Of a DNA stretch of 64,000 nucleotides, positions 1-64,000 are shown in pieces. Within the stretch, counting starts at the first letter, position 1; each line of letters starts with the position of its first letter. Origin of the DNA: Vicinamibacterales bacterium (GTDB lineage Bacteria; Acidobacteriota; Vicinamibacteria; Vicinamibacterales; SCN-69-37); NCBI GenBank assembly GCA_039925145.1, contig JBDSZL010000047.1, positions 5,216-69,215 of the forward strand. Direction: 5' to 3'. The notes beneath the pieces were generated by a model that was not told the DNA's origin, ran no database searches, and worked only from the letters and a program-made list of their open reading frames with translations. The position numbers and the translations under genes were made by a program.

Positions 1-12
1 TTTTCTCTAGCG

Positions 13-1251
13 TTACTGAACGTCCCCCGATGCGAACAAGTCCAGTTGCGCCGGCACGGACGGGCGCCTCCTCGCACGCGGCCGCTCGTCGTCAAAGACC
101 GTCCGCCCGCCGAGGGACGGGGCGAGGCCGCGCTCGTGCGCGATCGCCGCGTCGACGTCAACGCCGGGCGACAGGCGATCCTCCACCAGCCGCGCGAACG
201 TGTCGAGCCTGGCGAAGCCATCGAGCTTGTCGGTGCGGCCAAGCTTCGCCGAGTCCAGCGCCCGCCTCATGAACCCGATCGACTCGTCATAGACCTGCAG
301 CGGCACCGGAAAGGGATGCCCGTCCTTCCCGCCGTGCGCGAACGAGAACCGCGCCGGGTCGGCAAACCGCATCGGCGCGCCGTGGACGACTTCCGCCACG
401 AGCGCGAGCGACTGCAGCGTTCGCGGTCCCAGCTGTTCGAGGAGCAGCAGCGAGGCGAAGTCGCTGACCTCGCGGTCGTGCGCCAGCGCGAGGACGGCGC
501 CGAGCCGCCGCTCGTTCACGTCGGCGCGGCGGACGTCGTGATGCGCCGGCATCTCGAGGCGGCGCACCTCGGCCAGCGTCTTCGCCGGATCCTCCCTGAC
601 GATCGACAGGAGCGCGCTCTGCGCCGGCCTGGCACGGCCGTCGACCAGGTTCCGGATTTCGCCGCGCGACTCGCCGACGATGGCGGTGTGCGGGTCGGCG
701 GTGAAATCGCGGACCGCGGCCGAGTGCCAGTGATAGCGGCGCGCCAGCCGCATCCCTTCGTTCATGCCCTGCTGAACGATCGCCCATTCGCCGTCGCGCG
801 CGACGACGAACGAGTGCAGGTAGATCTGGAAGCCATCGGCGATCGCGTTGTTGTCGATGCGCGCCGTCAGGCGGCTGGTCCGCACGAGCGCGTCGCCGTT
901 GACGCTGGTCCGATCGGCGATGCGGCGGAGCTCGTCTGGCGTGCGGCGTGACTGTTTGCCGCGACCGCCGCAGACATAGAGGCCGAGCTCGTCGGCACGC
1001 GGATTGAGGCCGCGCTTCAGCGCGCCCATCACCGACGTCGTAATGCCGGAGGAATGCCAGTCCATCCCCATCACCGTGCCAAGCGCCTGGAACCAGAAGG
1101 GATCGCTGAGGCGTGAGAGGAACGCCGGGCGGCCGTAGTGGTGGACGACGCTCTCGACGATCGCCGTCCCCAGCGTCGCCATGCGCGCCGCCAGCCAGGG
1201 CGGCACACGGCCGCCGTGCAGCGGCAGGTCGGCAATGCCGGAACGCTTCAC
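13..1251 (-). CDS. DUF763 domain-containing protein
   Basis: 412-aa ORF. The N-terminal DLPLHGGRVPPWL and WHSSGITT segments match my recollection of the DUF763 family. No competing credible frame. Confidence 0.75.
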   Translation of the reverse strand: MKRSGIADLPLHGGRVPPWLAARMATLGTAIVESVVHHYGRPAFLSRLSDPFWFQALGTVMGMDWHSSGITTSVMGALKRGLNPRADELGLYVCGGRGKQSRRTPDELRRIADRTSVNGDALVRTSRLTARIDNNAIADGFQIYLHSFVVARDGEWAIVQQGMNEGMRLARRYHWHSAAVRDFTADPHTAIVGESRGEIRNLVDGRARPAQSALLSIVREDPAKTLAEVRRLEMPAHHDVRRADVNERRLGAVLALAHDREVSDFASLLLLEQLGPRTLQSLALVAEVVHGAPMRFADPARFSFAHGGKDGHPFPVPLQVYDESIGFMRRALDSAKLGRTDKLDGFARLDTFARLVEDRLSPGVDVDAAIAHERGLAPSLGGRTVFDDERPRARRRPSVPAQLDLFASGDVQ

Positions 1252-1257
1252 GCCGGG

Positions 1258-1581
1258 TCAGTCGACCTTCACGCGACGCCGGAACTGCTGATTCTCGTTA
1301 CAGATGAACTCGATGAGTTCGTCGCCCACCATCAGCTGCTGATTGATGCGCACGGTGAACGGCTTTGTATACGCTTTGGGATCTTCGACCGTCAGATCGA
1401 TTTCCAGCGTCCCCAAGGTCGGACGACGGAAGCGCTCGGTGAATTTCACCTGATCGCTGTGCGGACTGCCGTCCACGTCCAACCAGCCGTCGAAGGGCCC
1501 CGTCTCGGCGCCCCTGACGTTGTTCGTTTCGACGACGAGGGTATCGCCTTCCCAGCGCCCCGCGGAGTAGCCCTGCTGCAA
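1258..1581 (-). pseudogene. 5'-truncated fragment of a hypothetical (probably secreted) protein; only a C-terminal-like 107 aa remain
   Basis: The ORF starts at TTG. The frame is open only back to a stop at 1633-1635. There is no signal peptide or N-terminal domain, and it abuts another gene fragment. Confidence 0.4.
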
Positions 1582-1742
1582 CGCAGCGCCTCGCTGATCT
1601 GGACGCCGAGGCGCAGCAAGTCCGTGCGCATATCAAAGCGCTTCAGTCTGAACTGACCTCCGGTCTCGGCACGCCAGCAACCACGCAGACTCCGCCAGCG
1701 ACGACACCAGGAGCGTCGATCGCCGTTCCGAGGTCATCGACC

Positions 1743-2145
1743 GACAAGATCGCACTCTTCCGTCGTCTCTTTCGCGGCCGCGAAGACGTGTGCCCGGGCG
1801 GTTCAGAAGCAATTGCAGGCGATCCCGCCGACTCAAGAACGTTTGGTCCTGGCGACCGGCCGCTTCATTGGTGAGGGCTTTGACGACTCACGGCTCGACA
1901 CCTTGTTTCTGACGCTGCCGGTTTCTTGGAAGGGCACCCTCGAACAGTATGCCGGCCGAATGCACCGCCGGCATGCCGCAAAGACCGAAGTGAGAATCAT
2001 CGACTACGTTGATCGTTCGGTGCCGATGTTGCGGAGAATGTCCGAGCGGCGCCTCAAGGGTTACCGCGCGATCGGCTACGAGCTTTGTCACACCGAGGGC
2101 CGCGCGCCGATGAAGCAACAAGAGTTGCGGATCGAGTACGAATGA
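1743..2145 (+). pseudogene. Internally deleted, frameshifted remnant of a primase-domain/SF2 (DEAD/DEAH) helicase, possibly TOTE-type conflict-system protein
   Basis: The frame at 1746 reads KIALFRRLFRGREDV. ORF 1813..2145, in a different frame, reads LVLATGRFIGEGFDDSRLDTLFLTLPVSWKGTLEQYAGRMHRRH..VRIIDYVD, which is a helicase C-terminal motif-VI-like region. The roughly 800 aa expected between the two pieces is missing. Confidence 0.5.
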
Positions 2146-2383
2146 CCGAGCCAACGGCCGTCGGGATCCCTGGAGGGACATTGCGGGGGAAACTGCTCAC
2201 AGGTGATCCCCTGCGCGTTTCCCGGCGAGTGCCATTTCGAGTGTCATTGAAATAGAAAAATCGGCAAAAGCCGGCAAACGGACGCAAACACCGGCGACGG
2301 CTGGAAGACGCTAAATCGCTCTGATTACGCGAGTTGATCGCGAAACCATTGAGTTCATTGGGTTTCGCGAAATCGCGATCCAA

Positions 2384-2403
2384 GACTCCCACTCTCTCCG
2401 CCA
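2384..2403 (+). other. tRNA 3'-end-like 20-mer (GACTCCCACTCTCTCCGCCA); possible remnant att site
   Basis: It reads as T-stem 3' strand CCCAC, a 7-nt acceptor strand, a discriminator G and CCA. No matching 5' acceptor strand or cloverleaf lies upstream. Confidence 0.25.
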
Positions 2404-2600
2404 GCTTTTTCATGGGTTCTCCGCCAAGGACGTCTGATTTTCCTCCCACTTTTCGGCATCACTTCGCCGCAGTGGCGGAGATAGCGGAACTGAGAACATG
2501 ATCGCGGGCAGGCCGTTTGGTCGGCACCGCGCGACAAGGCAGGACCTGGAGGCGTCGTCGGCGCCGTCCGCAGGCCGTAGGCGCAGCGGCGCTTTCAAAA

Positions 2601-2692
2601 CCCTGTCATCTCGGGCATTCGCACGCATTGCCGAGTTCGACTACATTGAGCGCGAGCGCCATGCCGAAAGCGAACTATGGAATCGACGCGCC
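2601..2692. repeat. Direct repeat copy 1 (92 bp): duplicated promoter-proximal region plus the first 10 codons of the methyltransferase gene found at 7951
   Basis: Hand alignment with 7891..7982 gives about 86/92 identical positions. It contains ATG at 2661 followed by MPKANYGIDAP. Confidence 0.9.
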
Positions 2693-3870
2693 GAAGTCAG
2701 AAAGCCAGGCCGAAGCTGGAGACGTTACACTTCGGGGTGCGAAACAGGATTCTGATTGAACATCCCGAGCAATTGACTGCGGCTGTCGCTCGCTGGCAGT
2801 CGGCGCCGTGCGTCGCGCTCGACACCGAATTCGTGCGCGAGAGTACGTTCCGCGCCAGGCTCGGCCTTGTGCAGGTCGCCACGGCGGACGAAGTTGCACT
2901 CGTGGACGCCGTCCGCATCCCCGACCTCTCGCCGCTCGCCTCCATCGTGAGCAGCCCCGAGACACGGAAGATCCTGCACTCGTGCTCGGAAGATCTGCCC
3001 GGGCTGCGCCGGGCCACCGGCGTGCCGCTCGCGCCGCTGTTCGACACGCAGATCGCTGCCGCGTTCGCCGGACTCGGTCCTTCCCTTTCGTACGGCGCAT
3101 TGATTTTCGCGCTGTTCGAGGTAGCGCTCGACAAAGGCGAGACGCGCACCGACTGGATGCGTCGGCCCCTGTCGCCCGAGCAACTGCGCTACGCCGCCGA
3201 TGACGTCGACTATCTGCTGGAGGCCGCGGCCGAACTGGAGGGCCGGCTTGTCGCCCTGGGCCGGCTCGACTGGGCCATCGAAGACTCGGCCACGCTCGCC
3301 GGGGCGGATGCTGACGGCCCGGCGCCGGCCGAGGCGTGGCGCAAGGTGAAGGGCCTGGACCGATGCCCCGCCGGAGTCCAGGCGGTCGCGCGCGAGCTGG
3401 CGGCATGGCGGGAACGAGAGGCCGCAGGCCTCGACGTCGCCCGGCCGTTCCTGCTGCGCGACGAGACACTGCTCGCTCTCGCGCGCCACGACGACGTGTC
3501 GCGGCAGGATGTGGCCCGGCTCCCCGGTTACGACGCGCGACGGCACGCCACGCATGCCGTGCGATGGCCCGAGGCCCTGGCCGCAGCGCGCCTGGCCGTG
3601 GAAACTCGAGGGCCATCTCCAGCGTCGCCCGCGCCCTCGGCCGCTGATTTCGAACGGCGCGTTACGCTCGAGGAGGCGATCAGCGCGCTCGTGGCCCGCC
3701 ACGCTCACGAGCTCTCACTGCCGCCCGAACTCCTGCTATCGCGTCGGCGGCGAGATCGCGCTCTCGATGCGTGGGGCGGCCGCGGATCGCTCGCCGCTTC
3801 GATCGGCGGATTCCGCGGCGAGCTGCTCGGCGCTGAACTCGACGCACTCGCGCGGACTGTGACTGGCTGA
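2677..3870 (+). CDS. rnd: Ribonuclease D (DEDDy 3'-5' exonuclease + HRDC)
   Basis: Motifs ALDTEFVRE, HSCSEDL and YAADDVDYL are present, with an HRDC-like C-terminus. The start is uncertain: ATG 2677 lies inside the 92-bp repeat, and GTG 2737 is an alternative. Confidence 0.85.
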   Translation: MESTRRSQKARPKLETLHFGVRNRILIEHPEQLTAAVARWQSAPCVALDTEFVRESTFRARLGLVQVATADEVALVDAVRIPDLSPLASIVSSPETRKILHSCSEDLPGLRRATGVPLAPLFDTQIAAAFAGLGPSLSYGALIFALFEVALDKGETRTDWMRRPLSPEQLRYAADDVDYLLEAAAELEGRLVALGRLDWAIEDSATLAGADADGPAPAEAWRKVKGLDRCPAGVQAVARELAAWREREAAGLDVARPFLLRDETLLALARHDDVSRQDVARLPGYDARRHATHAVRWPEALAAARLAVETRGPSPASPAPSAADFERRVTLEEAISALVARHAHELSLPPELLLSRRRRDRALDAWGGRGSLAASIGGFRGELLGAELDALARTVTG

Positions 3871-3883
3871 CCGGCGAGCGGAG

Positions 3884-3908
3884 AGTCTCGGAGGCCCCGA
3901 GACTTTGT
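3884..3908 (+). terminator. Putative intrinsic terminator after rnd
   Basis: Stem AGTCTCGG / CCGAGACT (8 bp) with loop AGGCC, followed by TTGT. It lies 14 nt after the rnd stop codon. Confidence 0.5.
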
Positions 3909-4004
3909 AAGAGCACAATCTTCAAGACGACGTTGGATGGTGTTCGTGTGTGAGGCGGTGCCGGCGCAAAGTGCGGGAAGTGAGATCGAGTGCCGCCCAG
4001 CGAT

Positions 4005-5801
4005 CTACTGTCCCAGCTTCAAATCCTGAACCTTCTTCTCGCCGTCCGCGATGATGATCTCGATCGAACCTGGGAGCAGCGACGTGAGGAATGCTTCGTC
4101 GTAGAGGTCGTTCTGGTTCACGTCGGTGAGCGCCACGAGGCGGTATCTGCCAGCGGGCAGGTTCGTGAAGCGGTAGCGCCCGTCAGTCGCCGATCGGGCC
4201 GACGGGGGCAACCGCCGCACGCCTTGCCGCCAGTAGATCTTCTCGGCTGGAAAGATGACGACGTAGAAGCCGCCCGCGGGTCGGCCGAGCGAATCCTGCA
4301 GCGTGCCCGACAGCTCGCTCGGGTGATCGGTGAACGTCACGACCGCGTCCGCGACGACCTGTCCGGCGGTGACCTCGAAGAAGCTGTCTGACGCGTCTTG
4401 TCCGCCTGCCGTCGCGGACTTCAACACCCAGCTCGGTCCTGACGGCGCCGGTCCGCCCAGCGAAGCCTGGACCCGATAGCGGCCGGGCTCGATCCTCGAG
4501 ATCGTGAACGTGCCGTCGGCGTTGACCATCCCGGTGTGGAGGGCCGAGGGCGGCGAGCTCACCAGCGAAATACGCACGGCGCTCTGCGTCGACGGCGGCT
4601 TGAGCGTCGTCGCGTCGAACACCACGCGGCCGCTGAAGGAGGCAGTTGTGACTCCGGCGGGCTGCAGTTGCAACACGAGATGCTGTTCCTCGCCGTTCTG
4701 GATGACGATCTCCGTCGTGGCAGTGGCGTCGGCCGCCACTGCTGAAAGTACATAGCGGCCCGGCCACAGGCTGGAGGCCGAGAACGCCCCGTCCGGCGTC
4801 GCACGGCTGGACGTGCCGAAGCCGTCGGAGAAGCTCACTCTCGCGCCTCTGGCCGGCTGACCGTCGACACCGAGAATGACGGCCTCGACGCGGCCGACGG
4901 TGCGGCGGAGCATGACGATATCGATACCCGTGCGTTCCTCACCTGGACCGACGCTCACGGGCACGGCGCCGGCCGCATCGGGCGACTGCGGATAGAACGT
5001 CGAACCGTACGACACCGAAGGCCCGAGCGGAGGAGGTGGCGCTGCCGTCGTGCTCAACGGCTCGCGCGCGCCCCCGGGCGCGGCCGCCCGAATCTGCTGC
5101 CGTGCCCACTGCAGTTCAGCGGCGCTGATCTCACGCACGCTTTGACCCAAGGAGCCGGCGCCGCAATTCTGCGGCAACGCCAGGTAGTTCCCCGGTCGGA
5201 ACGCGCAGAGGATGTACTCGCCCGGCACCAGACCGTGCACGCGATAGCTGCCGCGATCGTCCGTGTTCTGCGAGATGCCACCTGCCCGCGCCAATGCCAT
5301 CTCGCCGTTGATCGATCGATACTGCCCAACGATGATCGGCGCATTCTCGACCGGCTGCCCCGCCTCGTCGCGCACCTGTCCCGAAATGGCAGAGGCGCGC
5401 GGCAGCGCGATGCGGAGATCGGTGAACTGCTGGCCGGCCGTGAGCGCCAATGGCAGACCTGAGCCTTGTCCCGCCGTCTTCTGGCCGTAGGACATCGTCA
5501 AATAGCCACTCTTCGAAGCCGTCACCACGAAGCTGCCGGCCGGCAAATTACCAAACACGAACCGACCTGTGTCGTCGGCCACCACCAGCATCGCCGGCTG
5601 AACGTCCGCGCCGCGAAGGACCACGACCGCTCGGGCGATTGGGGCGCCAGTGCCGTTGTCGTCGACCACCACTCCAGCGACGGTGGCGGTGTTGGCGGGT
5701 TGGGGGGCAGCAACGTTTCTCGCTTGCGACGCGGGGAGCGCCGCACCAGACAAGAGGATAAACACGATTGCGCCAATCGACGTCCGCCCAAGAAAAGTCA
5801 T
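4005..5801 (-). CDS. Carboxypeptidase regulatory-like domain protein (secreted)
   Basis: Signal peptide present. Repeated modules of the type G.V.D..G.P...A.V.L, TGRFVFGNLPAGSF and GRYRFTNLPAGRYRL are typical of CarboxypepD_reg repeats. Confidence 0.8.
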   Translation of the reverse strand: MTFLGRTSIGAIVFILLSGAALPASQARNVAAPQPANTATVAGVVVDDNGTGAPIARAVVVLRGADVQPAMLVVADDTGRFVFGNLPAGSFVVTASKSGYLTMSYGQKTAGQGSGLPLALTAGQQFTDLRIALPRASAISGQVRDEAGQPVENAPIIVGQYRSINGEMALARAGGISQNTDDRGSYRVHGLVPGEYILCAFRPGNYLALPQNCGAGSLGQSVREISAAELQWARQQIRAAAPGGAREPLSTTAAPPPPLGPSVSYGSTFYPQSPDAAGAVPVSVGPGEERTGIDIVMLRRTVGRVEAVILGVDGQPARGARVSFSDGFGTSSRATPDGAFSASSLWPGRYVLSAVAADATATTEIVIQNGEEQHLVLQLQPAGVTTASFSGRVVFDATTLKPPSTQSAVRISLVSSPPSALHTGMVNADGTFTISRIEPGRYRVQASLGGPAPSGPSWVLKSATAGGQDASDSFFEVTAGQVVADAVVTFTDHPSELSGTLQDSLGRPAGGFYVVIFPAEKIYWRQGVRRLPPSARSATDGRYRFTNLPAGRYRLVALTDVNQNDLYDEAFLTSLLPGSIEIIIADGEKKVQDLKLGQ

Positions 5802-5805
5802 GGCG

Positions 5806-7743
5806 CTATCGACTCCGTAGGTCCTGCGTGTTCCGCGTGCCGGACGTGAGCGTCACACGGGTGGCGCCCGCGACCAGTCCGCGGAGCACGACCGGATCTT
5901 GCCAGCGGTCGAGCAGATCCATGCCCGAAGCGACGACAAGGAATGTGCCAGGCCGAAGATCGTCGATCGCATACCGCCCGGATTGCGAAACGACGACAGT
6001 CCGTGCGGCGATCGCCGGCATCCCGTTATCGATCCCCGCTTGATACTCCGCGGGAAAGACCAGCACACTCGCGTTCGTATCGGGTTTGCCGTCGGGCCCG
6101 GTGACGACGCCTGACAAGGAGGTCGGACGATCGGTGAACGTCAGGACGACGTCCGAGACATCGTGTCCATCGAGCCGCAGCGGGTTGGTCATCAGATCGC
6201 TGCCCTGATGGGTTGCGGACTTGAGGTACCAGCCCACCGGTGGCGAAAACGAGGTGAGGCTGACCGCGGGCGGGTACTGCCCAGGGGGGCTGCCTTCGCG
6301 CGTGAACTCCCAGGTTTCCGACACGCGCGTCTCGCCAAGCGGTCCTTGTGTATAGGCGAGCGGCCACGGCGGCTGGAACCAGGCGCCGAGCATCGCCTGA
6401 AAGCCCCTCGGTGGCGGGGGCGCGGTCGTGCCTTCGAGGACGATCCGGCCGCTTATTCTGGCTCCGGGCGCGAGTGTGAGCCCGACGTTGACGGGTTGGG
6501 CCCCGATGGTGACGCGCTGTTCAGCCCACCACGCCGGCTCCGATGACGCGGGTGCAATTAGACTCACGTAAGCCGAGGGCTTGCGCCACGCCTCGATGAC
6601 ATACGTACCGGGGGCAACCGCCGGGAAGACGAATCGTCCGGCGCGATCGGTGACGGTCACTGCCACCTCGAATGTCCGCTCCGCCATGGTGTGAACGGCA
6701 TAAGCCGGGATGAGGTGAATGGCAAGCCCTGACGCCGGTCCCTCCGGCGTCAGGGCCGTGCCTGTGAGCGGCGCGAGTGGAATCGGACGCAATTGCACAT
6801 CGACGCTCATGCGCTCGTCGCCAGGACCGAGCGCGATCACGCCTGCCTCGGCTGGTGACGCGGCGCTCGGGTGAAACGTCGTTGGATAGGCCGCGATCCG
6901 GCCATCGGGCAGAACCGACAACGGCAGTGTTCCGGCAAGTGCGTCGGTGCCGCCGCTTTGCCGTGACGTCTGAATGATGAGTTCTCCAACGCGAACCGCT
7001 GGTCCGAAGCCCTGCGGAGCGGCGAGAGAGAATGCGCCTGACGCCTGCAGCAGATCCGACTGCGGCTTATCGGGATTGGCCAACTGCGCCCGACTGGCCG
7101 TGATACTCGAGGCGACCGCGACAAGATAGTCGCCCGGCGGAAGATTAGACCTCCGATACACGCCTCGATCGTCTGTTCTGGTGTAGGTCGGCTGTGGCGA
7201 CAGCACCGCGCGACCGCCGGCACTGGTCCGCCGCACGATCTGCACAGAGACCTCGCCGACGGGGTGACCGGATTCATCGACCACGGTGCCGCCGATCGTC
7301 GCGGCCCGCCAGAGCCGGATGATGAGGTCACCGGTGCGTTGTCCCTCGACGAGGTCGAATGGCTGGCCGGCGCCTTCGGGCCGGCGTTGGCCCAGGTTGC
7401 CGGTCAAGTAACCCGTCGCCGCGGCGCTGAATGTGTAGCTGCCAGCCGCGAGCGCGCGAAACACGAATCGCCCTTCGGCATCGGCGATGACCTGCTGGGG
7501 CCCGGCCTGTCCGGGCAGCGTGAGGGCCGGTGCTATTCGTCCCACTGCCAACGTCACGGTCGCGCGGCCCACGGGACGATTGGTTTGCGCGTCGATGACC
7601 TGGCCCAGGACTAGTCCCGATGGCGGCGGGGGCGGCGTGGCCTGCGAGCCTTGCGCGCCGATCGCGATGCCGCCAGCTAGCGTCAGTGCGAGAACGGCAG
7701 TAATGGGCGATGGGGCCCGAGTGCCGGCCGGCCGATGTCTCAT
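5806..7743 (-). CDS. Carboxypeptidase regulatory-like domain protein (secreted), paralog of 4005..5801
   Basis: I chose the internal ATG at 7743 (MRHRPAG..LALTLAGGIAIGAQG signal). Repeated GRFVFRALAAGSY-type modules are present. Confidence 0.8.
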   Translation of the reverse strand: MRHRPAGTRAPSPITAVLALTLAGGIAIGAQGSQATPPPPPSGLVLGQVIDAQTNRPVGRATVTLAVGRIAPALTLPGQAGPQQVIADAEGRFVFRALAAGSYTFSAAATGYLTGNLGQRRPEGAGQPFDLVEGQRTGDLIIRLWRAATIGGTVVDESGHPVGEVSVQIVRRTSAGGRAVLSPQPTYTRTDDRGVYRRSNLPPGDYLVAVASSITASRAQLANPDKPQSDLLQASGAFSLAAPQGFGPAVRVGELIIQTSRQSGGTDALAGTLPLSVLPDGRIAAYPTTFHPSAASPAEAGVIALGPGDERMSVDVQLRPIPLAPLTGTALTPEGPASGLAIHLIPAYAVHTMAERTFEVAVTVTDRAGRFVFPAVAPGTYVIEAWRKPSAYVSLIAPASSEPAWWAEQRVTIGAQPVNVGLTLAPGARISGRIVLEGTTAPPPPRGFQAMLGAWFQPPWPLAYTQGPLGETRVSETWEFTREGSPPGQYPPAVSLTSFSPPVGWYLKSATHQGSDLMTNPLRLDGHDVSDVVLTFTDRPTSLSGVVTGPDGKPDTNASVLVFPAEYQAGIDNGMPAIAARTVVVSQSGRYAIDDLRPGTFLVVASGMDLLDRWQDPVVLRGLVAGATRVTLTSGTRNTQDLRSR

Positions 7744-7890
7744 CGCGTTTCCCCCACAAGACGGACGCCGCGGCGGAAATGTTAACACCTTCGCCGACTA
7801 CCCCGTGGATGTGAAAGGCGCCAGCGCCACTGCACGCCACCCGCGGTTGACCCTTGGGTACGCGCTGCACTTTGAACCGGTAGCAAACGG

Positions 7891-7982
7891 CCCCGTCATC
7901 TCGGGCATTCGCACGCATTCGCGAGTTCGACTACATTAACCGGGAGCGCCATGCCGAAAGCGAACTATGGAATCGACGCGCC
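7891..7982. repeat. Direct repeat copy 2 (92 bp): native 5' region and start of the methyltransferase gene
   Basis: Aligns with 2601..2692 at a constant offset of 5290 bp. Confidence 0.9.
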
Positions 7983-8631
7983 CACCGTCCTTCGGAATCT
8001 GTTGATCGGCGCGGCAGCCGGCATTATCGGAGGACTCGTACTCCTTCGCTATGTCGGCCCGATCGGGCGCCCGTTCCTCTCCACGGGCTCGGGCTGCGGT
8101 GTCGGGGCGCTGCTGCTGTTGTGGAGCAGCCTATTCGGAAAGTTTCGCGCACGCGACGCGCTGCTGAATGCTGTTCCGTGGCGGGGTGATGAGCAGGTGC
8201 TCGACGTCGGCTGCGGGCACGGCTTGATGCTGATCGGCGCGGCGAAGCGGCTCAGCACGGGCCGCGCAACCGGCATCGACATCTGGCAGGACGTCGATCA
8301 GGCTCATAACTCCGCCGCTGCCACACTGCGCAACGCGGAGTTGGAAGGCGTCACCGTTAACGTCCGCGACGGTGATGCGCGGACGATTCCATTTGGCGGG
8401 GCGATGTTCGATGTCGTCGTCTCCAGCCTCGCGCTGCACAACATCTACAATGCCAGGGAACGCGAGCAGGCGCTGGGTGAGATTGCCCGCGTCCTCAAGC
8501 CCGGCGGCTATGCCGCCATCTTTGACGTCCGACACTCCTATGCGAGGTTTTTCGAGCGCAGCGGTTTCACGATCGTGAAGAAGTGGACCACGATGCTGTT
8601 CGGCCGCTCTGTCGTCGCGCGGAAGAACTAG
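7951..8631 (+). CDS. Class I SAM-dependent methyltransferase with N-terminal membrane segments
   Basis: Motif I VLDVGCGHGLMLIG. The downstream segment VVSSLALHNI and LKPGGY are typical of Methyltransf_11/25. Confidence 0.8.
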   Translation: MPKANYGIDAPTVLRNLLIGAAAGIIGGLVLLRYVGPIGRPFLSTGSGCGVGALLLLWSSLFGKFRARDALLNAVPWRGDEQVLDVGCGHGLMLIGAAKRLSTGRATGIDIWQDVDQAHNSAAATLRNAELEGVTVNVRDGDARTIPFGGAMFDVVVSSLALHNIYNAREREQALGEIARVLKPGGYAAIFDVRHSYARFFERSGFTIVKKWTTMLFGRSVVARKN

Positions 8632-8660
8632 GATCCGGTCCGCCAACTCGCAGAACCGAA

Positions 8661-8852
8661 TCACGATCGAACGCCGCGATAGATCATCCACAGGGCGAGA
8701 GCATCGACGGCGGCCACAACCGCGTCAACCCCCATCGCCTTGGGACCTTCTGAAATCGGGCAGAAGCCGAGGACATTGCCCTCGATCGGGTTGGCAAAGG
8801 TCACCAGCAACACGACGATGATTCCGACGACAGTCAGCGCTGTTTTTGGCAT
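8661..8852 (-). CDS. Small hypothetical membrane protein (63 aa, two hydrophobic segments)
   Basis: It starts at ATG, has coding-like GC3 and two TM-like stretches. It occupies an otherwise empty gap. I recognise no family. Confidence 0.45.
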   Translation of the reverse strand: MPKTALTVVGIIVVLLVTFANPIEGNVLGFCPISEGPKAMGVDAVVAAVDALALWMIYRGVRS

Positions 8853-8932
8853 GGGCGGCGATGATAGCGCCAGAGCCTGCCCTGATCAACTCCGAGGCTG
8901 AAGCGGCCGAATCCACACGCCCGCGCCACGGA

Positions 8933-9886
8933 TTACGTGCGCGTGCCGCCCGATGCCGCGTTGGCGAGATACCACGAGACGGTATGCCGCAGGCCCTCGT
9001 CGAACGGGACCTTGGGCTCGAAGCCAAGGAGGTTACGCGCCTTGTAGATGTCTGCCTGCGAATCGCGCACGTCGCCCTCGCGCTCGGGACCGAGCTCGGG
9101 GCTGACCTCGCTCTTCAGAATCACCTGCAGCGCCCGGACGAGCTCCAGCAGCGAGATACGATCCCCGCGCGCCACGTTGATCACTTCGCCGGCCACCCCA
9201 GGCGCCTCGCAGCAGCGCAGGACTCCGTCGACGACATCCGCGACGTATGTGAAGTCGCGGGTCTGGCGTCCGTCGCCGTGAATCCGCGGCGCCTGACCGC
9301 GAGCCAACGCCTCGATGAACAGCGAAATCACCCCCGAGTAGGGCGAGCCCGGTTGTTGTCGCGGCCCAAACACGTTGAAGTAGCGCGTGCACACAGTCTC
9401 GAGCCCATACAAGGCGGTGAACATCTGGCAATACTGCTCGCAGACGAGCTTCTGCAGCGCATAGGGCGACAGCGGGTTGGGCCGCATGTCCTCGCGCTTC
9501 GGCAAGGTCGCGGCGTTGCCGTAGACCGACGATGAGGCGGCGAAGACAACACGTTTCACCCTCGCATCGCGCGCGGCCACCAGCACCTGCAACGTCGCGT
9601 CGACGTTGGCCACATGCGAGCCCACCGGATCGCTGATCGACCGGGGCACGGACGGGATAGCGGCCTGGTGCAGTACGTAGTCGCACCCGGCCACCGCGCG
9701 CTGCGCGATGCCGGCGTGCGAGAGGTCCCCCTCTTCGAGCTCGTACGTCCCAGGCTTTGGCAGATTTTCACGAAGGCCTGTTGAGAAGTTATCGGCGATG
9801 CGCACGGCGTGACCGCGCCGAAGGATTTCTTCCACCAGATGCGAGCCGATGAAGCCCGCACCTCCAGTTACCAGGTACTTTGCCAC
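8933..9886 (-). CDS. Extended SDR NAD-dependent sugar-nucleotide epimerase (WbpP/TviC-like)
   Basis: VTGGAGFIGSHL Rossmann motif, SSSVYG, YALQKL (YxxxK) and RYFNVFGPRQ are present. GTG start with GGAGA 9 nt upstream. Confidence 0.8.
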   Translation of the reverse strand: MAKYLVTGGAGFIGSHLVEEILRRGHAVRIADNFSTGLRENLPKPGTYELEEGDLSHAGIAQRAVAGCDYVLHQAAIPSVPRSISDPVGSHVANVDATLQVLVAARDARVKRVVFAASSSVYGNAATLPKREDMRPNPLSPYALQKLVCEQYCQMFTALYGLETVCTRYFNVFGPRQQPGSPYSGVISLFIEALARGQAPRIHGDGRQTRDFTYVADVVDGVLRCCEAPGVAGEVINVARGDRISLLELVRALQVILKSEVSPELGPEREGDVRDSQADIYKARNLLGFEPKVPFDEGLRHTVSWYLANAASGGTRT

Positions 9887-9907
9887 GAGCGATTGTCTCC
9901 GGGAGGG

Positions 9908-11173
9908 TTACCGGGGCCAGCCCGTCTTGGGCAGGCCCGGCACGACGCGCAGGGCGTTCTGGAAATACACCTTCTTCAACACCGCATCGGGCAGATCGAT
10001 CCCGTACAGCTTCCAGAAGGCGTGGTAGTCACGGTAATAGTCGAAATACTCGTCCCTGGTCTCGAAGACACGCCAGTAGTACGGGTATTCCTCGGGCTGA
10101 AACGAGTCCTTTCCGAACAGGATGCGGTCCTGATACTTGACGAAGAAGTCGTGCGCGGCGCGCGGCTGCCGGCCCAGGTCGTACAGCACTGCACCGACTT
10201 CGGTGACGACATTGGGGAAGTCGTCGAGCATCTTGGCGGCCCGCGCCAGGTTGTTGGCATGCCAGCCGAAATGCGCCGCGATGAAGTGGGTCTTCGGGTG
10301 TTTGCGAAACAGGTTGTTCCGCTCGGTCATCAGTTCCTCGAACGTGACCTGTCCCGGCTCGTTGTTGCGCCGATCGCGGAAGAGCGAGAGTTCGAGCCAC
10401 CGCTCGTTGTGCATGTCGAGGGGCTGAAAGAACTCTTGCGGCTCGGCCGTGTGAATGAAGGCCGGCAGGCCCAGCTTGGCGAGCATGGCCCACACCGGGT
10501 CGAGCTCCGGATCGTCGACATGGAGTCGCGATCCGTCCGCTTTGCGAGTCGTCAACCCGAAGCTCTTCGCGACCTCGCCGATGCCCACGGCACCGGCCTT
10601 CACGTCGGCTTCGAGTTGCTGCGCCGCTTTCTCGCCCCAGCCTGGGGCGACACCCTGGAAATTCAAGCCGGCGAGCACGCGAAATCGATCCTTGTACGGG
10701 CTCTTGGCGATCGCGTCGAGCGCGGCGCGCAAGCGATCGCCGCCGAGGTTGTCGGCGCTGACCATGACCTGGACGTTCAGGCTATCGAGCGACTTGACGA
10801 TGGCGGCAAGCGCCTCCGGGGTCGTGAGGTTGCCTGGGTGACCATGGATGTCGACGACCGGAAACTTCGCTCGCGGCACCGGGTGCGCTTCGGTGACGAG
10901 CGTGGACTTCGGCCGGTAGTCGACGATGCTCGGCGCGGGGAATTCGGGAGCCTGACAGGAACGCGGCCGGACCTCGGTGGTGCCGGGAGGGCACTCCTCG
11001 CCTGGCTGAATCTGAACACCGCCGCGCCCGCCACGACCGCCTTGACGGCCTGCCGCGTCGCCGGCGGGTGGCCCACCCTGCCGTGGCGCCGCCGGCGCCG
11101 GGCCCTGAGCGAGAATGCCCGTGCCGAGCACGGCCAGACTCAGGACAACCAACGGAGAACGCAACCGGCGCAT
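9908..11173 (-). CDS. Exported amidohydrolase family protein (Amidohydro_2-type TIM barrel)
   Basis: The start is moved to ATG 11173 (MRRLRSPLVVLSLAVLG signal), because the longer ORF runs into rnpB. Metal-site-like DIHGHPG and HFGW segments are present. Confidence 0.8.
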   Translation of the reverse strand: MRRLRSPLVVLSLAVLGTGILAQGPAPAAPRQGGPPAGDAAGRQGGRGGRGGVQIQPGEECPPGTTEVRPRSCQAPEFPAPSIVDYRPKSTLVTEAHPVPRAKFPVVDIHGHPGNLTTPEALAAIVKSLDSLNVQVMVSADNLGGDRLRAALDAIAKSPYKDRFRVLAGLNFQGVAPGWGEKAAQQLEADVKAGAVGIGEVAKSFGLTTRKADGSRLHVDDPELDPVWAMLAKLGLPAFIHTAEPQEFFQPLDMHNERWLELSLFRDRRNNEPGQVTFEELMTERNNLFRKHPKTHFIAAHFGWHANNLARAAKMLDDFPNVVTEVGAVLYDLGRQPRAAHDFFVKYQDRILFGKDSFQPEEYPYYWRVFETRDEYFDYYRDYHAFWKLYGIDLPDAVLKKVYFQNALRVVPGLPKTGWPR

Positions 11174-11202
11174 GAAGACTCCTGGATTCTGACGAGTAGT
11201 TC

Positions 11203-11717
11203 CGTCGCAGCGGATCGTAAGCCGAATTCTGTGCCCTTCGACTCTCCCTCGACACCCAACGTGCAGGCGCTCGGGATCGCTCAGGGTGACGATCATTCCT
11301 CTAGTCCCGGCATTGCTGGCGGGCTCCAGCGACCTACCCGGAGGCTTCGGACGGGCCGTCCTCAAGCGCCTCCCTATTTGGTCTTGCTCCGTGCGGGGTT
11401 TTGCCTGCCATCTGCCTTACAGCAGACGCGGTGCGCTCTTACCGCACCTTTTCACCCTTACCCACCTTCGCTCTCCGCCCTTCGGGCTTCGAGCTTCGGC
11501 GGGGCAAGCCCACATTCAGGAGCCGGCCCCGCCGAAGCCCGAGCTCAAAGAGCCGAGGGCGAAGGCGGGCGGTATATTTTCTGTGCCACTGTCCTTCGAG
11601 TTGCCCCGACCGGGCGTTACCCGGCGCACTGCCCTCTGGAGTTCGGACTTTCCTCCCTCCGCCCCCACACCCTTGCGGGCATGACGGCAAGACGGCGATC
11701 GTCTGATCCGCTGCGGC
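11203..11717 (-). ncRNA. rnpB: RNase P RNA, bacterial type A, long form
   Basis: The minus strand contains GGAGGGAGGAAAGTCCGAACTCC, GTGGCACAGAAAATATACCGCC and ACAGAATTCGGCTTAC. P1 pairing: GCAGCGGATC (11714-11705) with GATCCGCTGC (11216-11207). Confidence 0.85.
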
Positions 11718-11744
11718 GGAACGTCGATCTTACACCGGCCCGCG

Positions 11745-13160
11745 TCAGCCGTCCGTTTCCTGGCTGATTCGGTACTGCTCCAGCTTCTTGTACAGATTGC
11801 TCCGGGGCGTATCGATGACTTCGGCCGTCTTGGAGATGTTCCAGCCGAGCTCCCGAAGCTTCTCGACCAGAAACACCCGTTCGGACCACTCCTTGAACTC
11901 GCGCAGAGTAGCGGGCGTAGGACCGGCGGCGGCGATCAGTCCCCCGCCGGTGCGGGCTGCGTCTGTGGTGGTCGGCGCCGACGGCGAGCGGCCAATATCG
12001 GGCCGCACGACCTGCCGCACGTCCTCCGCTTCGATCTGGTCGCGCTCGCTCATGATGAGCAGCCGCTCGATCACATTGCCGAGCTCGCGGATGTTGCCCC
12101 GCCACCGGGCCTGACGCAGGACGTCGATCGCGCCTGGAGCAAACTTGGGCGCACGGCGGTTGTGCTCGCGGCTGTAACGCGCGACGAAGTGCTGCACGAG
12201 CGACGGGATATCTTCGAGACGCTCCCGCAAGGGGGGCACCACGATCGGGATGACACTCAGTCTGAAATAGAGGTCTTCGCGGAATCGTCCATCCGCCAGC
12301 TCCTGCTCGAGGTCTTTATTCGTCGCGGCGATCACGCGCACGTCGACCTTGATGGTGCGCGACGATCCGAGCCGCTCCACCTCGCCCTCCTGCAGCACGC
12401 GCAGGACCTTGGCCTGGGTCTTGGGGCTCATGTCGCCGACTTCATCCAGGAAGATGGTGCCGCGGTCGGCCATCTCGAACTTGCCGACCTGCTTCTCCGT
12501 CGCGCCGGTAAACGCGCCGCGCTCGTGGCCAAAGAGCTCGGACTCGATCAGCTCCTCGGGAATGGCGGCACAATTGACCTGCACGAATCGCTCGCGTGCG
12601 CGCAGGCTACCCCGGTGAATCGCGCGGGCGACCAGCTCTTTGCCCACGCCGCTCTCACCGAGAATGAGGACGGTGGCCGTGCTCGGCGCCGCTCGCCTGA
12701 CCTGGTCGAGAATCTGCGTGATCGCCGAACTGTCACCAACGAGCTGATGCCGCGATTCGAGCGCCGTGCGAAGCGACCGGTTCTCGTACCGGAGCGTCCC
12801 GAGCTCGAGTCCTTCGCGCACCGCGTCGAGCACGTAGTCTTTCGACAGCGGCTTCTCGATAAAACGGAACGCGCCGAGCCGGCCAGCCTCGAGAGCGGTT
12901 GCGGCCGTGCCATGCGCTGAAACGATCACCACAGGCAGCGCTTCGTTGGCCGTCTTCAGCTTGGTGAGCACCTCGAGACCGTCGAGGCCGGGCATCTTGA
13001 TGTCGAGGAACACCAGATCGGGACTGACGCGCTCGGCGATGGTGAGTCCCTCCTGCCCGGAACCCGCCACCACAACCTCGTGCCCCTCATATTCCAGAAT
13101 CATTCGCAGCGTGTCGCGAATGGCCGGCTCGTCGTCAACGACCAGAATGCGTGCCTTCAT
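11745..13160 (-). CDS. Sigma-54-dependent response regulator (REC + AAA+ EBP + Fis-type HTH; NtrC family)
   Basis: REC domain with the FLDIKMPGLDG acceptor region, Walker A GESGVGKE, GAFTGA, Walker B FLDEVGDM, and a C-terminal HTH (TPRSNLYKKLEQY). Confidence 0.9.
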   Translation of the reverse strand: MKARILVVDDEPAIRDTLRMILEYEGHEVVVAGSGQEGLTIAERVSPDLVFLDIKMPGLDGLEVLTKLKTANEALPVVIVSAHGTAATALEAGRLGAFRFIEKPLSKDYVLDAVREGLELGTLRYENRSLRTALESRHQLVGDSSAITQILDQVRRAAPSTATVLILGESGVGKELVARAIHRGSLRARERFVQVNCAAIPEELIESELFGHERGAFTGATEKQVGKFEMADRGTIFLDEVGDMSPKTQAKVLRVLQEGEVERLGSSRTIKVDVRVIAATNKDLEQELADGRFREDLYFRLSVIPIVVPPLRERLEDIPSLVQHFVARYSREHNRRAPKFAPGAIDVLRQARWRGNIRELGNVIERLLIMSERDQIEAEDVRQVVRPDIGRSPSAPTTTDAARTGGGLIAAAGPTPATLREFKEWSERVFLVEKLRELGWNISKTAEVIDTPRSNLYKKLEQYRISQETDG

Positions 13161-14659
13161 GGCTGGGAGTCTGACACGACGGTGTAGATCACGCGCTGGC
13201 GGGTGCTGCGATCGAAAATGAGGAGCGCTGCGGCCTCCCCCGCCTTCAGGCCACCGGCCACCCCGCGAAACTCGGCCGCCGACCGCACCCGCTGCCGGTT
13301 GAGCTCGAGAATGACATGGTTGGTCCTGACCTGCGCGAGGCGTGCCGGGCCCGCCGGATCGACCTCCGTCACGAGCACGCCCTGCACCGATGGCGGAATG
13401 CGCAGATGCTCCGCAGTCGTGTCGTCGAGATCCCTCACGCTGATCCCGAGCGGCGCATCGTCGTGGCTCGCGGCCCGAACATCTGCCGTACGCGGGAACT
13501 GGGCGCGCGTGGCGTCGGTCAGTTCGCGGACGGCGAGCTTCACGAGGACATGACGCATTGCGCCGTCGCGCCAGACGTCAAGTGCGGCTGTGGTGCCTGG
13601 CTGGCGGCTCGCGATGCGACGACTGAGCTGCTGGTCGTCCTGCACGGGCTGCTGGTCGAGGCCGACGATGACGTCGTACGGACGCAGGCCAGCGCGATCG
13701 GCTGGCGTATCAGGCGTCACGTCCTGGACGAGTGCGCCGCTGTCGGGGCCGAGATGAAGCGCGCGGCGGAGCGCCGGCGTGACGGTGGTGAGTCCGAGGC
13801 CGATGTATCCGCGCGCGACAGTGCCGCGCTCGCGCAGCTGCGGCAGCACGGCCACCACCTGCCCAATCGGAATCGCGAAGCCGATGTTCATGGCCTGCGC
13901 GCTGATGGCGGTCGTAATGCCCACTACTTCGCCGCGGGCATTGATGAGCGGACCGCCGCTGTTGCCGAAGCTGATCGCCGCGTCGGTCTGGATAAAGGCG
14001 TCGAGGCTCGGATCGAAGAGCTTCCGGCCAAGGAAGCTCACCACGCCGACGGTCACCGAGTGCACGTACACGCCGAGGGGATTGCCGATGGCGCACACCC
14101 ATTCACCCACGCGCAACGTGTCCGAATTGCCGAGCGGCGCGACGGGGAGCTTATCGGTTGTGTTCACTTTCAGAAGGGCGACGTCCATTGCTTCATCGAC
14201 ACCCACCACCTCGGCGCGGAAGCTCCGGCCATCGCTGAGCGTGACCGTAACCCGGTCGGCGCCCGTGACCACGTGATGGTTGGTGAGGATGAACCCGTTG
14301 GGATCGATGATGAACCCGCTGCCAGAACCCTCACGCGGCGCGTCGGTATCGTCAGTGGAATAGCGGCGACGGGAGAAGCGAGGGAGATCGTCGGAGCCGC
14401 GCGATGCGATATCCACGTTGACGACGGCGGCGTTGAGCCGTGAGGCCACCTCGGCAAAGTCCACGCTGGCTGACACGCTGGTCGGAATGACGGGAACCTG
14501 GGCGGTGGACTGCACGACCAGTGGGGCGCCGTCAGTCGCGGGCCGGCTGATCGCCGCAACACCATGACTGAGTGGAGGTCGAGTGCCAGCGGCGACAAGG
14601 CCCAGCAGGAAACTGACGACGGCAGCGAGGCCGATGAGGGCGCCAGCTTGGCGGATCAT
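13157..14659 (-). CDS. HtrA/DegP-family periplasmic serine protease with two PDZ domains
   Basis: TNHHV, DVALLK and GNSGGPL form the catalytic triad context. Two PDZ-like regions are present. The stop overlaps the response-regulator start by 4 nt. Confidence 0.9.
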   Translation of the reverse strand: MIRQAGALIGLAAVVSFLLGLVAAGTRPPLSHGVAAISRPATDGAPLVVQSTAQVPVIPTSVSASVDFAEVASRLNAAVVNVDIASRGSDDLPRFSRRRYSTDDTDAPREGSGSGFIIDPNGFILTNHHVVTGADRVTVTLSDGRSFRAEVVGVDEAMDVALLKVNTTDKLPVAPLGNSDTLRVGEWVCAIGNPLGVYVHSVTVGVVSFLGRKLFDPSLDAFIQTDAAISFGNSGGPLINARGEVVGITTAISAQAMNIGFAIPIGQVVAVLPQLRERGTVARGYIGLGLTTVTPALRRALHLGPDSGALVQDVTPDTPADRAGLRPYDVIVGLDQQPVQDDQQLSRRIASRQPGTTAALDVWRDGAMRHVLVKLAVRELTDATRAQFPRTADVRAASHDDAPLGISVRDLDDTTAEHLRIPPSVQGVLVTEVDPAGPARLAQVRTNHVILELNRQRVRSAAEFRGVAGGLKAGEAAALLIFDRSTRQRVIYTVVSDSQP

Positions 14660-14687
14660 GACGAGGCAGGGGGCGTGGGCACTGGCA

Positions 14688-17764
<3,077 letters not shown>

Positions 17765-17836
17765 GTAAACGGGTCTCGCCTGAGAACGCGACGCCGATGA
17801 AACCTGCGGGAATCAGACCATAGGTTGAAGGGTGTG

Positions 17837-18631
17837 TCAACGCGCCTGTGTGAGCGGTGTGCGCGCGATCAGCGTCGAAAAATTAGTGGCCAGCCGTTCG
17901 GCGAGCGCCGCGGCCGACGTGCCGCGCGTGGCGGCCAGCACCGCGAACGTCTCGGCGACCCAGGCTGGCTCGTTGCGCTTCCCCCGATGCGGCACCGGGG
18001 CGAGAAAGGGCGCGTCTGTTTCGATGAGCAGCCGGTCGTCGGGAACGAACGCGGCCAGATCGCGCAGGTTGCCCGACCGGGGAAACGTGAGGATGCCGGA
18101 AAGCGACACGTAGAAGCCGAGCTCGAGCGCGGCACGCGCTTCGTCGACCGTGCCGCTGAAACAGTGCATGACGCCCCGCACGCCGGCCGCCTGTCTGATG
18201 ATGGCGAGCGTGTCGTCTGTGGCCTCCCGCGTGTGGATGGCGACCGGCAGGCCGGCGAGACGTGCCACCTCGAGCTGGGCGGCGAACACCTCGCGTTGAA
18301 TCTCGCGCGGCGAATGGTCGTAGTGATAGTCGAGGCCGATCTCACCCACGGCCATCGCCTGCGACTGTTGGACCGCCTCGGCCGTGCGCTCGGCCGAGAC
18401 GAGCGGCGCGTCCCCATACTGGCCAGCCCGGTGCGGATGAATCCCTGCCGCGAAGAGCACGCCAGGCCAGGCGGCCCGCACGGCTGTTACCCGTTCGATT
18501 TCAGCAGGCTCGTCGGCCGAGAGAATGCACAGGGCCCCGGTTACCCCCGCCGCATGCGCCCGTTCGACCACGGCCGGCAGATCGGCCACGAAGACCTCGT
18601 CTGCCAGATGGCAATGCGAATCGATGAGCAT
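17837..18631 (-). CDS. tatD: TatD-family metal-dependent hydrolase/DNase
   Basis: N-terminal MLIDSHCHL, and an ETDAPFL segment near the C-terminus. Confidence 0.85.
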   Translation of the reverse strand: MLIDSHCHLADEVFVADLPAVVERAHAAGVTGALCILSADEPAEIERVTAVRAAWPGVLFAAGIHPHRAGQYGDAPLVSAERTAEAVQQSQAMAVGEIGLDYHYDHSPREIQREVFAAQLEVARLAGLPVAIHTREATDDTLAIIRQAAGVRGVMHCFSGTVDEARAALELGFYVSLSGILTFPRSGNLRDLAAFVPDDRLLIETDAPFLAPVPHRGKRNEPAWVAETFAVLAATRGTSAAALAERLATNFSTLIARTPLTQAR

Positions 18632-18667
18632 GGCGCCGGTTCGTGTCCTGATGCGGGGAGGTCTGCC

Positions 18668-20683
18668 TCAGCGGATGCGCGTGCCGGGGGCCGGGGGCTG
18701 ATCGAAGGCGACCAGCATCGGCTTGCCACCGTCGCCGGTCGCGGCCAGGATCATGCCGTTCGACTCAACGCCCATCAGCTTCGCGGGCTTGAGGTTCGCC
18801 ACGATGGCGACCGTACGGCCGATGAGAGCCTCGGCTTCGTATGCCTCCGCAATGCCCGCCACGATGGTGCGCTTCTCGGTGCCGAGATCGACTTCGAGTT
18901 TCATCAGCTTCTTGGAACTGGGCACGCGCTCGGCGGCGAGAATCTTCGCCACGCGCAGGTCCACCTTCATGAAGTCGTCGATCGACAGCAGCCCGTCGGC
19001 CGAAGTCGGAGGCGCTGCCCCGACAGGCGCAGCCGGCGCTGGGGGCGCGGGCACGGGTGAAGCGGGCGGCGACCATGCGGTTGCAGGCGCGGGAGCACCC
19101 GGTACGTCTTTCGGCAGTTCACTCACAGCACTCTCCTTGTCCGCACTGGCGGACTCTGATTTGGGGGCCTCGAGGCGAGGCCACAGCACATCGCCGCGCG
19201 TGATGCGACGGGATCCGGTGTCTGTGACCGCGGCATCGACGTCGAACCGGAGATCGTTGGCGCGGGTCTGGGACGCGCCCAGACGGCTCAGGATGAGCTC
19301 GGACGATCCGGGCATCACCGGGCTGAGCAGGACGGCCGCGACACGCAGGCCCTCGGCCGCGGTCCACAGCACCTGATCGAGCTCGGCGCCGCGCTCCTGC
19401 TTCGCCAGCGCCCAGGGCTCGCTCGTCGCGATGTATTCGTTCGTCGCATCGACGAGCCTGAACACCGTTTGGCACGCCGCGTCGAGCGCCAGTCGATCCA
19501 TGGCCCGGCCATAGTCGTGCTTCGCTGTGGCAATCGCGCCTCCGAGCGGCTCGCCGCAGGCAGTGGCGCGCAACTCTCCGCCTCTGTAGCGCTCGGCCAT
19601 CGCTGTGATGCGATTGACCAGGTTGCCGAGGTTGTTCGCGAGGTCGACGTTGTACTTCTCTTCGAACCTGGTCCAGCTGAAGTCGCCGTCCGATCCGAAC
19701 ACGATCTCTTTGGTCAGATACAGCCGCAACGGGTCGCACCCGAGCCGCGCCGCCGCCTCGGTGGGATCGATGATTGTCCCAGGCGTGGACTTGCTCATGC
19801 GCTGCCCGTCTTTCGTCAAGAAACCATGACCGAAGACGTGGCGCGGCAACGGCAGCTTGGCGGCCATCAGCATGGCCGGCCAGATGACCGTGTGGAAGCG
19901 CGTGATGTCTTTGCCGATCACGTGCAGGTCTGCAGGCCACCAGCGATCGAACATGGCGGGATCGGTGCCGAGACCGACGGCCGACGCGTAATTGATGAGG
20001 GCGTCGAACCACACGTACACCACGCTGCCCGGATCGAACGGCAAGGGAATGCCCCAGGCCTGTCCTGCCCGGCTCACCGACACATCGTCGAGCCCGCCTT
20101 CGATTAGGCGGAGAATTTCGTTGCGGCGGATATCGGGCTGGATGAAGTCGGGATGTGCGGCGAAGTGGTCGAGCAGCGGCTGCTGATACCGCGAGAGCCG
20201 GAAGAAGTAGTTGTCTTCCTTCAGCCACTGCGGTTCCGACTGTGGATGCAGCGGGCAGCGGCCGCCGACGAGATCCTTCTCTTGTTTGAAGGCCTCGCAG
20301 CCGACGCAGTACCAGCCTTCGTACGTGCCGCGGTAGATGTCGCCAGCGTCGTGGAGCCGCGTCGCAATTTCAGTGACCGCGGCTTTATGACGAGGCTGGG
20401 TGGTCCGAATGAAGTCGTCGAATGAGATATCGAGACTCCGCCACGCCTGGCGAAACTCGTCTTCCATTCTGTCGCAGTAGGCGGTGGGGTCGAGGCCGGC
20501 TTCGGCAGCCTGCCGAAACACGTTCTGCGAGTGCTCGTCGTTGCCCATGACGAACCGTACGTCGAACCCGCGCAGGCGCTTGTAGCGGGCGATGACATCG
20601 GCGGCAATCTTCTCGTACGCGGTGCCAAGGTGCGGCCGGCTGTTGACGTAGTCGATGGCGGTGGTGAGATAGAAGCGAGGCAT
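18668..20683 (-). CDS. metG: Methionine--tRNA ligase with C-terminal tRNA-binding (Trbp111/EMAP-like) domain
   Basis: The start is set at ATG 20683 (MPRFYLTTAIDYVNSRPHLG, HIGH-like); ATG 20704 is an alternative. KMSKS motif (RMSKS) is present. The C-terminal KVDLRVAKI..KLMKLEVDLG region supports the tRNA-binding domain. Confidence 0.9.
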   Translation of the reverse strand: MPRFYLTTAIDYVNSRPHLGTAYEKIAADVIARYKRLRGFDVRFVMGNDEHSQNVFRQAAEAGLDPTAYCDRMEDEFRQAWRSLDISFDDFIRTTQPRHKAAVTEIATRLHDAGDIYRGTYEGWYCVGCEAFKQEKDLVGGRCPLHPQSEPQWLKEDNYFFRLSRYQQPLLDHFAAHPDFIQPDIRRNEILRLIEGGLDDVSVSRAGQAWGIPLPFDPGSVVYVWFDALINYASAVGLGTDPAMFDRWWPADLHVIGKDITRFHTVIWPAMLMAAKLPLPRHVFGHGFLTKDGQRMSKSTPGTIIDPTEAAARLGCDPLRLYLTKEIVFGSDGDFSWTRFEEKYNVDLANNLGNLVNRITAMAERYRGGELRATACGEPLGGAIATAKHDYGRAMDRLALDAACQTVFRLVDATNEYIATSEPWALAKQERGAELDQVLWTAAEGLRVAAVLLSPVMPGSSELILSRLGASQTRANDLRFDVDAAVTDTGSRRITRGDVLWPRLEAPKSESASADKESAVSELPKDVPGAPAPATAWSPPASPVPAPPAPAAPVGAAPPTSADGLLSIDDFMKVDLRVAKILAAERVPSSKKLMKLEVDLGTEKRTIVAGIAEAYEAEALIGRTVAIVANLKPAKLMGVESNGMILAATGDGGKPMLVAFDQPPAPGTRIR

Positions 20684-20700
20684 GGGCGGGCGCGAAGACG

Positions 20701-22083
20701 TCATTCTATCGTGGGCCGGTTCAGCCACGCGCCAAGCGCCTCGGCATGAACGTCTTTGACGGAGCGGCCGGTTCGCTCGGCGATGCGCAGGCAATCCTCG
20801 AACTCTGGCGCCGCGTTGGGCGTGAGGCCTGGCCCGGTCGCGACCTTGATGCGAACCGATCCATCTCGCGTTGCCACGTCGACGAAGCGGCGTTCGAGTG
20901 TCTCGCGCCACACGCGCGTGAACCGCACGCCAATCGTGGTTGTCTCCCGAAAGAGCACGGCGCACAGCGCGGCGCGGTCTTCTTCACGTCCCAGCACCGT
21001 CATGAGCGTGCCAGGCCTGCCCTTTTTCATCTGCACCGCCGTGAGGAACACATCGAGTGCGCCAGCCGCGAACAGGCGCTCTGTCGCGGCGCCAAACAAC
21101 TGGGGGTTCATGTCGTCGATCTCGCATTGAATCTCGACGACTGAGGTGGCCCCAGCCGCCGGCTGGTCTTCGGCCGATGCGGTGGCGACAGCGAGATCGG
21201 GGCGCGATTCGTCCGGCACCGGACGTGCCGTCCGCTCGCCAATCAGCACGCGCACGACGTTGGGTCGGTCGGGAAAGTCGCGCGACCCGGCGCCGTAGCC
21301 CACAGCCGCGATCGTCATGGCGGGCACCGGCCCGTACTCGCGCGCGTAGTCGCTGACGAGCAGGGCGCCCGTGGGGGTGGTGAGCTCGACCTGAGGTCCC
21401 TCGCTGTAGACGGGCACGCCGAGCAGGAGCGAGACGGTGGCCGGAGCCGGCACGGGAAATCGTCCGTGGGCGATGTCTACCTGACCGCCACCCACGTTGA
21501 GGGGCGATGCCACGATATCGTCGATGCCGTACCACTCGAGCGCGAATACGAAGCCGACGATGTCGACGATCGAGTCGAGGGCGCCGACCTCGTGCAGATG
21601 CACCTCGTCGACGGGCATGCTGTGAATGGCGGCCTCGGCTTCGGCCAGGCGCCGAAACAGGGCCTTGGCCCGCAGCTTGCCCGCGGCCGATAACGCGGAA
21701 TGCCCGATGAGATGCGCGATGTCGTGCAGCGACCGGTGCGACCCGTCGGCGTGGGCATGCGCATGCGATGTGCCGTGGCTGTGCGGGTGGTCGTGCGCCT
21801 GACCGTGACCGTGTTCGTGCGTCTGGCCCTGGTCGTGTGTGTGACCGGGACCATGGTCGTGGCTGTGGGGAGTGGTGGCTGACGCTGTAGTTTCGACGAC
21901 GTCGAACTTGGTGGCGGTGAGACCCGACCGCAAGACTCGTGAGGCCTGAACCTCGCAGTTCACGCCGAGGCTGCCGAGGGCGTCGCGTAACGCCTGGACG
22001 GGAAGCCCAGCGTCGATCAGCGCGCCGAGCAGCATGTCGCCCGCCGCACCTGTTCCACAGTCGAGATACATCACACGTCCCAT
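20701..22083 (-). CDS. larC: LarC-family nickel insertion protein (DUF111; nickel-pincer cofactor biosynthesis)
   Basis: MYLDCGTGAAGDMLLGALIDAG N-terminus, plus an internal His-rich tract (HSHDHGPGHTHDQGQTHEHGHGQAHDHPHSHGTSHAHAH). Confidence 0.85.
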   Translation of the reverse strand: MGRVMYLDCGTGAAGDMLLGALIDAGLPVQALRDALGSLGVNCEVQASRVLRSGLTATKFDVVETTASATTPHSHDHGPGHTHDQGQTHEHGHGQAHDHPHSHGTSHAHAHADGSHRSLHDIAHLIGHSALSAAGKLRAKALFRRLAEAEAAIHSMPVDEVHLHEVGALDSIVDIVGFVFALEWYGIDDIVASPLNVGGGQVDIAHGRFPVPAPATVSLLLGVPVYSEGPQVELTTPTGALLVSDYAREYGPVPAMTIAAVGYGAGSRDFPDRPNVVRVLIGERTARPVPDESRPDLAVATASAEDQPAAGATSVVEIQCEIDDMNPQLFGAATERLFAAGALDVFLTAVQMKKGRPGTLMTVLGREEDRAALCAVLFRETTTIGVRFTRVWRETLERRFVDVATRDGSVRIKVATGPGLTPNAAPEFEDCLRIAERTGRSVKDVHAEALGAWLNRPTIE

Positions 22084-22751
22084 CAGATCAGCCCCATCTC
22101 CTTCATTGAACAGTACTTCGTGTCGGCGAGAATCACGTGGTCGACGAGCTCGACCCCGATGATGGCACCGGCCTGCTTGAGCCGCATCGTGAGCGTCACG
22201 TCTTCCGTGCTCGGCGTCGGATCCCCAGACGGATGATTATGGAACGCCACGAGCATCGCCGCAGCCCCGCCGAGCGCCTCGCGAAACACCTCGCGTGGAT
22301 GTGCCAGGCTGCCGTCGATCGATCCGACGGACACGATTCGCGTCGCGAGGAGCCCGCACCGGGTGTCGAGCAGCAGGATGCCGAAGCGTTCGACCGCGTG
22401 CGACCCGAACTGCGGGAGCAGATAGTGCGCCGTATCGCGCGGTGTCAGGAAGCGCGGGCGCGCTATCGCCGGCGTCACGAGCGTTCGCCGCCCAAGCTCG
22501 ACCGCCGCCCGGATACGACTCGCGTGCACGGGCCCGACGCCTGCGACGCGTAACAGTTGATCGCGACGGATGCGAGTGAGGCCGTGAATGCCGTCCGCGG
22601 CCTCGAGAATGGCATTCGCGAGGTCCAAGGCGTCGCGTTGCTGGCTGCCGTGCCCCAGCACGAGCGCGAGCAGCTCGTTATCGCCCAGCGCAGAGACGCC
22701 ATGACGGTCGAGCTTCTCGCGGGGACGGTCTGGCGGTGTGAGAGCGTGCAT
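22083..22751 (-). CDS. radC: RadC-like JAB domain protein (UPF0758)
   Basis: ELLALVLG, an HhH-like region, and the JAMM motif HNHPSGDPTPSTED. The stop overlaps the larC ATG by 1 nt. Confidence 0.85.
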   Translation of the reverse strand: MHALTPPDRPREKLDRHGVSALGDNELLALVLGHGSQQRDALDLANAILEAADGIHGLTRIRRDQLLRVAGVGPVHASRIRAAVELGRRTLVTPAIARPRFLTPRDTAHYLLPQFGSHAVERFGILLLDTRCGLLATRIVSVGSIDGSLAHPREVFREALGGAAAMLVAFHNHPSGDPTPSTEDVTLTMRLKQAGAIIGVELVDHVILADTKYCSMKEMGLI

Positions 22752-22780
22752 CTGGGATCGCGTGTCTCTGCCCGAAAAGG

Positions 22781-23356
22781 GTGCGTTATACTGCCACCTG
22801 CATGTGTCGTCGCCTCGCGCTCGCCGCCGTCCTGGCCGCGACAGTTGCCTGCTCCGCTCCAGACAAGGAACTCCACCAAGCCGAAGGCGCCATTGCAGCC
22901 GCCCGCGCCGCCGATGCCGCGGTGTATGCGCCAGAAGAACTGAAGGCCGCCGAGTCGGCCCTCCAGAAGTACGACGGGTCGGTCGCGCAGCGCGACTACC
23001 GACTGGCGCTGCGACTGGCGCTCGAAGCGCGCGACACGGCCTACGAGGCCGCCCGGCGCGCGGCAGATGAGCGAGCCATTGCGCGGGGCCAGGCCGAGCG
23101 CCTGATGTCGGACCTCACGTCGCTCATCGACCAGGCGGCGGAGCGGCAGACTGGTCCAGGTGCCATCAAATCCCCCGCCACCCTCACGCGGCTGCGTGCC
23201 GCGAGCAGTTCAGCCACGACCCATCTGCAAGAAGCGCGCACACTGCTGCAGCAGCAGAACTTTCGCGCCGTCACCGCGGACCTTCAGCCGATCATCGACA
23301 GTCTCCGCGCTGAACTCGTCGACGCCGCCCCAGCCCCCGCCCGCCGCGAGCGATAG
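22781..23356 (+). CDS. Lipoprotein, DUF4398-like helical protein
   Basis: Lipobox LAATVAC. Ala/Glu-rich helical repeats include AVYAPEELKAAESAL, as I recall for DUF4398. The start could instead be the internal ATG at 22802. Confidence 0.6.
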   Translation: MRYTATCMCRRLALAAVLAATVACSAPDKELHQAEGAIAAARAADAAVYAPEELKAAESALQKYDGSVAQRDYRLALRLALEARDTAYEAARRAADERAIARGQAERLMSDLTSLIDQAAERQTGPGAIKSPATLTRLRAASSSATTHLQEARTLLQQQNFRAVTADLQPIIDSLRAELVDAAPAPARRER

Positions 23357-23419
23357 CCTCACCGTCGCCTTCGACTGCCCTCGTGCAGTTGTTGCGATCT
23401 GCGGCCCGCCAGATGTGAA

Positions 23420-24952
23420 TTACCGCAGCCAGGATCCGAACGTGATCACGACGACCACGATGATGACGTAGCCCACGAGATCGAGGACGATGCCGTGGCG
23501 CATCATCGCGCCAATCGGGACGTGCCCGCTGCTGTAGACGATGGCGTTGGGCGGCGTGGAGATGGGCATCATGAAGCCCATGCTGGCGCCGAGCGTCGCC
23601 CCAAGCCCTGGCTCGAGGGGCGAGACCCCGGCCGCTTTCGCGACGGCGATGGCGAGCGGCACGATGATGTTCGCGGCAGCCGTGTTCGACGTGGCCTCGG
23701 ACATCACAATCGCGACGGCCGTGAAGATCAGCGTCAGCCCGACGGCGCCAGCGGCCGGAAACTCGGCCGCTACCCAGTGCCCGAATCCTGTGGACAGGCC
23801 CGTCGACTCGGCAAGCTGGCCAATGGCGAGCCCGCCGCCAAACAGCAGCACGATCCCCCAGTCAATCGAGGCGGCCTCTTCCCAGGTCAGGGTAAAACGG
23901 CGGCTGTTCCAGTGGACGGGCAGCACGAAGAGCAGCAGCGCCCCCACCATGGCGGCCACCGACTCGGGCAGCAGCGCGGTGAGATGCTGCACGGTTGGAT
24001 TGGTCGCGCCGAACACCGCCTGGCACGTCCCGGGCACAATCCACAAGGCCGTCGTCAACCCGAACGCGATGACCACATTGCGCTCGCCAGCCGACATGGG
24101 ACCCAGGCGCGCGAGCTCCGCCCTGACAGAAGCCACCGCCTCGGCACTGAGCTGGATGTGCCGGGCGCGCGGGTAGAGCAACACGGCGATCAGTACCGCC
24201 ATCGTGATTGCGACGATCGGCACGCCGAGCATCATCCAGGAGACAAATGACACGTTGATGCCAGCGAGATCGCGGAGTAGTCCGATGCCGATGAGGTTGG
24301 GCGGGGTGCCGACGGGCGTGCCGATGCCGCCAATCGATGCCGCGAAGGCCGTCATCAGCATCATCGCGAGCGCGTATTGCTGGAAGGCCCTGTCGTACTT
24401 GCGTTCGCGACCGAGCTCTGCGAGAAGCGCCATGCCGAGCGGGAACAGCATGGCGGTGGTCGCCGTGTTACTCATCCACATCGAGACGACACACGCGACG
24501 AGCGCGTACACGATGCCGAGCCGCAGGCCGCTGTGCCCCACCCACCGTGACGCGAGTGCCGTGAACGCGAGCCGGCGTTCGAGTCCATGCACGAACATGG
24601 CCTCGGCCAGAATGAAGCTGCCGATGAAGAGGAAGATGATGGGATCGGCAAACGGCGCGAATGCGACCCGTGCGCTGGTGATTCCGAACAGCACCGCCAT
24701 GACTGGGCCCATGAGCGCGGTGACCGCGAGCGGCAGGGCCTCGGTCATCCAGAACACGATCATGAGGACGATGATGGCCGCCAGCTTGTGCGCGGGTGGC
24801 GACACGTTCATGGGCAGGAGAAACACGAGCGCAAAGGCGAGAGGCCCGACGATGAGACCGGTCGTGCGACGGCGGCGGTTGAATTGCTCCTCGGCGGGCG
24901 AGAAGGCCTCGACGGCCTCGGTAACCTGATGTCCGCGTCGGGCGTGGCGCAT
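23420..24952 (-). CDS. DASS/SLC13-family anion:sodium symporter
   Basis: Polytopic protein. Duplicated SNTATTAMLFP and SNTAAANIIVP hairpin motifs are characteristic of DASS transporters. Confidence 0.85.
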   Translation of the reverse strand: MRHARRGHQVTEAVEAFSPAEEQFNRRRRTTGLIVGPLAFALVFLLPMNVSPPAHKLAAIIVLMIVFWMTEALPLAVTALMGPVMAVLFGITSARVAFAPFADPIIFLFIGSFILAEAMFVHGLERRLAFTALASRWVGHSGLRLGIVYALVACVVSMWMSNTATTAMLFPLGMALLAELGRERKYDRAFQQYALAMMLMTAFAASIGGIGTPVGTPPNLIGIGLLRDLAGINVSFVSWMMLGVPIVAITMAVLIAVLLYPRARHIQLSAEAVASVRAELARLGPMSAGERNVVIAFGLTTALWIVPGTCQAVFGATNPTVQHLTALLPESVAAMVGALLLFVLPVHWNSRRFTLTWEEAASIDWGIVLLFGGGLAIGQLAESTGLSTGFGHWVAAEFPAAGAVGLTLIFTAVAIVMSEATSNTAAANIIVPLAIAVAKAAGVSPLEPGLGATLGASMGFMMPISTPPNAIVYSSGHVPIGAMMRHGIVLDLVGYVIIVVVVITFGSWLR

Positions 24953-24961
24953 GGGAATGGC

Positions 24962-25771
24962 TTAAAAAGCGCCCCACCACTCTGCGACGCCCACAATTTC
25001 GGCCCAGCCCGTGAGCCAGATGGTGTCGCTCGTCCACTCGACACTCTGCGTGCCCCCGGGCGACACGACTGAAACCGCGCGGCTGGCGCCGCCTTTGAAC
25101 GCCGCGGCGACGGCGGCGGCACAGGCACCGGTGCCGGAGGCTTCGGTGGGCCCCACGCCCCGTTCCCAGATCAGAATGCGCACGAGGTCAGGAGCCTCGA
25201 CGGTTGCCAGTTCGACGTTCGTGCCGTCAGGAAAAAAGGGATGCACGCTCAGCACGGATGCCAGTGTGTGCAGACGCTCTTCGTTCACGGCCCCGAGCAC
25301 GACACACTGCGGATTGCCGACCCGCAGTACCACGGCCTCGATCGCGTGGCCGCTGACATCCAGCGACTCGACCCGGAGGTCGGTCGGAGGTCCCATCTCG
25401 GCGCGGAAGGTGTAACGCGCGGCGTCCGCGCCCAGCAACTCCAGGCGCTTCGGCCCGGCCACTGTGCCGATGGTGAGACTGTCGCCGGCTGCGAGCGCGC
25501 GCGTGTGCGCCAACCATGCGGCGGCGCACCGGACGCCATTGCCAGAGACTTCGGCCTCGCCCCCGTCGGCGTTGAAGAGCCGCGTGTCCGCTCCGGCCTC
25601 GGTCTCGTGCAGAAACATGAGGCCGTCGGCACCGAGGCCACGGTGTCGGTCGCAGACGTGTCGCGCGAGGTCGGCGTGTCCCCCCATTGCGCCGGCGAGC
25701 GCCGGCGTCAGCAGGAAATCATTGCCGAGGGCGTGGGCTTTCACGAGTGGCAGCGGGTCGGTGTGGCTCAT
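24962..25771 (-). CDS. dapF: Diaminopimelate epimerase
   Basis: The start is set at ATG 25771 (MSHTDPLPLVKAHALGNDFLL). Two catalytic Cys contexts are present: SGNGVRC and SGTGACA. Confidence 0.9.
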   Translation of the reverse strand: MSHTDPLPLVKAHALGNDFLLTPALAGAMGGHADLARHVCDRHRGLGADGLMFLHETEAGADTRLFNADGGEAEVSGNGVRCAAAWLAHTRALAAGDSLTIGTVAGPKRLELLGADAARYTFRAEMGPPTDLRVESLDVSGHAIEAVVLRVGNPQCVVLGAVNEERLHTLASVLSVHPFFPDGTNVELATVEAPDLVRILIWERGVGPTEASGTGACAAAVAAAFKGGASRAVSVVSPGGTQSVEWTSDTIWLTGWAEIVGVAEWWGAF

Positions 25772-25778
25772 GACGCGA

Positions 25779-26543
25779 TCACTTCGAGCAGACGGCGAGC
25801 AGATGCCAGCCGAATCGACGTACCCAGGCGCGCGGCAGCGCATTGAAGACGCCGACGAACCCGGCGTTGAAAAGCGTCCCCTTCCACCCCTTGTGCAAGC
25901 GACTCTTCACGGGGAACCGCTCCGGGATGATCTCGACGCGCGAGAAGCCGCGTACGAGTGTCTGAAATTCTCCGATCGAGTACCGACGAAGCACTGGCGC
26001 GTCTTCGTGCTCGAGCGGCACCTTCATCACCTTCGACAGCAAGTGGAGCCACGAAATGCGGTTGTACACCTGGAAGACCGCGGTACCGCCGGGGCGAAGC
26101 ACGCGCAAGCACTCCTCGACAACGCGGCGATCGTTGGCGGCGTACTGGACGACGCCGTGCGCATAGACGAGATCGAACGAGTCGTCGAGGAACGGCAGCG
26201 TTTCGCCGTCGGCCACGGCGAGGCTTGCGGATAGTCCCGCTTGCATGACGTTCTGGCTGGTGAGCGCCACGGCCTGCGTGGAGAGGTCAATCCCCACGGT
26301 GCGGCCCCCCCCGCGCGCGAACCGGACGACTTCGACGCCAGCCCCGCAGCCGACATCGAGCACCGCCCTGCCCTTCCAGGCGTTGAAGTCGACGAGACGC
26401 AACAGGTGGTGCAGCTTCTCGAAATGGTACTGGTCCAGATCGGCAAAGAACGCTGGTGAACCGGGACGATGGCGGCTGATCTCGAGGTCGTGGATATGGG
26501 CGTCCCAATATCGACGGACGCTCGCGCTCGAGGGACTCTGCAT
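25779..26543 (-). CDS. Class I SAM-dependent methyltransferase
   Basis: Motif I VLDVGCGAGVEVVRFARGG, followed by LRPGGTAVF. Confidence 0.8.
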   Translation of the reverse strand: MQSPSSASVRRYWDAHIHDLEISRHRPGSPAFFADLDQYHFEKLHHLLRLVDFNAWKGRAVLDVGCGAGVEVVRFARGGGRTVGIDLSTQAVALTSQNVMQAGLSASLAVADGETLPFLDDSFDLVYAHGVVQYAANDRRVVEECLRVLRPGGTAVFQVYNRISWLHLLSKVMKVPLEHEDAPVLRRYSIGEFQTLVRGFSRVEIIPERFPVKSRLHKGWKGTLFNAGFVGVFNALPRAWVRRFGWHLLAVCSK

Positions 26544-26662
26544 CGCGCCAGATCATATACGCAGAGCCGTGGCGCCCCGTCCTCGCCGCGTGCTGAGAAT
26601 GCCGGCCCGCGTGCCGTTCCCGGTGCGAGCGTCCCGCGCGGCTGTCCGAGTCGGCCTCACCT

Positions 26663-28309
26663 GTGGCACGATGCGAGCCGATGTCACGCGACCTCAGCCG
26701 CCTCGTCGGCGTCCGACACGACCTGCTCGTCATCGGAGGTGGCATCCACGGATTGTTTGCCGCGTACGACGCCGCGCAACGTGGGCTGTCGGTGGCGCTC
26801 GTCGAGCGTGCCGACTTCGGCAGCGGCTTGTCCTTCAATCACCAGCGGACGCTTCATGGCGGGTTGCGCGCGCTGGGGACTGGACATGTGCAGAAGGCCA
26901 GACGGCAGATTGCCGAGCGCCGGGCGTGGGCGCTCATGGCGCCGCATCTCATCCGGCCACTGCCGTTCATGGTGGGCACCTACGCGGGTGTGGCCCAATC
27001 GCGATGGCTGATAGCCGCCGGTTTCAAGGCGTATGACCTGATTGGGCGGCGACGAAATGCCGGGCTTCCGGCAGAGCTCGTTCTTCCGCTCACGAGAATG
27101 GTGTCGAAGACCGAGGCCATCCGTCTTTTCGCCGGCACGTCCGCACGGGGACTGACAGGCGCCGGCGTCTGGCACGACTACCAGACGATTCACCCGGATC
27201 GCACCACCTGGAGCGTGGCGCTGGCAGCAGGTGCCGCGGGTGCGGTGCTGTGCAACTACACCGAGGCTATCGCGCCACTGCTCGAGGGGAACCGCGTGGC
27301 GGGCGCGCGGGTACGTGACGCACTCACCGGCCAGACATCAGACGTCCTGGCCCGGGCCACGCTCATCTGTGCCGGCAGCGCGCTCGGCGACGTGATGGCC
27401 AACTTCGGCGCGACCGGTGCGCCGCCCCTGGTGCGGGCGATGAACCTTCTCATCGACCGGCCTGGCGGCGAGTTGGCCGTGGCCGTTCGCGGCAGGGCCG
27501 GCCGGATGCTCACGGCGGTGCCGTGGCGTGGGTTCGTGCTGGTGGGTACGCATCAGTCGCGCGATCTCGTTGACGCCTCTGATCCGGCGCCAGGCCCGGT
27601 GCAGGTCGCGGAAGCCATCTCGGAAGTCAATCAGGCCTTCCCGTCGTTTGCCGTTCGTGCTGACGATATCCGTCTGGTGCATCACGGCCTCACGCCCGCG
27701 GTGCGTCGAGCAGGCGTCGCAGATCTGATGCCCGAGTCCCACGTGACCCGCCACAATGGAGCGGGACGACCTGGCCTGCTGTCGATTGTCGGCGTGAAGT
27801 TCACGACGGCCCGACATACAGCCGAGGCAGCCGTCGACGCGGTCTACGGCGAGCTCGGACTCACCCCGCGGCCGCCGAGCCGGACCGGTCAGGTCGCGCT
27901 GCCCTATGCCATCGCACCCGCCACTGCGGTGACGATCGCGGCGCAGCTCGCGGACAGACATCCGGCCTTGGATCCCGCGGACGCCGTCCATCTGGTCGAC
28001 TGGTACGGGTCCGAGGCGCCGGCCGTCGCCCTCGTCGCCAGCGAGCGGGGGCTGTTGAACCGGTTGTCCTCGAGCTCGCCCGTGATGGCCGGAGAAATTG
28101 TGTACGCCGTCACCCACGGCCAGGCGTTGCGACTCTCGGACGCCGTGCTTCGACGCACGTTGCTGGGTTCGACAGGTCACCCGGGGCGAGAGGCCCTGAC
28201 GCGGGCGGCCGACCTGATGGGATCGCTGCTGGGCTGGTCAGCTCAGCAGCAGCTGGAGGAGACAGCGGCCGTTGAACGGCGCTACCCCCTCACACGCGCC
28301 GTCCAGTGA
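26663..28309 (+). CDS. FAD-dependent glycerol-3-phosphate dehydrogenase/oxidase family protein (GlpD-like)
   Basis: DLLVIGGGIHGLFAAYDAAQRGLSVALVE dinucleotide fold, then GSGLSFNHQRTLHGGLR. The start may be ATG 26681. Confidence 0.8.
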   Translation: MARCEPMSRDLSRLVGVRHDLLVIGGGIHGLFAAYDAAQRGLSVALVERADFGSGLSFNHQRTLHGGLRALGTGHVQKARRQIAERRAWALMAPHLIRPLPFMVGTYAGVAQSRWLIAAGFKAYDLIGRRRNAGLPAELVLPLTRMVSKTEAIRLFAGTSARGLTGAGVWHDYQTIHPDRTTWSVALAAGAAGAVLCNYTEAIAPLLEGNRVAGARVRDALTGQTSDVLARATLICAGSALGDVMANFGATGAPPLVRAMNLLIDRPGGELAVAVRGRAGRMLTAVPWRGFVLVGTHQSRDLVDASDPAPGPVQVAEAISEVNQAFPSFAVRADDIRLVHHGLTPAVRRAGVADLMPESHVTRHNGAGRPGLLSIVGVKFTTARHTAEAAVDAVYGELGLTPRPPSRTGQVALPYAIAPATAVTIAAQLADRHPALDPADAVHLVDWYGSEAPAVALVASERGLLNRLSSSSPVMAGEIVYAVTHGQALRLSDAVLRRTLLGSTGHPGREALTRAADLMGSLLGWSAQQQLEETAAVERRYPLTRAVQ

Positions 28310-28354
28310 GGCCAAGGGCTCCGCCGGATATTCGAGCCTGTTCGTGAACGTCTG

Positions 28355-29224
28355 CTAGTTGACGTCGAAGGCCTTGAACACCCAGGTCACCCCGCCCGTA
28401 AAGCCCCACGACGGATCGCGTTCGGTGATGCCGAGCAGCAGCGCGCCATCGAGCCGCACGGGCCCATGCGTGAACCGCGAGCCCAGCCGCATGACGCCGC
28501 GGCTCTCCGTGCCGGTGGGCGGGACGCCGGATCGCGTGTTCAGGCGCCCATTGATCTCGCCCACGACCTCGACTCCCGGACGGACCGCGCGCGCGAGCGA
28601 TGCGCCAAAATCGAGGACGTCGTTCTGCCGGTCGCCGCGCACCGGATCGGGCAGAATGCCAAAGCCGAAATTGCCGACGAAGCGGATCGACTGGACGGTC
28701 TTGGCCAGAGCGAGACCGAAGTGGAAGTCCGTGGTATCGAGGCCGAGGCCGCTCTCGTTGCCCGCGTTCGGGAGCCGCGTGGAAAAGCGGATCGCCATGG
28801 CCGGCCGGGTGGCCGTTTCACTCAGGAAGCGGACCTTTGCGCCAATGCTCAGATCTTCGAAGTCGTTGGTACTGGTCGTCGGCACCTCGAGCATGTAGGC
28901 GAGCGGGGCGCCTGGGTTGCGTGCGGTGATCGCGAGCCGATTCCTGACGCCGCCGTCGAGCTGAATCTCGGCAATCTGGCTCACGCCAAAGCTGAATCCA
29001 AACGTGCCCACGCGCCACAGGTTACCTGTCAGACCTGACGCCGGGTACACCACACCCCGGGCAAAATCGACGCCTGCCTCGAGCAGGATGTTCCCCATGG
29101 GCACGGTCTCGGGATCCTCGGTCACGAGCGGACGCGACTGCCCCGCGGCGGCACGAGGTGAGAGCGTCAGCGCGCAGGCGGCAAGCGCGATCGCGAGCAC
29201 GGATGTTCTTGGAGCAAATGTCAT
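28355..29224 (-). CDS. Outer-membrane beta-barrel protein (MetA-pathway/transporter-like)
   Basis: Signal peptide ending AAAGQ, alternating-hydrophobic beta-strand pattern, and an aromatic C-terminal region (WVFKAFDVN). Confidence 0.65.
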   Translation of the reverse strand: MTFAPRTSVLAIALAACALTLSPRAAAGQSRPLVTEDPETVPMGNILLEAGVDFARGVVYPASGLTGNLWRVGTFGFSFGVSQIAEIQLDGGVRNRLAITARNPGAPLAYMLEVPTTSTNDFEDLSIGAKVRFLSETATRPAMAIRFSTRLPNAGNESGLGLDTTDFHFGLALAKTVQSIRFVGNFGFGILPDPVRGDRQNDVLDFGASLARAVRPGVEVVGEINGRLNTRSGVPPTGTESRGVMRLGSRFTHGPVRLDGALLLGITERDPSWGFTGGVTWVFKAFDVN

Positions 29225-29272
29225 GGTGAAGTCCTCTTGAGCGGGCCCAGCGAGAGCGGGTCCGCGGCGTAA

Positions 29273-30118
29273 TCAGTCGGCAGGGATGACGGTCCCATCG
29301 GGCCGCGGCGCGCGGACGGGTCCGTACGCGGCGTGCGAGTCTCCACGAGGCCTGGCCTGTGGTGGCGAGTTGAGTGTCCTGTCGAGCAGATGGCTGGGTA
29401 CGACGTTGCTGAGCGCTTTCAACATCGACTGTTTGATGTCCGGGTGTTCCACTTCGAGCTCGGTGATCAGTCGTTTCATGCGCTGGCGCTTCAGGCTGAG
29501 ATCGCCGCACGCCGGACAACAGCAGCCGATCACCGGCAGCTTGACTTCCTCGGTGTAGGCCCGCGCTTCGGCCTCCGAGACGTACACCAGCGGACGGATG
29601 ACCACGTGCTGTTTGTTGTCGGACACGAGCCGCGCGGGCATCGCCTTGAGCGTACCTTGAAAGAACAGGTTGAGCAGCGCGGTTTCGACGAAGTCGTCCA
29701 TGTGGTGCCCGAGCGCAATCTTGGTTGCGCCATGCGCGGCGGCCAGCCGGTACAGCACGCCACGGCGCAGGCGCGCGCACAGCGAGCACGGTGTATCCCC
29801 GTCCTCGAGCACATCGTCCATGATGGCGCCGATGGTGGTGTGTTCGATATGGACTTCCCAGCCGCGCTCGGCACACGCGCCCGTGACGAGGTCGTGTCGG
29901 AATCCCGTGTATCCGGAATTGACGTTGACGGCCACGATCGAGAAGTCGATGGGTGCACGCTTCTGGAGCACGTGCAGAATCTCCATGAGCGCCCAGCTAT
30001 CCTTGCCGCCCGAGAGGCCGACCATGACGCGGTCGCCACTCTCGATGAGCTTGTGCTCGACGATGGCCTGTGTGACCTTCTTGGCCACGCGATTCTCGAG
30101 CGGAGTTCTGTAGCTCAC
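29273..30118 (-). CDS. ttcA: tRNA 2-thiocytidine biosynthesis protein TtcA-family PP-loop ATPase
   Basis: PP-loop GLSGGKDS. Cys motifs CSLCARLRRG and CCCPACG. Confidence 0.8.
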   Translation of the reverse strand: MSYRTPLENRVAKKVTQAIVEHKLIESGDRVMVGLSGGKDSWALMEILHVLQKRAPIDFSIVAVNVNSGYTGFRHDLVTGACAERGWEVHIEHTTIGAIMDDVLEDGDTPCSLCARLRRGVLYRLAAAHGATKIALGHHMDDFVETALLNLFFQGTLKAMPARLVSDNKQHVVIRPLVYVSEAEARAYTEEVKLPVIGCCCPACGDLSLKRQRMKRLITELEVEHPDIKQSMLKALSNVVPSHLLDRTLNSPPQARPRGDSHAAYGPVRAPRPDGTVIPAD

Positions 30119-30164
30119 ACCATGCCTCGCGAACCAGAATACCCGAAGCGTGTGCCCTGCCGGC

Positions 30165-31208
30165 TCACGCGATCACCAGCTCGTCGACGACACGTGCCCA
30201 CGTGAGCTGCGTGATGTCTGCCCGGCCCTGGGATCCATACTTCTCTGCCAGCGAGCGGCTGTCGAGCACCTCCGCAAACGCGACCGCAAGCGCGGCTGGT
30301 GACGGATCGACAATCCATCCGTTCTCGCCTGCGCGAACCAGCTCCAGCGGTCCGCCGCTGTCGCGGCAGGTGATCACCGGCTTCCCCGCGGAAAACGCCT
30401 CGGCCGTGACGAACCCGTAATCCTCCTGTCGCGGCACGAACACCACCGCACGGCAACGGCTCAGGTGATTCAGCAGTGCGTCCTCGCTCAGCGCGCCCGT
30501 GAACGTCACGCGACCGCCAAGCCCGAGGTCGGCGGCCATCTGTCGCAACCGTGGCAGGTCTTCCCCCTCGCCGCCGATGACGCACCGCACGCGCTCGGCG
30601 GGCGGCTGTCCGAGTGCCCGGAGGATGAGGTCAATCCGCTTCAGCGGTGCGAGCCGCGATGCGATGAACAGATAGTCGTCGTAATCATCGCAGCGATACG
30701 CGCGCGGCGGCGGTGGCGGGTGCAGCACCGGGGGGGTGATGCCGTTCCAGCGGGTGAGCCGTGCCTGAATCGTCTTGGATTGGGCCACGAGCTTGGTGAC
30801 GTGGTGCTTCAGCAGATACGTGTCCGCCGTGTGAATGATGCGCCGTCGCAGTCCTTCTTTGATGCGTCCCTGCGGTGACAGCCGCGCCGAGAAGTCGTCC
30901 CACAGATCGTAGTACTCGCGCATCGTGTGGTTGAGCCACGACACGTGACGCTCATGCCGCACGGCATAGCTCGGAAACCTGAGGCTGATGACCTGGTCGA
31001 CGCGCTCGCCCGACCCCGTCATCCCGACGTCGGTCAGCCAGTTGGCCAGATAGGCGCTGCCCTGCCGACCGAAACGGTTCGACGGCGTAGTGACGATGGC
31101 GGCCCGGTGTCCGGCGTCGACGAGCGCCCGCTCGAGCGCGTGCGCGATCACGAGGTGTCCCCCGCTCACGAGCGGAGGCGCCGACGTGACGACGAGAATC
31201 ACAGCCAT
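30165..31208 (-). CDS. Glycosyltransferase family 4 (GT-B, GT1-type)
   Basis: The start is set at ATG 31208 (MAVILVVTSAPP). The C-terminal EDYGFVTAEAFSAGKPVI segment is an E-x7-E-type motif. Confidence 0.8.
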   Translation of the reverse strand: MAVILVVTSAPPLVSGGHLVIAHALERALVDAGHRAAIVTTPSNRFGRQGSAYLANWLTDVGMTGSGERVDQVISLRFPSYAVRHERHVSWLNHTMREYYDLWDDFSARLSPQGRIKEGLRRRIIHTADTYLLKHHVTKLVAQSKTIQARLTRWNGITPPVLHPPPPPRAYRCDDYDDYLFIASRLAPLKRIDLILRALGQPPAERVRCVIGGEGEDLPRLRQMAADLGLGGRVTFTGALSEDALLNHLSRCRAVVFVPRQEDYGFVTAEAFSAGKPVITCRDSGGPLELVRAGENGWIVDPSPAALAVAFAEVLDSRSLAEKYGSQGRADITQLTWARVVDELVIA

Positions 31209-31215
31209 CGGGTCA

Positions 31216-31989
31216 TCAGGACGAGGCCGCCGTGTCGCCGCCGAGCAGTCGTGCGGGGACACCCACGGCCGTGGCGCCTTCCGGCACGTCGTGGCGGACA
31301 ACTGCGCCCGCGCCGACGATCGCACGCGCCCCGATGGTGACGCCGTCGAGTACTGTCGCGCCCGCCCCGATCCACGCGCCAGGGCCGATGGTGACGCCCG
31401 CCGAGCGCCGCCCCTGTTCGATGACCGTGCGCTCGCGATCGGCGACGTCGTGATCGCCCCCGACCACGTACGCGTAGGCGGCGATTAACGTCCCGGCGCC
31501 GATGCTCACCCGGCTGGCCGAGAAGATCTCGCAGTTGAAGCCGATGTTGGCCCCGTCGCCGAGGTCGATGTCGCCGTTCTTGCAGGACAGGATCGTGTTG
31601 CGACCGATGAAGACGCCGCTGCCGATCGTGATGCCCGTGTTGGAGTCGCCCTTCGCGTCGATGAGGCAGTTGTCGTCGATCACCACGTTGGTCCCAATGG
31701 TGATCTTGTGAGGATGGCGCACGACCACGTTCTGGCCGAACACGACGTTGTGGCCGCAGCGGCCGAGCAGCCACGGATAACAGACCCTGCGCAGCAACAG
31801 GCCGAGCGCGCCCGCTCGCGCCTGGCACACGAGCACGACCAGTTCATGACGCAGCAGCGCGACAACACCGGGGCGGCCGACAATCAGCCGGGAGTACTTG
31901 CTGAGCGCCCCGCCGGGGCTGGCGAAGAGCTGATCCTGCGCGCGCGGGATGTCGCGCGCAGCGGGCGTGTCAGATCCAGCCTTGGTCAC
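31216..31989 (-). CDS. Left-handed beta-helix (hexapeptide-repeat) acetyl/acyltransferase
   Basis: Hexapeptide repeats run through the C-terminal half (IGTNVVIDDNCLI, ITIGSGVFIGRNT, VTIGPGAWIGAGATV). I propose GTG 31989 as the start, with GGAG 8 nt upstream. The longer ORF to 32082 would overlap the upstream gene by 113 nt. Confidence 0.75.
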   Translation of the reverse strand: MTKAGSDTPAARDIPRAQDQLFASPGGALSKYSRLIVGRPGVVALLRHELVVLVCQARAGALGLLLRRVCYPWLLGRCGHNVVFGQNVVVRHPHKITIGTNVVIDDNCLIDAKGDSNTGITIGSGVFIGRNTILSCKNGDIDLGDGANIGFNCEIFSASRVSIGAGTLIAAYAYVVGGDHDVADRERTVIEQGRRSAGVTIGPGAWIGAGATVLDGVTIGARAIVGAGAVVRHDVPEGATAVGVPARLLGGDTAASS

Positions 31990-32950
31990 GGTACCACTCC
32001 AGGGTTCGCCGAATGCCCTCGCGCAGGCCGACTGTGGGCGCGTATCCCAGTTCACGCCGCGCGCGGTCGATGTCGAACGCACGGCTCTTGCGAAAGAAGT
32101 CTACACGCCGACGGTAGAGCGGCGGCGACACCCGCAGCGGAGCGCAGGCCAGTTCGCACGCGGCGCCCGCCAGCCACACGGGCCAGAGCGGCAGGTTGAT
32201 CCGCGGGCCAGGCCGGCCCGCGACCTCCGCCGTGATGCGCACGAGATCGGCGAGAGTGGTCACTTCCCCGCCGCCGATGATGTACGTGCGTCCCGCTGCC
32301 GCCTCCACCGTGCCTGCCAGTCGAACGCCATCACACAGATCGTCGATGTGCGTGACATGGTAGAAGTGGCGGCCAGTGCCGAGCATGACGAACCGTCCCT
32401 GGGCAATCTGGCCGAACAGCTTGAAGAGGCGGCGATCCCCGGGCCCGTAAATGCCGGTGGGCCTGACGATCACGAGATCCTGGTGGAGCCGTTCCGCGGC
32501 CTCGCGTCCAAGTTGCTCGCCGAGCAGCTTGGTTTCCTGATACACATCGCCGGGTTTGAGCGGTGCATCTTCGTTGGCAGGAGGATGCTCGATGTCGCCG
32601 TGCACACCAACGGTGCTGCAATGCACGACGCGACCGACACCGGCTTCGGCGGCCAGTTCCACGATTGCGGCCACTGCGTCGGCGTTCACGGCCCGGTAGG
32701 CGCTCGCCGGGAGTCCGGCCTCCCGGTAGAGGGCGGCGATGTTATAAACCACATCCGCGCCGGCAATCACGCGGCGGAGGCTGTCTCTGTCGGTCAGGTC
32801 GCCGCCGACAACTTCAATGCCGAGTGCCTGCAGTTCGACGGCCAGTGCCGGCTGCCGGACGAGGACACGCACCTGATCACCTGCGCTGGCAAGACGCCTG
32901 GCCAGATGCCCTCCGGTGAATCCGGTGGCTCCCGTGACCAGTGCCCTCAC
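31970..32950 (-). CDS. NAD-dependent epimerase/dehydratase (extended SDR)
   Basis: LVTGATGFTGGHLARRL Rossmann motif and a YQETK (YxxxK) catalytic motif. Confidence 0.8.
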   Translation of the reverse strand: MRALVTGATGFTGGHLARRLASAGDQVRVLVRQPALAVELQALGIEVVGGDLTDRDSLRRVIAGADVVYNIAALYREAGLPASAYRAVNADAVAAIVELAAEAGVGRVVHCSTVGVHGDIEHPPANEDAPLKPGDVYQETKLLGEQLGREAAERLHQDLVIVRPTGIYGPGDRRLFKLFGQIAQGRFVMLGTGRHFYHVTHIDDLCDGVRLAGTVEAAAGRTYIIGGGEVTTLADLVRITAEVAGRPGPRINLPLWPVWLAGAACELACAPLRVSPPLYRRRVDFFRKSRAFDIDRARRELGYAPTVGLREGIRRTLEWYRDQGWI

Positions 32951-33711
32951 CGTTCGGCCACCATACTCACCGGCGACCCGAGCAGCCGCAGCAGTCCCAG
33001 CCGCGCCAGGACTCGCTCGAGCTTCAACGTCACGCCAGGTCGATTGACGACCTTGTGGATCGCGATAGGCATGACGAACTGGCGTCGCACGGTCACGATA
33101 CGGAAACCATGCCGCGCGAACACGGCCCTCACATCGTGTTCACTGATGACGCGGTATGCCTCGACACGTCGTCCGAGCCACTTGCGCGTGCGGCGCACCG
33201 TGCTCTCGATGGCGGCTCCGCTTCCGAGCGCCGGAAAGTCGACGACAACGCGCCAGCGGGCAACGCGGCACAACTCGCCGACGCACATCGGCCAATCGAT
33301 CGCGTGCATGAGCACGCGCAGGCACACCGCGGCGTCGGCGGACCGATCGGGCAGAGGCAGACGATGGGCGTCGGCGACGCCAAAGACCACAGCCGCGCCG
33401 GCGTCCGACGCGCGGCGCCTGGCAACGTCGAGCATCTCGACCGAAGCATCGAGTCCCGTGACACGTGCGCCTTCGAGGGCCAGCCCAATGGCGGCACGCC
33501 CCGTGCCGGTGCCGACGTCGACGACGTGGCGTCCGGCAAGCGGTGAGAGCGCCTCGATCAGTAGCCGCTGCTGCTCGCGCAGCAGGTGCTGTCCAATCGG
33601 GCCGCTGAATCGCAACGCGTCGAAGCCTTCGGCGACGTCGCGATTGGCGTAGTGCGCGTAGCTATAGTGCGTGCGCTCCGATTCCGGGGCCGAGTCTGAC
33701 GAGGGGCTCAC
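32947..33711 (-). CDS. Class I SAM-dependent methyltransferase
   Basis: Motif I VVDVGTGTGRAAIGLALEGARV. It has 4-nt overlaps with both neighbouring genes. Confidence 0.8.
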   Translation of the reverse strand: MSPSSDSAPESERTHYSYAHYANRDVAEGFDALRFSGPIGQHLLREQQRLLIEALSPLAGRHVVDVGTGTGRAAIGLALEGARVTGLDASVEMLDVARRRASDAGAAVVFGVADAHRLPLPDRSADAAVCLRVLMHAIDWPMCVGELCRVARWRVVVDFPALGSGAAIESTVRRTRKWLGRRVEAYRVISEHDVRAVFARHGFRIVTVRRQFVMPIAIHKVVNRPGVTLKLERVLARLGLLRLLGSPVSMVAER

Positions 33712-34907
33712 GCCACGCCCCGCTCGGGCTCGGGCCTCGCTGCGGGAAACAGCAGGTCGAGCGCAGCGCGCGTTTTGTCGATGTACGCCCGATCGCTATA
33801 GCGCGTGTCAGCCATCGACTTGGCCGCACGACCGATCTCCGCCGTGCGCTCGGGATCGGCAAACGCCTGGAGCATGGCCGCAGCGAATGCGGCCGGGGTG
33901 GGCGCGGCGAGGATGGCTGTCTGCGCCGAGAGCACCTGCGTATGCGTGCGCAGGTTGGTCGCGATGATGGCGCGGCCCGATCGCAGGTACTGATAGATCT
34001 TGAGCGGCGTGTTCGTGCCCGTTGAACGAGGAGAAACCAGCACGGTCGCCGCATCGAGATACGCCGGAATCTCGCCCGCCGGCCGTTGCCCTGTCAGCAC
34101 CACCTGCTGCTCGAGACCCAGGCGGGTAATCTGCTCGCGTGCCGCAGCGACCTGAGACTCGTCGCCGCCGACCAGCACGAGCCGCGCATCAGGACGAAGC
34201 GCCACCACGCGGACCATTGCCTCGTACAGCAGGTCGAGTCCCTGGTAATGCTCGAAGGTGCCCGTGTACAGCGCCACCGGGGCGTCGGCCGATACACCGA
34301 GCGCGGCGCGGACTGCGGCGCCAGTGCCCTCCTGTGGCTGATCGCCAGAGCCCGGCGCATTTTCGATCAACACGGTCGGCACGTCGGTATTCACCTGTCG
34401 CACGGTCTCCTCGAGATCGGGACAGATGACGATGACCACCCTCGACCCGCGAATCATCAGGCGCTCGAGCCAGCGCAGGATCGCGGCGAGCCCCGGCATG
34501 CCGCGATAGCCGAAGTTCTCCACCTGCTGCGGCAGGCTGGAGTGCATGTCGTACAGATGCGGCACGCGCAACAGGGCGGCTAGGACCACGCCAATGCCAC
34601 CGCCCTCTTCGTGTGAGTGCACGGCGTCGTACTTCGTGGTCAGCGCGCGGCGTATCGCGGTCAGCGCGAGTGCCAGGTTGAGCGGCACCTTTGCCCACGA
34701 CGGCCCGATGCCGATGCGGGTCATGTACGGCGGCCTGATCGACCGGAAAATCCGGAGGCCCTGCATCTCGACGTCGTGCCCGAATGGATAGGTCACCAGG
34801 TCGACCGTATGCCCGAGCGTCGTCAGCGCGCGGATCCGGTGGAACTCGGAGAAAGGAGTGCCCCGGGGCTCGAAGAACGGCTCCGGCGCGATCATCAGGA
34901 TGTGCAT
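33708..34907 (-). CDS. Glycosyltransferase family 4
   Basis: The start is set at ATG 34907 (MHILMIAPEPFFEPRGTP). It has a GT-B C-terminal domain. Confidence 0.8.
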   Translation of the reverse strand: MHILMIAPEPFFEPRGTPFSEFHRIRALTTLGHTVDLVTYPFGHDVEMQGLRIFRSIRPPYMTRIGIGPSWAKVPLNLALALTAIRRALTTKYDAVHSHEEGGGIGVVLAALLRVPHLYDMHSSLPQQVENFGYRGMPGLAAILRWLERLMIRGSRVVIVICPDLEETVRQVNTDVPTVLIENAPGSGDQPQEGTGAAVRAALGVSADAPVALYTGTFEHYQGLDLLYEAMVRVVALRPDARLVLVGGDESQVAAAREQITRLGLEQQVVLTGQRPAGEIPAYLDAATVLVSPRSTGTNTPLKIYQYLRSGRAIIATNLRTHTQVLSAQTAILAAPTPAAFAAAMLQAFADPERTAEIGRAAKSMADTRYSDRAYIDKTRAALDLLFPAARPEPERGVA

Positions 34908-34993
34908 GCGCGGCAGCCCGCAACACGCGGGTGGTGTCGGGTGGTACATGCTACACTACGCCGCCGGTTCGACGGACCGCCGGCCCTAAGCAC

Positions 34994-36013
34994 GTGACTT
35001 CACCGCCCCAAGCCTCGCGACACGCCAAGGCGCTCAAACAGACGCTCATCTGGGTCATCAAGATTGCGGTCAGCGCAGGACTGCTGTACCTCCTGCTCTC
35101 GCGCGTCGATTTGCAGCGGCTGTGGCAGGTCGCGCGAACGGCCTCGTTGGGATGGCTCGCCACGGCGCTGCTGTTGTACCTCGTCTCGGCGCTCATCAGC
35201 GCGTGGCGCTGGGGCGTGCTGCTCGAGGCGCAGCACATCGAGCTGCCTTTCGTGACGGTGCTCAATTCCTTTCTGGTCGCGACGTTCTTCAATAACTTTC
35301 TGCCTTCGAACATCGGCGGCGACGTCGTCCGCATTCGAGATACATCCCGCGCCGCCGGCTCGAAGACTCTGGCTGCGACGGTGGTGCTGCTCGACCGTGG
35401 TCTCGGATTGCTCGGACTGGTGTTCGTCGCGGCCATGGGGGCGACAATCGCGGCGTGGCACAGCGAGGCGCTCGGGCCCATCGGCCCTGGACTGCTCTGG
35501 ATGATGCTGGCCGGGGGCATTGCCCTGAGTGCGCCGCTCGTGCTGATGCCGCAGAGCGCCCGACTGCTGCTCCGGCCGTTCGAACGGCTGCATCAGGAGT
35601 GGGTGCGGCAGCAGATCGAGCGGCTGACGATTGCCCTCGGCAAGTTCCGGGCGGCGCCGGGCGCGCTGCTCCGGGGGTTCATCGGCGCCATTCTCGTGCA
35701 GGCGACCATCGTCGGCTTCTACGCGGCGGTGGCACGCGCGCTGCTGATTCCCATTCCCGTGGCGCACCTCTCGATGCTGGTGCCGCTGTCGTTCCTCGTG
35801 CAGATGCTGCCCGTGTCGGTCAATGGCTTTGGCGTGCGCGAGGCGACGTTCAGTTTCTATTTCGCGAAGCTGCACCTGCCGCTCGAGTCGGCCCTCGCGC
35901 TGTCGTTCATCGGCGCCGTGCTGATCATGCTGTTCTCGACTTCAGGCGCGGTGGCCTACCTGCTCCGACGCGGCCATCGCGCCGACACGGCTTATCTCGG
36001 CTCGTCTTCGTAG
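34994..36013 (+). CDS. Flippase-like membrane protein (UPF0104 / lysyl-PG synthase TM-region family)
   Basis: Polytopic protein. FFNNFLPSNIGGDVVRI matches the family signature as I recall it. I propose GTG 34994 as the start, because the ORF region upstream of it is Arg-rich and overlaps the divergent GT4 gene. Confidence 0.7.
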   Translation: MTSPPQASRHAKALKQTLIWVIKIAVSAGLLYLLLSRVDLQRLWQVARTASLGWLATALLLYLVSALISAWRWGVLLEAQHIELPFVTVLNSFLVATFFNNFLPSNIGGDVVRIRDTSRAAGSKTLAATVVLLDRGLGLLGLVFVAAMGATIAAWHSEALGPIGPGLLWMMLAGGIALSAPLVLMPQSARLLLRPFERLHQEWVRQQIERLTIALGKFRAAPGALLRGFIGAILVQATIVGFYAAVARALLIPIPVAHLSMLVPLSFLVQMLPVSVNGFGVREATFSFYFAKLHLPLESALALSFIGAVLIMLFSTSGAVAYLLRRGHRADTAYLGSSS

Positions 36014-37833
36014 ACGAACCGCGGCCTGACGAACACCCCGAGATTGCGTGTGTCCTTGGAGCCGGGTTCCCGCTCGGCGGGCACAAACCCGTTCGACGTC
36101 GTCATGTGCAGCACGTACGCGTAGCTCTGGTGATAACGCTCGCCCTCGAGGCTGCCGATCTGCACGCGCGACTCCTGCCCGGCCTTTAACGTCACCGAGA
36201 ACGGCCGACCGTCGAGCCGGCCCTCGACCGTGTTTTCGATCGGCGCGCTGAAGATGATGTCCATCCGCTTGAGCACGTGCTCCGTCCTGACGACAATCTC
36301 GGCCGTCGCCTGGCCCGCGATCCAGAGCCCGTCCCCTTCGGCCGAGTAGGTATGGCCGTCCATGTAGTAGAGGAGCACCGTCGGCTCGCGTACGAATAGG
36401 ATCGGACCGCGGAGCTGGTTCAGCCGGACGGGCAGATCGTTCAGCAGCGTGATCTCGATGGGCAGCCAGCGGAGGGGCGCCCGCTCGACGTTCTTCCACG
36501 TCGCCGCGGAAGCCGCAAAAGGATGCAGCACCATGGCGCCGGTGAACGCCACCCCTCCTGCGAGCGCGAGGACGGCGGTGGGCAGCCCAATGCCCGTCCA
36601 GGCTAGAAATAGCAGCGGCGGATAGAGACTGAGAAAGTAGCGGTTTCCAGGCGGCCCTCCTCCGCCGTTCCAGCTGTCGGGAAAGAACACGATCAGCGCC
36701 GCCACTGATCCGGCGACCGCGAGCGCGGTGGCGACCTGCCACACACGCACGCGTCGAGGGTGCAGGAGCCAGCCGGCGGCGATCACAACCCCCGGGAAAT
36801 AGAACGGGATGAGGCCTGCGTGGCGGCCGACGAAGAAGTAGAGCACGTTGATCGGCACCTGCTCGAGCGCGTCGGATGCGAGCACTCGACCGGTGTCGGC
36901 GTCGTTGGTGACCATCGCATGGCCTGTGGTGTCGAACCTGGTGCCCTGCTCATCGAATGGGTACGCGTCGTAGAACGACCGCCGATCGGTCGTCTGCTGC
37001 GCACCCTGATAGTTCGCCTCGCCGGTGATCAGCGCGTTGAGACCGAAGAGTCCCGCCGTCGAGGCCACGAACACGACCGCGACCAGCAGGCCCTCTCTGA
37101 TTCGACGGCCGATCAGCGCGTCGACGACGAGCGGCGCGATCAGCGCGGCATTCGTGCCTTTCGAGAACGCCGCCAGGCCAATCAGCAGTGCGGCGATCAG
37201 GGTGGTGGCCGGCGATGTGAGCCAGCGTCGCGGCTCTGCCGATGCCACCTTCTTGTAGAGCCATAGAAAGTACGCGAAGAACACCAGCGAGAAATTGAAG
37301 ACCTCTGACGTGAGCCAGGCGCCGAACACCGGCACCACAGATGCCATGACGAACGCGAACGCGAGCAACCACCCGGTGAGCCGGCCCGTCACGGCAGCAG
37401 CGAAGAGCGCACCGCACCAGATGCAACCCGCGAGGAGCAGGCCGTTGAAAATCAACATCCCGCCGAGACCTCCGACGACGACGAAGGGCGCCGCGGCGGC
37501 CGGGTAGATCAGCGCCTTGCCGAAGGAGAGACTTTCGTCGGCGGGTACGGGCGACGGATTGTGCAGGCTGAAGTGATAGCTCCGTTTGAGGAAAATTCCG
37601 CTGGGGCCCCGCTCGTACACAGCCTTGAAGCGACGGTAGTCCTCCGGCCGCCATCTCAGGTCGCCGTCGTTCGCAAGGCTCGACGCCATGGCGATGTAGG
37701 TCGCCTCATCCCCCTTGATGTCGCCCGCGACGTGGCGGACATCGATGAGGCGGCCACAGAGTGTCGCCAGAACGACTGCTCCGACCACGACGAGCCACTT
37801 CGAGAGCTGACCGTGCTGCATGAGTCGCTGCAT
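35992..37833 (-). CDS. GT-C-type membrane glycosyltransferase (GT39/ArnT/PMT_2-like) with C-terminal periplasmic domain
   Basis: The start is set at ATG 37833. The first-loop GDEATYIAMASSLANDGDL segment resembles the GT-C DE-x-x-Y motif. About 10+ TM segments are followed by a roughly 170-aa soluble tail. Confidence 0.65.
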   Translation of the reverse strand: MQRLMQHGQLSKWLVVVGAVVLATLCGRLIDVRHVAGDIKGDEATYIAMASSLANDGDLRWRPEDYRRFKAVYERGPSGIFLKRSYHFSLHNPSPVPADESLSFGKALIYPAAAAPFVVVGGLGGMLIFNGLLLAGCIWCGALFAAAVTGRLTGWLLAFAFVMASVVPVFGAWLTSEVFNFSLVFFAYFLWLYKKVASAEPRRWLTSPATTLIAALLIGLAAFSKGTNAALIAPLVVDALIGRRIREGLLVAVVFVASTAGLFGLNALITGEANYQGAQQTTDRRSFYDAYPFDEQGTRFDTTGHAMVTNDADTGRVLASDALEQVPINVLYFFVGRHAGLIPFYFPGVVIAAGWLLHPRRVRVWQVATALAVAGSVAALIVFFPDSWNGGGGPPGNRYFLSLYPPLLFLAWTGIGLPTAVLALAGGVAFTGAMVLHPFAASAATWKNVERAPLRWLPIEITLLNDLPVRLNQLRGPILFVREPTVLLYYMDGHTYSAEGDGLWIAGQATAEIVVRTEHVLKRMDIIFSAPIENTVEGRLDGRPFSVTLKAGQESRVQIGSLEGERYHQSYAYVLHMTTSNGFVPAEREPGSKDTRNLGVFVRPRFVYEDEPR

Positions 37834-37903
37834 AGTAATCGATGACCAGCCGTCAATCGCGCCGGGCCGGTCTTTCGATGCAGGCCGCCCTATCTGGCGT
37901 GGC

Positions 37904-39562
37904 TCACGGCCAGCGCGTGATCTGGTAGAGCCAGATGTCCGGGCCCCGCAGCAGCGGACGGAGATAGGCCTCGTAATCACGGAGACGCTGCGTGATGACC
38001 TGCCGGCCGGCCTCGTCGTAGTCCTCGAGCCGCCAGAGGACGTACCGGACGTCGCGCGCCTTCATGATCGCGAACGATGCGGCGTCCGGGAAGGCGTTGA
38101 TGGGCAATGCGATCTCGTACATGTCCGGTGGTGTGACATCGCTGTAGCCATTCACCATCGGCTGCCAGTGGTACGTAGACCAGAACATGGGCCAGCCGTG
38201 CGTGTGGAAGGTATTGGGCGTATAGGGAAATGGAAACTCGACGAGCGGGGCGCGCGGTAGCCCCGCGAGCTTGCTGTAGGCGGCCGGTACCGGAGGCAGA
38301 TCGCGCAACGGCCACGACGGCCACCCGTGCTCCGGCGTGCGGACGCTGAGCTCGCAAGCAACAAGCAGTACGAGGACAGCTGGAAGCCAACGGCGTCGAC
38401 GCTCCAGACGGGCGACTCCGAATCCGGCCACGACTGCCAGCGCGAACGTCGCCACCACTCCAAACCGGGATGGAGCGCGCAGCAGCGTCATGCCGGGTAC
38501 GCCCTGCTGGAGCAGCCAATAGAGACCGGCGCGTGGGCCGAATGATGCCCAGCAGGCAACGGCGGCCATGACGACGTAGCCCACAACAACGCGCGGACGG
38601 ATGCCCCGCCAGACCTCCACCAGACCCACGACGGCCAGCGCGATTACGGCCATGCCGGGGAACAGCACGTCCTCCCACTGCTGCCAGCGCGCCAGGGCGG
38701 GCAACCACCAGTCGTGAGCCACCGCGCTCGATGCGAGATACGACGACCAGTTGGCCGAGTACCCGTCAGATTGAACCGCCCGGCGCAGAAACGTCGAGCC
38801 CGATGCGACCCGTGCAGCCGCGAAGAGACGAAACACGGGGTACAAGAATGCCGCCCCGGCGAGGACCGCGATGCCCAGTCCCACCCAGTACGCTTTGTCC
38901 CGTTTGGCAAGGACCAGTGCGAGCGCGGCGAGACTGCAGCCAGCGAAGATGCCGTAGTAGCCGCACGCGAGCGCCGCCACGGCCAGTGCGGCGCCGAGCT
39001 CCACGCCGCGCCACACATTGGGCCGTTCTGCGAGCCGGTGGTAGGCGAGCATCACGAGCGGGAACGCGAAAATCATCAGCAGCTGAACATGCGCCGTTCG
39101 GGCGGTCATGTAGGGACAGAACGTAAATGCGGTTGCGGCGACCAGCCCGGCTCCGTCCGAGCCGCTGAGCCTCCGCACCAGTGCCCACATCACGACGAAA
39201 CAGAGGAGCAGCGCCGTCGCCACCGCGCCGTTGAGCGCGGCCAGGGCACTGCCAGTCACGGCGTACCAGGGCAGTCCCAGTATCCCCGCTACGAGATTCA
39301 ACTCGGAGTAGGCCAGCGTGCCCTTGTGGGGCCACATGATGTTGGCGTCGAGCAGACTGCCGGGATCGGTCAGGAGCGCGTGGTCGATCCATGCCACATT
39401 CCAGATGCTGAAACGCCCGTCGTCAGTATCGAGCCGGCCTGCTGTTGTCGGGTGCGTGAGGGTCGGGGCCGTGAGGATCGCCACGAGGACGGCGCCGAGC
39501 AGCGTGGTGCGCCAGAAGAGCCACCAGCCGCGGGCCTCGCTGCGGTCAGGAGGCATGCGCAT
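37904..39562 (-). CDS. Polytopic membrane protein, putative GT-C-like glycosyltransferase
   Basis: 552 aa with many TM segments. The early periplasmic loop reads DTDDGRFSIWNVAWIDHAL. The C-terminal soluble part ends with YVLW..ITRWP. The function is inferred only. Confidence 0.5.
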   Translation of the reverse strand: MRMPPDRSEARGWWLFWRTTLLGAVLVAILTAPTLTHPTTAGRLDTDDGRFSIWNVAWIDHALLTDPGSLLDANIMWPHKGTLAYSELNLVAGILGLPWYAVTGSALAALNGAVATALLLCFVVMWALVRRLSGSDGAGLVAATAFTFCPYMTARTAHVQLLMIFAFPLVMLAYHRLAERPNVWRGVELGAALAVAALACGYYGIFAGCSLAALALVLAKRDKAYWVGLGIAVLAGAAFLYPVFRLFAAARVASGSTFLRRAVQSDGYSANWSSYLASSAVAHDWWLPALARWQQWEDVLFPGMAVIALAVVGLVEVWRGIRPRVVVGYVVMAAVACWASFGPRAGLYWLLQQGVPGMTLLRAPSRFGVVATFALAVVAGFGVARLERRRRWLPAVLVLLVACELSVRTPEHGWPSWPLRDLPPVPAAYSKLAGLPRAPLVEFPFPYTPNTFHTHGWPMFWSTYHWQPMVNGYSDVTPPDMYEIALPINAFPDAASFAIMKARDVRYVLWRLEDYDEAGRQVITQRLRDYEAYLRPLLRGPDIWLYQITRWP

Positions 39563-40695
39563 CAGCCTGCGAGCGTCGTGAAGATCCGGCGGTGCCGCCC
39601 TGGCAGCGCGAAGATGTGCCGGCTATGGAGCCGCTTCAGGAAGAACGGGTCGTCGCCCGCCGCCACCGCGAGCCGTCCCGACAGTCGATTCGCGTAGGCG
39701 CTAGCGAAGCCCAGCCGCTCGAGTGCCGCGCGGGTGGTTGCGCCTGTGATTCCCCAAGGGAGGCAGACATGTCGGACCGGCTTCTTCAAACGCGCTTCGA
39801 GTTCGTCGCGCGACTGCGACAGTTCGCTTTCGATTTCATGACGTTGTTCGGCGACGCTCTCCCACCGGCCCGGAAAGGTGCCCTCGAGGAGAGGCGCCAG
39901 CTCCCTCCGCCAGCCGGCATGACGGAAGAACGCCGCGCCACCACCGGCCTCGACCACGCGTTCGATCCGGGCGGATGCGTCCGCGTCTGGCCAGAAGCGA
40001 CGGCCATCTGACATGCGCGATCGACGCGCGAACATCGGATGGCCAAGGCGCGACGGCTGCAGGAACTCGAGCTGTGTGCCGGCGTTGACGCGTGGATGGA
40101 TAATCGAGGGCTCGCGGCCGAACGCCTCGTCCACGACGCCGGTGACCGTTTGGCCGCTGAAGATCATCGAGTGCGACCACGTGTGTGACTGCACATCGAC
40201 CCGGCCAGAGTCCGACAGCGCCCGAAGTTCGGGCCAGGTGACGAACGGGTTGTCGGCGCGGTCGGCGGCCGCAGCATCCACGGGCCCATCAGTGCCGGTG
40301 CTGCGCACTTCTGGTGCATCCACCAGGCGGGCGGGGATGGCGTAGGTCACCGCACGTAGGTCGTATTTCTCGAGCAGGGGGCCGACCACCAGCCATAAGC
40401 TGGCAAACGCATCGTCGAAGGCCAGCATGACCGTCCGGGCTCCCGGGTGTCTGCCCTCTCGCACCAGGCGCGCCGCGTCGTCTGAGAGGACGGTGCGGTA
40501 GCCATTCTCGGCGAGATAACGGAAGGCAGGTTCGAGCACAGCCGCTGTGGTCTGATGAAAATGAAAAACTGGGAGCAGCGTGCCGACCGGCAATCCGAAC
40601 AGGAATCCGGGATAACGGCCGGCCGCCAGATCGAGCACACCACGGAGCCGGCCGCCTTGTTCGTCGAAGGGCGCTCCTGGTGGAACGTTCGGCAT
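39562..40695 (-). CDS. Polysaccharide deacetylase (NodB homology domain) family protein
   Basis: NodB motifs MLAFDDAF and VQSHTWSH. It shares 1-nt stop/start overlaps (TGATG) at both ends. Confidence 0.8.
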   Translation of the reverse strand: MPNVPPGAPFDEQGGRLRGVLDLAAGRYPGFLFGLPVGTLLPVFHFHQTTAAVLEPAFRYLAENGYRTVLSDDAARLVREGRHPGARTVMLAFDDAFASLWLVVGPLLEKYDLRAVTYAIPARLVDAPEVRSTGTDGPVDAAAADRADNPFVTWPELRALSDSGRVDVQSHTWSHSMIFSGQTVTGVVDEAFGREPSIIHPRVNAGTQLEFLQPSRLGHPMFARRSRMSDGRRFWPDADASARIERVVEAGGGAAFFRHAGWRRELAPLLEGTFPGRWESVAEQRHEIESELSQSRDELEARLKKPVRHVCLPWGITGATTRAALERLGFASAYANRLSGRLAVAAGDDPFFLKRLHSRHIFALPGRHRRIFTTLAG

Positions 40696-41690
40696 CAGGC
40701 AACCGTCAGCATACCATCGCGTTTATCGACCGGCTTCCGACCGCGCGCTTCGAGACCGTTGAATCCAGGCCGCACCTCGATCGCCTCGAGGCCTGCCCCG
40801 CCCAACCACTGGCGAACGGTTCGGATGTTGCGCGGATGGTCGTGCGCGGGGCTGAGCATGTCGAAGGTGTCGAGCAGGCAAAGCTCGAACTGCTTGTCGT
40901 CTGAGACGGCGAAGTAGCCGCGGTAGTCACACACACTGACCACCTGGCCGATCATCCGCGCGACTCGCGAGCCGAAGACCCGATGCGGCAGAGCCAGGGC
41001 TGGGTAGGCGACCTTCACGTAGGCCCGTACCAGCGGAAAGAGTCGCTCGGGCGGGATGCGCCGCGTGAGTGGCCTGACGTAGTACTTTCCCTGAAACAGG
41101 CACTTCCACGAGAGCCGATAAATGTCGACGACGATCTCGCCGCCGGGCTTGAGAAATGGGACCAGAGAACGAAAGGCCACCGCCGGATCCGGGCAGTGTT
41201 GCAGGACGCCGAAACAGAAGATCTTGTCGAAGAGGCCGTGGCGAAGCGGGAGCCGGTGGATGTCGGCCTGGAGAAACTCGACGTTCTCGAGTTGATCGTG
41301 ATTGCGCTTTGCCGCTTCTACAGCTGACGAATAATCGAAGCTGACGACACGCGCGCCCGTGCTCGCTGCATGCGCCGTAAAGCGACCAGCGCCACAGCCG
41401 GCTTCGAGAATCAGTTGGCCGCGGAGATCGTGGCTCCAGCGTGTCTCCTTCCGGAACCGATCGCGCGACGCGTCGATGCCCCAATGGTCGTCAAGTTGGG
41501 CCTGAGCAAACCTATTCCATTGGAACCCGAACGAACGCGCGTAGTTGTCGGCCGAGACAAAGCGAGGGATCCCGTCGACAGTCGGAAACGACGCGGCGCA
41601 GCCGGGACATGCGAATCCGCCGGATGCGACGGTCAGCTCGGAAGAGCACGAAGGGCAGGCCAGCAGGCTGCTGAGGAACGGAACTTTCAT
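40695..41690 (-). CDS. SAM-dependent methyltransferase with N-terminal Trm112-like zinc ribbon
   Basis: The start is set at ATG 41690. The zinc ribbon is CPSCSSEL..FACPGCAASFPTVDGIPRFV. Motif I is ILEAGCGAGRFT. Confidence 0.8.
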   Translation of the reverse strand: MKVPFLSSLLACPSCSSELTVASGGFACPGCAASFPTVDGIPRFVSADNYARSFGFQWNRFAQAQLDDHWGIDASRDRFRKETRWSHDLRGQLILEAGCGAGRFTAHAASTGARVVSFDYSSAVEAAKRNHDQLENVEFLQADIHRLPLRHGLFDKIFCFGVLQHCPDPAVAFRSLVPFLKPGGEIVVDIYRLSWKCLFQGKYYVRPLTRRIPPERLFPLVRAYVKVAYPALALPHRVFGSRVARMIGQVVSVCDYRGYFAVSDDKQFELCLLDTFDMLSPAHDHPRNIRTVRQWLGGAGLEAIEVRPGFNGLEARGRKPVDKRDGMLTVA

Positions 41691-41860
41691 TACGGCGATC
41701 AGGTGCCTCGGCTGGTGCAGGACGCACGGCACCTGCCGGGCCAACCGGATTATTCCCTACCTGTCCAGAGGAGTCCATGCATCCGATCCGGCGGCGGAAG
41801 CGAACGGGATTCGTCGTGCCTCATTGACTGGTATGCTCAGCGCCGATTGATGAAGCGGGG

Positions 41861-42913
41861 ATGATCGATTCAGCCCACACACTGCCGGGCGATGTCGCCG
41901 TGGCCATCGTGTCGCACAACGGCCGCCAGACGCTGCCACGGGTCCTCGAGTGTCTCGTCGAGGCCGGTGTGCCCGACGATCGCGTCACTGTCTACGACAT
42001 CGCGAGCACGGACGACACCGCCGCCTGGCTGGCGCGTGAGCACCGCGCGATTGTCGTCGTGCGCCTGTCCGCCAATGCCGGGCCTAACCCGGCGAGAAAT
42101 CGTGCGCTGCGGGAAGCGCGCCTGCCCTACCTGCTACTCCTCGATTCGGATGCGTATGTGCGACCCGATGCGATCGCCGCTCTGCGCGAGGAGCTCACGG
42201 GCATCTCGATTGCCGCCGTCGTGCCGGTCGTCGTCCACGAACAGCAGCCGGATCGCATTCAGTACGCGGGCGCGTCCCTCCACTTCATCTGCGAAGCCAT
42301 CAACCCCTGGCTCGGTCGTCCACTCGCAGAGCGCGGCGATGAGGCGCGCGGTGTCGACACGGCACCGGGGGTTTGTTTCCTGCTGCGGGTGAGCACGGCG
42401 CTGGAGATCGGCGGCTTCGACGACCGGTATTTCATGGGAAAGGAGGACGGAGAGTTCTGTTACCGGCTCCGTGTCGCAGGCTATCGCCTCGTCGAGACCC
42501 CCAAGGCCGTGGTCGCGCACGCCAGCCGGCCACGCTCCACCTGGCTGTACCGCTACCAGCTTCGCAACCGATGGCACTTCATGCTGAAGAACTATCAGCT
42601 CCGTACGCTGGTGGTCGTCAGCCCCGCGCTCGTCGTGCACGAGCCGCTGCAACTGGCCGCGCTGATCGCGCAGGGTCATGCTGTGGCGTGGGTCCAGGCG
42701 GTCGCGGGACTGCTCCCAATGCTCAAACACCTCGGCGCTGACCGCCGTGCCGTGGGGCGCACCCGGCGCGTCCACGACCGTGTGCTGCTGCACGCCGCTC
42801 CTCTGGTGGTTCGCGCGGAAGTTGTCGGAGGTCGCACTGGGCAACGCGCGAAGCACCTCTACGATCGATGGCTGGCTTGGTACTGGCGCCTGGCTTCGGC
42901 GCTCTTGTCCTGA
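41861..42913 (+). CDS. Glycosyltransferase family 2
   Basis: VAIVSHNGRQTL N-terminus, the DxD-type LLLDSDAYV, and a GT-A fold pattern. Confidence 0.8.
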   Translation: MIDSAHTLPGDVAVAIVSHNGRQTLPRVLECLVEAGVPDDRVTVYDIASTDDTAAWLAREHRAIVVVRLSANAGPNPARNRALREARLPYLLLLDSDAYVRPDAIAALREELTGISIAAVVPVVVHEQQPDRIQYAGASLHFICEAINPWLGRPLAERGDEARGVDTAPGVCFLLRVSTALEIGGFDDRYFMGKEDGEFCYRLRVAGYRLVETPKAVVAHASRPRSTWLYRYQLRNRWHFMLKNYQLRTLVVVSPALVVHEPLQLAALIAQGHAVAWVQAVAGLLPMLKHLGADRRAVGRTRRVHDRVLLHAAPLVVRAEVVGGRTGQRAKHLYDRWLAWYWRLASALLS

Positions 42914-42928
42914 GGCGAAGGTCACGAC

Positions 42929-44203
42929 GTGCACATGAGCCGGAGCCTTTTCTACTCGAGCATCTCGGCCGGCAGCGCGCTGCTGATGCTGCTCCTGCTC
43001 GTGCTCGCGGGGCGCGAGTGGGGCGTCGACGGACTGGGCCCGTTCTCGTACGCGATCGGCCTGGCGACCATCGCCGAAGTCTTCATGGATTTCGGCCTGC
43101 ACCAGGTCACGATTCGTACTGTCGCTCGAGACACCACGCAGGCCGGACGGCTGCTGCACACCTCGATAGCGCTGAAAGCGGCGCCCGGCCTGGCGATGAT
43201 CCTGCTGTTTGGCCTCGGGGCCACGCTGCTCCGAGCCGACCCCATCGTGCGCGCCGCGTGCTGGCTGATGCTGGGCTCGGCAGCCATGCGCTCGTATCTG
43301 CTCACCGCGCGGGGCGTGCTCCAGGGACTCGAGCGGTTCGGCGACGATGCCCTGATTACCGTCGGCGATCGGCTGCTCCTGCTCGTCGCGTGCGGCACGG
43401 CGCTGTGGTTGCACGCCGGAGTCATCACGGTCTGCCTCGTGTTCCTCGTCGTTCGCGCCTTCACAGCGGCAGCCGCGCTGCTGCTGGCCAAGCTGCGGGC
43501 CGGACATGGCGCGATCGATCGGGAGCTGTGGCGGCGTCTGCCAGGCGAGGCGGTGCCGCTCGGCCTCTTTCTGCTCGTCCTCAACGTGTACAACCGCGTC
43601 GACACCGTCATGCTCGGCAGCATGGCCGGAGATCCCAACAGGAGCACGGGTCTTTATGGTGCCGCGTATCAGCTGTACGAGGGATCGACCTACCCGGCGG
43701 CTATCGTCGCCGCCGTTCTGATTCCACGACTGTCACGCCTGATTGGGAACCAGACCGCAGAGTATCGCCATCTCGTCCGGACCGGTCTTGCGGGGGTACT
43801 GGCGGTCGCGCTGATCGTGCTGGCGGTTGGCTGGCCGCTGGTTGGCTGGGGGATTCGGCTCACCTACGGCGGAGAGTTCGACATGGCCAGCCACACGCTT
43901 CGCATCCTGCTGGCGGGATTGCCCGCGGTCTACGCAACATGGGTGCTGCACGCCGTGGCGATGTCGGCCCACCGGAACAAGCAGCTCCTGTGGGCCACGG
44001 GCATCGGCACCGCGTTCAACATCGCGCTGAACAGTCTGCTGATTCCCCGATACGCGCACGACGGGGCGGCACTGGCCACCGTGGCGAGCGAATACGTGGT
44101 CACCGCCATGCTCTGGATTGGGTTGCGACCTGCCTGGAACCTTCGTGCGGTGAAGTCCACGGGCGCCGCAGACCCCGTCGGATCGTCGCCCGGTCGTCAG
44201 TAG
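42929..44203 (+). CDS. Oligosaccharide flippase (Wzx/MOP family)
   Basis: 424 aa, about 12 TM segments, MOP-like organisation. The overlapping 466-aa ORF in another frame is Arg-rich junk. Confidence 0.75.
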   Translation: MHMSRSLFYSSISAGSALLMLLLLVLAGREWGVDGLGPFSYAIGLATIAEVFMDFGLHQVTIRTVARDTTQAGRLLHTSIALKAAPGLAMILLFGLGATLLRADPIVRAACWLMLGSAAMRSYLLTARGVLQGLERFGDDALITVGDRLLLLVACGTALWLHAGVITVCLVFLVVRAFTAAAALLLAKLRAGHGAIDRELWRRLPGEAVPLGLFLLVLNVYNRVDTVMLGSMAGDPNRSTGLYGAAYQLYEGSTYPAAIVAAVLIPRLSRLIGNQTAEYRHLVRTGLAGVLAVALIVLAVGWPLVGWGIRLTYGGEFDMASHTLRILLAGLPAVYATWVLHAVAMSAHRNKQLLWATGIGTAFNIALNSLLIPRYAHDGAALATVASEYVVTAMLWIGLRPAWNLRAVKSTGAADPVGSSPGRQ

Positions 44204-45216
44204 CGGCGTACTGCACGCGACGTCACGCTCGTCCCGCCGGTCGGCGGCTGTTCGAACGTCTGCTGTAGGGCCTTCAGGAACGTCTCCGCAATCACTTTGT
44301 ATCCCTGCGCGGTGGGGTGTAGCCCGTCATCGCCAATCAGCAGATCCTTCAAGGGCTCCAGCGTCCCGTAGATCTCGACGAGCTCTGCGCCTTCGCGCGC
44401 GGCTACGTCGCGGATCATGTCGTTGATGTCTTCAATGCCGTCAGGGTTGCTCGCACGGCTGCCCTTGGTTTCGGGCGGCAAGGTCGCGAGGTACACCTTC
44501 CGTACGCCCTCGGCCTGGGCTCGACGCACGTCACTGCGGAGACTCTGCGCGACCCGCGCAACGTAGCCCGGTTCCTGCTGGTTCGCATCGTTGCTGCCTT
44601 CGAGGAGCAGAACCGCATCGGGGCGGTATCGCTGCACGACGGTGGCGAAGCGGTCTTCGTCGGCGACGGCCCTGCGCCCTTGTTCTCCCTCGTTCAATAC
44701 AGCGATCGTCTGGCGGGAATAGCGCGCCTGCAGCAGCGCCTGCAGCAGCGCCTGCAGCACCGTGGGATAGCTGTGTGCCGGATCGTATTCGTGCAGCGTG
44801 ATCACGGGTTGGGCCACCTCGCCCCAGGTGATGCTGTCGCCAAACGCAAGCACGGTCGTGCCGAGCAGGCGCGGCACCACCGTCACGGCCACGTGAAACA
44901 CGCATTGGGCCTTTCGCTGCTGCGCGTCGGTCGCCGCGCACACGACGTCCGTCGTGCCCGCAGCAAACGTCGCGCCCGACTGCACGGTGCACGTGGCGGT
45001 GACCGGCTGCGCTCCGCCGGTGATCACCGGCGGCGCGTAGGTGACGTTCATCGGTGCTGCATCTGCCTCCATCGTCAGGTCCGATGGGCACACAATGGCG
45101 GGCGCGACCGCCTGCGCCGGTGGGTCGGGCTCCACAGGCGGCCGTGGCGCGTGGCTGCACGCGGCCATGCTGATGCCGATGACCAGTGTCACGAGAAGGG
45201 CCGGGATGGATCGCAC
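44197..45216 (-). CDS. Lipoprotein: HYR-like Ig domain + SGNH/GDSL hydrolase
   Basis: Lipobox SMAAC. The HYR-like module runs CPSDL....TYAPP..TGG......C (IVCPSDLTMEADAAPMNVTYAPPVITGG...VVCAATDAQQRKAQCVF). SGNH blocks are FGDSIT, NEGEQG, EGSNDA and DGLHPT. Confidence 0.8.
   Translation of the reverse strand: MRSIPALLVTLVIGISMAACSHAPRPPVEPDPPAQAVAPAIVCPSDLTMEADAAPMNVTYAPPVITGGAQPVTATCTVQSGATFAAGTTDVVCAATDAQQRKAQCVFHVAVTVVPRLLGTTVLAFGDSITWGEVAQPVITLHEYDPAHSYPTVLQALLQALLQARYSRQTIAVLNEGEQGRRAVADEDRFATVVQRYRPDAVLLLEGSNDANQQEPGYVARVAQSLRSDVRRAQAEGVRKVYLATLPPETKGSRASNPDGIEDINDMIRDVAAREGAELVEIYGTLEPLKDLLIGDDGLHPTAQGYKVIAETFLKALQQTFEQPPTGGTSVTSRAVRRY
44724..44759. repeat. Tandem repeat, 3 x 12 bp (GCGCCTGCAGCA), in frame within the SGNH gene
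   Basis: It is read directly from the sequence and encodes LQALLQALLQA. The paralog has one unit fewer (LQSLLQA). Confidence 0.9.
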
Positions 45217-45218
45217 GG

Positions 45219-46292
45219 TCAGCGACGCTTGAACGGAGTGGCGATACCTTGGCTGCCAGGCGCAGGCAGGGGTTGCTCGAATGTGTCCTGGATGGCCTTC
45301 ATGAAGGTCTCGGCAATCACGCGGTAGCCTTGAACGGTCGGGTGCAGGCCATCGCTGCCGATGAGCAGATCCTTCCGGGGCTCGATAGCGGCAAACACAT
45401 CGACCAGTTCGGCGCCGTCACGACGGGCCACATCCTCGATTAGCCGGTTCGTCGTGACGATGTCAGCTGGGTTCGCGGCGTTCCTGCCGGTCGTGAACGG
45501 CGGCAGAGTCGCGAGATACACCTTGCGGACGTTGTTGTCCCTGGCTCGGCGCACATCATTACTCAGGCTGCGAGCAACCGCCTCAGGGCTGACATTGTCG
45601 TGCACGTCGTTGGTCCCCTCCATCAGCAGCAGGACGTCTGGATTCGTCCTGCGAATCTCGTCCACAAGACGCTGCTCGGAGTTGTTCGGATCGCTGCAGA
45701 GCAGTCCTCCCCACTTCTTCAGCTCGACAGCGTCGAGGCTGCAGCTGGCGCGCTCTCCCCCAAGCCCCTTATTGATTACGGTCACCGTCTGCTTCTTGTA
45801 ACGCGCCTGGAGCAAGCTCTGAAGAATGGTCGGGTAGTTATTGACCGGGTCCACGTTGCGGACGTTCGACACGAACGCGGTGATTTCGCCCTCGGTCAGG
45901 CTGTCCCCATAGGCCAGGAATCTGGTGCCGATCAGCATCCGCAGCTGCGTCACGTTGACGTGAAAGACGCACTGCGCCTTGCGCGCGCCCGAGTCAGTGG
46001 CCGTACACACGACGTCGGAGGTACCTGCGGGAAACGCCTTCCCCGAGTCGATCGTGCAGGTCGTCGTGATGGGCGCGGTTCCGCCGGTGACGGTAGGCGC
46101 CGGGTAATTGATGACGATCGGCGTCAGGTCGGCGTCGACCGCGATGTCAGACGGGCACGTGAGCGACGGCGCCTGGACGGGTGGCGGTTCGGGTTCGGTC
46201 GGCCCGGCGGGCGCGCGCTTATGACAGGCCGATAACGCACCGCACAGTGCCAGGGCCAGAAAGATGCGGGAGACGAGAGACCGTATGTGCAC
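45219..46292 (-). CDS. Lipoprotein: HYR-like Ig domain + SGNH/GDSL hydrolase (paralog of 44197..45216)
   Basis: I propose GTG 46292 as the start (VHIRSLVSRIFLALALCGALSAC lipobox). It has the same CPSDI HYR-like module. SGNH blocks are YGDSLT, NKGLGG, EGTNDV and DGLHPT. Confidence 0.8.
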   Translation of the reverse strand: MHIRSLVSRIFLALALCGALSACHKRAPAGPTEPEPPPVQAPSLTCPSDIAVDADLTPIVINYPAPTVTGGTAPITTTCTIDSGKAFPAGTSDVVCTATDSGARKAQCVFHVNVTQLRMLIGTRFLAYGDSLTEGEITAFVSNVRNVDPVNNYPTILQSLLQARYKKQTVTVINKGLGGERASCSLDAVELKKWGGLLCSDPNNSEQRLVDEIRRTNPDVLLLMEGTNDVHDNVSPEAVARSLSNDVRRARDNNVRKVYLATLPPFTTGRNAANPADIVTTNRLIEDVARRDGAELVDVFAAIEPRKDLLIGSDGLHPTVQGYRVIAETFMKAIQDTFEQPLPAPGSQGIATPFKRR

Positions 46293-46372
46293 AGCAAGCC
46301 CAACCTGGACAGGTGGGCTCGCTGTGCAAGTTATCGGGGCGACGCCCGTTTCGTCAAGTTGACGGAGAGTCC

Positions 46373-47608
46373 CTACCAGCGGATCAGGACGATGTTCGTC
46401 CGTTCCGCAGTGGTCCACTGCCCGGCGCGAGCGGGCGTGCTCATCGCGACGCCGACGATCTCACCAGGTGCCGGAGTCCAGCTCTCGAGGAGGGTGCCGC
46501 CGTAGCCGCCCTGCCCAACGTGGCCGTCCATGTTTTTGCAGATCTGACCGGGTCGGAGCCATTCATTGGCGCCGCCGTACCACTTGCCGCCGATGTTGGC
46601 AAAGAACCATTGGTTGCCTTCGACGAGCACGCTATTGTCGCCAAACCAGCCCACGGTAGGCCATCGGCCGGCCTTCGTGTGGTTGATGCAGAGGTCGCCG
46701 CCAGACCGCCCCGCCGAGGTAATCGTGGACGTGACCGCCCACCCGCGAATGTCCTCGCCTTTGACCACACTGATGTTACGGACGTCGATGTCGTCGTTAG
46801 GGGCCGGTGTTGGTGTGCCGGGCTGGGGCGGGGTCGGACCGGCTGCCGCGGCCGGTGTCACGAACGAACGCACGGCCGACCACTCGCCCACGCGCGCGAA
46901 GTCGAATGCCCGGACGCGCCAGAAGAAGCGTGTGGAGGCCGCGAGCTCGTTCGGCACGAAGGACGTGTGGCCGCTGCCGGCCAGGACGTCGCCGACGGCC
47001 ACCCGGTTGCCCATGCCGCCGTCTGTCGCGACCTCGAACAGATAGTGGATGGCGCCGGCAGGACCCGACACCGACGCATTGTTGACGTCGAGCGTCGGTT
47101 TGTTGGTGGCGACGGTCGCGCCGTCGGCAGGGCTGGTCAAGGCCGGGATTCCGATGACGACCGGTGTGAAGACCGTGAAATCGGCCGCGGCCGAAAACTC
47201 CCCTTCGTTGGCGCCGTCGATCGCGCGCACCCGCCAGTAATAGACCCGCTCGGCGGCCAGTGGCTGGGGCAGCCTGAGCTGCGTGCGTCCCCCCTCGCCC
47301 GGCGTCACGCCGGTCTGCGAGAATACGACGCTCGAGAAACCGCTGTCGCTGGCCACCTGGAACACGTAATTGAGCGGTCGAACGCCGTTCGAGCTGGCAT
47401 TCTGGACCACGAGCGTGATCGGCTGGGTGTCAGCGGCGACCTTGGTCCCGGCACTCGGTGATACCGGGCCAGGGGCGGAAATCTCCACGCCGGCGATGGG
47501 CCCCGCAATGGACGGACTCAGCGGTGTGGCGCTCTTGGCCTGTTCGCACGCGGCGAACACGGTCACGGGGAGCAGCAGGAGGAGAAGGCGCATCCAGGCG
47601 TAACGCAT
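46373..47608 (-). CDS. Lipoprotein with two Ig/FN3-like modules (YYWRVRA / FFWRVRA) and an unassigned conserved C-terminal domain
   Basis: Signal plus lipobox VFAAC. There are two roughly 100-aa modules, a Pro-rich linker, then about 150 aa containing NQWFFANIGGKWYGGANEWLR and GVAMSTPARA. Confidence 0.75.
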   Translation of the reverse strand: MRYAWMRLLLLLLPVTVFAACEQAKSATPLSPSIAGPIAGVEISAPGPVSPSAGTKVAADTQPITLVVQNASSNGVRPLNYVFQVASDSGFSSVVFSQTGVTPGEGGRTQLRLPQPLAAERVYYWRVRAIDGANEGEFSAAADFTVFTPVVIGIPALTSPADGATVATNKPTLDVNNASVSGPAGAIHYLFEVATDGGMGNRVAVGDVLAGSGHTSFVPNELAASTRFFWRVRAFDFARVGEWSAVRSFVTPAAAAGPTPPQPGTPTPAPNDDIDVRNISVVKGEDIRGWAVTSTITSAGRSGGDLCINHTKAGRWPTVGWFGDNSVLVEGNQWFFANIGGKWYGGANEWLRPGQICKNMDGHVGQGGYGGTLLESWTPAPGEIVGVAMSTPARAGQWTTAERTNIVLIRW

Positions 47609-47695
47609 ACAGAAACCTTTGTTGGAGCACGGCCCTTGAACTGGAGGGACCTAAGTGTCCTATCGGCGGGAGCGGCGAAGCGCTACAGCATCGGA

Positions 47696-47737
47696 GCGAC
47701 AAAAGCGAAAGGCGCTGGCCAAGAGGCCAACGCCCTT
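47696..47737 (-). terminator. Intrinsic terminator downstream of 47827..49011
   Basis: On the minus strand: GGCGTTGGCC-TCTT-GGCCAGCGCC (10-bp stem with 1 mismatch), followed by TTTCGCTTTTGT. Confidence 0.65.
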
Positions 47738-47826
47738 CTGTCTCTGCGATTTCGACCCTACCTGAACCGGAACGCGAGCCCCTAGTCGACGTGCGGCGGA
47801 TCAGGCGAGGGCCTCTGCCCTACCAG

Positions 47827-49011
47827 TTACCTTCCAGCGGGCCAGGGCACCATCACGACGTTGCTGCGCTGATCCACGGTCTTCATCTCGGGCCACGCGC
47901 GGGCGGGCGACGTGATCATGACGCCGATGACATCGCCGGTGTGAAGCACCGTCTCGTTGAACGGGAAGACGCCACCCAGGCTGTCCTTGAAGAAGTCCTG
48001 GTCGTAGTCGCGTTTACAGAACTGCGGCCAGGCGCGCATCCAGGCTGCCGCGCCGCCGTACCAGGTGCCGCCCCGGTTGATGAAGACCCACTGGTTCGCG
48101 TAGACCGTGTCCGGTCCGCCGAAGAAGGGGGCTTCGGGCCAGCCTGGGTCTTCGTATTCGGTGCAGAGAATTTCAGTGTCGAATGACTGGAAGAAGACGT
48201 TGTTCAACTTGACCGTCTCGGGCCACGTGGCTACGTGGCCGGGGCCGAACGCAATGACGGCTTTCGCGAGATCCAACCCGAAGCGCCGTTCGAAGCCCGC
48301 CGCATTGCTGAAGGGGCCTGTGACTCCGAGCGTGATTTCCTTGGCCCGCACGCGCCAGAACAGATTGCCCTCGGGCAAATCCGCATTGGGCGTCCACGAT
48401 GTCGTCGTGTTCTGTTCCTGCACCGTGGCCGATGCGATCACCGTGCCGAAGGCGGCCGAGTTGGACACCTGGAAGTCGTAGAAGATCGTGCCCGCCGGAC
48501 CGGTGCGCGTGGCATTGGCCACCGTGAACGTGGGCCGGGGCGCAAACACGGAGGCGCCCGTCGCCGGCTGCTGCAGCCCTGGCGCGTTGATCACCAAGTT
48601 GGGTCGCACGAAAAACGACCGGACCGTTGAGGGCTCGCCAGCGACACCGTCGACAATTGCGCGTGACCGCCAGAAGTACGTGATGTTGCCGGCCAGCTGC
48701 GGCAGGGTGGCCGTGGTGGTGCCACTACCGCCCTGCTCGATGCCATCGAGTGCCACCACCGGCGAGGCAAAGCTGGCGTTGTTGGAGACTTCGACGGCAT
48801 AGGTCACCGGCTTCGTCCCGGTCGTGACCGAGTTGACGATCTGCAGCGTGATGGGCTGCTGTGTAAAGTTGTAGGCGAGACCGTTGGACGGCTGATCCGC
48901 GACGGGCGCCGCGAAGCTTACCGACGGTCGTGTGGGATTGTTCGTGCTGCAGGCCCAGACCGCCAGGGCGGACGCCAGAACAACAGTTAGACCAAGAACA
49001 CGTACTTTCAT
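47827..49011 (-). CDS. Lipoprotein, paralog of 46373..47608 (two Ig/FN3-like modules + the same unassigned C-terminal domain)
   Basis: Lipobox AVWAC. Modules end in YFWRSRA and LFWRVRA. The C-terminus contains NQWVFINRGGTWYGGAAAWMR and GVMITSPARA. Confidence 0.75.
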   Translation of the reverse strand: MKVRVLGLTVVLASALAVWACSTNNPTRPSVSFAAPVADQPSNGLAYNFTQQPITLQIVNSVTTGTKPVTYAVEVSNNASFASPVVALDGIEQGGSGTTTATLPQLAGNITYFWRSRAIVDGVAGEPSTVRSFFVRPNLVINAPGLQQPATGASVFAPRPTFTVANATRTGPAGTIFYDFQVSNSAAFGTVIASATVQEQNTTTSWTPNADLPEGNLFWRVRAKEITLGVTGPFSNAAGFERRFGLDLAKAVIAFGPGHVATWPETVKLNNVFFQSFDTEILCTEYEDPGWPEAPFFGGPDTVYANQWVFINRGGTWYGGAAAWMRAWPQFCKRDYDQDFFKDSLGGVFPFNETVLHTGDVIGVMITSPARAWPEMKTVDQRSNVVMVPWPAGR

Positions 49012-49158
49012 TCGTTCTCCAAGCGAACGAGGCGCGCGGTGTGAGCACCTCGAGACTGACGCGCCGCTGACTCGCGGCAGGAAACTGTCGTTGAGAATAC
49101 GGCCCTAATCTCATGGTGTCAACGCGTTTACGTCAAAAAATCAGGGAGGCGAAGGCTC

Positions 49159-49974
49159 GTGAATCCAGGTGTCGATAACCTACAGCCCGGAGTGAGCCAG
49201 CAGACGTCCGCCCTGGCGAACCCGCGCGTCCGGTTCGCGACGCTGGCGTCCGGGTTGCGCATCGCCGTCGATCGCCGGGACCGCGGAATCGGCCGCGCGA
49301 TTGCGCGTGGTGCCTTCGAGGTTGCCGAACTCGCCTTCGCATGCCACGCCGTCCGCGAGGGCGCTTCCGTCGTCGATGTTGGCGCGCACGTGGGTCTCTA
49401 TACGCTGCATCTGGCCCAGGCTGTGGGGCCCCTCGGCCACGTGTACGCCTTCGAGCCCATCCCCTCTCAGGCCGCCCTGCTCCACATGGGCATTGTGGCC
49501 AACGCGCTCCAGACGCAGGTCTCTGTGAGACAGGTCGCGATCGGTCGTGCCGCCTCGGTCGGCACCATGAGCGTCGGACCGGAGACCGCCGACCTGGCGC
49601 ATGCGTGCCTGATCGGAGACGCATCGTTCAGGACGCCGGGCGTCGAGACCATGAGTGTACGCATCGAAGCGCTCGACGACTGCGATCTGCGCCGGCCTGT
49701 CGCCTTCATCAAGCTCGACATCGAAGGCGCCGAGCCTCAGGCCCTCGACGGAGCGCGGCACATTCTTCACGACGACCGGCCCGTCCTGCTGTGCGAACTG
49801 GACGACCGGCTGCTGGACCGCGTGTCAGGCGCGACGCCGCAAGACGTGTTTGACCAGCTGACCCCCCTCGGCTACATGGCGTACGCCATTGCTCCGGACG
49901 GCACCCTCGGCGGACGACTGCGCGAGCCTCCGACGTCGCGAGTATCGACGGTCGCCTTCGTCTCGCGCCCATGA
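49159..49974 (+). CDS. FkbM-family methyltransferase
   Basis: VVDVGAHVGLYTL, YAFEP and IKLDIEGAEPQAL are FkbM signatures. GTG start with GGGAGG at 49144-49149. Confidence 0.8.
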   Translation: MNPGVDNLQPGVSQQTSALANPRVRFATLASGLRIAVDRRDRGIGRAIARGAFEVAELAFACHAVREGASVVDVGAHVGLYTLHLAQAVGPLGHVYAFEPIPSQAALLHMGIVANALQTQVSVRQVAIGRAASVGTMSVGPETADLAHACLIGDASFRTPGVETMSVRIEALDDCDLRRPVAFIKLDIEGAEPQALDGARHILHDDRPVLLCELDDRLLDRVSGATPQDVFDQLTPLGYMAYAIAPDGTLGGRLREPPTSRVSTVAFVSRP

Positions 49975-50054
49975 GTCAGCCCGGAGTCTGTGTTCGGCCG
50001 AACGGCACTACACTCACCGGAGACCGCCCGACGATACGCGCGCTCTGACGGACG

Positions 50055-51341
50055 TTGATGACCACGCAGCCCAGGATCCTCCTCTTAACGGCGTACTACT
50101 TTCCGTTTCAGGGCGGCGTCGAGACACACGCCCGAGCGCTGGCCGGCTTCCTCGTGTCGGCTGGATTCTCGGTGTCCATCGTGACCCGGCAGGTCGATCG
50201 GACTTCGCCTCGCCGCGAACTCCTCGAAGGCGTGCCGGTGCATCGCGTCTGGCCGCGGGGGCCACGGACGGGCATTCGGAAGTTGTTGATGCTGCCTTCT
50301 GCAATCCTCGAGATTCTGCGCCTGCGACGCACGTTCGATGTGATCTACTGCCCGGGCTACCAGGGCATCGGCGTGGCTGCGCTGCTGTGCGGGAAGCTGC
50401 TGGGACGACCGGTGATCCTGCGTTCAGGCAATCTAGGCGTGCTCTACGGAAACAACTGGGACGCACCGCTCGCGCGGTGGCGCATCGACCCAGACATCGC
50501 CATCGTCCGGTGGCTCAAGGCCCGGGCGCGGCGCATGTACATGTCTGCCGACGCGCTGGTGTGTAACTGCCGCGACATCGAGCGCGAGGCCCTCGACTGC
50601 GGGATGCCCCGCGACCGAGTGCACTATCTGCCCAACGGGGTCGACCTTCAGCAGTATCACCCTGCGTCGGCCGCCGAACGAACCGACGTCCGCGCGGAAG
50701 AGGGATGGCCGGAGAACACGCTCGTGTGCGTGTACCTCGGAAGGCTGAGCGTCGAGAAGGGTGTGCTCGATCTGCTCCAGGCCTGGCGGACGGTGGCCCG
50801 GCCCGAACGGCTGCTCGTGCTGGTCGGACCTGACATGACGGGCAACGCGCTCGACGCCGGCCCGGCCGCGCGCGCCTTTGTCGCACGCCATGGCCTCGAG
50901 TCGGTCGTCAGGTTTCACGGCCCATGCGTCAGTCCGGCGCGGCTACTGCGCGGCGCCGACCTGTACACACAACCCTCCCATTACGAGGCATTCAGCAACG
51001 CCGTGATCGAAGCGATGGCTACAGGACTGCCGCTCGTGGCGTCGCGTGTCGGAGGGATGCTCGACTGTATCGACGACGAGCAGAACGGACTGCTCTGCAA
51101 TCCGGCGGATTCAACCGACCTCGCGCGCCAGTTGTCGAGGCTCGTCGACGATGCGCCAATCCGAGAGAGGCTGGGACGGCAGGCACGCGATCGCGTCGCG
51201 AACGACTTCGACAAGACAATCATCTTCCGGCGGTTTGCCGATCTGTTCGTCGCCGTTGCGAGGTCAGGCTCGGCTACGCGCGAGCGGCCGCCAGAGGCTG
51301 GCGCACCCCGAGAATCTCCCGATGCCAATGTTCGAGCATGA
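50055..51341 (+). CDS. Glycosyltransferase family 4
   Basis: RILLLTAYYFPFQGGVETH N-terminus and the EAFSNAVIEAMATGLPLV E-x7-E motif. The start is TTG 50055 or ATG 50058. Confidence 0.8.
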   Translation: MMTTQPRILLLTAYYFPFQGGVETHARALAGFLVSAGFSVSIVTRQVDRTSPRRELLEGVPVHRVWPRGPRTGIRKLLMLPSAILEILRLRRTFDVIYCPGYQGIGVAALLCGKLLGRPVILRSGNLGVLYGNNWDAPLARWRIDPDIAIVRWLKARARRMYMSADALVCNCRDIEREALDCGMPRDRVHYLPNGVDLQQYHPASAAERTDVRAEEGWPENTLVCVYLGRLSVEKGVLDLLQAWRTVARPERLLVLVGPDMTGNALDAGPAARAFVARHGLESVVRFHGPCVSPARLLRGADLYTQPSHYEAFSNAVIEAMATGLPLVASRVGGMLDCIDDEQNGLLCNPADSTDLARQLSRLVDDAPIRERLGRQARDRVANDFDKTIIFRRFADLFVAVARSGSATRERPPEAGAPRESPDANVRA

Positions 51342-53199
51342 GCAGCGCCCATAGCCTGGAGGCGTTGTTGCGCCGGCCACTCCGGTGGTCTTCGATAAGT
51401 CTCTCGACGGCTTCGCGGCGGAAGTAGCCTCGCTCGAGCGTCGCGGAGTCGAGCAGCACATCGCGCAGATATCCGTAGAGCTCCTGCCGGAGCCACTCGG
51501 CCAGCGGGATGCTGAACCCCATCTTGCGGCGGTACAGCGCGTCGCGCGGCACGATGTCTCGATACGCGGACTTCAGAATCTTCTTGTTCTCGGTCGACGT
51601 GACCTTCCAGGCACGCGGCAATGACGCGGCGAATTCCATGACCGCGACATCGAGCAATGGCGCGCGGGCTTCGAGCGACGCCGCCATGGATGCGATATCC
51701 ACCTTCACGAGCAGGGTGTCGGGCAGATACATGAGCGTATCGGTGCGGAGCGCACGATCGACGGGGTCTGGCCCCGTCTCGGCCGCGCTTGCCGCCATGA
51801 GGTCGAGGAGGTACCGGTCGGCGTTCGCGTCCCGGAGCCTGCCGGCGAACGCGGATGTGTAGAGCGCCTGGCGGTCTCCGGCCACGAACTCGCGCTGAGT
51901 GAACAGGTGCAGATTGAACGCGTCTGGCTCCTGCCGAGCCGCGTGCGTAAAACGGCGCACTTGCCGCAGCCAGGAATGGCGTTTCGATCCCTCGGGTAGC
52001 CAGCACGTCAGTCGCTCGGCCAGATCGCGCAGCCCTGGCGTGGTGAGGGCGCGATACGCTGCCTGGACGACGAGTGCCCGGTAGCGCTCGTAGCCGCCGA
52101 ACATTTCGTCGCCGCCGTCGCCGGTGAGCGCCACGGTGACCCGCTGCCGTGTGAGCCGGCTGACCTGATAGGTCGGCAACGCCGACGAGTCGGCAAACGG
52201 CTGATCGTAATGCCACGCCAACTTCGGGAGAATGTCGACTGTGTCGGGCTCGACGACGAACTCTTCGTGATCGGTGCCGAAGCGGTCGGCCACCATCCGG
52301 GCGTACCGCCGTTCATCGAACTGCTGGCGCGCGAAGCCGATGGAGAACGTCTTGACCCGCGTCGAGCTCTCTGCCATGGCGGCGACCACGACCGACGAGT
52401 CGACGCCGCCGGACAGAAACGCACCGAGCGGCACGTCGGCGATGAGCCGGGCGCGCGTCGCCTGCCCAATCAGGTCGCGTAGATGGTGCTGCGCCTCGTC
52501 GTAGGTCAGCGACGTCTTCGGCTGCCACCTGGCGGTCCAGTACGTCTCGATGCGAGGTTCGGTGCCAGGCGACCACGTGAGCGCGGATGCCGGAGGCAGC
52601 CGGAAGATGTGTTTGAAAATCGTCGTTGTTCCCGGCACGGCCGCATAGGCCAGGTACAAATCGAGCGAGTCCGGGTCGACCTCGCGCGGACAATTGGGCA
52701 ACGTCAGCAGCGCCTTGATCTCGGAGGCGAAGTACAACCCATCGCTGTCGCGGAACCAGTAGAGCGGCTTCTTGCCGATACGGTCGCGTGCAAGGAGAAG
52801 GCGTCTGCTATGGCTGTCCCAGAGGCCGAACGCGAACATGCCGTTCAGCTCGGGGAGCGCAGCGGTCCATTTCTCTTCGACGAGGTGTACGAGCGCCTCG
52901 GTGTCACTGCGCGTGCGAAAGCGATGCCCCCCGGATTCGAGTCGGGCGCGGAGTTCCTGAAAGTTGTAGATCTCACCGTTGAAGGTGATCCAGCACCGCT
53001 CGTGCTCGTCGGCCATCGGCTGGGCGCCGCCGGCGAGATCCACGATTGAGAGGCGCCGGTGCCCGAGGCCGCAGCCTGGCATCGCGCGGTGTCCCTCCCC
53101 GTCGGGGCCTCGATGGACCAGGGTATCCGTCATGGCTCTGAGCTGACGGACGTCGGGCGTCGATCCGTCGGCCGTGACAATGCCCGCGATGCCGCACAC
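51274..53199 (-). CDS. asnB: Asparagine synthase (glutamine-hydrolysing) family amidotransferase
   Basis: MCGIAGIV Ntn-Cys start and SGGVDSS PP-loop. Its location in a glycan locus suggests a sugar-amidating role; that part is inference. Confidence 0.85.
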   Translation of the reverse strand: MCGIAGIVTADGSTPDVRQLRAMTDTLVHRGPDGEGHRAMPGCGLGHRRLSIVDLAGGAQPMADEHERCWITFNGEIYNFQELRARLESGGHRFRTRSDTEALVHLVEEKWTAALPELNGMFAFGLWDSHSRRLLLARDRIGKKPLYWFRDSDGLYFASEIKALLTLPNCPREVDPDSLDLYLAYAAVPGTTTIFKHIFRLPPASALTWSPGTEPRIETYWTARWQPKTSLTYDEAQHHLRDLIGQATRARLIADVPLGAFLSGGVDSSVVVAAMAESSTRVKTFSIGFARQQFDERRYARMVADRFGTDHEEFVVEPDTVDILPKLAWHYDQPFADSSALPTYQVSRLTRQRVTVALTGDGGDEMFGGYERYRALVVQAAYRALTTPGLRDLAERLTCWLPEGSKRHSWLRQVRRFTHAARQEPDAFNLHLFTQREFVAGDRQALYTSAFAGRLRDANADRYLLDLMAASAAETGPDPVDRALRTDTLMYLPDTLLVKVDIASMAASLEARAPLLDVAVMEFAASLPRAWKVTSTENKKILKSAYRDIVPRDALYRRKMGFSIPLAEWLRQELYGYLRDVLLDSATLERGYFRREAVERLIEDHRSGRRNNASRLWALLMLEHWHREILGVRQPLAAARA

Positions 53200-53243
53200 G
53201 CCTCAAGGCTAACCCGGACGATTGGCGAAGGCCACCCGGCGTG

Positions 53244-54779
53244 TCATTCGGCCGGCGGGCACAAGTACCAGAGACTGACCTTTTCGGCGCCTGCGCACGG
53301 CTCCTCCGTGATGGTCAGCAGGCGCGCCGTCGCGGCGGCGGTCCGCTGGTATTCATCGATGCGCACCATGTCGGTCGAGGCGATCTTTACCTGTTCACGC
53401 GCGAGAAACGTGACCTTGTAGGCGCGCCAGTAACCGGCCTGCGCGGTGCGGATGCCGCGGGCCACCAGGCCGTCTGCCAGGTCGCGTGGCTCATTCGGCT
53501 CGCGTCCGCCCCAGTACCGGGAGACCTGTGCCGCGTGATCGATGGCGGATCCGGCCATCCACACGGCCAGTCCAGCTGCGGCCACGTACCGAAGCGCGGC
53601 CTTCGGTTCCAGCGCGAGCCACACCGCTGCAATTCCAACAGGCAGCAGCATCGTCAGCAGGATGTATCTGTAGACGACGTCCTCGGCGGGTCGTGTGGCG
53701 ATGTAGCCACCGGCAGCCAGAATGCCCACCGCGATCAGATACCAGCCGAAGAGCGATCTCGTAAACGCGCCGGGCGCCCGAAGGAGAATCCCAGCGCGTA
53801 AAAGCGCGAGGGTGAGACCGCCGAGCAACGGCCAGAACAGCCAGGCGTGCCCCTGCGTGCTGATGACATCGACGCGTCGTTGCGCGCCCCACAGTTCCGG
53901 AAGGTGACGCGTGAACATCGCCTGCGCCCGCGCGGGAAGTTCGGCGGGTGTGACTGCGATCCGGTCCATGATGTTGCCCACCTGCGAGTCGGCAAATCCG
54001 CGGATCAACTGCCCGCGCGTCCCCGGGCCCATCATGTCTGAGTAGGGCTGAAGCGCCTGAAGCACCTGCCACGTCGCCAGCGTCGCCACCATCGCCACGA
54101 GCCAGAATCGCCGGCGCTCCTCGCACTGCAGCGCGCCCTGTAACAACTCGACGCCAAGAAGTGCCACTACGGCGTAGATCGTGAACTCACGGTTGAGGAA
54201 CCCAATACCGAGCACGAGGCCGAACCAGAGCGGCCGACGCCTCAGCATCCAGAGCAACGGCACGTAGAGGAACGGACCGATGTTCGCGCCGGCTTCGATG
54301 AGCGATGCGCTCGTGAGCGGCGGCGCAAAGGCGAAGAAGACGACGGCGCCAAGCGCCTGCATCGGCGTCACGCCCCCCCATCGCACGAGGCAGCGGATCA
54401 GCAGCACGGCCGCCGCCATGTTCATCAGCACGAGCGCGGTATGAAGAGCCGTGACGGTCGGTCCCATCACGAGAAAAATCGGCGCAGCAACCCAGGCATC
54501 GACGACGAGCATGTAGGCCTGGCCGTAATAGAACAGGGGGAACGCCCGGCCCTCGACGAGGTGTTTTGCCATGAGCCCGACGATGGCCTGGTCCGAGTCG
54601 AAGAACGACTGTTCGTAGCAGAGGAAGATGAGGCTGCGTGCGAGGACCAGCGCGCACGCGATGGCGCTGGGGAGCAGCAAACATCGATCGGGCACGTTCG
54701 TGTCGGCCGGAACGCTTGCGACAGACGCCGTCTTCGAAGGAGCGTCCGCCCGTCCGCGCATTGTCGGGTATGCTAGCAC
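53244..54779 (-). CDS. Polytopic membrane protein, GT-C-like (GT39-like) putative glycosyltransferase
   Basis: 511 aa with many TM segments. The early loop reads FFDSDQAIVGLMAKHLVEGRAFPLFYYGQAY. ATG 54761 is an alternative start. Confidence 0.55.
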   Translation of the reverse strand: MLAYPTMRGRADAPSKTASVASVPADTNVPDRCLLLPSAIACALVLARSLIFLCYEQSFFDSDQAIVGLMAKHLVEGRAFPLFYYGQAYMLVVDAWVAAPIFLVMGPTVTALHTALVLMNMAAAVLLIRCLVRWGGVTPMQALGAVVFFAFAPPLTSASLIEAGANIGPFLYVPLLWMLRRRPLWFGLVLGIGFLNREFTIYAVVALLGVELLQGALQCEERRRFWLVAMVATLATWQVLQALQPYSDMMGPGTRGQLIRGFADSQVGNIMDRIAVTPAELPARAQAMFTRHLPELWGAQRRVDVISTQGHAWLFWPLLGGLTLALLRAGILLRAPGAFTRSLFGWYLIAVGILAAGGYIATRPAEDVVYRYILLTMLLPVGIAAVWLALEPKAALRYVAAAGLAVWMAGSAIDHAAQVSRYWGGREPNEPRDLADGLVARGIRTAQAGYWRAYKVTFLAREQVKIASTDMVRIDEYQRTAAATARLLTITEEPCAGAEKVSLWYLCPPAE

Positions 54780-54794
54780 GCTGTTTTTCCGCTG

Positions 54795-56615
54795 ATGCGC
54801 ACCGCTCTCCCCGCTCTGCGAGCCGCGTCCGGCGCTCTCGCGATTGCAGTCGCACTGGCGACGTTCGGCGCCTATCTACAGCAAAGTCCTCCGCAGACGG
54901 TTCTCGCCCCCGCTTGCCCGGCGGCCGCGGAACTGGCGGGTGTCGTCATCGCCCGAATGTGGCCGTCCGCGCCGCTCGGGCTGGTCGTGCTCCGAATCGA
55001 ACCGGTGATCACCGTCATAGGCCTGGCGGCGTTGCTCCTGCTGCTCGCCCGTCTGACCGCCAGTTGGATCGTTGCGGTCGCCATCGCAGGAGCGATGACG
55101 GCGCTGCCGTTGTTCTCACCAGTGCTCGCACCACTGCACGGGGCGACCTTTGCGGTTGTTGCGGTGACGATGCTGCTGCTGGTGCCGCAGGAGGGGACGT
55201 CACGGTCGCCGCTTCCCTTCTGGTCGGTCGTTGCGCTCGTTTGCACGGCGGCCGTCGTGCCTGCCGCGACGCTACCGCTTGCGGGTCTTGGGGCGTGGCT
55301 GACTCTACAGCGCGGGTCCGATGCTCGGCCCCGCCCTTCCCACGCGCTCCTCGTAGCAGCGATGATTGCCGCCTCGGCTGTGGCGGTGCGACTGCTGCTA
55401 CCCACTCTGCCATCGGGGTCCCGCGAATGGAGTTGTCTGGTCCCAGCCACAGGACGCCCCGTCGACCTGCTGGCAGCAATCGCCGCGCCGCTGAAGGATG
55501 CTGGGCCGTACGTGTGCGGGCTCGCCCTGTTGGCAGTGGTCGCGTGCCGAAAGCAGCTGGCCGGCCCCGCCGCCCGCCCCGTGATCGCCTACGGCGCGAT
55601 TCTGGCCGTCGCTGGTCTTGCTTCGCTCAGCGGTCCGACAATGGCCCGCGTGCCGCTGACCGTCGCTCTCTGGGTCGGTGCGGCAGTCGGCCTGCGTGAG
55701 CTCGTTCGCGGGTGTCGTCGCACGACCACCGGACATGTCGCAGCGACCGTGCTCGTCGTCCTCGTACCTCTGCTCGCGGTGTCGGCACGGATCCAGCAGC
55801 CCGTTGTGACGCCGCCCCAGTTCGGGCACGCGGCGCTGTCACGCGCGCAGCTCGCTCAGCTGCTTGACCGGTTGCCACCCGGTGCCGGTCTCGTGAGTGA
55901 GGATGCGGTCGTGGACGTGCTCCTGCGCAGCCGCGCGGGTGGAAGGATTGCGGCGTCCGATGCGCTCCACGTGATTCCGAGGGTGCCGGCCGAGATTGCT
56001 GCCGAGCTCCGTGCCGTCTCGGCGGGCGTCTTTGCGCTGCCGCTGGCCCAGGAGCAGTTGCAGCAGCTCGGCATGCGTCTGACCGACGTCGGCGCTGCGG
56101 CTGGGCTCGCGCGGGTGGACGTCGGTGGTGACTGCCGGCCGCTTCGAGGTTCATGGCGCACGCTCCCGAACCTCAGGGATGCGCAGGCGCTGACGATGGC
56201 CGCGCAGGCCGAGGGCGACACCGGGCCCGTCGTCGCATATCTGACTTTCGATGTGACGCCCTCGCCGGCAGCGCGGACCTGGCCGGCGCGCGCGCTGCGG
56301 GGATTCAACGTGACGCTCTATGACCTGTCGAACGACAGGGACTGGGCGGCGCTGCGGGCCGCATCGATCGATGACCAGGCGCCTCTGGATGTCGAGGTCG
56401 CCAGCCGGCGCGGCCACGTGCTCCGGCTCGAACAATGGCGGACGCCCGGGGCGCCACTGGCATTGACCACGGAGTTTCGCGCGGCGATCACTGGGGGCGT
56501 CGCGCGCTCGCTTGCGCCCGAGGCGGGCACCGATCGGCCAACGCGGCTCTCGCTATGTCCGGCCTTCCCGCACGAAGTCAGAGACTTTGACCGCCAAGGC
56601 AGTCGGGTGCCGTAG
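54795..56615 (+). CDS. Membrane protein of unknown function (N-terminal polytopic region + ~270-aa soluble C-terminal domain)
   Basis: 606-aa ORF with a hydrophobic N-terminal 330 aa. I recognise no family. Confidence 0.55.
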   Translation: MRTALPALRAASGALAIAVALATFGAYLQQSPPQTVLAPACPAAAELAGVVIARMWPSAPLGLVVLRIEPVITVIGLAALLLLLARLTASWIVAVAIAGAMTALPLFSPVLAPLHGATFAVVAVTMLLLVPQEGTSRSPLPFWSVVALVCTAAVVPAATLPLAGLGAWLTLQRGSDARPRPSHALLVAAMIAASAVAVRLLLPTLPSGSREWSCLVPATGRPVDLLAAIAAPLKDAGPYVCGLALLAVVACRKQLAGPAARPVIAYGAILAVAGLASLSGPTMARVPLTVALWVGAAVGLRELVRGCRRTTTGHVAATVLVVLVPLLAVSARIQQPVVTPPQFGHAALSRAQLAQLLDRLPPGAGLVSEDAVVDVLLRSRAGGRIAASDALHVIPRVPAEIAAELRAVSAGVFALPLAQEQLQQLGMRLTDVGAAAGLARVDVGGDCRPLRGSWRTLPNLRDAQALTMAAQAEGDTGPVVAYLTFDVTPSPAARTWPARALRGFNVTLYDLSNDRDWAALRAASIDDQAPLDVEVASRRGHVLRLEQWRTPGAPLALTTEFRAAITGGVARSLAPEAGTDRPTRLSLCPAFPHEVRDFDRQGSRVP

Positions 56616-56657
56616 CACGCGGCGCGCCCGTGGCTCGTCCACGCGTGTGAGGGCTGG

Positions 56658-57326
56658 CTAAAACTGGTAGCCGCCGCCGATGACCAACCGCGCGATGTTC
56701 GTGCGCTGGTCGCCGCCTCTGCTGCTCAGCAGGCGGGCGCTGGCGTCGCCGAACCACGTGCCGCGACGAAGAATCACGCCAACAGCCATTTCGGCCGCGA
56801 AGTCGTTCGACTCGCCGATTACGTCGCGCCCGAGCGTGACGCCGTACTGCGCCGCCGCATCGGTAATGTCCGTGCCCTGCAGCCGGAGCGTCGGTTTCAA
56901 CGTGGTGTGGCTGCCGCCGAGCGTCACCATCACATACGGCTCGAGTCGCATCTCCTGTTCGAACACCCAGCGGACGCCCAGTCCGCCGTAGCGCGTCTTG
57001 GCTGTCAGGTCGCTGGACGCGTCGGTATTCTGCCTCTGGCCGATGTATGTGGCGAGCGTTGCGACCTTGTCGAGCTGCCGCCGGCTCACCGCGTTGCCAA
57101 TCCACGCGAGTTCGCCCACCGCGTCGAGATTGCGCCACACGCGGCGTCCGCCCTCGAGCCCGCCGGTCGCGGAAAAGCTATCCACCACAGCGGTCCCGAT
57201 ATTGGCCCCCACGTACCAAAGCGAGCCGACTCCAGCGGAGCTGGCAGGTGCCGGCGTCTGCGCGCTCGCAGGCGCGGCCCAGAGGGCCAGGGACATCATC
57301 AGGATTACTCCGCACGTGCGCTTCAT
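56658..57326 (-). CDS. Outer-membrane beta-barrel protein (OmpW/OmpA-barrel-like)
   Basis: The start is set at ATG 57326 (MKRTCGVILMMSLALWAAPASAQ). It has an alternating beta-strand pattern and ends in GGGYQF. Confidence 0.7.
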   Translation of the reverse strand: MKRTCGVILMMSLALWAAPASAQTPAPASSAGVGSLWYVGANIGTAVVDSFSATGGLEGGRRVWRNLDAVGELAWIGNAVSRRQLDKVATLATYIGQRQNTDASSDLTAKTRYGGLGVRWVFEQEMRLEPYVMVTLGGSHTTLKPTLRLQGTDITDAAAQYGVTLGRDVIGESNDFAAEMAVGVILRRGTWFGDASARLLSSRGGDQRTNIARLVIGGGYQF

Positions 57327-57411
57327 CAAACACTCCTCCACTGTCGGACCGGCTCGCCGATCGGATGGCGGGCCGAACAATTCGGACCCATGGTAACAGA
57401 CAGATTCGAGC

Positions 57412-58374
57412 TTAACTGTCTTCGTCGCGCTCGAGAATTTGTCGAATCGCGTAGACCGGTTTGTTCTGCGATTCGTGATAGGTGCGGGCCTGCATCTCGG
57501 CCAGAAGGCCGACGGTGACGAATTGCACGCCCGTGATCATCAGGAGAATGGAGACCGAGAGCAACGGCCGGTTGCCGATCGCCTCTTCGTACATGAACTT
57601 GACGTAGGCCAGATAGCCGAGGAGCAACCCTCCGAGGGCGCCAATCGCCAATCCCATCACGCCGAACATCTGCAAGGGCCGTGTCGAGTAGCTGAGCAGG
57701 AACTTTACCGTGACCAGGTCGAGCACGACCCTGATCGTGCGCGAGATGCCGTACTTGGATCGGCCATGGATTCGGGCGCGGTGGTTGACGGGCTGTTCGG
57801 CGATCCGGACGCCCATCTCGCTCGCCAGCGCGGGCAGGAACCGGTGCAGTTCCCCATACAGTCGGAGCGGCTTGACGACCTCGGCGCGGAAGACCTTCAG
57901 TGAGCAGCCGTAGTCGTTCAGGCGCACACCGGTCGACCACGAGATGAGCCTGTTGGCCAACATGGACGGCAGACGACGGTTAATCCACGCGTCCTTTCGA
58001 TTCTTGCGCCACCCGCAGACGATGTCGAAGCCGTCTCGCTCGAGCCGATCCACCAGCGCGGGGATATCGGCGGGATCGTTTTGCAGGTCCCCATCGGATG
58101 TGACGATGAGCCGCCCGCGCGCGGCCGCAAAGCCAGCGGCAAACGCGGCCGTCTGTCCGAAGTTGCGACGGAACTGGATGACCCGCAGCCGCGCGTCGCG
58201 CGCCTGCAGCCGTCCCAGAATCTCGAACGAGTCGTCGCGGCTGCCGTCATCCACCAGGATGAGCTCGTACGGCCGGCCCCAGCGCGAAAGCGTGTCGGTG
58301 AGCTCGCGATAGAGCGCGTCGACGTTCAACGCCTCGTTGTACACCGGGATCACGACGGAGATATGTGGGGTCAC
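57412..58374 (-). CDS. GT2 polyprenyl-phosphate glycosyltransferase (ArnC/GtrB/DPM1-like)
   Basis: ISVVIPVYNE, LILVDDGSRDDS and SDGDLQNDP are present, plus two C-terminal TM helices. This matches the family architecture. Confidence 0.85.
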   Translation of the reverse strand: MTPHISVVIPVYNEALNVDALYRELTDTLSRWGRPYELILVDDGSRDDSFEILGRLQARDARLRVIQFRRNFGQTAAFAAGFAAARGRLIVTSDGDLQNDPADIPALVDRLERDGFDIVCGWRKNRKDAWINRRLPSMLANRLISWSTGVRLNDYGCSLKVFRAEVVKPLRLYGELHRFLPALASEMGVRIAEQPVNHRARIHGRSKYGISRTIRVVLDLVTVKFLLSYSTRPLQMFGVMGLAIGALGGLLLGYLAYVKFMYEEAIGNRPLLSVSILLMITGVQFVTVGLLAEMQARTYHESQNKPVYAIRQILERDEDS

Positions 58375-58389
58375 GGGGTGGCTGCCATT

Positions 58390-59010
58390 CTACTGTGCAG
58401 TGTTACCCTGCCGCCGGCGCCACACCAGCACCGCAATTCCGACGACGAGCACGCCGCCAGCCAGCCACATCGAGATAGCGGGCAGATTGTTGCGGATGTA
58501 GACGCTGGCCTGTTCGCCATACATATAGGCCAGCCAGGCCGTCGCGCCATAGCGGAACCCGCGACCGAGCGTCACCGCGATGAGGAACGTGCGCGGTTTG
58601 ATGTCCGCGATACCGGCCAGCAGAACGAACAGCTTGAACGGCATCGGTGGCGGCAACAGTGACGGCACGATGATCGCCAGAAGACCAAAACGCCGGAACA
58701 GCCGGAGGCCGCCCTCGATGTGGTTCGCCCGGAACTTGCGCCGGAGGAAGGCCTCTCCACCTTTGCGTCCGACGGAGTACAACGCAAAACAACCCGCGAC
58801 CGATCCGAGCGTCGTCATGGCGGCGAAGTACAGCCACTCGGACGGGGTCTTCACGGTCAGGATGATCACGAGCGCATCGCTCGCTTCTGGTAGCGACAGG
58901 AATGATGAGTCGAAGAACGCGATGAGGGTGAGCCCGGGGCCGCCCAGTCGCTCGGCGATCGGCTCGACGATCGCGATCAGGCGCTGCAGCAGCGCGGCGA
59001 GATGATGCAT
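58390..59010 (-). CDS. DedA/YqaA-family (VTT domain) membrane protein
   Basis: 206 aa. FFDSSFLSLPEASDALVI and the re-entrant-like GRGFRYG segment are typical of the YqaA/DedA superfamily. Confidence 0.7.
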   Translation of the reverse strand: MHHLAALLQRLIAIVEPIAERLGGPGLTLIAFFDSSFLSLPEASDALVIILTVKTPSEWLYFAAMTTLGSVAGCFALYSVGRKGGEAFLRRKFRANHIEGGLRLFRRFGLLAIIVPSLLPPPMPFKLFVLLAGIADIKPRTFLIAVTLGRGFRYGATAWLAYMYGEQASVYIRNNLPAISMWLAGGVLVVGIAVLVWRRRQGNTAQ

Positions 59011-59029
59011 CTACAATGAGGTCGGCCGC

Positions 59030-60547
59030 ATGACGCAGGACAACCGCACGATTATAGCCGAGCCCATACTGGCTTCGCCTCGCGTGGCCGCAGCGCTCCT
59101 GGTGGCCGCGATCATCCTCGGGACTGCGGCCGCGGTGTTCTATGCACATGCACACCTGACGCTGAGTCACTACGATGCGCGCGCGCACCTCGTCGTTGCA
59201 CGGCGCGTCACCGACAGCCTGACGCCCGGATGGCGGCAAATCGGCGCGGTGTGGCTGCCGCTGCCTCATGTGATTGGGATACTGCCGCTGCAATCCGACT
59301 GGGCGTACCGGACGGGATACCCGATGGTGGCGGTCTCCATTCTCTCGCTGGCGTTGGGACTGGCGCTGGCGGGCACGTACCTCGCGCGCGTCACGCGCTC
59401 AAGGGCGGCGGCGCTCGTCGGGCCGGCGGTGATCCTGGCCAATCCGAACGTGCTGTATCTGCAGAGCACGCCGATGACCGAGCCGCTGCTGATTGGGCTC
59501 TCTCTGGCGGCGCTGGCAGCCGTCGACGCGTGGTGTCGGCAGAGCACGCCAGACCGTCGTCGTGTGGCCGGCGGCGTCCTGTTCCTCCTGACATTAACCC
59601 GCTACGAGGGGTGGTGCATCGCTATGACGCTCGTGGCCCTTGCCGCGCTCGTCCGGTGGCGGGCGCGGGAGCCCGGTGTGTTCGCGCTGGCGCCGTACGT
59701 GGTCTCGGCGGTGGTGTTGTTCGTGGCGCTCAGTCGCGCATCAACCGGTGAGTGGTTCGTGTCGTCAGGATTCTTTGTACCCGACAATCCGGCCCTGTCG
59801 CATCCACTCGAAGCGCTGAGGCAGGTTGTCGCGTCACTGGCCGATCTCAGCAGCCACACGCTGTTGATGGTGGCGGCTGTGGGCGTGCTGCTCGTGCTGG
59901 CCGCGGCCGCGCGCTCTGTCACGGCCCTCCTGCCGCTGAGCCTGCTGAGCGCCGGGGCGCTTCCGCTGTTCGCGTTCGTGCAAGGGCATCCTCTCCGCGT
60001 CAGGTACATGGTGCCGCTTGTCGCAGCCAGCGGCATCATGGCCGCGTTTGCCGTCGCGTCCGTGCCGCGGCGGGCTCGGGGCGTGGCCGCAGCCGTTCTG
60101 TTGGTCGTCACGTGCCTGGAACGGTCGCCGATCGATTCCCACGCCCCGATGGTGACGGAGGCGCAATGGGAGACGCCGTTCCGTCTGGGACGCCAGGAGG
60201 TGACCCGGTATCTCGCGGGCGTGTACGACGGCACGCCCATCCTGGCGAGCATGGGCTCGCTCGGACACTACATGCAGGAGGCGTCAGGCGGCGGGCTGAA
60301 CATCAGGAACTTCGTGCACGAGGGAAACGGCGATCTCTGGCAGGCGGCCACGCGCGCGCCACGACGCTACGTGAACTGGGTCCTGATTGAGGAACGGGCC
60401 GAAGGCGGCGACATGCTGGCGGCTCGAGCGCATGAAGACGCGAACTTTCTGGATGGCTTCACGCGCGCCGCGTCGGGGGGCGGTCTGGTCCTGTACCGCA
60501 AGATCCTCGACGTCTCCGACGCGAAGCTAGAACCTGACGAGAAATGA
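59030..60547 (+). CDS. Polytopic membrane protein, putative GT-C-like glycosyltransferase
   Basis: 505 aa with many TM segments. The first loop reads HYDARAHLVVARRVTDSLTPGW, and the protein ends in a soluble C-terminal tail. The function is inferred. Confidence 0.5.
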   Translation: MTQDNRTIIAEPILASPRVAAALLVAAIILGTAAAVFYAHAHLTLSHYDARAHLVVARRVTDSLTPGWRQIGAVWLPLPHVIGILPLQSDWAYRTGYPMVAVSILSLALGLALAGTYLARVTRSRAAALVGPAVILANPNVLYLQSTPMTEPLLIGLSLAALAAVDAWCRQSTPDRRRVAGGVLFLLTLTRYEGWCIAMTLVALAALVRWRAREPGVFALAPYVVSAVVLFVALSRASTGEWFVSSGFFVPDNPALSHPLEALRQVVASLADLSSHTLLMVAAVGVLLVLAAAARSVTALLPLSLLSAGALPLFAFVQGHPLRVRYMVPLVAASGIMAAFAVASVPRRARGVAAAVLLVVTCLERSPIDSHAPMVTEAQWETPFRLGRQEVTRYLAGVYDGTPILASMGSLGHYMQEASGGGLNIRNFVHEGNGDLWQAATRAPRRYVNWVLIEERAEGGDMLAARAHEDANFLDGFTRAASGGGLVLYRKILDVSDAKLEPDEK

Positions 60548-61270
60548 GAAGTTCAATTCCCCGCCGCTGAGATCGATCTTCTCTGCGAGAAACCCTTTGT
60601 CGATCCCGCCGGTCTTGCCCGCGCCGAACTGGTAGCGCCCCTCGACCGCCATGCCGTAGACATCTCCACCAATCGGAAACCGGACACCGCCGAGCAGCAG
60701 GCCGCCAAGGGTAGACCCGCTCGTCGTGTAGCGGTTACTGAAGATGTCGAGCGTGTTGGTGTCGATGAAGTCGCCGCTTTCGCTGTAACGATAGTTGAGC
60801 AGCGAGACTCCGGCACCGACGTACGGCTGGACGTCACCGGGCCGGCCAAACGGCAGAAACCGCACGACACCCGTGACGGGCACGATCTGTAGCTTCAGCT
60901 GTTGCTCGACCTCGAGCCCGCGAGGATCGACGAGATCGAGATACACCGTCGGCACCGTCTTGCGGTAGAACCCGAGGCCCGCGCCGACCTCCACGTGGTC
61001 GCCAAAGGCGATGTTCCACTCGCCGAAGAGGCGGCCCCCGCGAAAGTCTTTGACGTCGAACGCCAGCGCATCGGAGAAGTTCGGCAACGATGGGATCGCC
61101 TCGCCAAAGTAGTTTCGGACGAGCACATCGCCCTGCGTCCGGGAATCGAGCCCTCGAGGCATGAACAGACCGGCGCCGAGTTGCAGCGAGTGGACCAACT
61201 GCGCGGAGGCCGGCACGGCGGTCACGAGTGTCGTCAGAGCGAGAGTGGCGGTGCAGATGAGTGCGCGCAT
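60527..61270 (-). CDS. Outer-membrane beta-barrel protein
   Basis: The start is set at ATG 61270 (MRALICTATLALTTLVTAVPASAQ). It has a beta-strand pattern and a C-terminal NFSFLVRF. Confidence 0.7.
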   Translation of the reverse strand: MRALICTATLALTTLVTAVPASAQLVHSLQLGAGLFMPRGLDSRTQGDVLVRNYFGEAIPSLPNFSDALAFDVKDFRGGRLFGEWNIAFGDHVEVGAGLGFYRKTVPTVYLDLVDPRGLEVEQQLKLQIVPVTGVVRFLPFGRPGDVQPYVGAGVSLLNYRYSESGDFIDTNTLDIFSNRYTTSGSTLGGLLLGGVRFPIGGDVYGMAVEGRYQFGAGKTGGIDKGFLAEKIDLSGGELNFSFLVRF

Positions 61271-61400
61271 GAGAGCTCCTGGGACAGGGGAACTGCACGC
61301 AGTGACAGCAGGAAGGGTGCCAAGCGAGGCGTGAGCCCGCCCACTGCACGGATGGGTCAGGCGTGGTGTGAAGGCAGCCGTGCGTCCACGGCCGAGTACA

Positions 61401-62204
61401 TCACGCGCGGCCGCGCACCTGATCGATGAGGCCCTGCATCTTGGGATGCAGCACCCCATTGGATGCGATGATGTGCCCGGCGAAGACGTCGAGCGGCTCA
61501 CCGCCGAGCCCGCTGACGTGACCTCCTGCTTCCCGAAGAATCACGGCCCCGGCTGCGATGTCCCACGGCTGGATCCGCTCTTCCCAATAGCCGTCGAGCC
61601 GCCCGGCCGCGACGTAGCACATGTCGAGCGCCGCCGATCCCAACCGCCGCACAGCCTGAGCTTCCCGGAGAAACGCGTCGAAGACATCGACAGGGCGGTG
61701 ACGGGCGTCGCGAACAGTATAGGGAAAGCCGGTGCACAGCATCGCGTCGACCAGTTCGGTGCATCCAGAGACACTGATACGCGTGCCGTTCAGGCGCGCG
61801 CCCTGCCCCGACTCCGCTGTGAACAGCTCCTCACCCATCGGATCGTAGACGACGCCGATCGCGAGAGTGCCCTCGATCTCGAGCGCGATCGACACGCAGA
61901 ACAGCGCCAGCCCATGCGCGAAGTTGGTAGTGCCGTCGACCGGGTCGATGATCCACTGGTACGGTGCCTCGGTGCGTGGCGATCCGGCCGCGTTCTCCTC
62001 GCCGATCACACCGTGCGCAGGGAAGCGGCTGGCAATCAGCTCGCGGAACATCCGCTCGGCTTCGAGGTCGGCGGCCGTGACCAGATCGATGCGGCCCTTT
62101 TTCTGAATGCGTGGATTCTGTCTGAAATAGCGTCGGTGAATACGCCCCGCCGCCAGGGCGCCTTCAACGGCGGTGGCGAGCAACAGGGGATCGAGCGGCG
62201 CCAA
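61401..62204 (-). CDS. suhB: Inositol monophosphatase family protein
   Basis: WIIDPVDGTTNF motif, with GEE and WDIAAG segments. Confidence 0.85.
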   Translation of the reverse strand: MAPLDPLLLATAVEGALAAGRIHRRYFRQNPRIQKKGRIDLVTAADLEAERMFRELIASRFPAHGVIGEENAAGSPRTEAPYQWIIDPVDGTTNFAHGLALFCVSIALEIEGTLAIGVVYDPMGEELFTAESGQGARLNGTRISVSGCTELVDAMLCTGFPYTVRDARHRPVDVFDAFLREAQAVRRLGSAALDMCYVAAGRLDGYWEERIQPWDIAAGAVILREAGGHVSGLGGEPLDVFAGHIIASNGVLHPKMQGLIDQVRGRA

Positions 62205-62642
62205 TCAGGACGCCAGTTTCTTGCACATGCGCACGGCCGTTCCGCCCTCGGGCCGACGGCCAATCGTGACGTCGTCCATGAAATTGCGCATGAAGAAGAT
62301 GCCGCGGCCGCTCGACTTCAGCACGTTCTCGGGTTCGAGGGGATTGGCCACCGAGGCGGGATCGAAACCGTCGCCCTCGTCCATGACCTTCACCACGAAC
62401 TGCTCGGGCTTGGCACGCGGTTCCAGCATAAACTCGATGGTCACGTGTTTGGCCCGGTCCTCGTGGTTGCCATGCTTGATGGCGTTGATGACCGATTCGC
62501 GCACCGCGACGCTGACCCAGTGTGTGGCGTCTTCGTCGAGCCCGGCGAGCGCCGAGAGGCGGTCGCTCAGTACCTGAACAAGGTCGAGCAGCTCAAACGA
62601 ACTGGGCAGTTCGAGGCGGATGAGATGCTGGTCGCTGAGCAT
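62205..62642 (-). CDS. RsbW/SpoIIAB-like anti-sigma regulatory factor (Ser/Thr kinase, HATPase_c_2)
   Basis: N-box ESVINAIKHGN and G-boxes DEGDGFD / GRGIFFM. At 145 aa, its size is typical of the family. Confidence 0.8.
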   Translation of the reverse strand: MLSDQHLIRLELPSSFELLDLVQVLSDRLSALAGLDEDATHWVSVAVRESVINAIKHGNHEDRAKHVTIEFMLEPRAKPEQFVVKVMDEGDGFDPASVANPLEPENVLKSSGRGIFFMRNFMDDVTIGRRPEGGTAVRMCKKLAS

Positions 62643-62716
62643 TGGGGCGCCGACTAAGTAACATATTAGGCTCTAGACGTTCAAGAACGGGGCCTTTTTG
62701 GGCCTGAGGGTTCAAT

Positions 62717-64000
62717 GTGACCGTACATCAGCTGCACGTCCGTCCGGCCGGCGCCGTCCATGGCGCCGTGCCCGTCCCGGGAGATAAGTCGATCTCGCAT
62801 CGCTACGCGCTACTCGGGGCGCTCGCCTCCGGCACCACGTCGGTAAATCATCTGGCGCCTGGCGCAGACGTCGCCTCGACGATCGCGTGCCTACGCGGCC
62901 TCGGCGTCCACATAGAACATATCGGCACGGGAGCCATTCGAATTCACGGGAAGGGACGGGAAGGGCTGGTGATCCCGTCCGGCCCTCTCGATGCCGGCAA
63001 CTCCGGCACGACCATGCGGCTGCTGGCGGGGATCCTGGCTGGTTGCTCCTTTCGCACGACGGTCGTGGGCGATGAGTCGCTCTCGAGGCGGCCGATGCGG
63101 CGTGTGATCGACCCGCTCGTGGCAATGGGGGCCACCGTGGAGTCGCGTGACGGCCGCGCTCCCCTGCTGATCGACGGCGGCCATCTGCACCCGATCACGT
63201 GGCGCAGTCCGGTGGCGAGCGCACAGGTCAAGAGTGCCATCATGCTGGCCGCGCTGGCCACCAACGGGACGACGGTCGTCGTGGAACCGATGGCGACCCG
63301 GGATCATTCCGAGCGCGCGTTTCCCGTGTTCGGTCTGACGTCCCAGACGTCCACCGATCCCGCCGTCACGGGCAGCACCGACGGCCTCGCCACCGCGGTT
63401 TCGGTAACGGGGCGCCAATACGCGACAGCGCCCGCCGGGACGTTGCACGTGCCCGGCGACCCGTCCACCGCCGCTGTCTGGGCCGCGGCCGCCGCCGCCA
63501 TTCCCGGGTCGTCGGTGGAGTTGACGGGCGTCTGTCTCAACCCCCATCGACTCGGGTTCGTGCGCGCGCTCGAGCGCATGGGCGCGGTGGTGGAAACGGA
63601 CGTGCAGTCGCACGCCGGTGGAGAATCCGTCGGCGTGCTGCGGATCAGTCATGGCGAGCACCTCGCGACCGTCATCGAGGCCGCCGAGGTCCCAAGCCTG
63701 ATCGACGAACTCCCGGTGCTCGCGGCGCGCGCCGCGCTGGGGGGCGGGCTGGAGGTGTCGGGCGCCGGCGAGCTGAGGGTCAAGGAGAGCGACCGCATCA
63801 GCGCGCTGGTCACAGGATTCCGCGCGCTCGGCGTAGACGCGTCGGAGCGGCCGGACGGTTTCATCATTCATGGTTCGACCCGGCCAGCAGGCGGCACGGC
63901 GGACGCCGCCGGCGACCATCGCCTGGTGATGGCCTTCACGCTGGTGGGGCTCGGCGCGGCCGGCCCGTCCATCGTCACCGACGCTGGCGCCGTCGCGATC
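62717..64000 (+). CDS. aroA: 3-phosphoshikimate 1-carboxyvinyltransferase (EPSP synthase), 3'-partial at window end
   Basis: It is not in the ORF track because there is no stop inside the window. My translation from GTG 62717 (GAGGG 6 nt upstream, in-frame TGA at 62705) is open for 428 codons. It contains PGDKSISHRY, LDAGNSGTTMRLL, SAQVKSA and RVKESDRI. Confidence 0.9.
   Translation, partial: MTVHQLHVRPAGAVHGAVPVPGDKSISHRYALLGALASGTTSVNHLAPGADVASTIACLRGLGVHIEHIGTGAIRIHGKGREGLVIPSGPLDAGNSGTTMRLLAGILAGCSFRTTVVGDESLSRRPMRRVIDPLVAMGATVESRDGRAPLLIDGGHLHPITWRSPVASAQVKSAIMLAALATNGTTVVVEPMATRDHSERAFPVFGLTSQTSTDPAVTGSTDGLATAVSVTGRQYATAPAGTLHVPGDPSTAAVWAAAAAAIPGSSVELTGVCLNPHRLGFVRALERMGAVVETDVQSHAGGESVGVLRISHGEHLATVIEAAEVPSLIDELPVLAARAALGGGLEVSGAGELRVKESDRISALVTGFRALGVDASERPDGFIIHGSTRPAGGTADAAGDHRLVMAFTLVGLGAAGPSIVTDAGAVAI

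Follow-up and report, generated by a model that had tools for sequence, protein, structure and literature searches.

A soil acidobacterium of the Vicinamibacterales carries, inside a polysaccharide-synthesis locus, two genes (A and B) whose products each consist of a lipobox, two homologous FN3-like modules, and a C-terminal domain of ~140 to 160 amino acids (aa). The C-terminal domain constitutes an undescribed family: no described family or solved structure matched it in the libraries searched. We propose that A and B are membrane-tethered, non-catalytic glycan-binding lipoproteins serving the exopolysaccharide (EPS) of the locus, an interpretation that we regard as evenly balanced between right and wrong. 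The window analyzed is a 64,000-nucleotide stretch of contig JBDSZL010000047.1, in which a sequence-only reading had singled out A and B as a paralogous pair with one architecture. The open reading frames (ORFs) lie where that reading placed them, and the two proteins align over their full length with 31% identity (BLASTP, E = 1e-48), far beyond chance.

49094 to 49122, minus strand: sigma-70-like promoter match upstream of B (TTGACA-17-TATTCT), a consensus match only
47827 to 49011, minus strand: gene B, a 394-aa ORF; the upstream, divergent paralog
48949 to 49011, minus strand: signal peptide and lipobox of B, MKVRVLGLTVVLASALAVWA followed by C21 (SALAVWA directly before C21), from the translation
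48607 to 48909, minus strand: FN3-like module 1 of B, approximately residues 35 to 135, with YFWRSRA at its end (family HMM E = 4e-32)
48286 to 48597, minus strand: FN3-like module 2 of B, approximately residues 139 to 242, with LFWRVRA at its end (family HMM E = 1e-34)
46373 to 47608, minus strand: gene A, 411 aa, or 406 aa if the second ATG is the start (the length listed for P0014); the downstream, canonical paralog
47546 to 47608, minus strand: signal peptide and lipobox of A, MRYAWMRLLLLLLPVTVFAA followed by C21 (PVTVFAA directly before C21), from the translation
47165 to 47479, minus strand: FN3-like module 1 of A, residues 44 to 148, matching Pfam Ig_Rha78A_N and PhoD_N (family HMM E = 3e-47)
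46853 to 47164, minus strand: FN3-like module 2 of A, residues 149 to 252 (family HMM E = 5e-46)
46802 to 46852, minus strand: Pro/Thr/Ala-rich linker of A, AAAAGPTPPQPGTPTPAP, from the translation

N-terminal architecture of the pair

We defined a lipobox as an N-terminal signal peptide ending in [LVI][ASTVI][GAS]C. By this definition A and B are predicted bacterial lipoproteins, that is, substrates of Lgt and LspA, with an atypical Trp at position -2 in B; the lipobox previously claimed for both proteins can be read in both translations. A lipobox-like N terminus is found in 120 of 170 full-length family members, Cys is the majority residue around position 20 in the family alignments, and orthologs of A have N termini such as LLSVA-CE.

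Two FN3-like modules ending in an aromatic-WR(V/S)RA motif had also been recognized in each protein, and they are indeed homologous repeats, with YYWRVRA and FFWRVRA as the corresponding ends in A. Modules 1 and 2 of A are 40% identical (E = 5e-16; HHalign probability 99.7%, E = 1e-25), and each module is recognized by family HMMs in A as well as in B. Module 1 of A is assigned to Ig_Rha78A_N (PF25788; 31.3 bits against a cutoff of 27.4) and also to PhoD_N, both of which are FN3-like in Pfam; PF25788 and PF16655 are annotated on orthologs, and a Pfam search with B alone gave no match. Aligned homologs carry Pro-rich linkers at the place equivalent to the linker of A.

The C-terminal domain and its predicted fold

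46376 to 46801, minus strand: C-terminal domain of A, residues 270 to 411, the canonical copy (AF2 pLDDT 95.2, pTM 0.89)
47830 to 48309, minus strand: C-terminal domain of B, residues 235 to 394, the divergent copy (AF2 pLDDT 88.6, pTM 0.85)

The motifs by which this domain was first noticed are all readable in the translations: LCI and LCT; ICKN and FCKR; NQWFFANIGGKWYGGANEWLR and NQWVFINRGGTWYGGAAAWMR; GEIVGVAMSTPARA and GDVIGVMITSPARA; and ERTNIVLIRW and QRSNVVMVPW. The domain had been described as unplaced, and a search for a characterized family among sequences and structures leaves it so. Its 140 to 160 residues have no profile-HMM match in Pfam-A, NCBIfam, PHROGs, or PADLOC, even at E values up to 1, and no Pfam family covers the domain in 104 diverse family members. 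The absence of PHROGs and PADLOC matches thus gives no support for a phage-structural or defense assignment of A and B. Searches of PDB sequences by phmmer and profile hmmsearch returned chance-level matches alone (best E = 0.03; YopM, StcE, and HLA-DR).

Generic FN3 domains are the sole structural matches when the A and B models are compared with the PDB by Foldseek, with TM-scores of 0.31 to 0.42 over the query, rising to 0.52 to 0.55 when normalized to the ~100-aa targets, and E values of 2e-3 to 1e-2; for the B model, the Foldseek probability against FN3 domains is ~1.0. The mark that we set for an FN3/Ig-like fold was a TM-score of 0.5 or more across the domain. The same comparison gave no lectin, carbohydrate-binding module (CBM), or glycoside hydrolase (GH) catalytic domain at E < 0.05, and Foldseek against BFVD gave nothing meaningful. 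Confident AF2 models combined with exclusively generic FN3 matches suggest an FN3/Ig-like core with large family-specific additions. This refines the sequence-only reading: judged from the models, the core of the C-terminal domain is itself likely FN3/Ig-like, and the domain as a whole is likely not a standard FN3. We rejected, at the sequence level, the idea that it is a diverged third copy of the FN3-like modules (HHalign probability <1% against the protein's own modules). An LPMO-like copper protein was also rejected. AA10 LPMOs have an FN3/Ig-like core and a mature N-terminal His that forms the copper histidine brace, whereas A and B have no N-terminal His, their mature N terminus would be the lipidated Cys, and the domain is C-terminal; its single conserved His is replaceable by Tyr, Phe, or Trp.

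Conserved residues and the divergence of B

In A-domain numbering, which is used for all residues of the C-terminal domain, five Trp residues, R83, Q86, K89, R125, and R134 are near-invariant, the last being present in 305 of 305 sequences, and conservation across phyla reaches 90% or more at approximately 22 to 25 positions. H41, E61, and E114 (or Asp) are near-invariant as well, with H41 and E61 replaced in ~10% of members. Both C38 and C88 occur in 275 sequences, neither in 29, and only one of the two in a single sequence (n = 305; the counts ignore phylogeny). This covariation points to a probable C38-C88 disulfide and hence to an oxidizing, extracytoplasmic location. A catalytic Cys38-x-x-His41 dyad was rejected, since C38 and C88 vary together as the two halves of a disulfide.

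The B domain carries the substitutions H41Y, E61Y, G62A, W108T, and P110L. B-type copies systematically lack H41, E61, W108, and P110, and one copy per genome is canonical. The losses of these four residues are correlated across B-type copies, a pattern tallied irrespective of phylogeny that may point to a single functional site.

Such a site could be an active site. The domain might be a new, small catalytic unit, a hydrolase or lyase for EPS or peptidoglycan in which H41, E61, E114, and the conserved Arg, Lys, Gln, and Asn residues are catalytic, A is active, and B is a pseudo-enzyme partner. Polar residues show very strong conservation from phylum to phylum. Counting against a binding function, the domain has more highly conserved positions than is usual in a binding module, and H41, E61, and E114 could equally be catalytic. 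Loss of H41 and E61 in B-type copies and in one copy of tandem pairs is the pattern typical of active enzyme and pseudo-enzyme. One family member is fused to a phage gpD/VgrG-like hub protein, and C-terminal extensions of such hubs are often enzymatic effectors. Furthermore, a periplasmic glycanase is usual in EPS loci, and searches across the whole 30-58 kb locus detected neither a glycoside hydrolase nor a lyase. However, a glycanase would be expected to be larger than this ~140-aa domain with its FN3-like sandwich core, the domain resembles no enzyme fold in the PDB, it usually tips long Ig-like stalks and in one protein follows a bona fide catalytic domain, and H41 and E61 are replaceable. 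We consider a catalytic role unlikely on balance, while giving it real weight. Its broadest form, a new compact catalytic fold with an FN3-like core that acts on glycans or the cell wall and is common to soil Acidobacteriota lipoproteins, surface proteins of the candidate phyla radiation (CPR), and phage tail hubs, with A as the missing periplasmic glycan-processing enzyme and B as a pseudo-enzyme, seems to us a shade less likely still.

Distribution and architectures of the family

Single-sequence searches were limited by the word index (12 homologs for A, 1 for B), and profile and exhaustive searches were required to collect the family. It comprises 1,387 clusters at 50% identity, none of them named, mostly from Vicinamibacterales and also from Paceibacterota, Rokubacteria, and a P2-like phage tail protein. 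Of the 266 members collected, 240 have the domain at their C terminus and ~7 have it in tandem. By far the most common fusion partners are Ig-like stalk repeats (Big_1 in 25 members, PKD in 23, Big_3_5 in 15, Ig_Rha78A_N in 11, and Invasin_D3 in 8), and in protein P0149 the domain is a C-terminal appendage after a catalytic Reprolysin peptidase, as ancillary binding modules are. It is also fused to CPR surface or pilin-like proteins and, in one metagenomic case, to a P2 gpD-like tail protein. A tblastn search of 50,697 phage records gave no match.

A subfamily of ~340 aa adjoins efflux and ABC genes (RND/OEP and MacB-type export systems) outside glycan loci, which led us to reject the idea that the domain is inherently bound to such loci; it also means that the ligand need not be the product of the locus. 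A ligand common to all bacteria is one way to account for the spread of the domain across lineages. If A and B bound peptidoglycan, they would be outer-membrane-to-cell-wall tethers like Pal or Lpp, and their position in an EPS locus would be incidental or linked to changes that the deacetylase and the SGNH proteins make to the cell wall. A universal ligand would explain the occurrence in Acidobacteriota, CPR episymbionts, and a phage tail protein, the lipoprotein-plus-spacer architecture fits, and the SGNH and NodB-type deacetylase families are known to include enzymes that modify the O-acetyl and N-acetyl groups of peptidoglycan. Weighing against such tethers, the domain shows no likeness to OmpA-like, LysM, SPOR, SH3b, or PGRP folds in Pfam or the PDB, and the synteny with Wzx/GT2/GT4 EPS-type genes is conserved; we find this explanation quite improbable.

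A somewhat better case, though still an improbable one, can be made for a protein-protein or structural role, in which A and B assemble into a hetero-oligomeric lipoprotein scaffold or adhesin, bind no glycan, and organize or dock envelope machinery (for example, the export apparatus, SGNH enzymes, or efflux systems). Conservation of a tandem pair with one canonical and one divergent copy, the family members beside RND/OEP and MacB-type systems, and an FN3/Ig-like core typical of protein-interaction domains are all in keeping with a scaffold. But an interface kept from Acidobacteriota to CPR to a phage tail implies a ubiquitous ligand rather than lineage-specific partners, and the conserved Trp/Arg/Lys-rich set is more typical of sugar binding.

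Genomic setting and proposed role

47697 to 47738, minus strand: GC-rich, terminator-like hairpin with a short U-tract between B and A, from a scan and folding
45219 to 46418, minus strand: HYR-SGNH lipoprotein 1, directly downstream of A and co-oriented (Pfam Lipase_GDSL_2 E = 9e-25, HYR E = 1.6e-5); translation probably starts further downstream than the listed GTG
44197 to 45216, minus strand: HYR-SGNH lipoprotein 2 (Pfam Lipase_GDSL_2 E = 1.3e-24, HYR E = 1e-6)

A PEP-CTERM-type amidotransferase and a PgaB-like deacetylase give the locus an EPS-like character. Its gene set includes a GT2, the deacetylase, a flippase, and a large membrane protein, a combination that might also be read as Arn-like (ArnC/ArnD/ArnT). 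An AsnB-type amidotransferase among glycan genes would suggest uronic acids. We assigned SGNH/GDSL membership by a Lipase_GDSL profile together with a block I GDS and a block V DxxH. Both genes downstream of A have PF13472, with AYGDSLTEG and AFGDSITWG as block I and DGLHPT in the translations, and both products have lipobox-like N termini (LSA-C and MAA-C). These matches agree with the four consecutive lipoproteins, with the HYR-SGNH pair next after A, that had been proposed for this region. The intrinsic terminator noted after the upstream copy (at 47696 to 47737) is a candidate one, judged as a GC-rich hairpin with a U-tract immediately behind it: the hairpin is strong (minus strand 47738 to 47707, 14-bp stem, -35.4 kcal/mol, z = -5.5), while its tail, CGCUUUUGUCG, has just four consecutive U residues.

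Linkage to glycan genes was examined across genomes. The B-A tandem pair is found in 16 distinct Vicinamibacterales/Acidobacteriota loci, and 14 of these keep deacetylase, GT2, and Wzx orthologs within 10 kb; HYR-SGNH genes adjoin in most, and the conserved synteny also takes in GT4 genes. The tie to glycan loci holds for the B-A pair and does not extend to the whole family, given the ~340-aa subfamily, the CPR fusions, and the phage tail protein. Neither this linkage nor the family searches above contradict the sequence-only reading. Literature searches on Vicinamibacter lipoproteins or exopolysaccharide, on DUF6311, and on the HYR domain with SGNH returned nothing relevant.

C-terminal placement, Ig-like stalks, the Trp/Arg/Lys set, and conserved EPS-type synteny count in favor of a glycan-binding head; against it, no known CBM or lectin resembles the domain in Pfam and PDB searches. 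In the model that we favor, A and B would be extracytoplasmic and lipid-anchored, with the two FN3-like modules serving as a spacer that extends a C-terminal ligand-binding head. The head would be a disulfide-stabilized β-sandwich with an FN3/Ig-like core and family-specific loops, whose putative Trp-rich surface, with its conserved Arg, Lys, Gln, Asn, and His residues, would bind a cell-envelope glycan, probably an anionic one. The pair may have been recruited into a Wzx-dependent exopolysaccharide locus in this Vicinamibacterales lineage, where it would most likely bind the exported or periplasmic polymer and either keep it at the membrane or offer it to the pair of HYR-SGNH esterase/acyltransferase lipoproteins. 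A would keep the canonical site, and the remodeled site in B may confer a different ligand or a non-binding partner role. We infer glycan binding, the anionic ligand, cooperation with the SGNH proteins, and the membrane location alike, and the processing or binding machinery suggested earlier would fit the same evidence.

Significance and comparison with known systems

The family that the domain defines is unannotated, numbers more than 1,300 sequence clusters, and has a confident predicted fold with no structural neighbor in the libraries searched; one lineage of the family is tied to a conserved EPS-type gene cluster and HYR-SGNH lipoproteins. Vicinamibacterales are abundant in soil and seldom cultured, with next to no work on the biology of their envelope and exopolysaccharides. 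H41, E61, W108, P110, R83, K89, R125, R134, and the C38-C88 disulfide are open to testing. Should a glycan prove to be bound or processed, CAZy and Pfam would gain a new CBM-like or enzyme family, which would also mark acidobacterial EPS loci of this type; with no glycan role, the domain would be one further domain of unknown function.

Like the FN3/Ig β-sandwich (e.g., insulin-receptor FnIII-1, EpoR, and titin FN3; PDB 8u4b, 1ern, and 8bw6), the C-terminal domain of A and B is predicted to be all-β. It differs in being 40 to 60 residues larger, in matching with a TM-score over the query of only 0.31 to 0.42 and E never below 2e-3, and in having its own near-invariant motifs (EGNQW, W.RPGQ.CK, STPAR, and ERSN) and conserved disulfide. 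The N-terminal modules, and they alone, resemble the Rha78A-like N-terminal Ig, PhoD_N, and Pur_ac_phosph_N families (PF25788, PF16655, and PF16656), with module 1 of A above the Pfam gathering threshold. In those named families such modules precede a catalytic domain (a GH78 rhamnosidase or a metallophosphatase), whereas in A and B they precede the undescribed domain.

Invasin and intimin adhesins consist of an N-terminal β-barrel anchor, Big_1 repeats, and a C-type-lectin-like (CTLD) head. The shared logic is a row of Ig-like domains presenting a C-terminal binding head, and many family members use the same Big_1, Invasin_D3, and PKD stalks. In A and B, however, Pfam finds no β-barrel, Big_1, or CTLD; the head is unrelated, the anchor would be a lipid, and the stalks are FN3-like of the Rha78A_N/PhoD_N type. 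A further possible likeness is to AlgX (an SGNH-like domain with a CBM) and Ape1 (an SGNH domain with a CBM35-like module), which unite an SGNH enzyme with a β-sandwich glycan-binding module in periplasmic processing of exported polysaccharide. Here, in contrast, no CBM family matches in Pfam or the PDB, and the putative binding module and the SGNH enzymes are carried on separate, adjacent lipoproteins.

Architecture of the paired lipoproteins

Two minus-strand ORFs, B upstream and A downstream in the direction of transcription, encode paralogous proteins in a window whose G+C content is 64-68% over its whole length. The two proteins align over their full length (31% identity, E=1e-48), and all motifs quoted in the sequence-only reading can be found in the translations; its description of the pair and its surroundings is correct.

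47827..49011, minus strand: ORF B, 394 aa, the divergent paralog
46802-46852, within A: Pro/Thr/Ala-rich linker (AAAAGPTPPQPGTPTPAP), directly before the C-terminal domain
46373..47608, minus strand: ORF A, 411 aa, the canonical paralog
45219..46418, minus strand: first HYR-SGNH gene
44197..45216, minus strand: second HYR-SGNH gene

Each protein begins with a signal peptide ending at a lipobox-like Cys21, followed by two modules of about 100 aa. The two modules are homologous (HHalign probability 99.7%; 40% identity, E=5e-16); family HMMs detect both in A and in B, and those of A match the Pfam FN3-like models Ig_Rha78A_N and PhoD_N. Homologs have linkers similar to that of A. Because Pro/Thr/Ala-rich linkers of this kind are, in other bacteria, typical sites of O-glycosylation, A itself could, by analogy, be a substrate of the locus. 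In one homologous locus (L007 6824-8091) the A-type ortholog appears as two overlapping gene calls, one (261 aa) covering the FN3-like modules and the other (161 aa, P0006) the domain, probably reflecting a frameshift, pseudogene or assembly error.

A strong hairpin (-35.4 kcal/mol, z=-5.5) lies between B and A where an intrinsic terminator had been claimed; its U-tract is short. The two genes following A encode HYR+SGNH/GDSL proteins with lipobox-like N-termini, in agreement with the HYR-SGNH pair reported there. As listed, with a GTG at 46418, the first of these ORFs shares 46 nt (46373-46418) with the 3' end of A. Its signal peptide (ending in SRIFLALALCGALSA, then Cys) starts about 45 codons past that GTG, so the true start is probably further downstream, with no overlap.

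A previously undescribed domain with a predicted β-sandwich core

The C-terminal 140 to 160 aa, found only in A and B within the window, had been described as unassigned. This held in every library consulted: Pfam-A, NCBIfam, PHROGs and PADLOC gave no match covering the domain, nor did single-sequence and profile searches of PDB sequences or tblastn against annotated phage records, and a literature search found no description of it. AlphaFold2 models built on alignments of 103-104 sequences are confident and nearly all-β for both A (pLDDT 95.2, pTM 0.89) and B (pLDDT 88.6, pTM 0.85). Foldseek returned no match at E≤0.001 in PDB or BFVD; the best matches were generic FN3 domains, with a TM of 0.31-0.42 over the query that rises to at most 0.55 if normalised to the FN3 targets of about 100 aa. 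In our reading, the modelled fold has a sandwich core of FN3/Ig type, elaborated by 40-60 residues that are specific to the family. Kinship with the proteins' own FN3-like modules was rejected at the sequence level (HHalign probability below 1%).

Searching 5.8 billion proteins with a profile recovered 466 family members; those with a name are all annotated "hypothetical protein" and belong to Vicinamibacterales/Acidobacteriota MAGs. When 1.84 billion cluster representatives were searched exhaustively with HMMER, 1,387 scored E≤1e-3, of which 880 reached E≤1e-10. Remoter members occur in MAGs of Candidatus Paceibacterota and Rokubacteria. Of 266 collected proteins, 240 carry the domain at the C-terminus; now and then it occurs in tandem. 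It is overwhelmingly combined with Ig-like repeats of the stalk type (Big_1, PKD, Big_3_5, Invasin_D3, FN3-like, TIG); a Reprolysin peptidase, an LRR, a CPR T4SS-pilin-like anchor and Phage_GPD were each seen once. This extracytoplasmic domain family is real and conserved and has not been described before.

The Phage_GPD fusion, P0178 (L031 2073-3587, TARA ocean metagenome), is a P2 gpD-like tail protein with the domain at its C-terminus, encoded beside a GpU homolog; a tblastn search matched no annotated phage record. In the CPR-type proteins P0209, P0134/P0262 (Candidatus Paceibacterota) and P0234 (Candidatus Rokubacteria), the domain directly follows the signal peptide. P0209 continues with TIG and ends in a T4SS-pilin-like membrane segment; in P0134 the domain forms a tandem pair, one copy of which is without C38, H41 and C88.

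Residue conservation and divergence within the pair

Near-invariant positions (A-domain numbering) are W21, W47-P48, G62-N63-x-W65, W74, W81-x-R83-P-G-Q86-x-K89, G113, R125 and R134; all 305 sequences have R134. Covariation of C38 and C88 is almost perfect (both in 275, neither in 29, mixed in 1), which indicates a putative disulfide between them and an extracytoplasmic location. Polar residues are very highly conserved, and no glycanase is recognisable in the locus. Both points would favour a small catalytic domain of a new kind, B being a pseudo-enzyme, a reading that we regard as rather unlikely.

In the window and seven other genomes, the upstream, B-type copies have H41 replaced by Y/F/W, W108 by V/T/L/A, P110 by L and usually E61 by V/I/Y; their A-type counterparts retain all four residues. 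The upstream copy is thus degenerate in the window (B domain, 47830-48309) and in loci L001, L009, L010, L011, L014, L016 and L017, the other copy in L018, L022, L026 and L028, and both are canonical in four genomes. Loss of H41 coincides with loss of W108 in 17 of 26 cases and of E61 in 18 of 26 (305 domains; these counts ignore phylogeny). Judged from these substitutions, H41, E61, W108 and P110 probably form one functional site, remodelled in B. Degeneracy at the same few positions, with at least one canonical copy kept in every genome compared, suggests a canonical-plus-divergent pair.

Genomic context

The pair lies in an EPS-type locus (30-58 kb of the window) encoding three GT4 and two GT2 glycosyltransferases, a Wzx/MurJ-like flippase, a PgaB-like NodB deacetylase, two methyltransferases and the following proteins:

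51274-53199, minus strand: AsnB-like amidotransferase, nearest to the XrtA/PEP-CTERM EPS amidotransferase family
31949-33652, plus strand: large ORF
35992-37980, minus strand: large ORF
37904-39562, minus strand: large ORF
53244-54779, minus strand: large ORF
54795-56615, plus strand: large ORF

The amidotransferase scores 626 bits against TIGR03108, under the 816.9-bit cutoff, and its sequence thereby hints at a PEP-CTERM/exosortase-type EPS locus. The five large ORFs (511-662 aa), which have no Pfam or NCBIfam match, look like membrane proteins; GT-C-like transferases or polymerases are possible identities for them. One of the five, 37904-39562, has an ortholog in L001 with PF19830 (DUF6311). 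Together, GT2, NodB deacetylase, flippase and a large membrane protein of this kind resemble an Arn-like route of periplasmic glycosylation.

Using the window's proteins as tblastn probes against homologous loci, we found the B-A tandem in 16 distinct loci, within 10 kb of deacetylase, GT2 and Wzx orthologs in 14 of them. HYR-SGNH genes were nearby in about 12 and immediately after A in at least eight. The proposed conserved glycan linkage therefore stands for the pair, but it does not extend to the domain generally: in the same genomes, a subfamily of about 340 aa adjoins RND/OEP or MacB-type genes, and glycan linkage is thus a property of the A/B lineage, not of the domain as such. These subfamily members (L005 10001-11026, L032 8001-9020, L033 8001-9062) lie outside glycan loci. 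Two genomes have theirs directly 3' of an AraC-MFP-RND-OEP efflux operon, and the third beside a MacB/FtsX-type ABC gene.

A proposed role in glycan binding

We infer glycan binding as the function of the domain. The best-supported reading, to which we give about even chances, is a lipid-anchored spacer, made of the two FN3-like modules and the Pro/Thr-rich linker, that presents a non-catalytic glycan-binding head. It draws on the head-on-stalk architecture, the way the domain is appended to a peptidase and a phage-tail protein, the Trp/Arg/Lys-rich conserved set, the predicted disulfide and the synteny. That the domain is instead a protein-protein scaffold seems improbable to us, and a peptidoglycan tether more improbable still. 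As a binding head, the domain of the A/B lineage would serve the exopolysaccharide of the locus and might pass it to the adjoining HYR-SGNH esterase/acyltransferase lipoproteins. The A/B domain is a solid DUF-type finding, tied to a conserved genomic neighbourhood, and resolves no long-standing question yet. The proposed arrangement of an A/B head with HYR-SGNH proteins resembles AlgX and Ape1, which follow the same logic of an SGNH domain plus a CBM.
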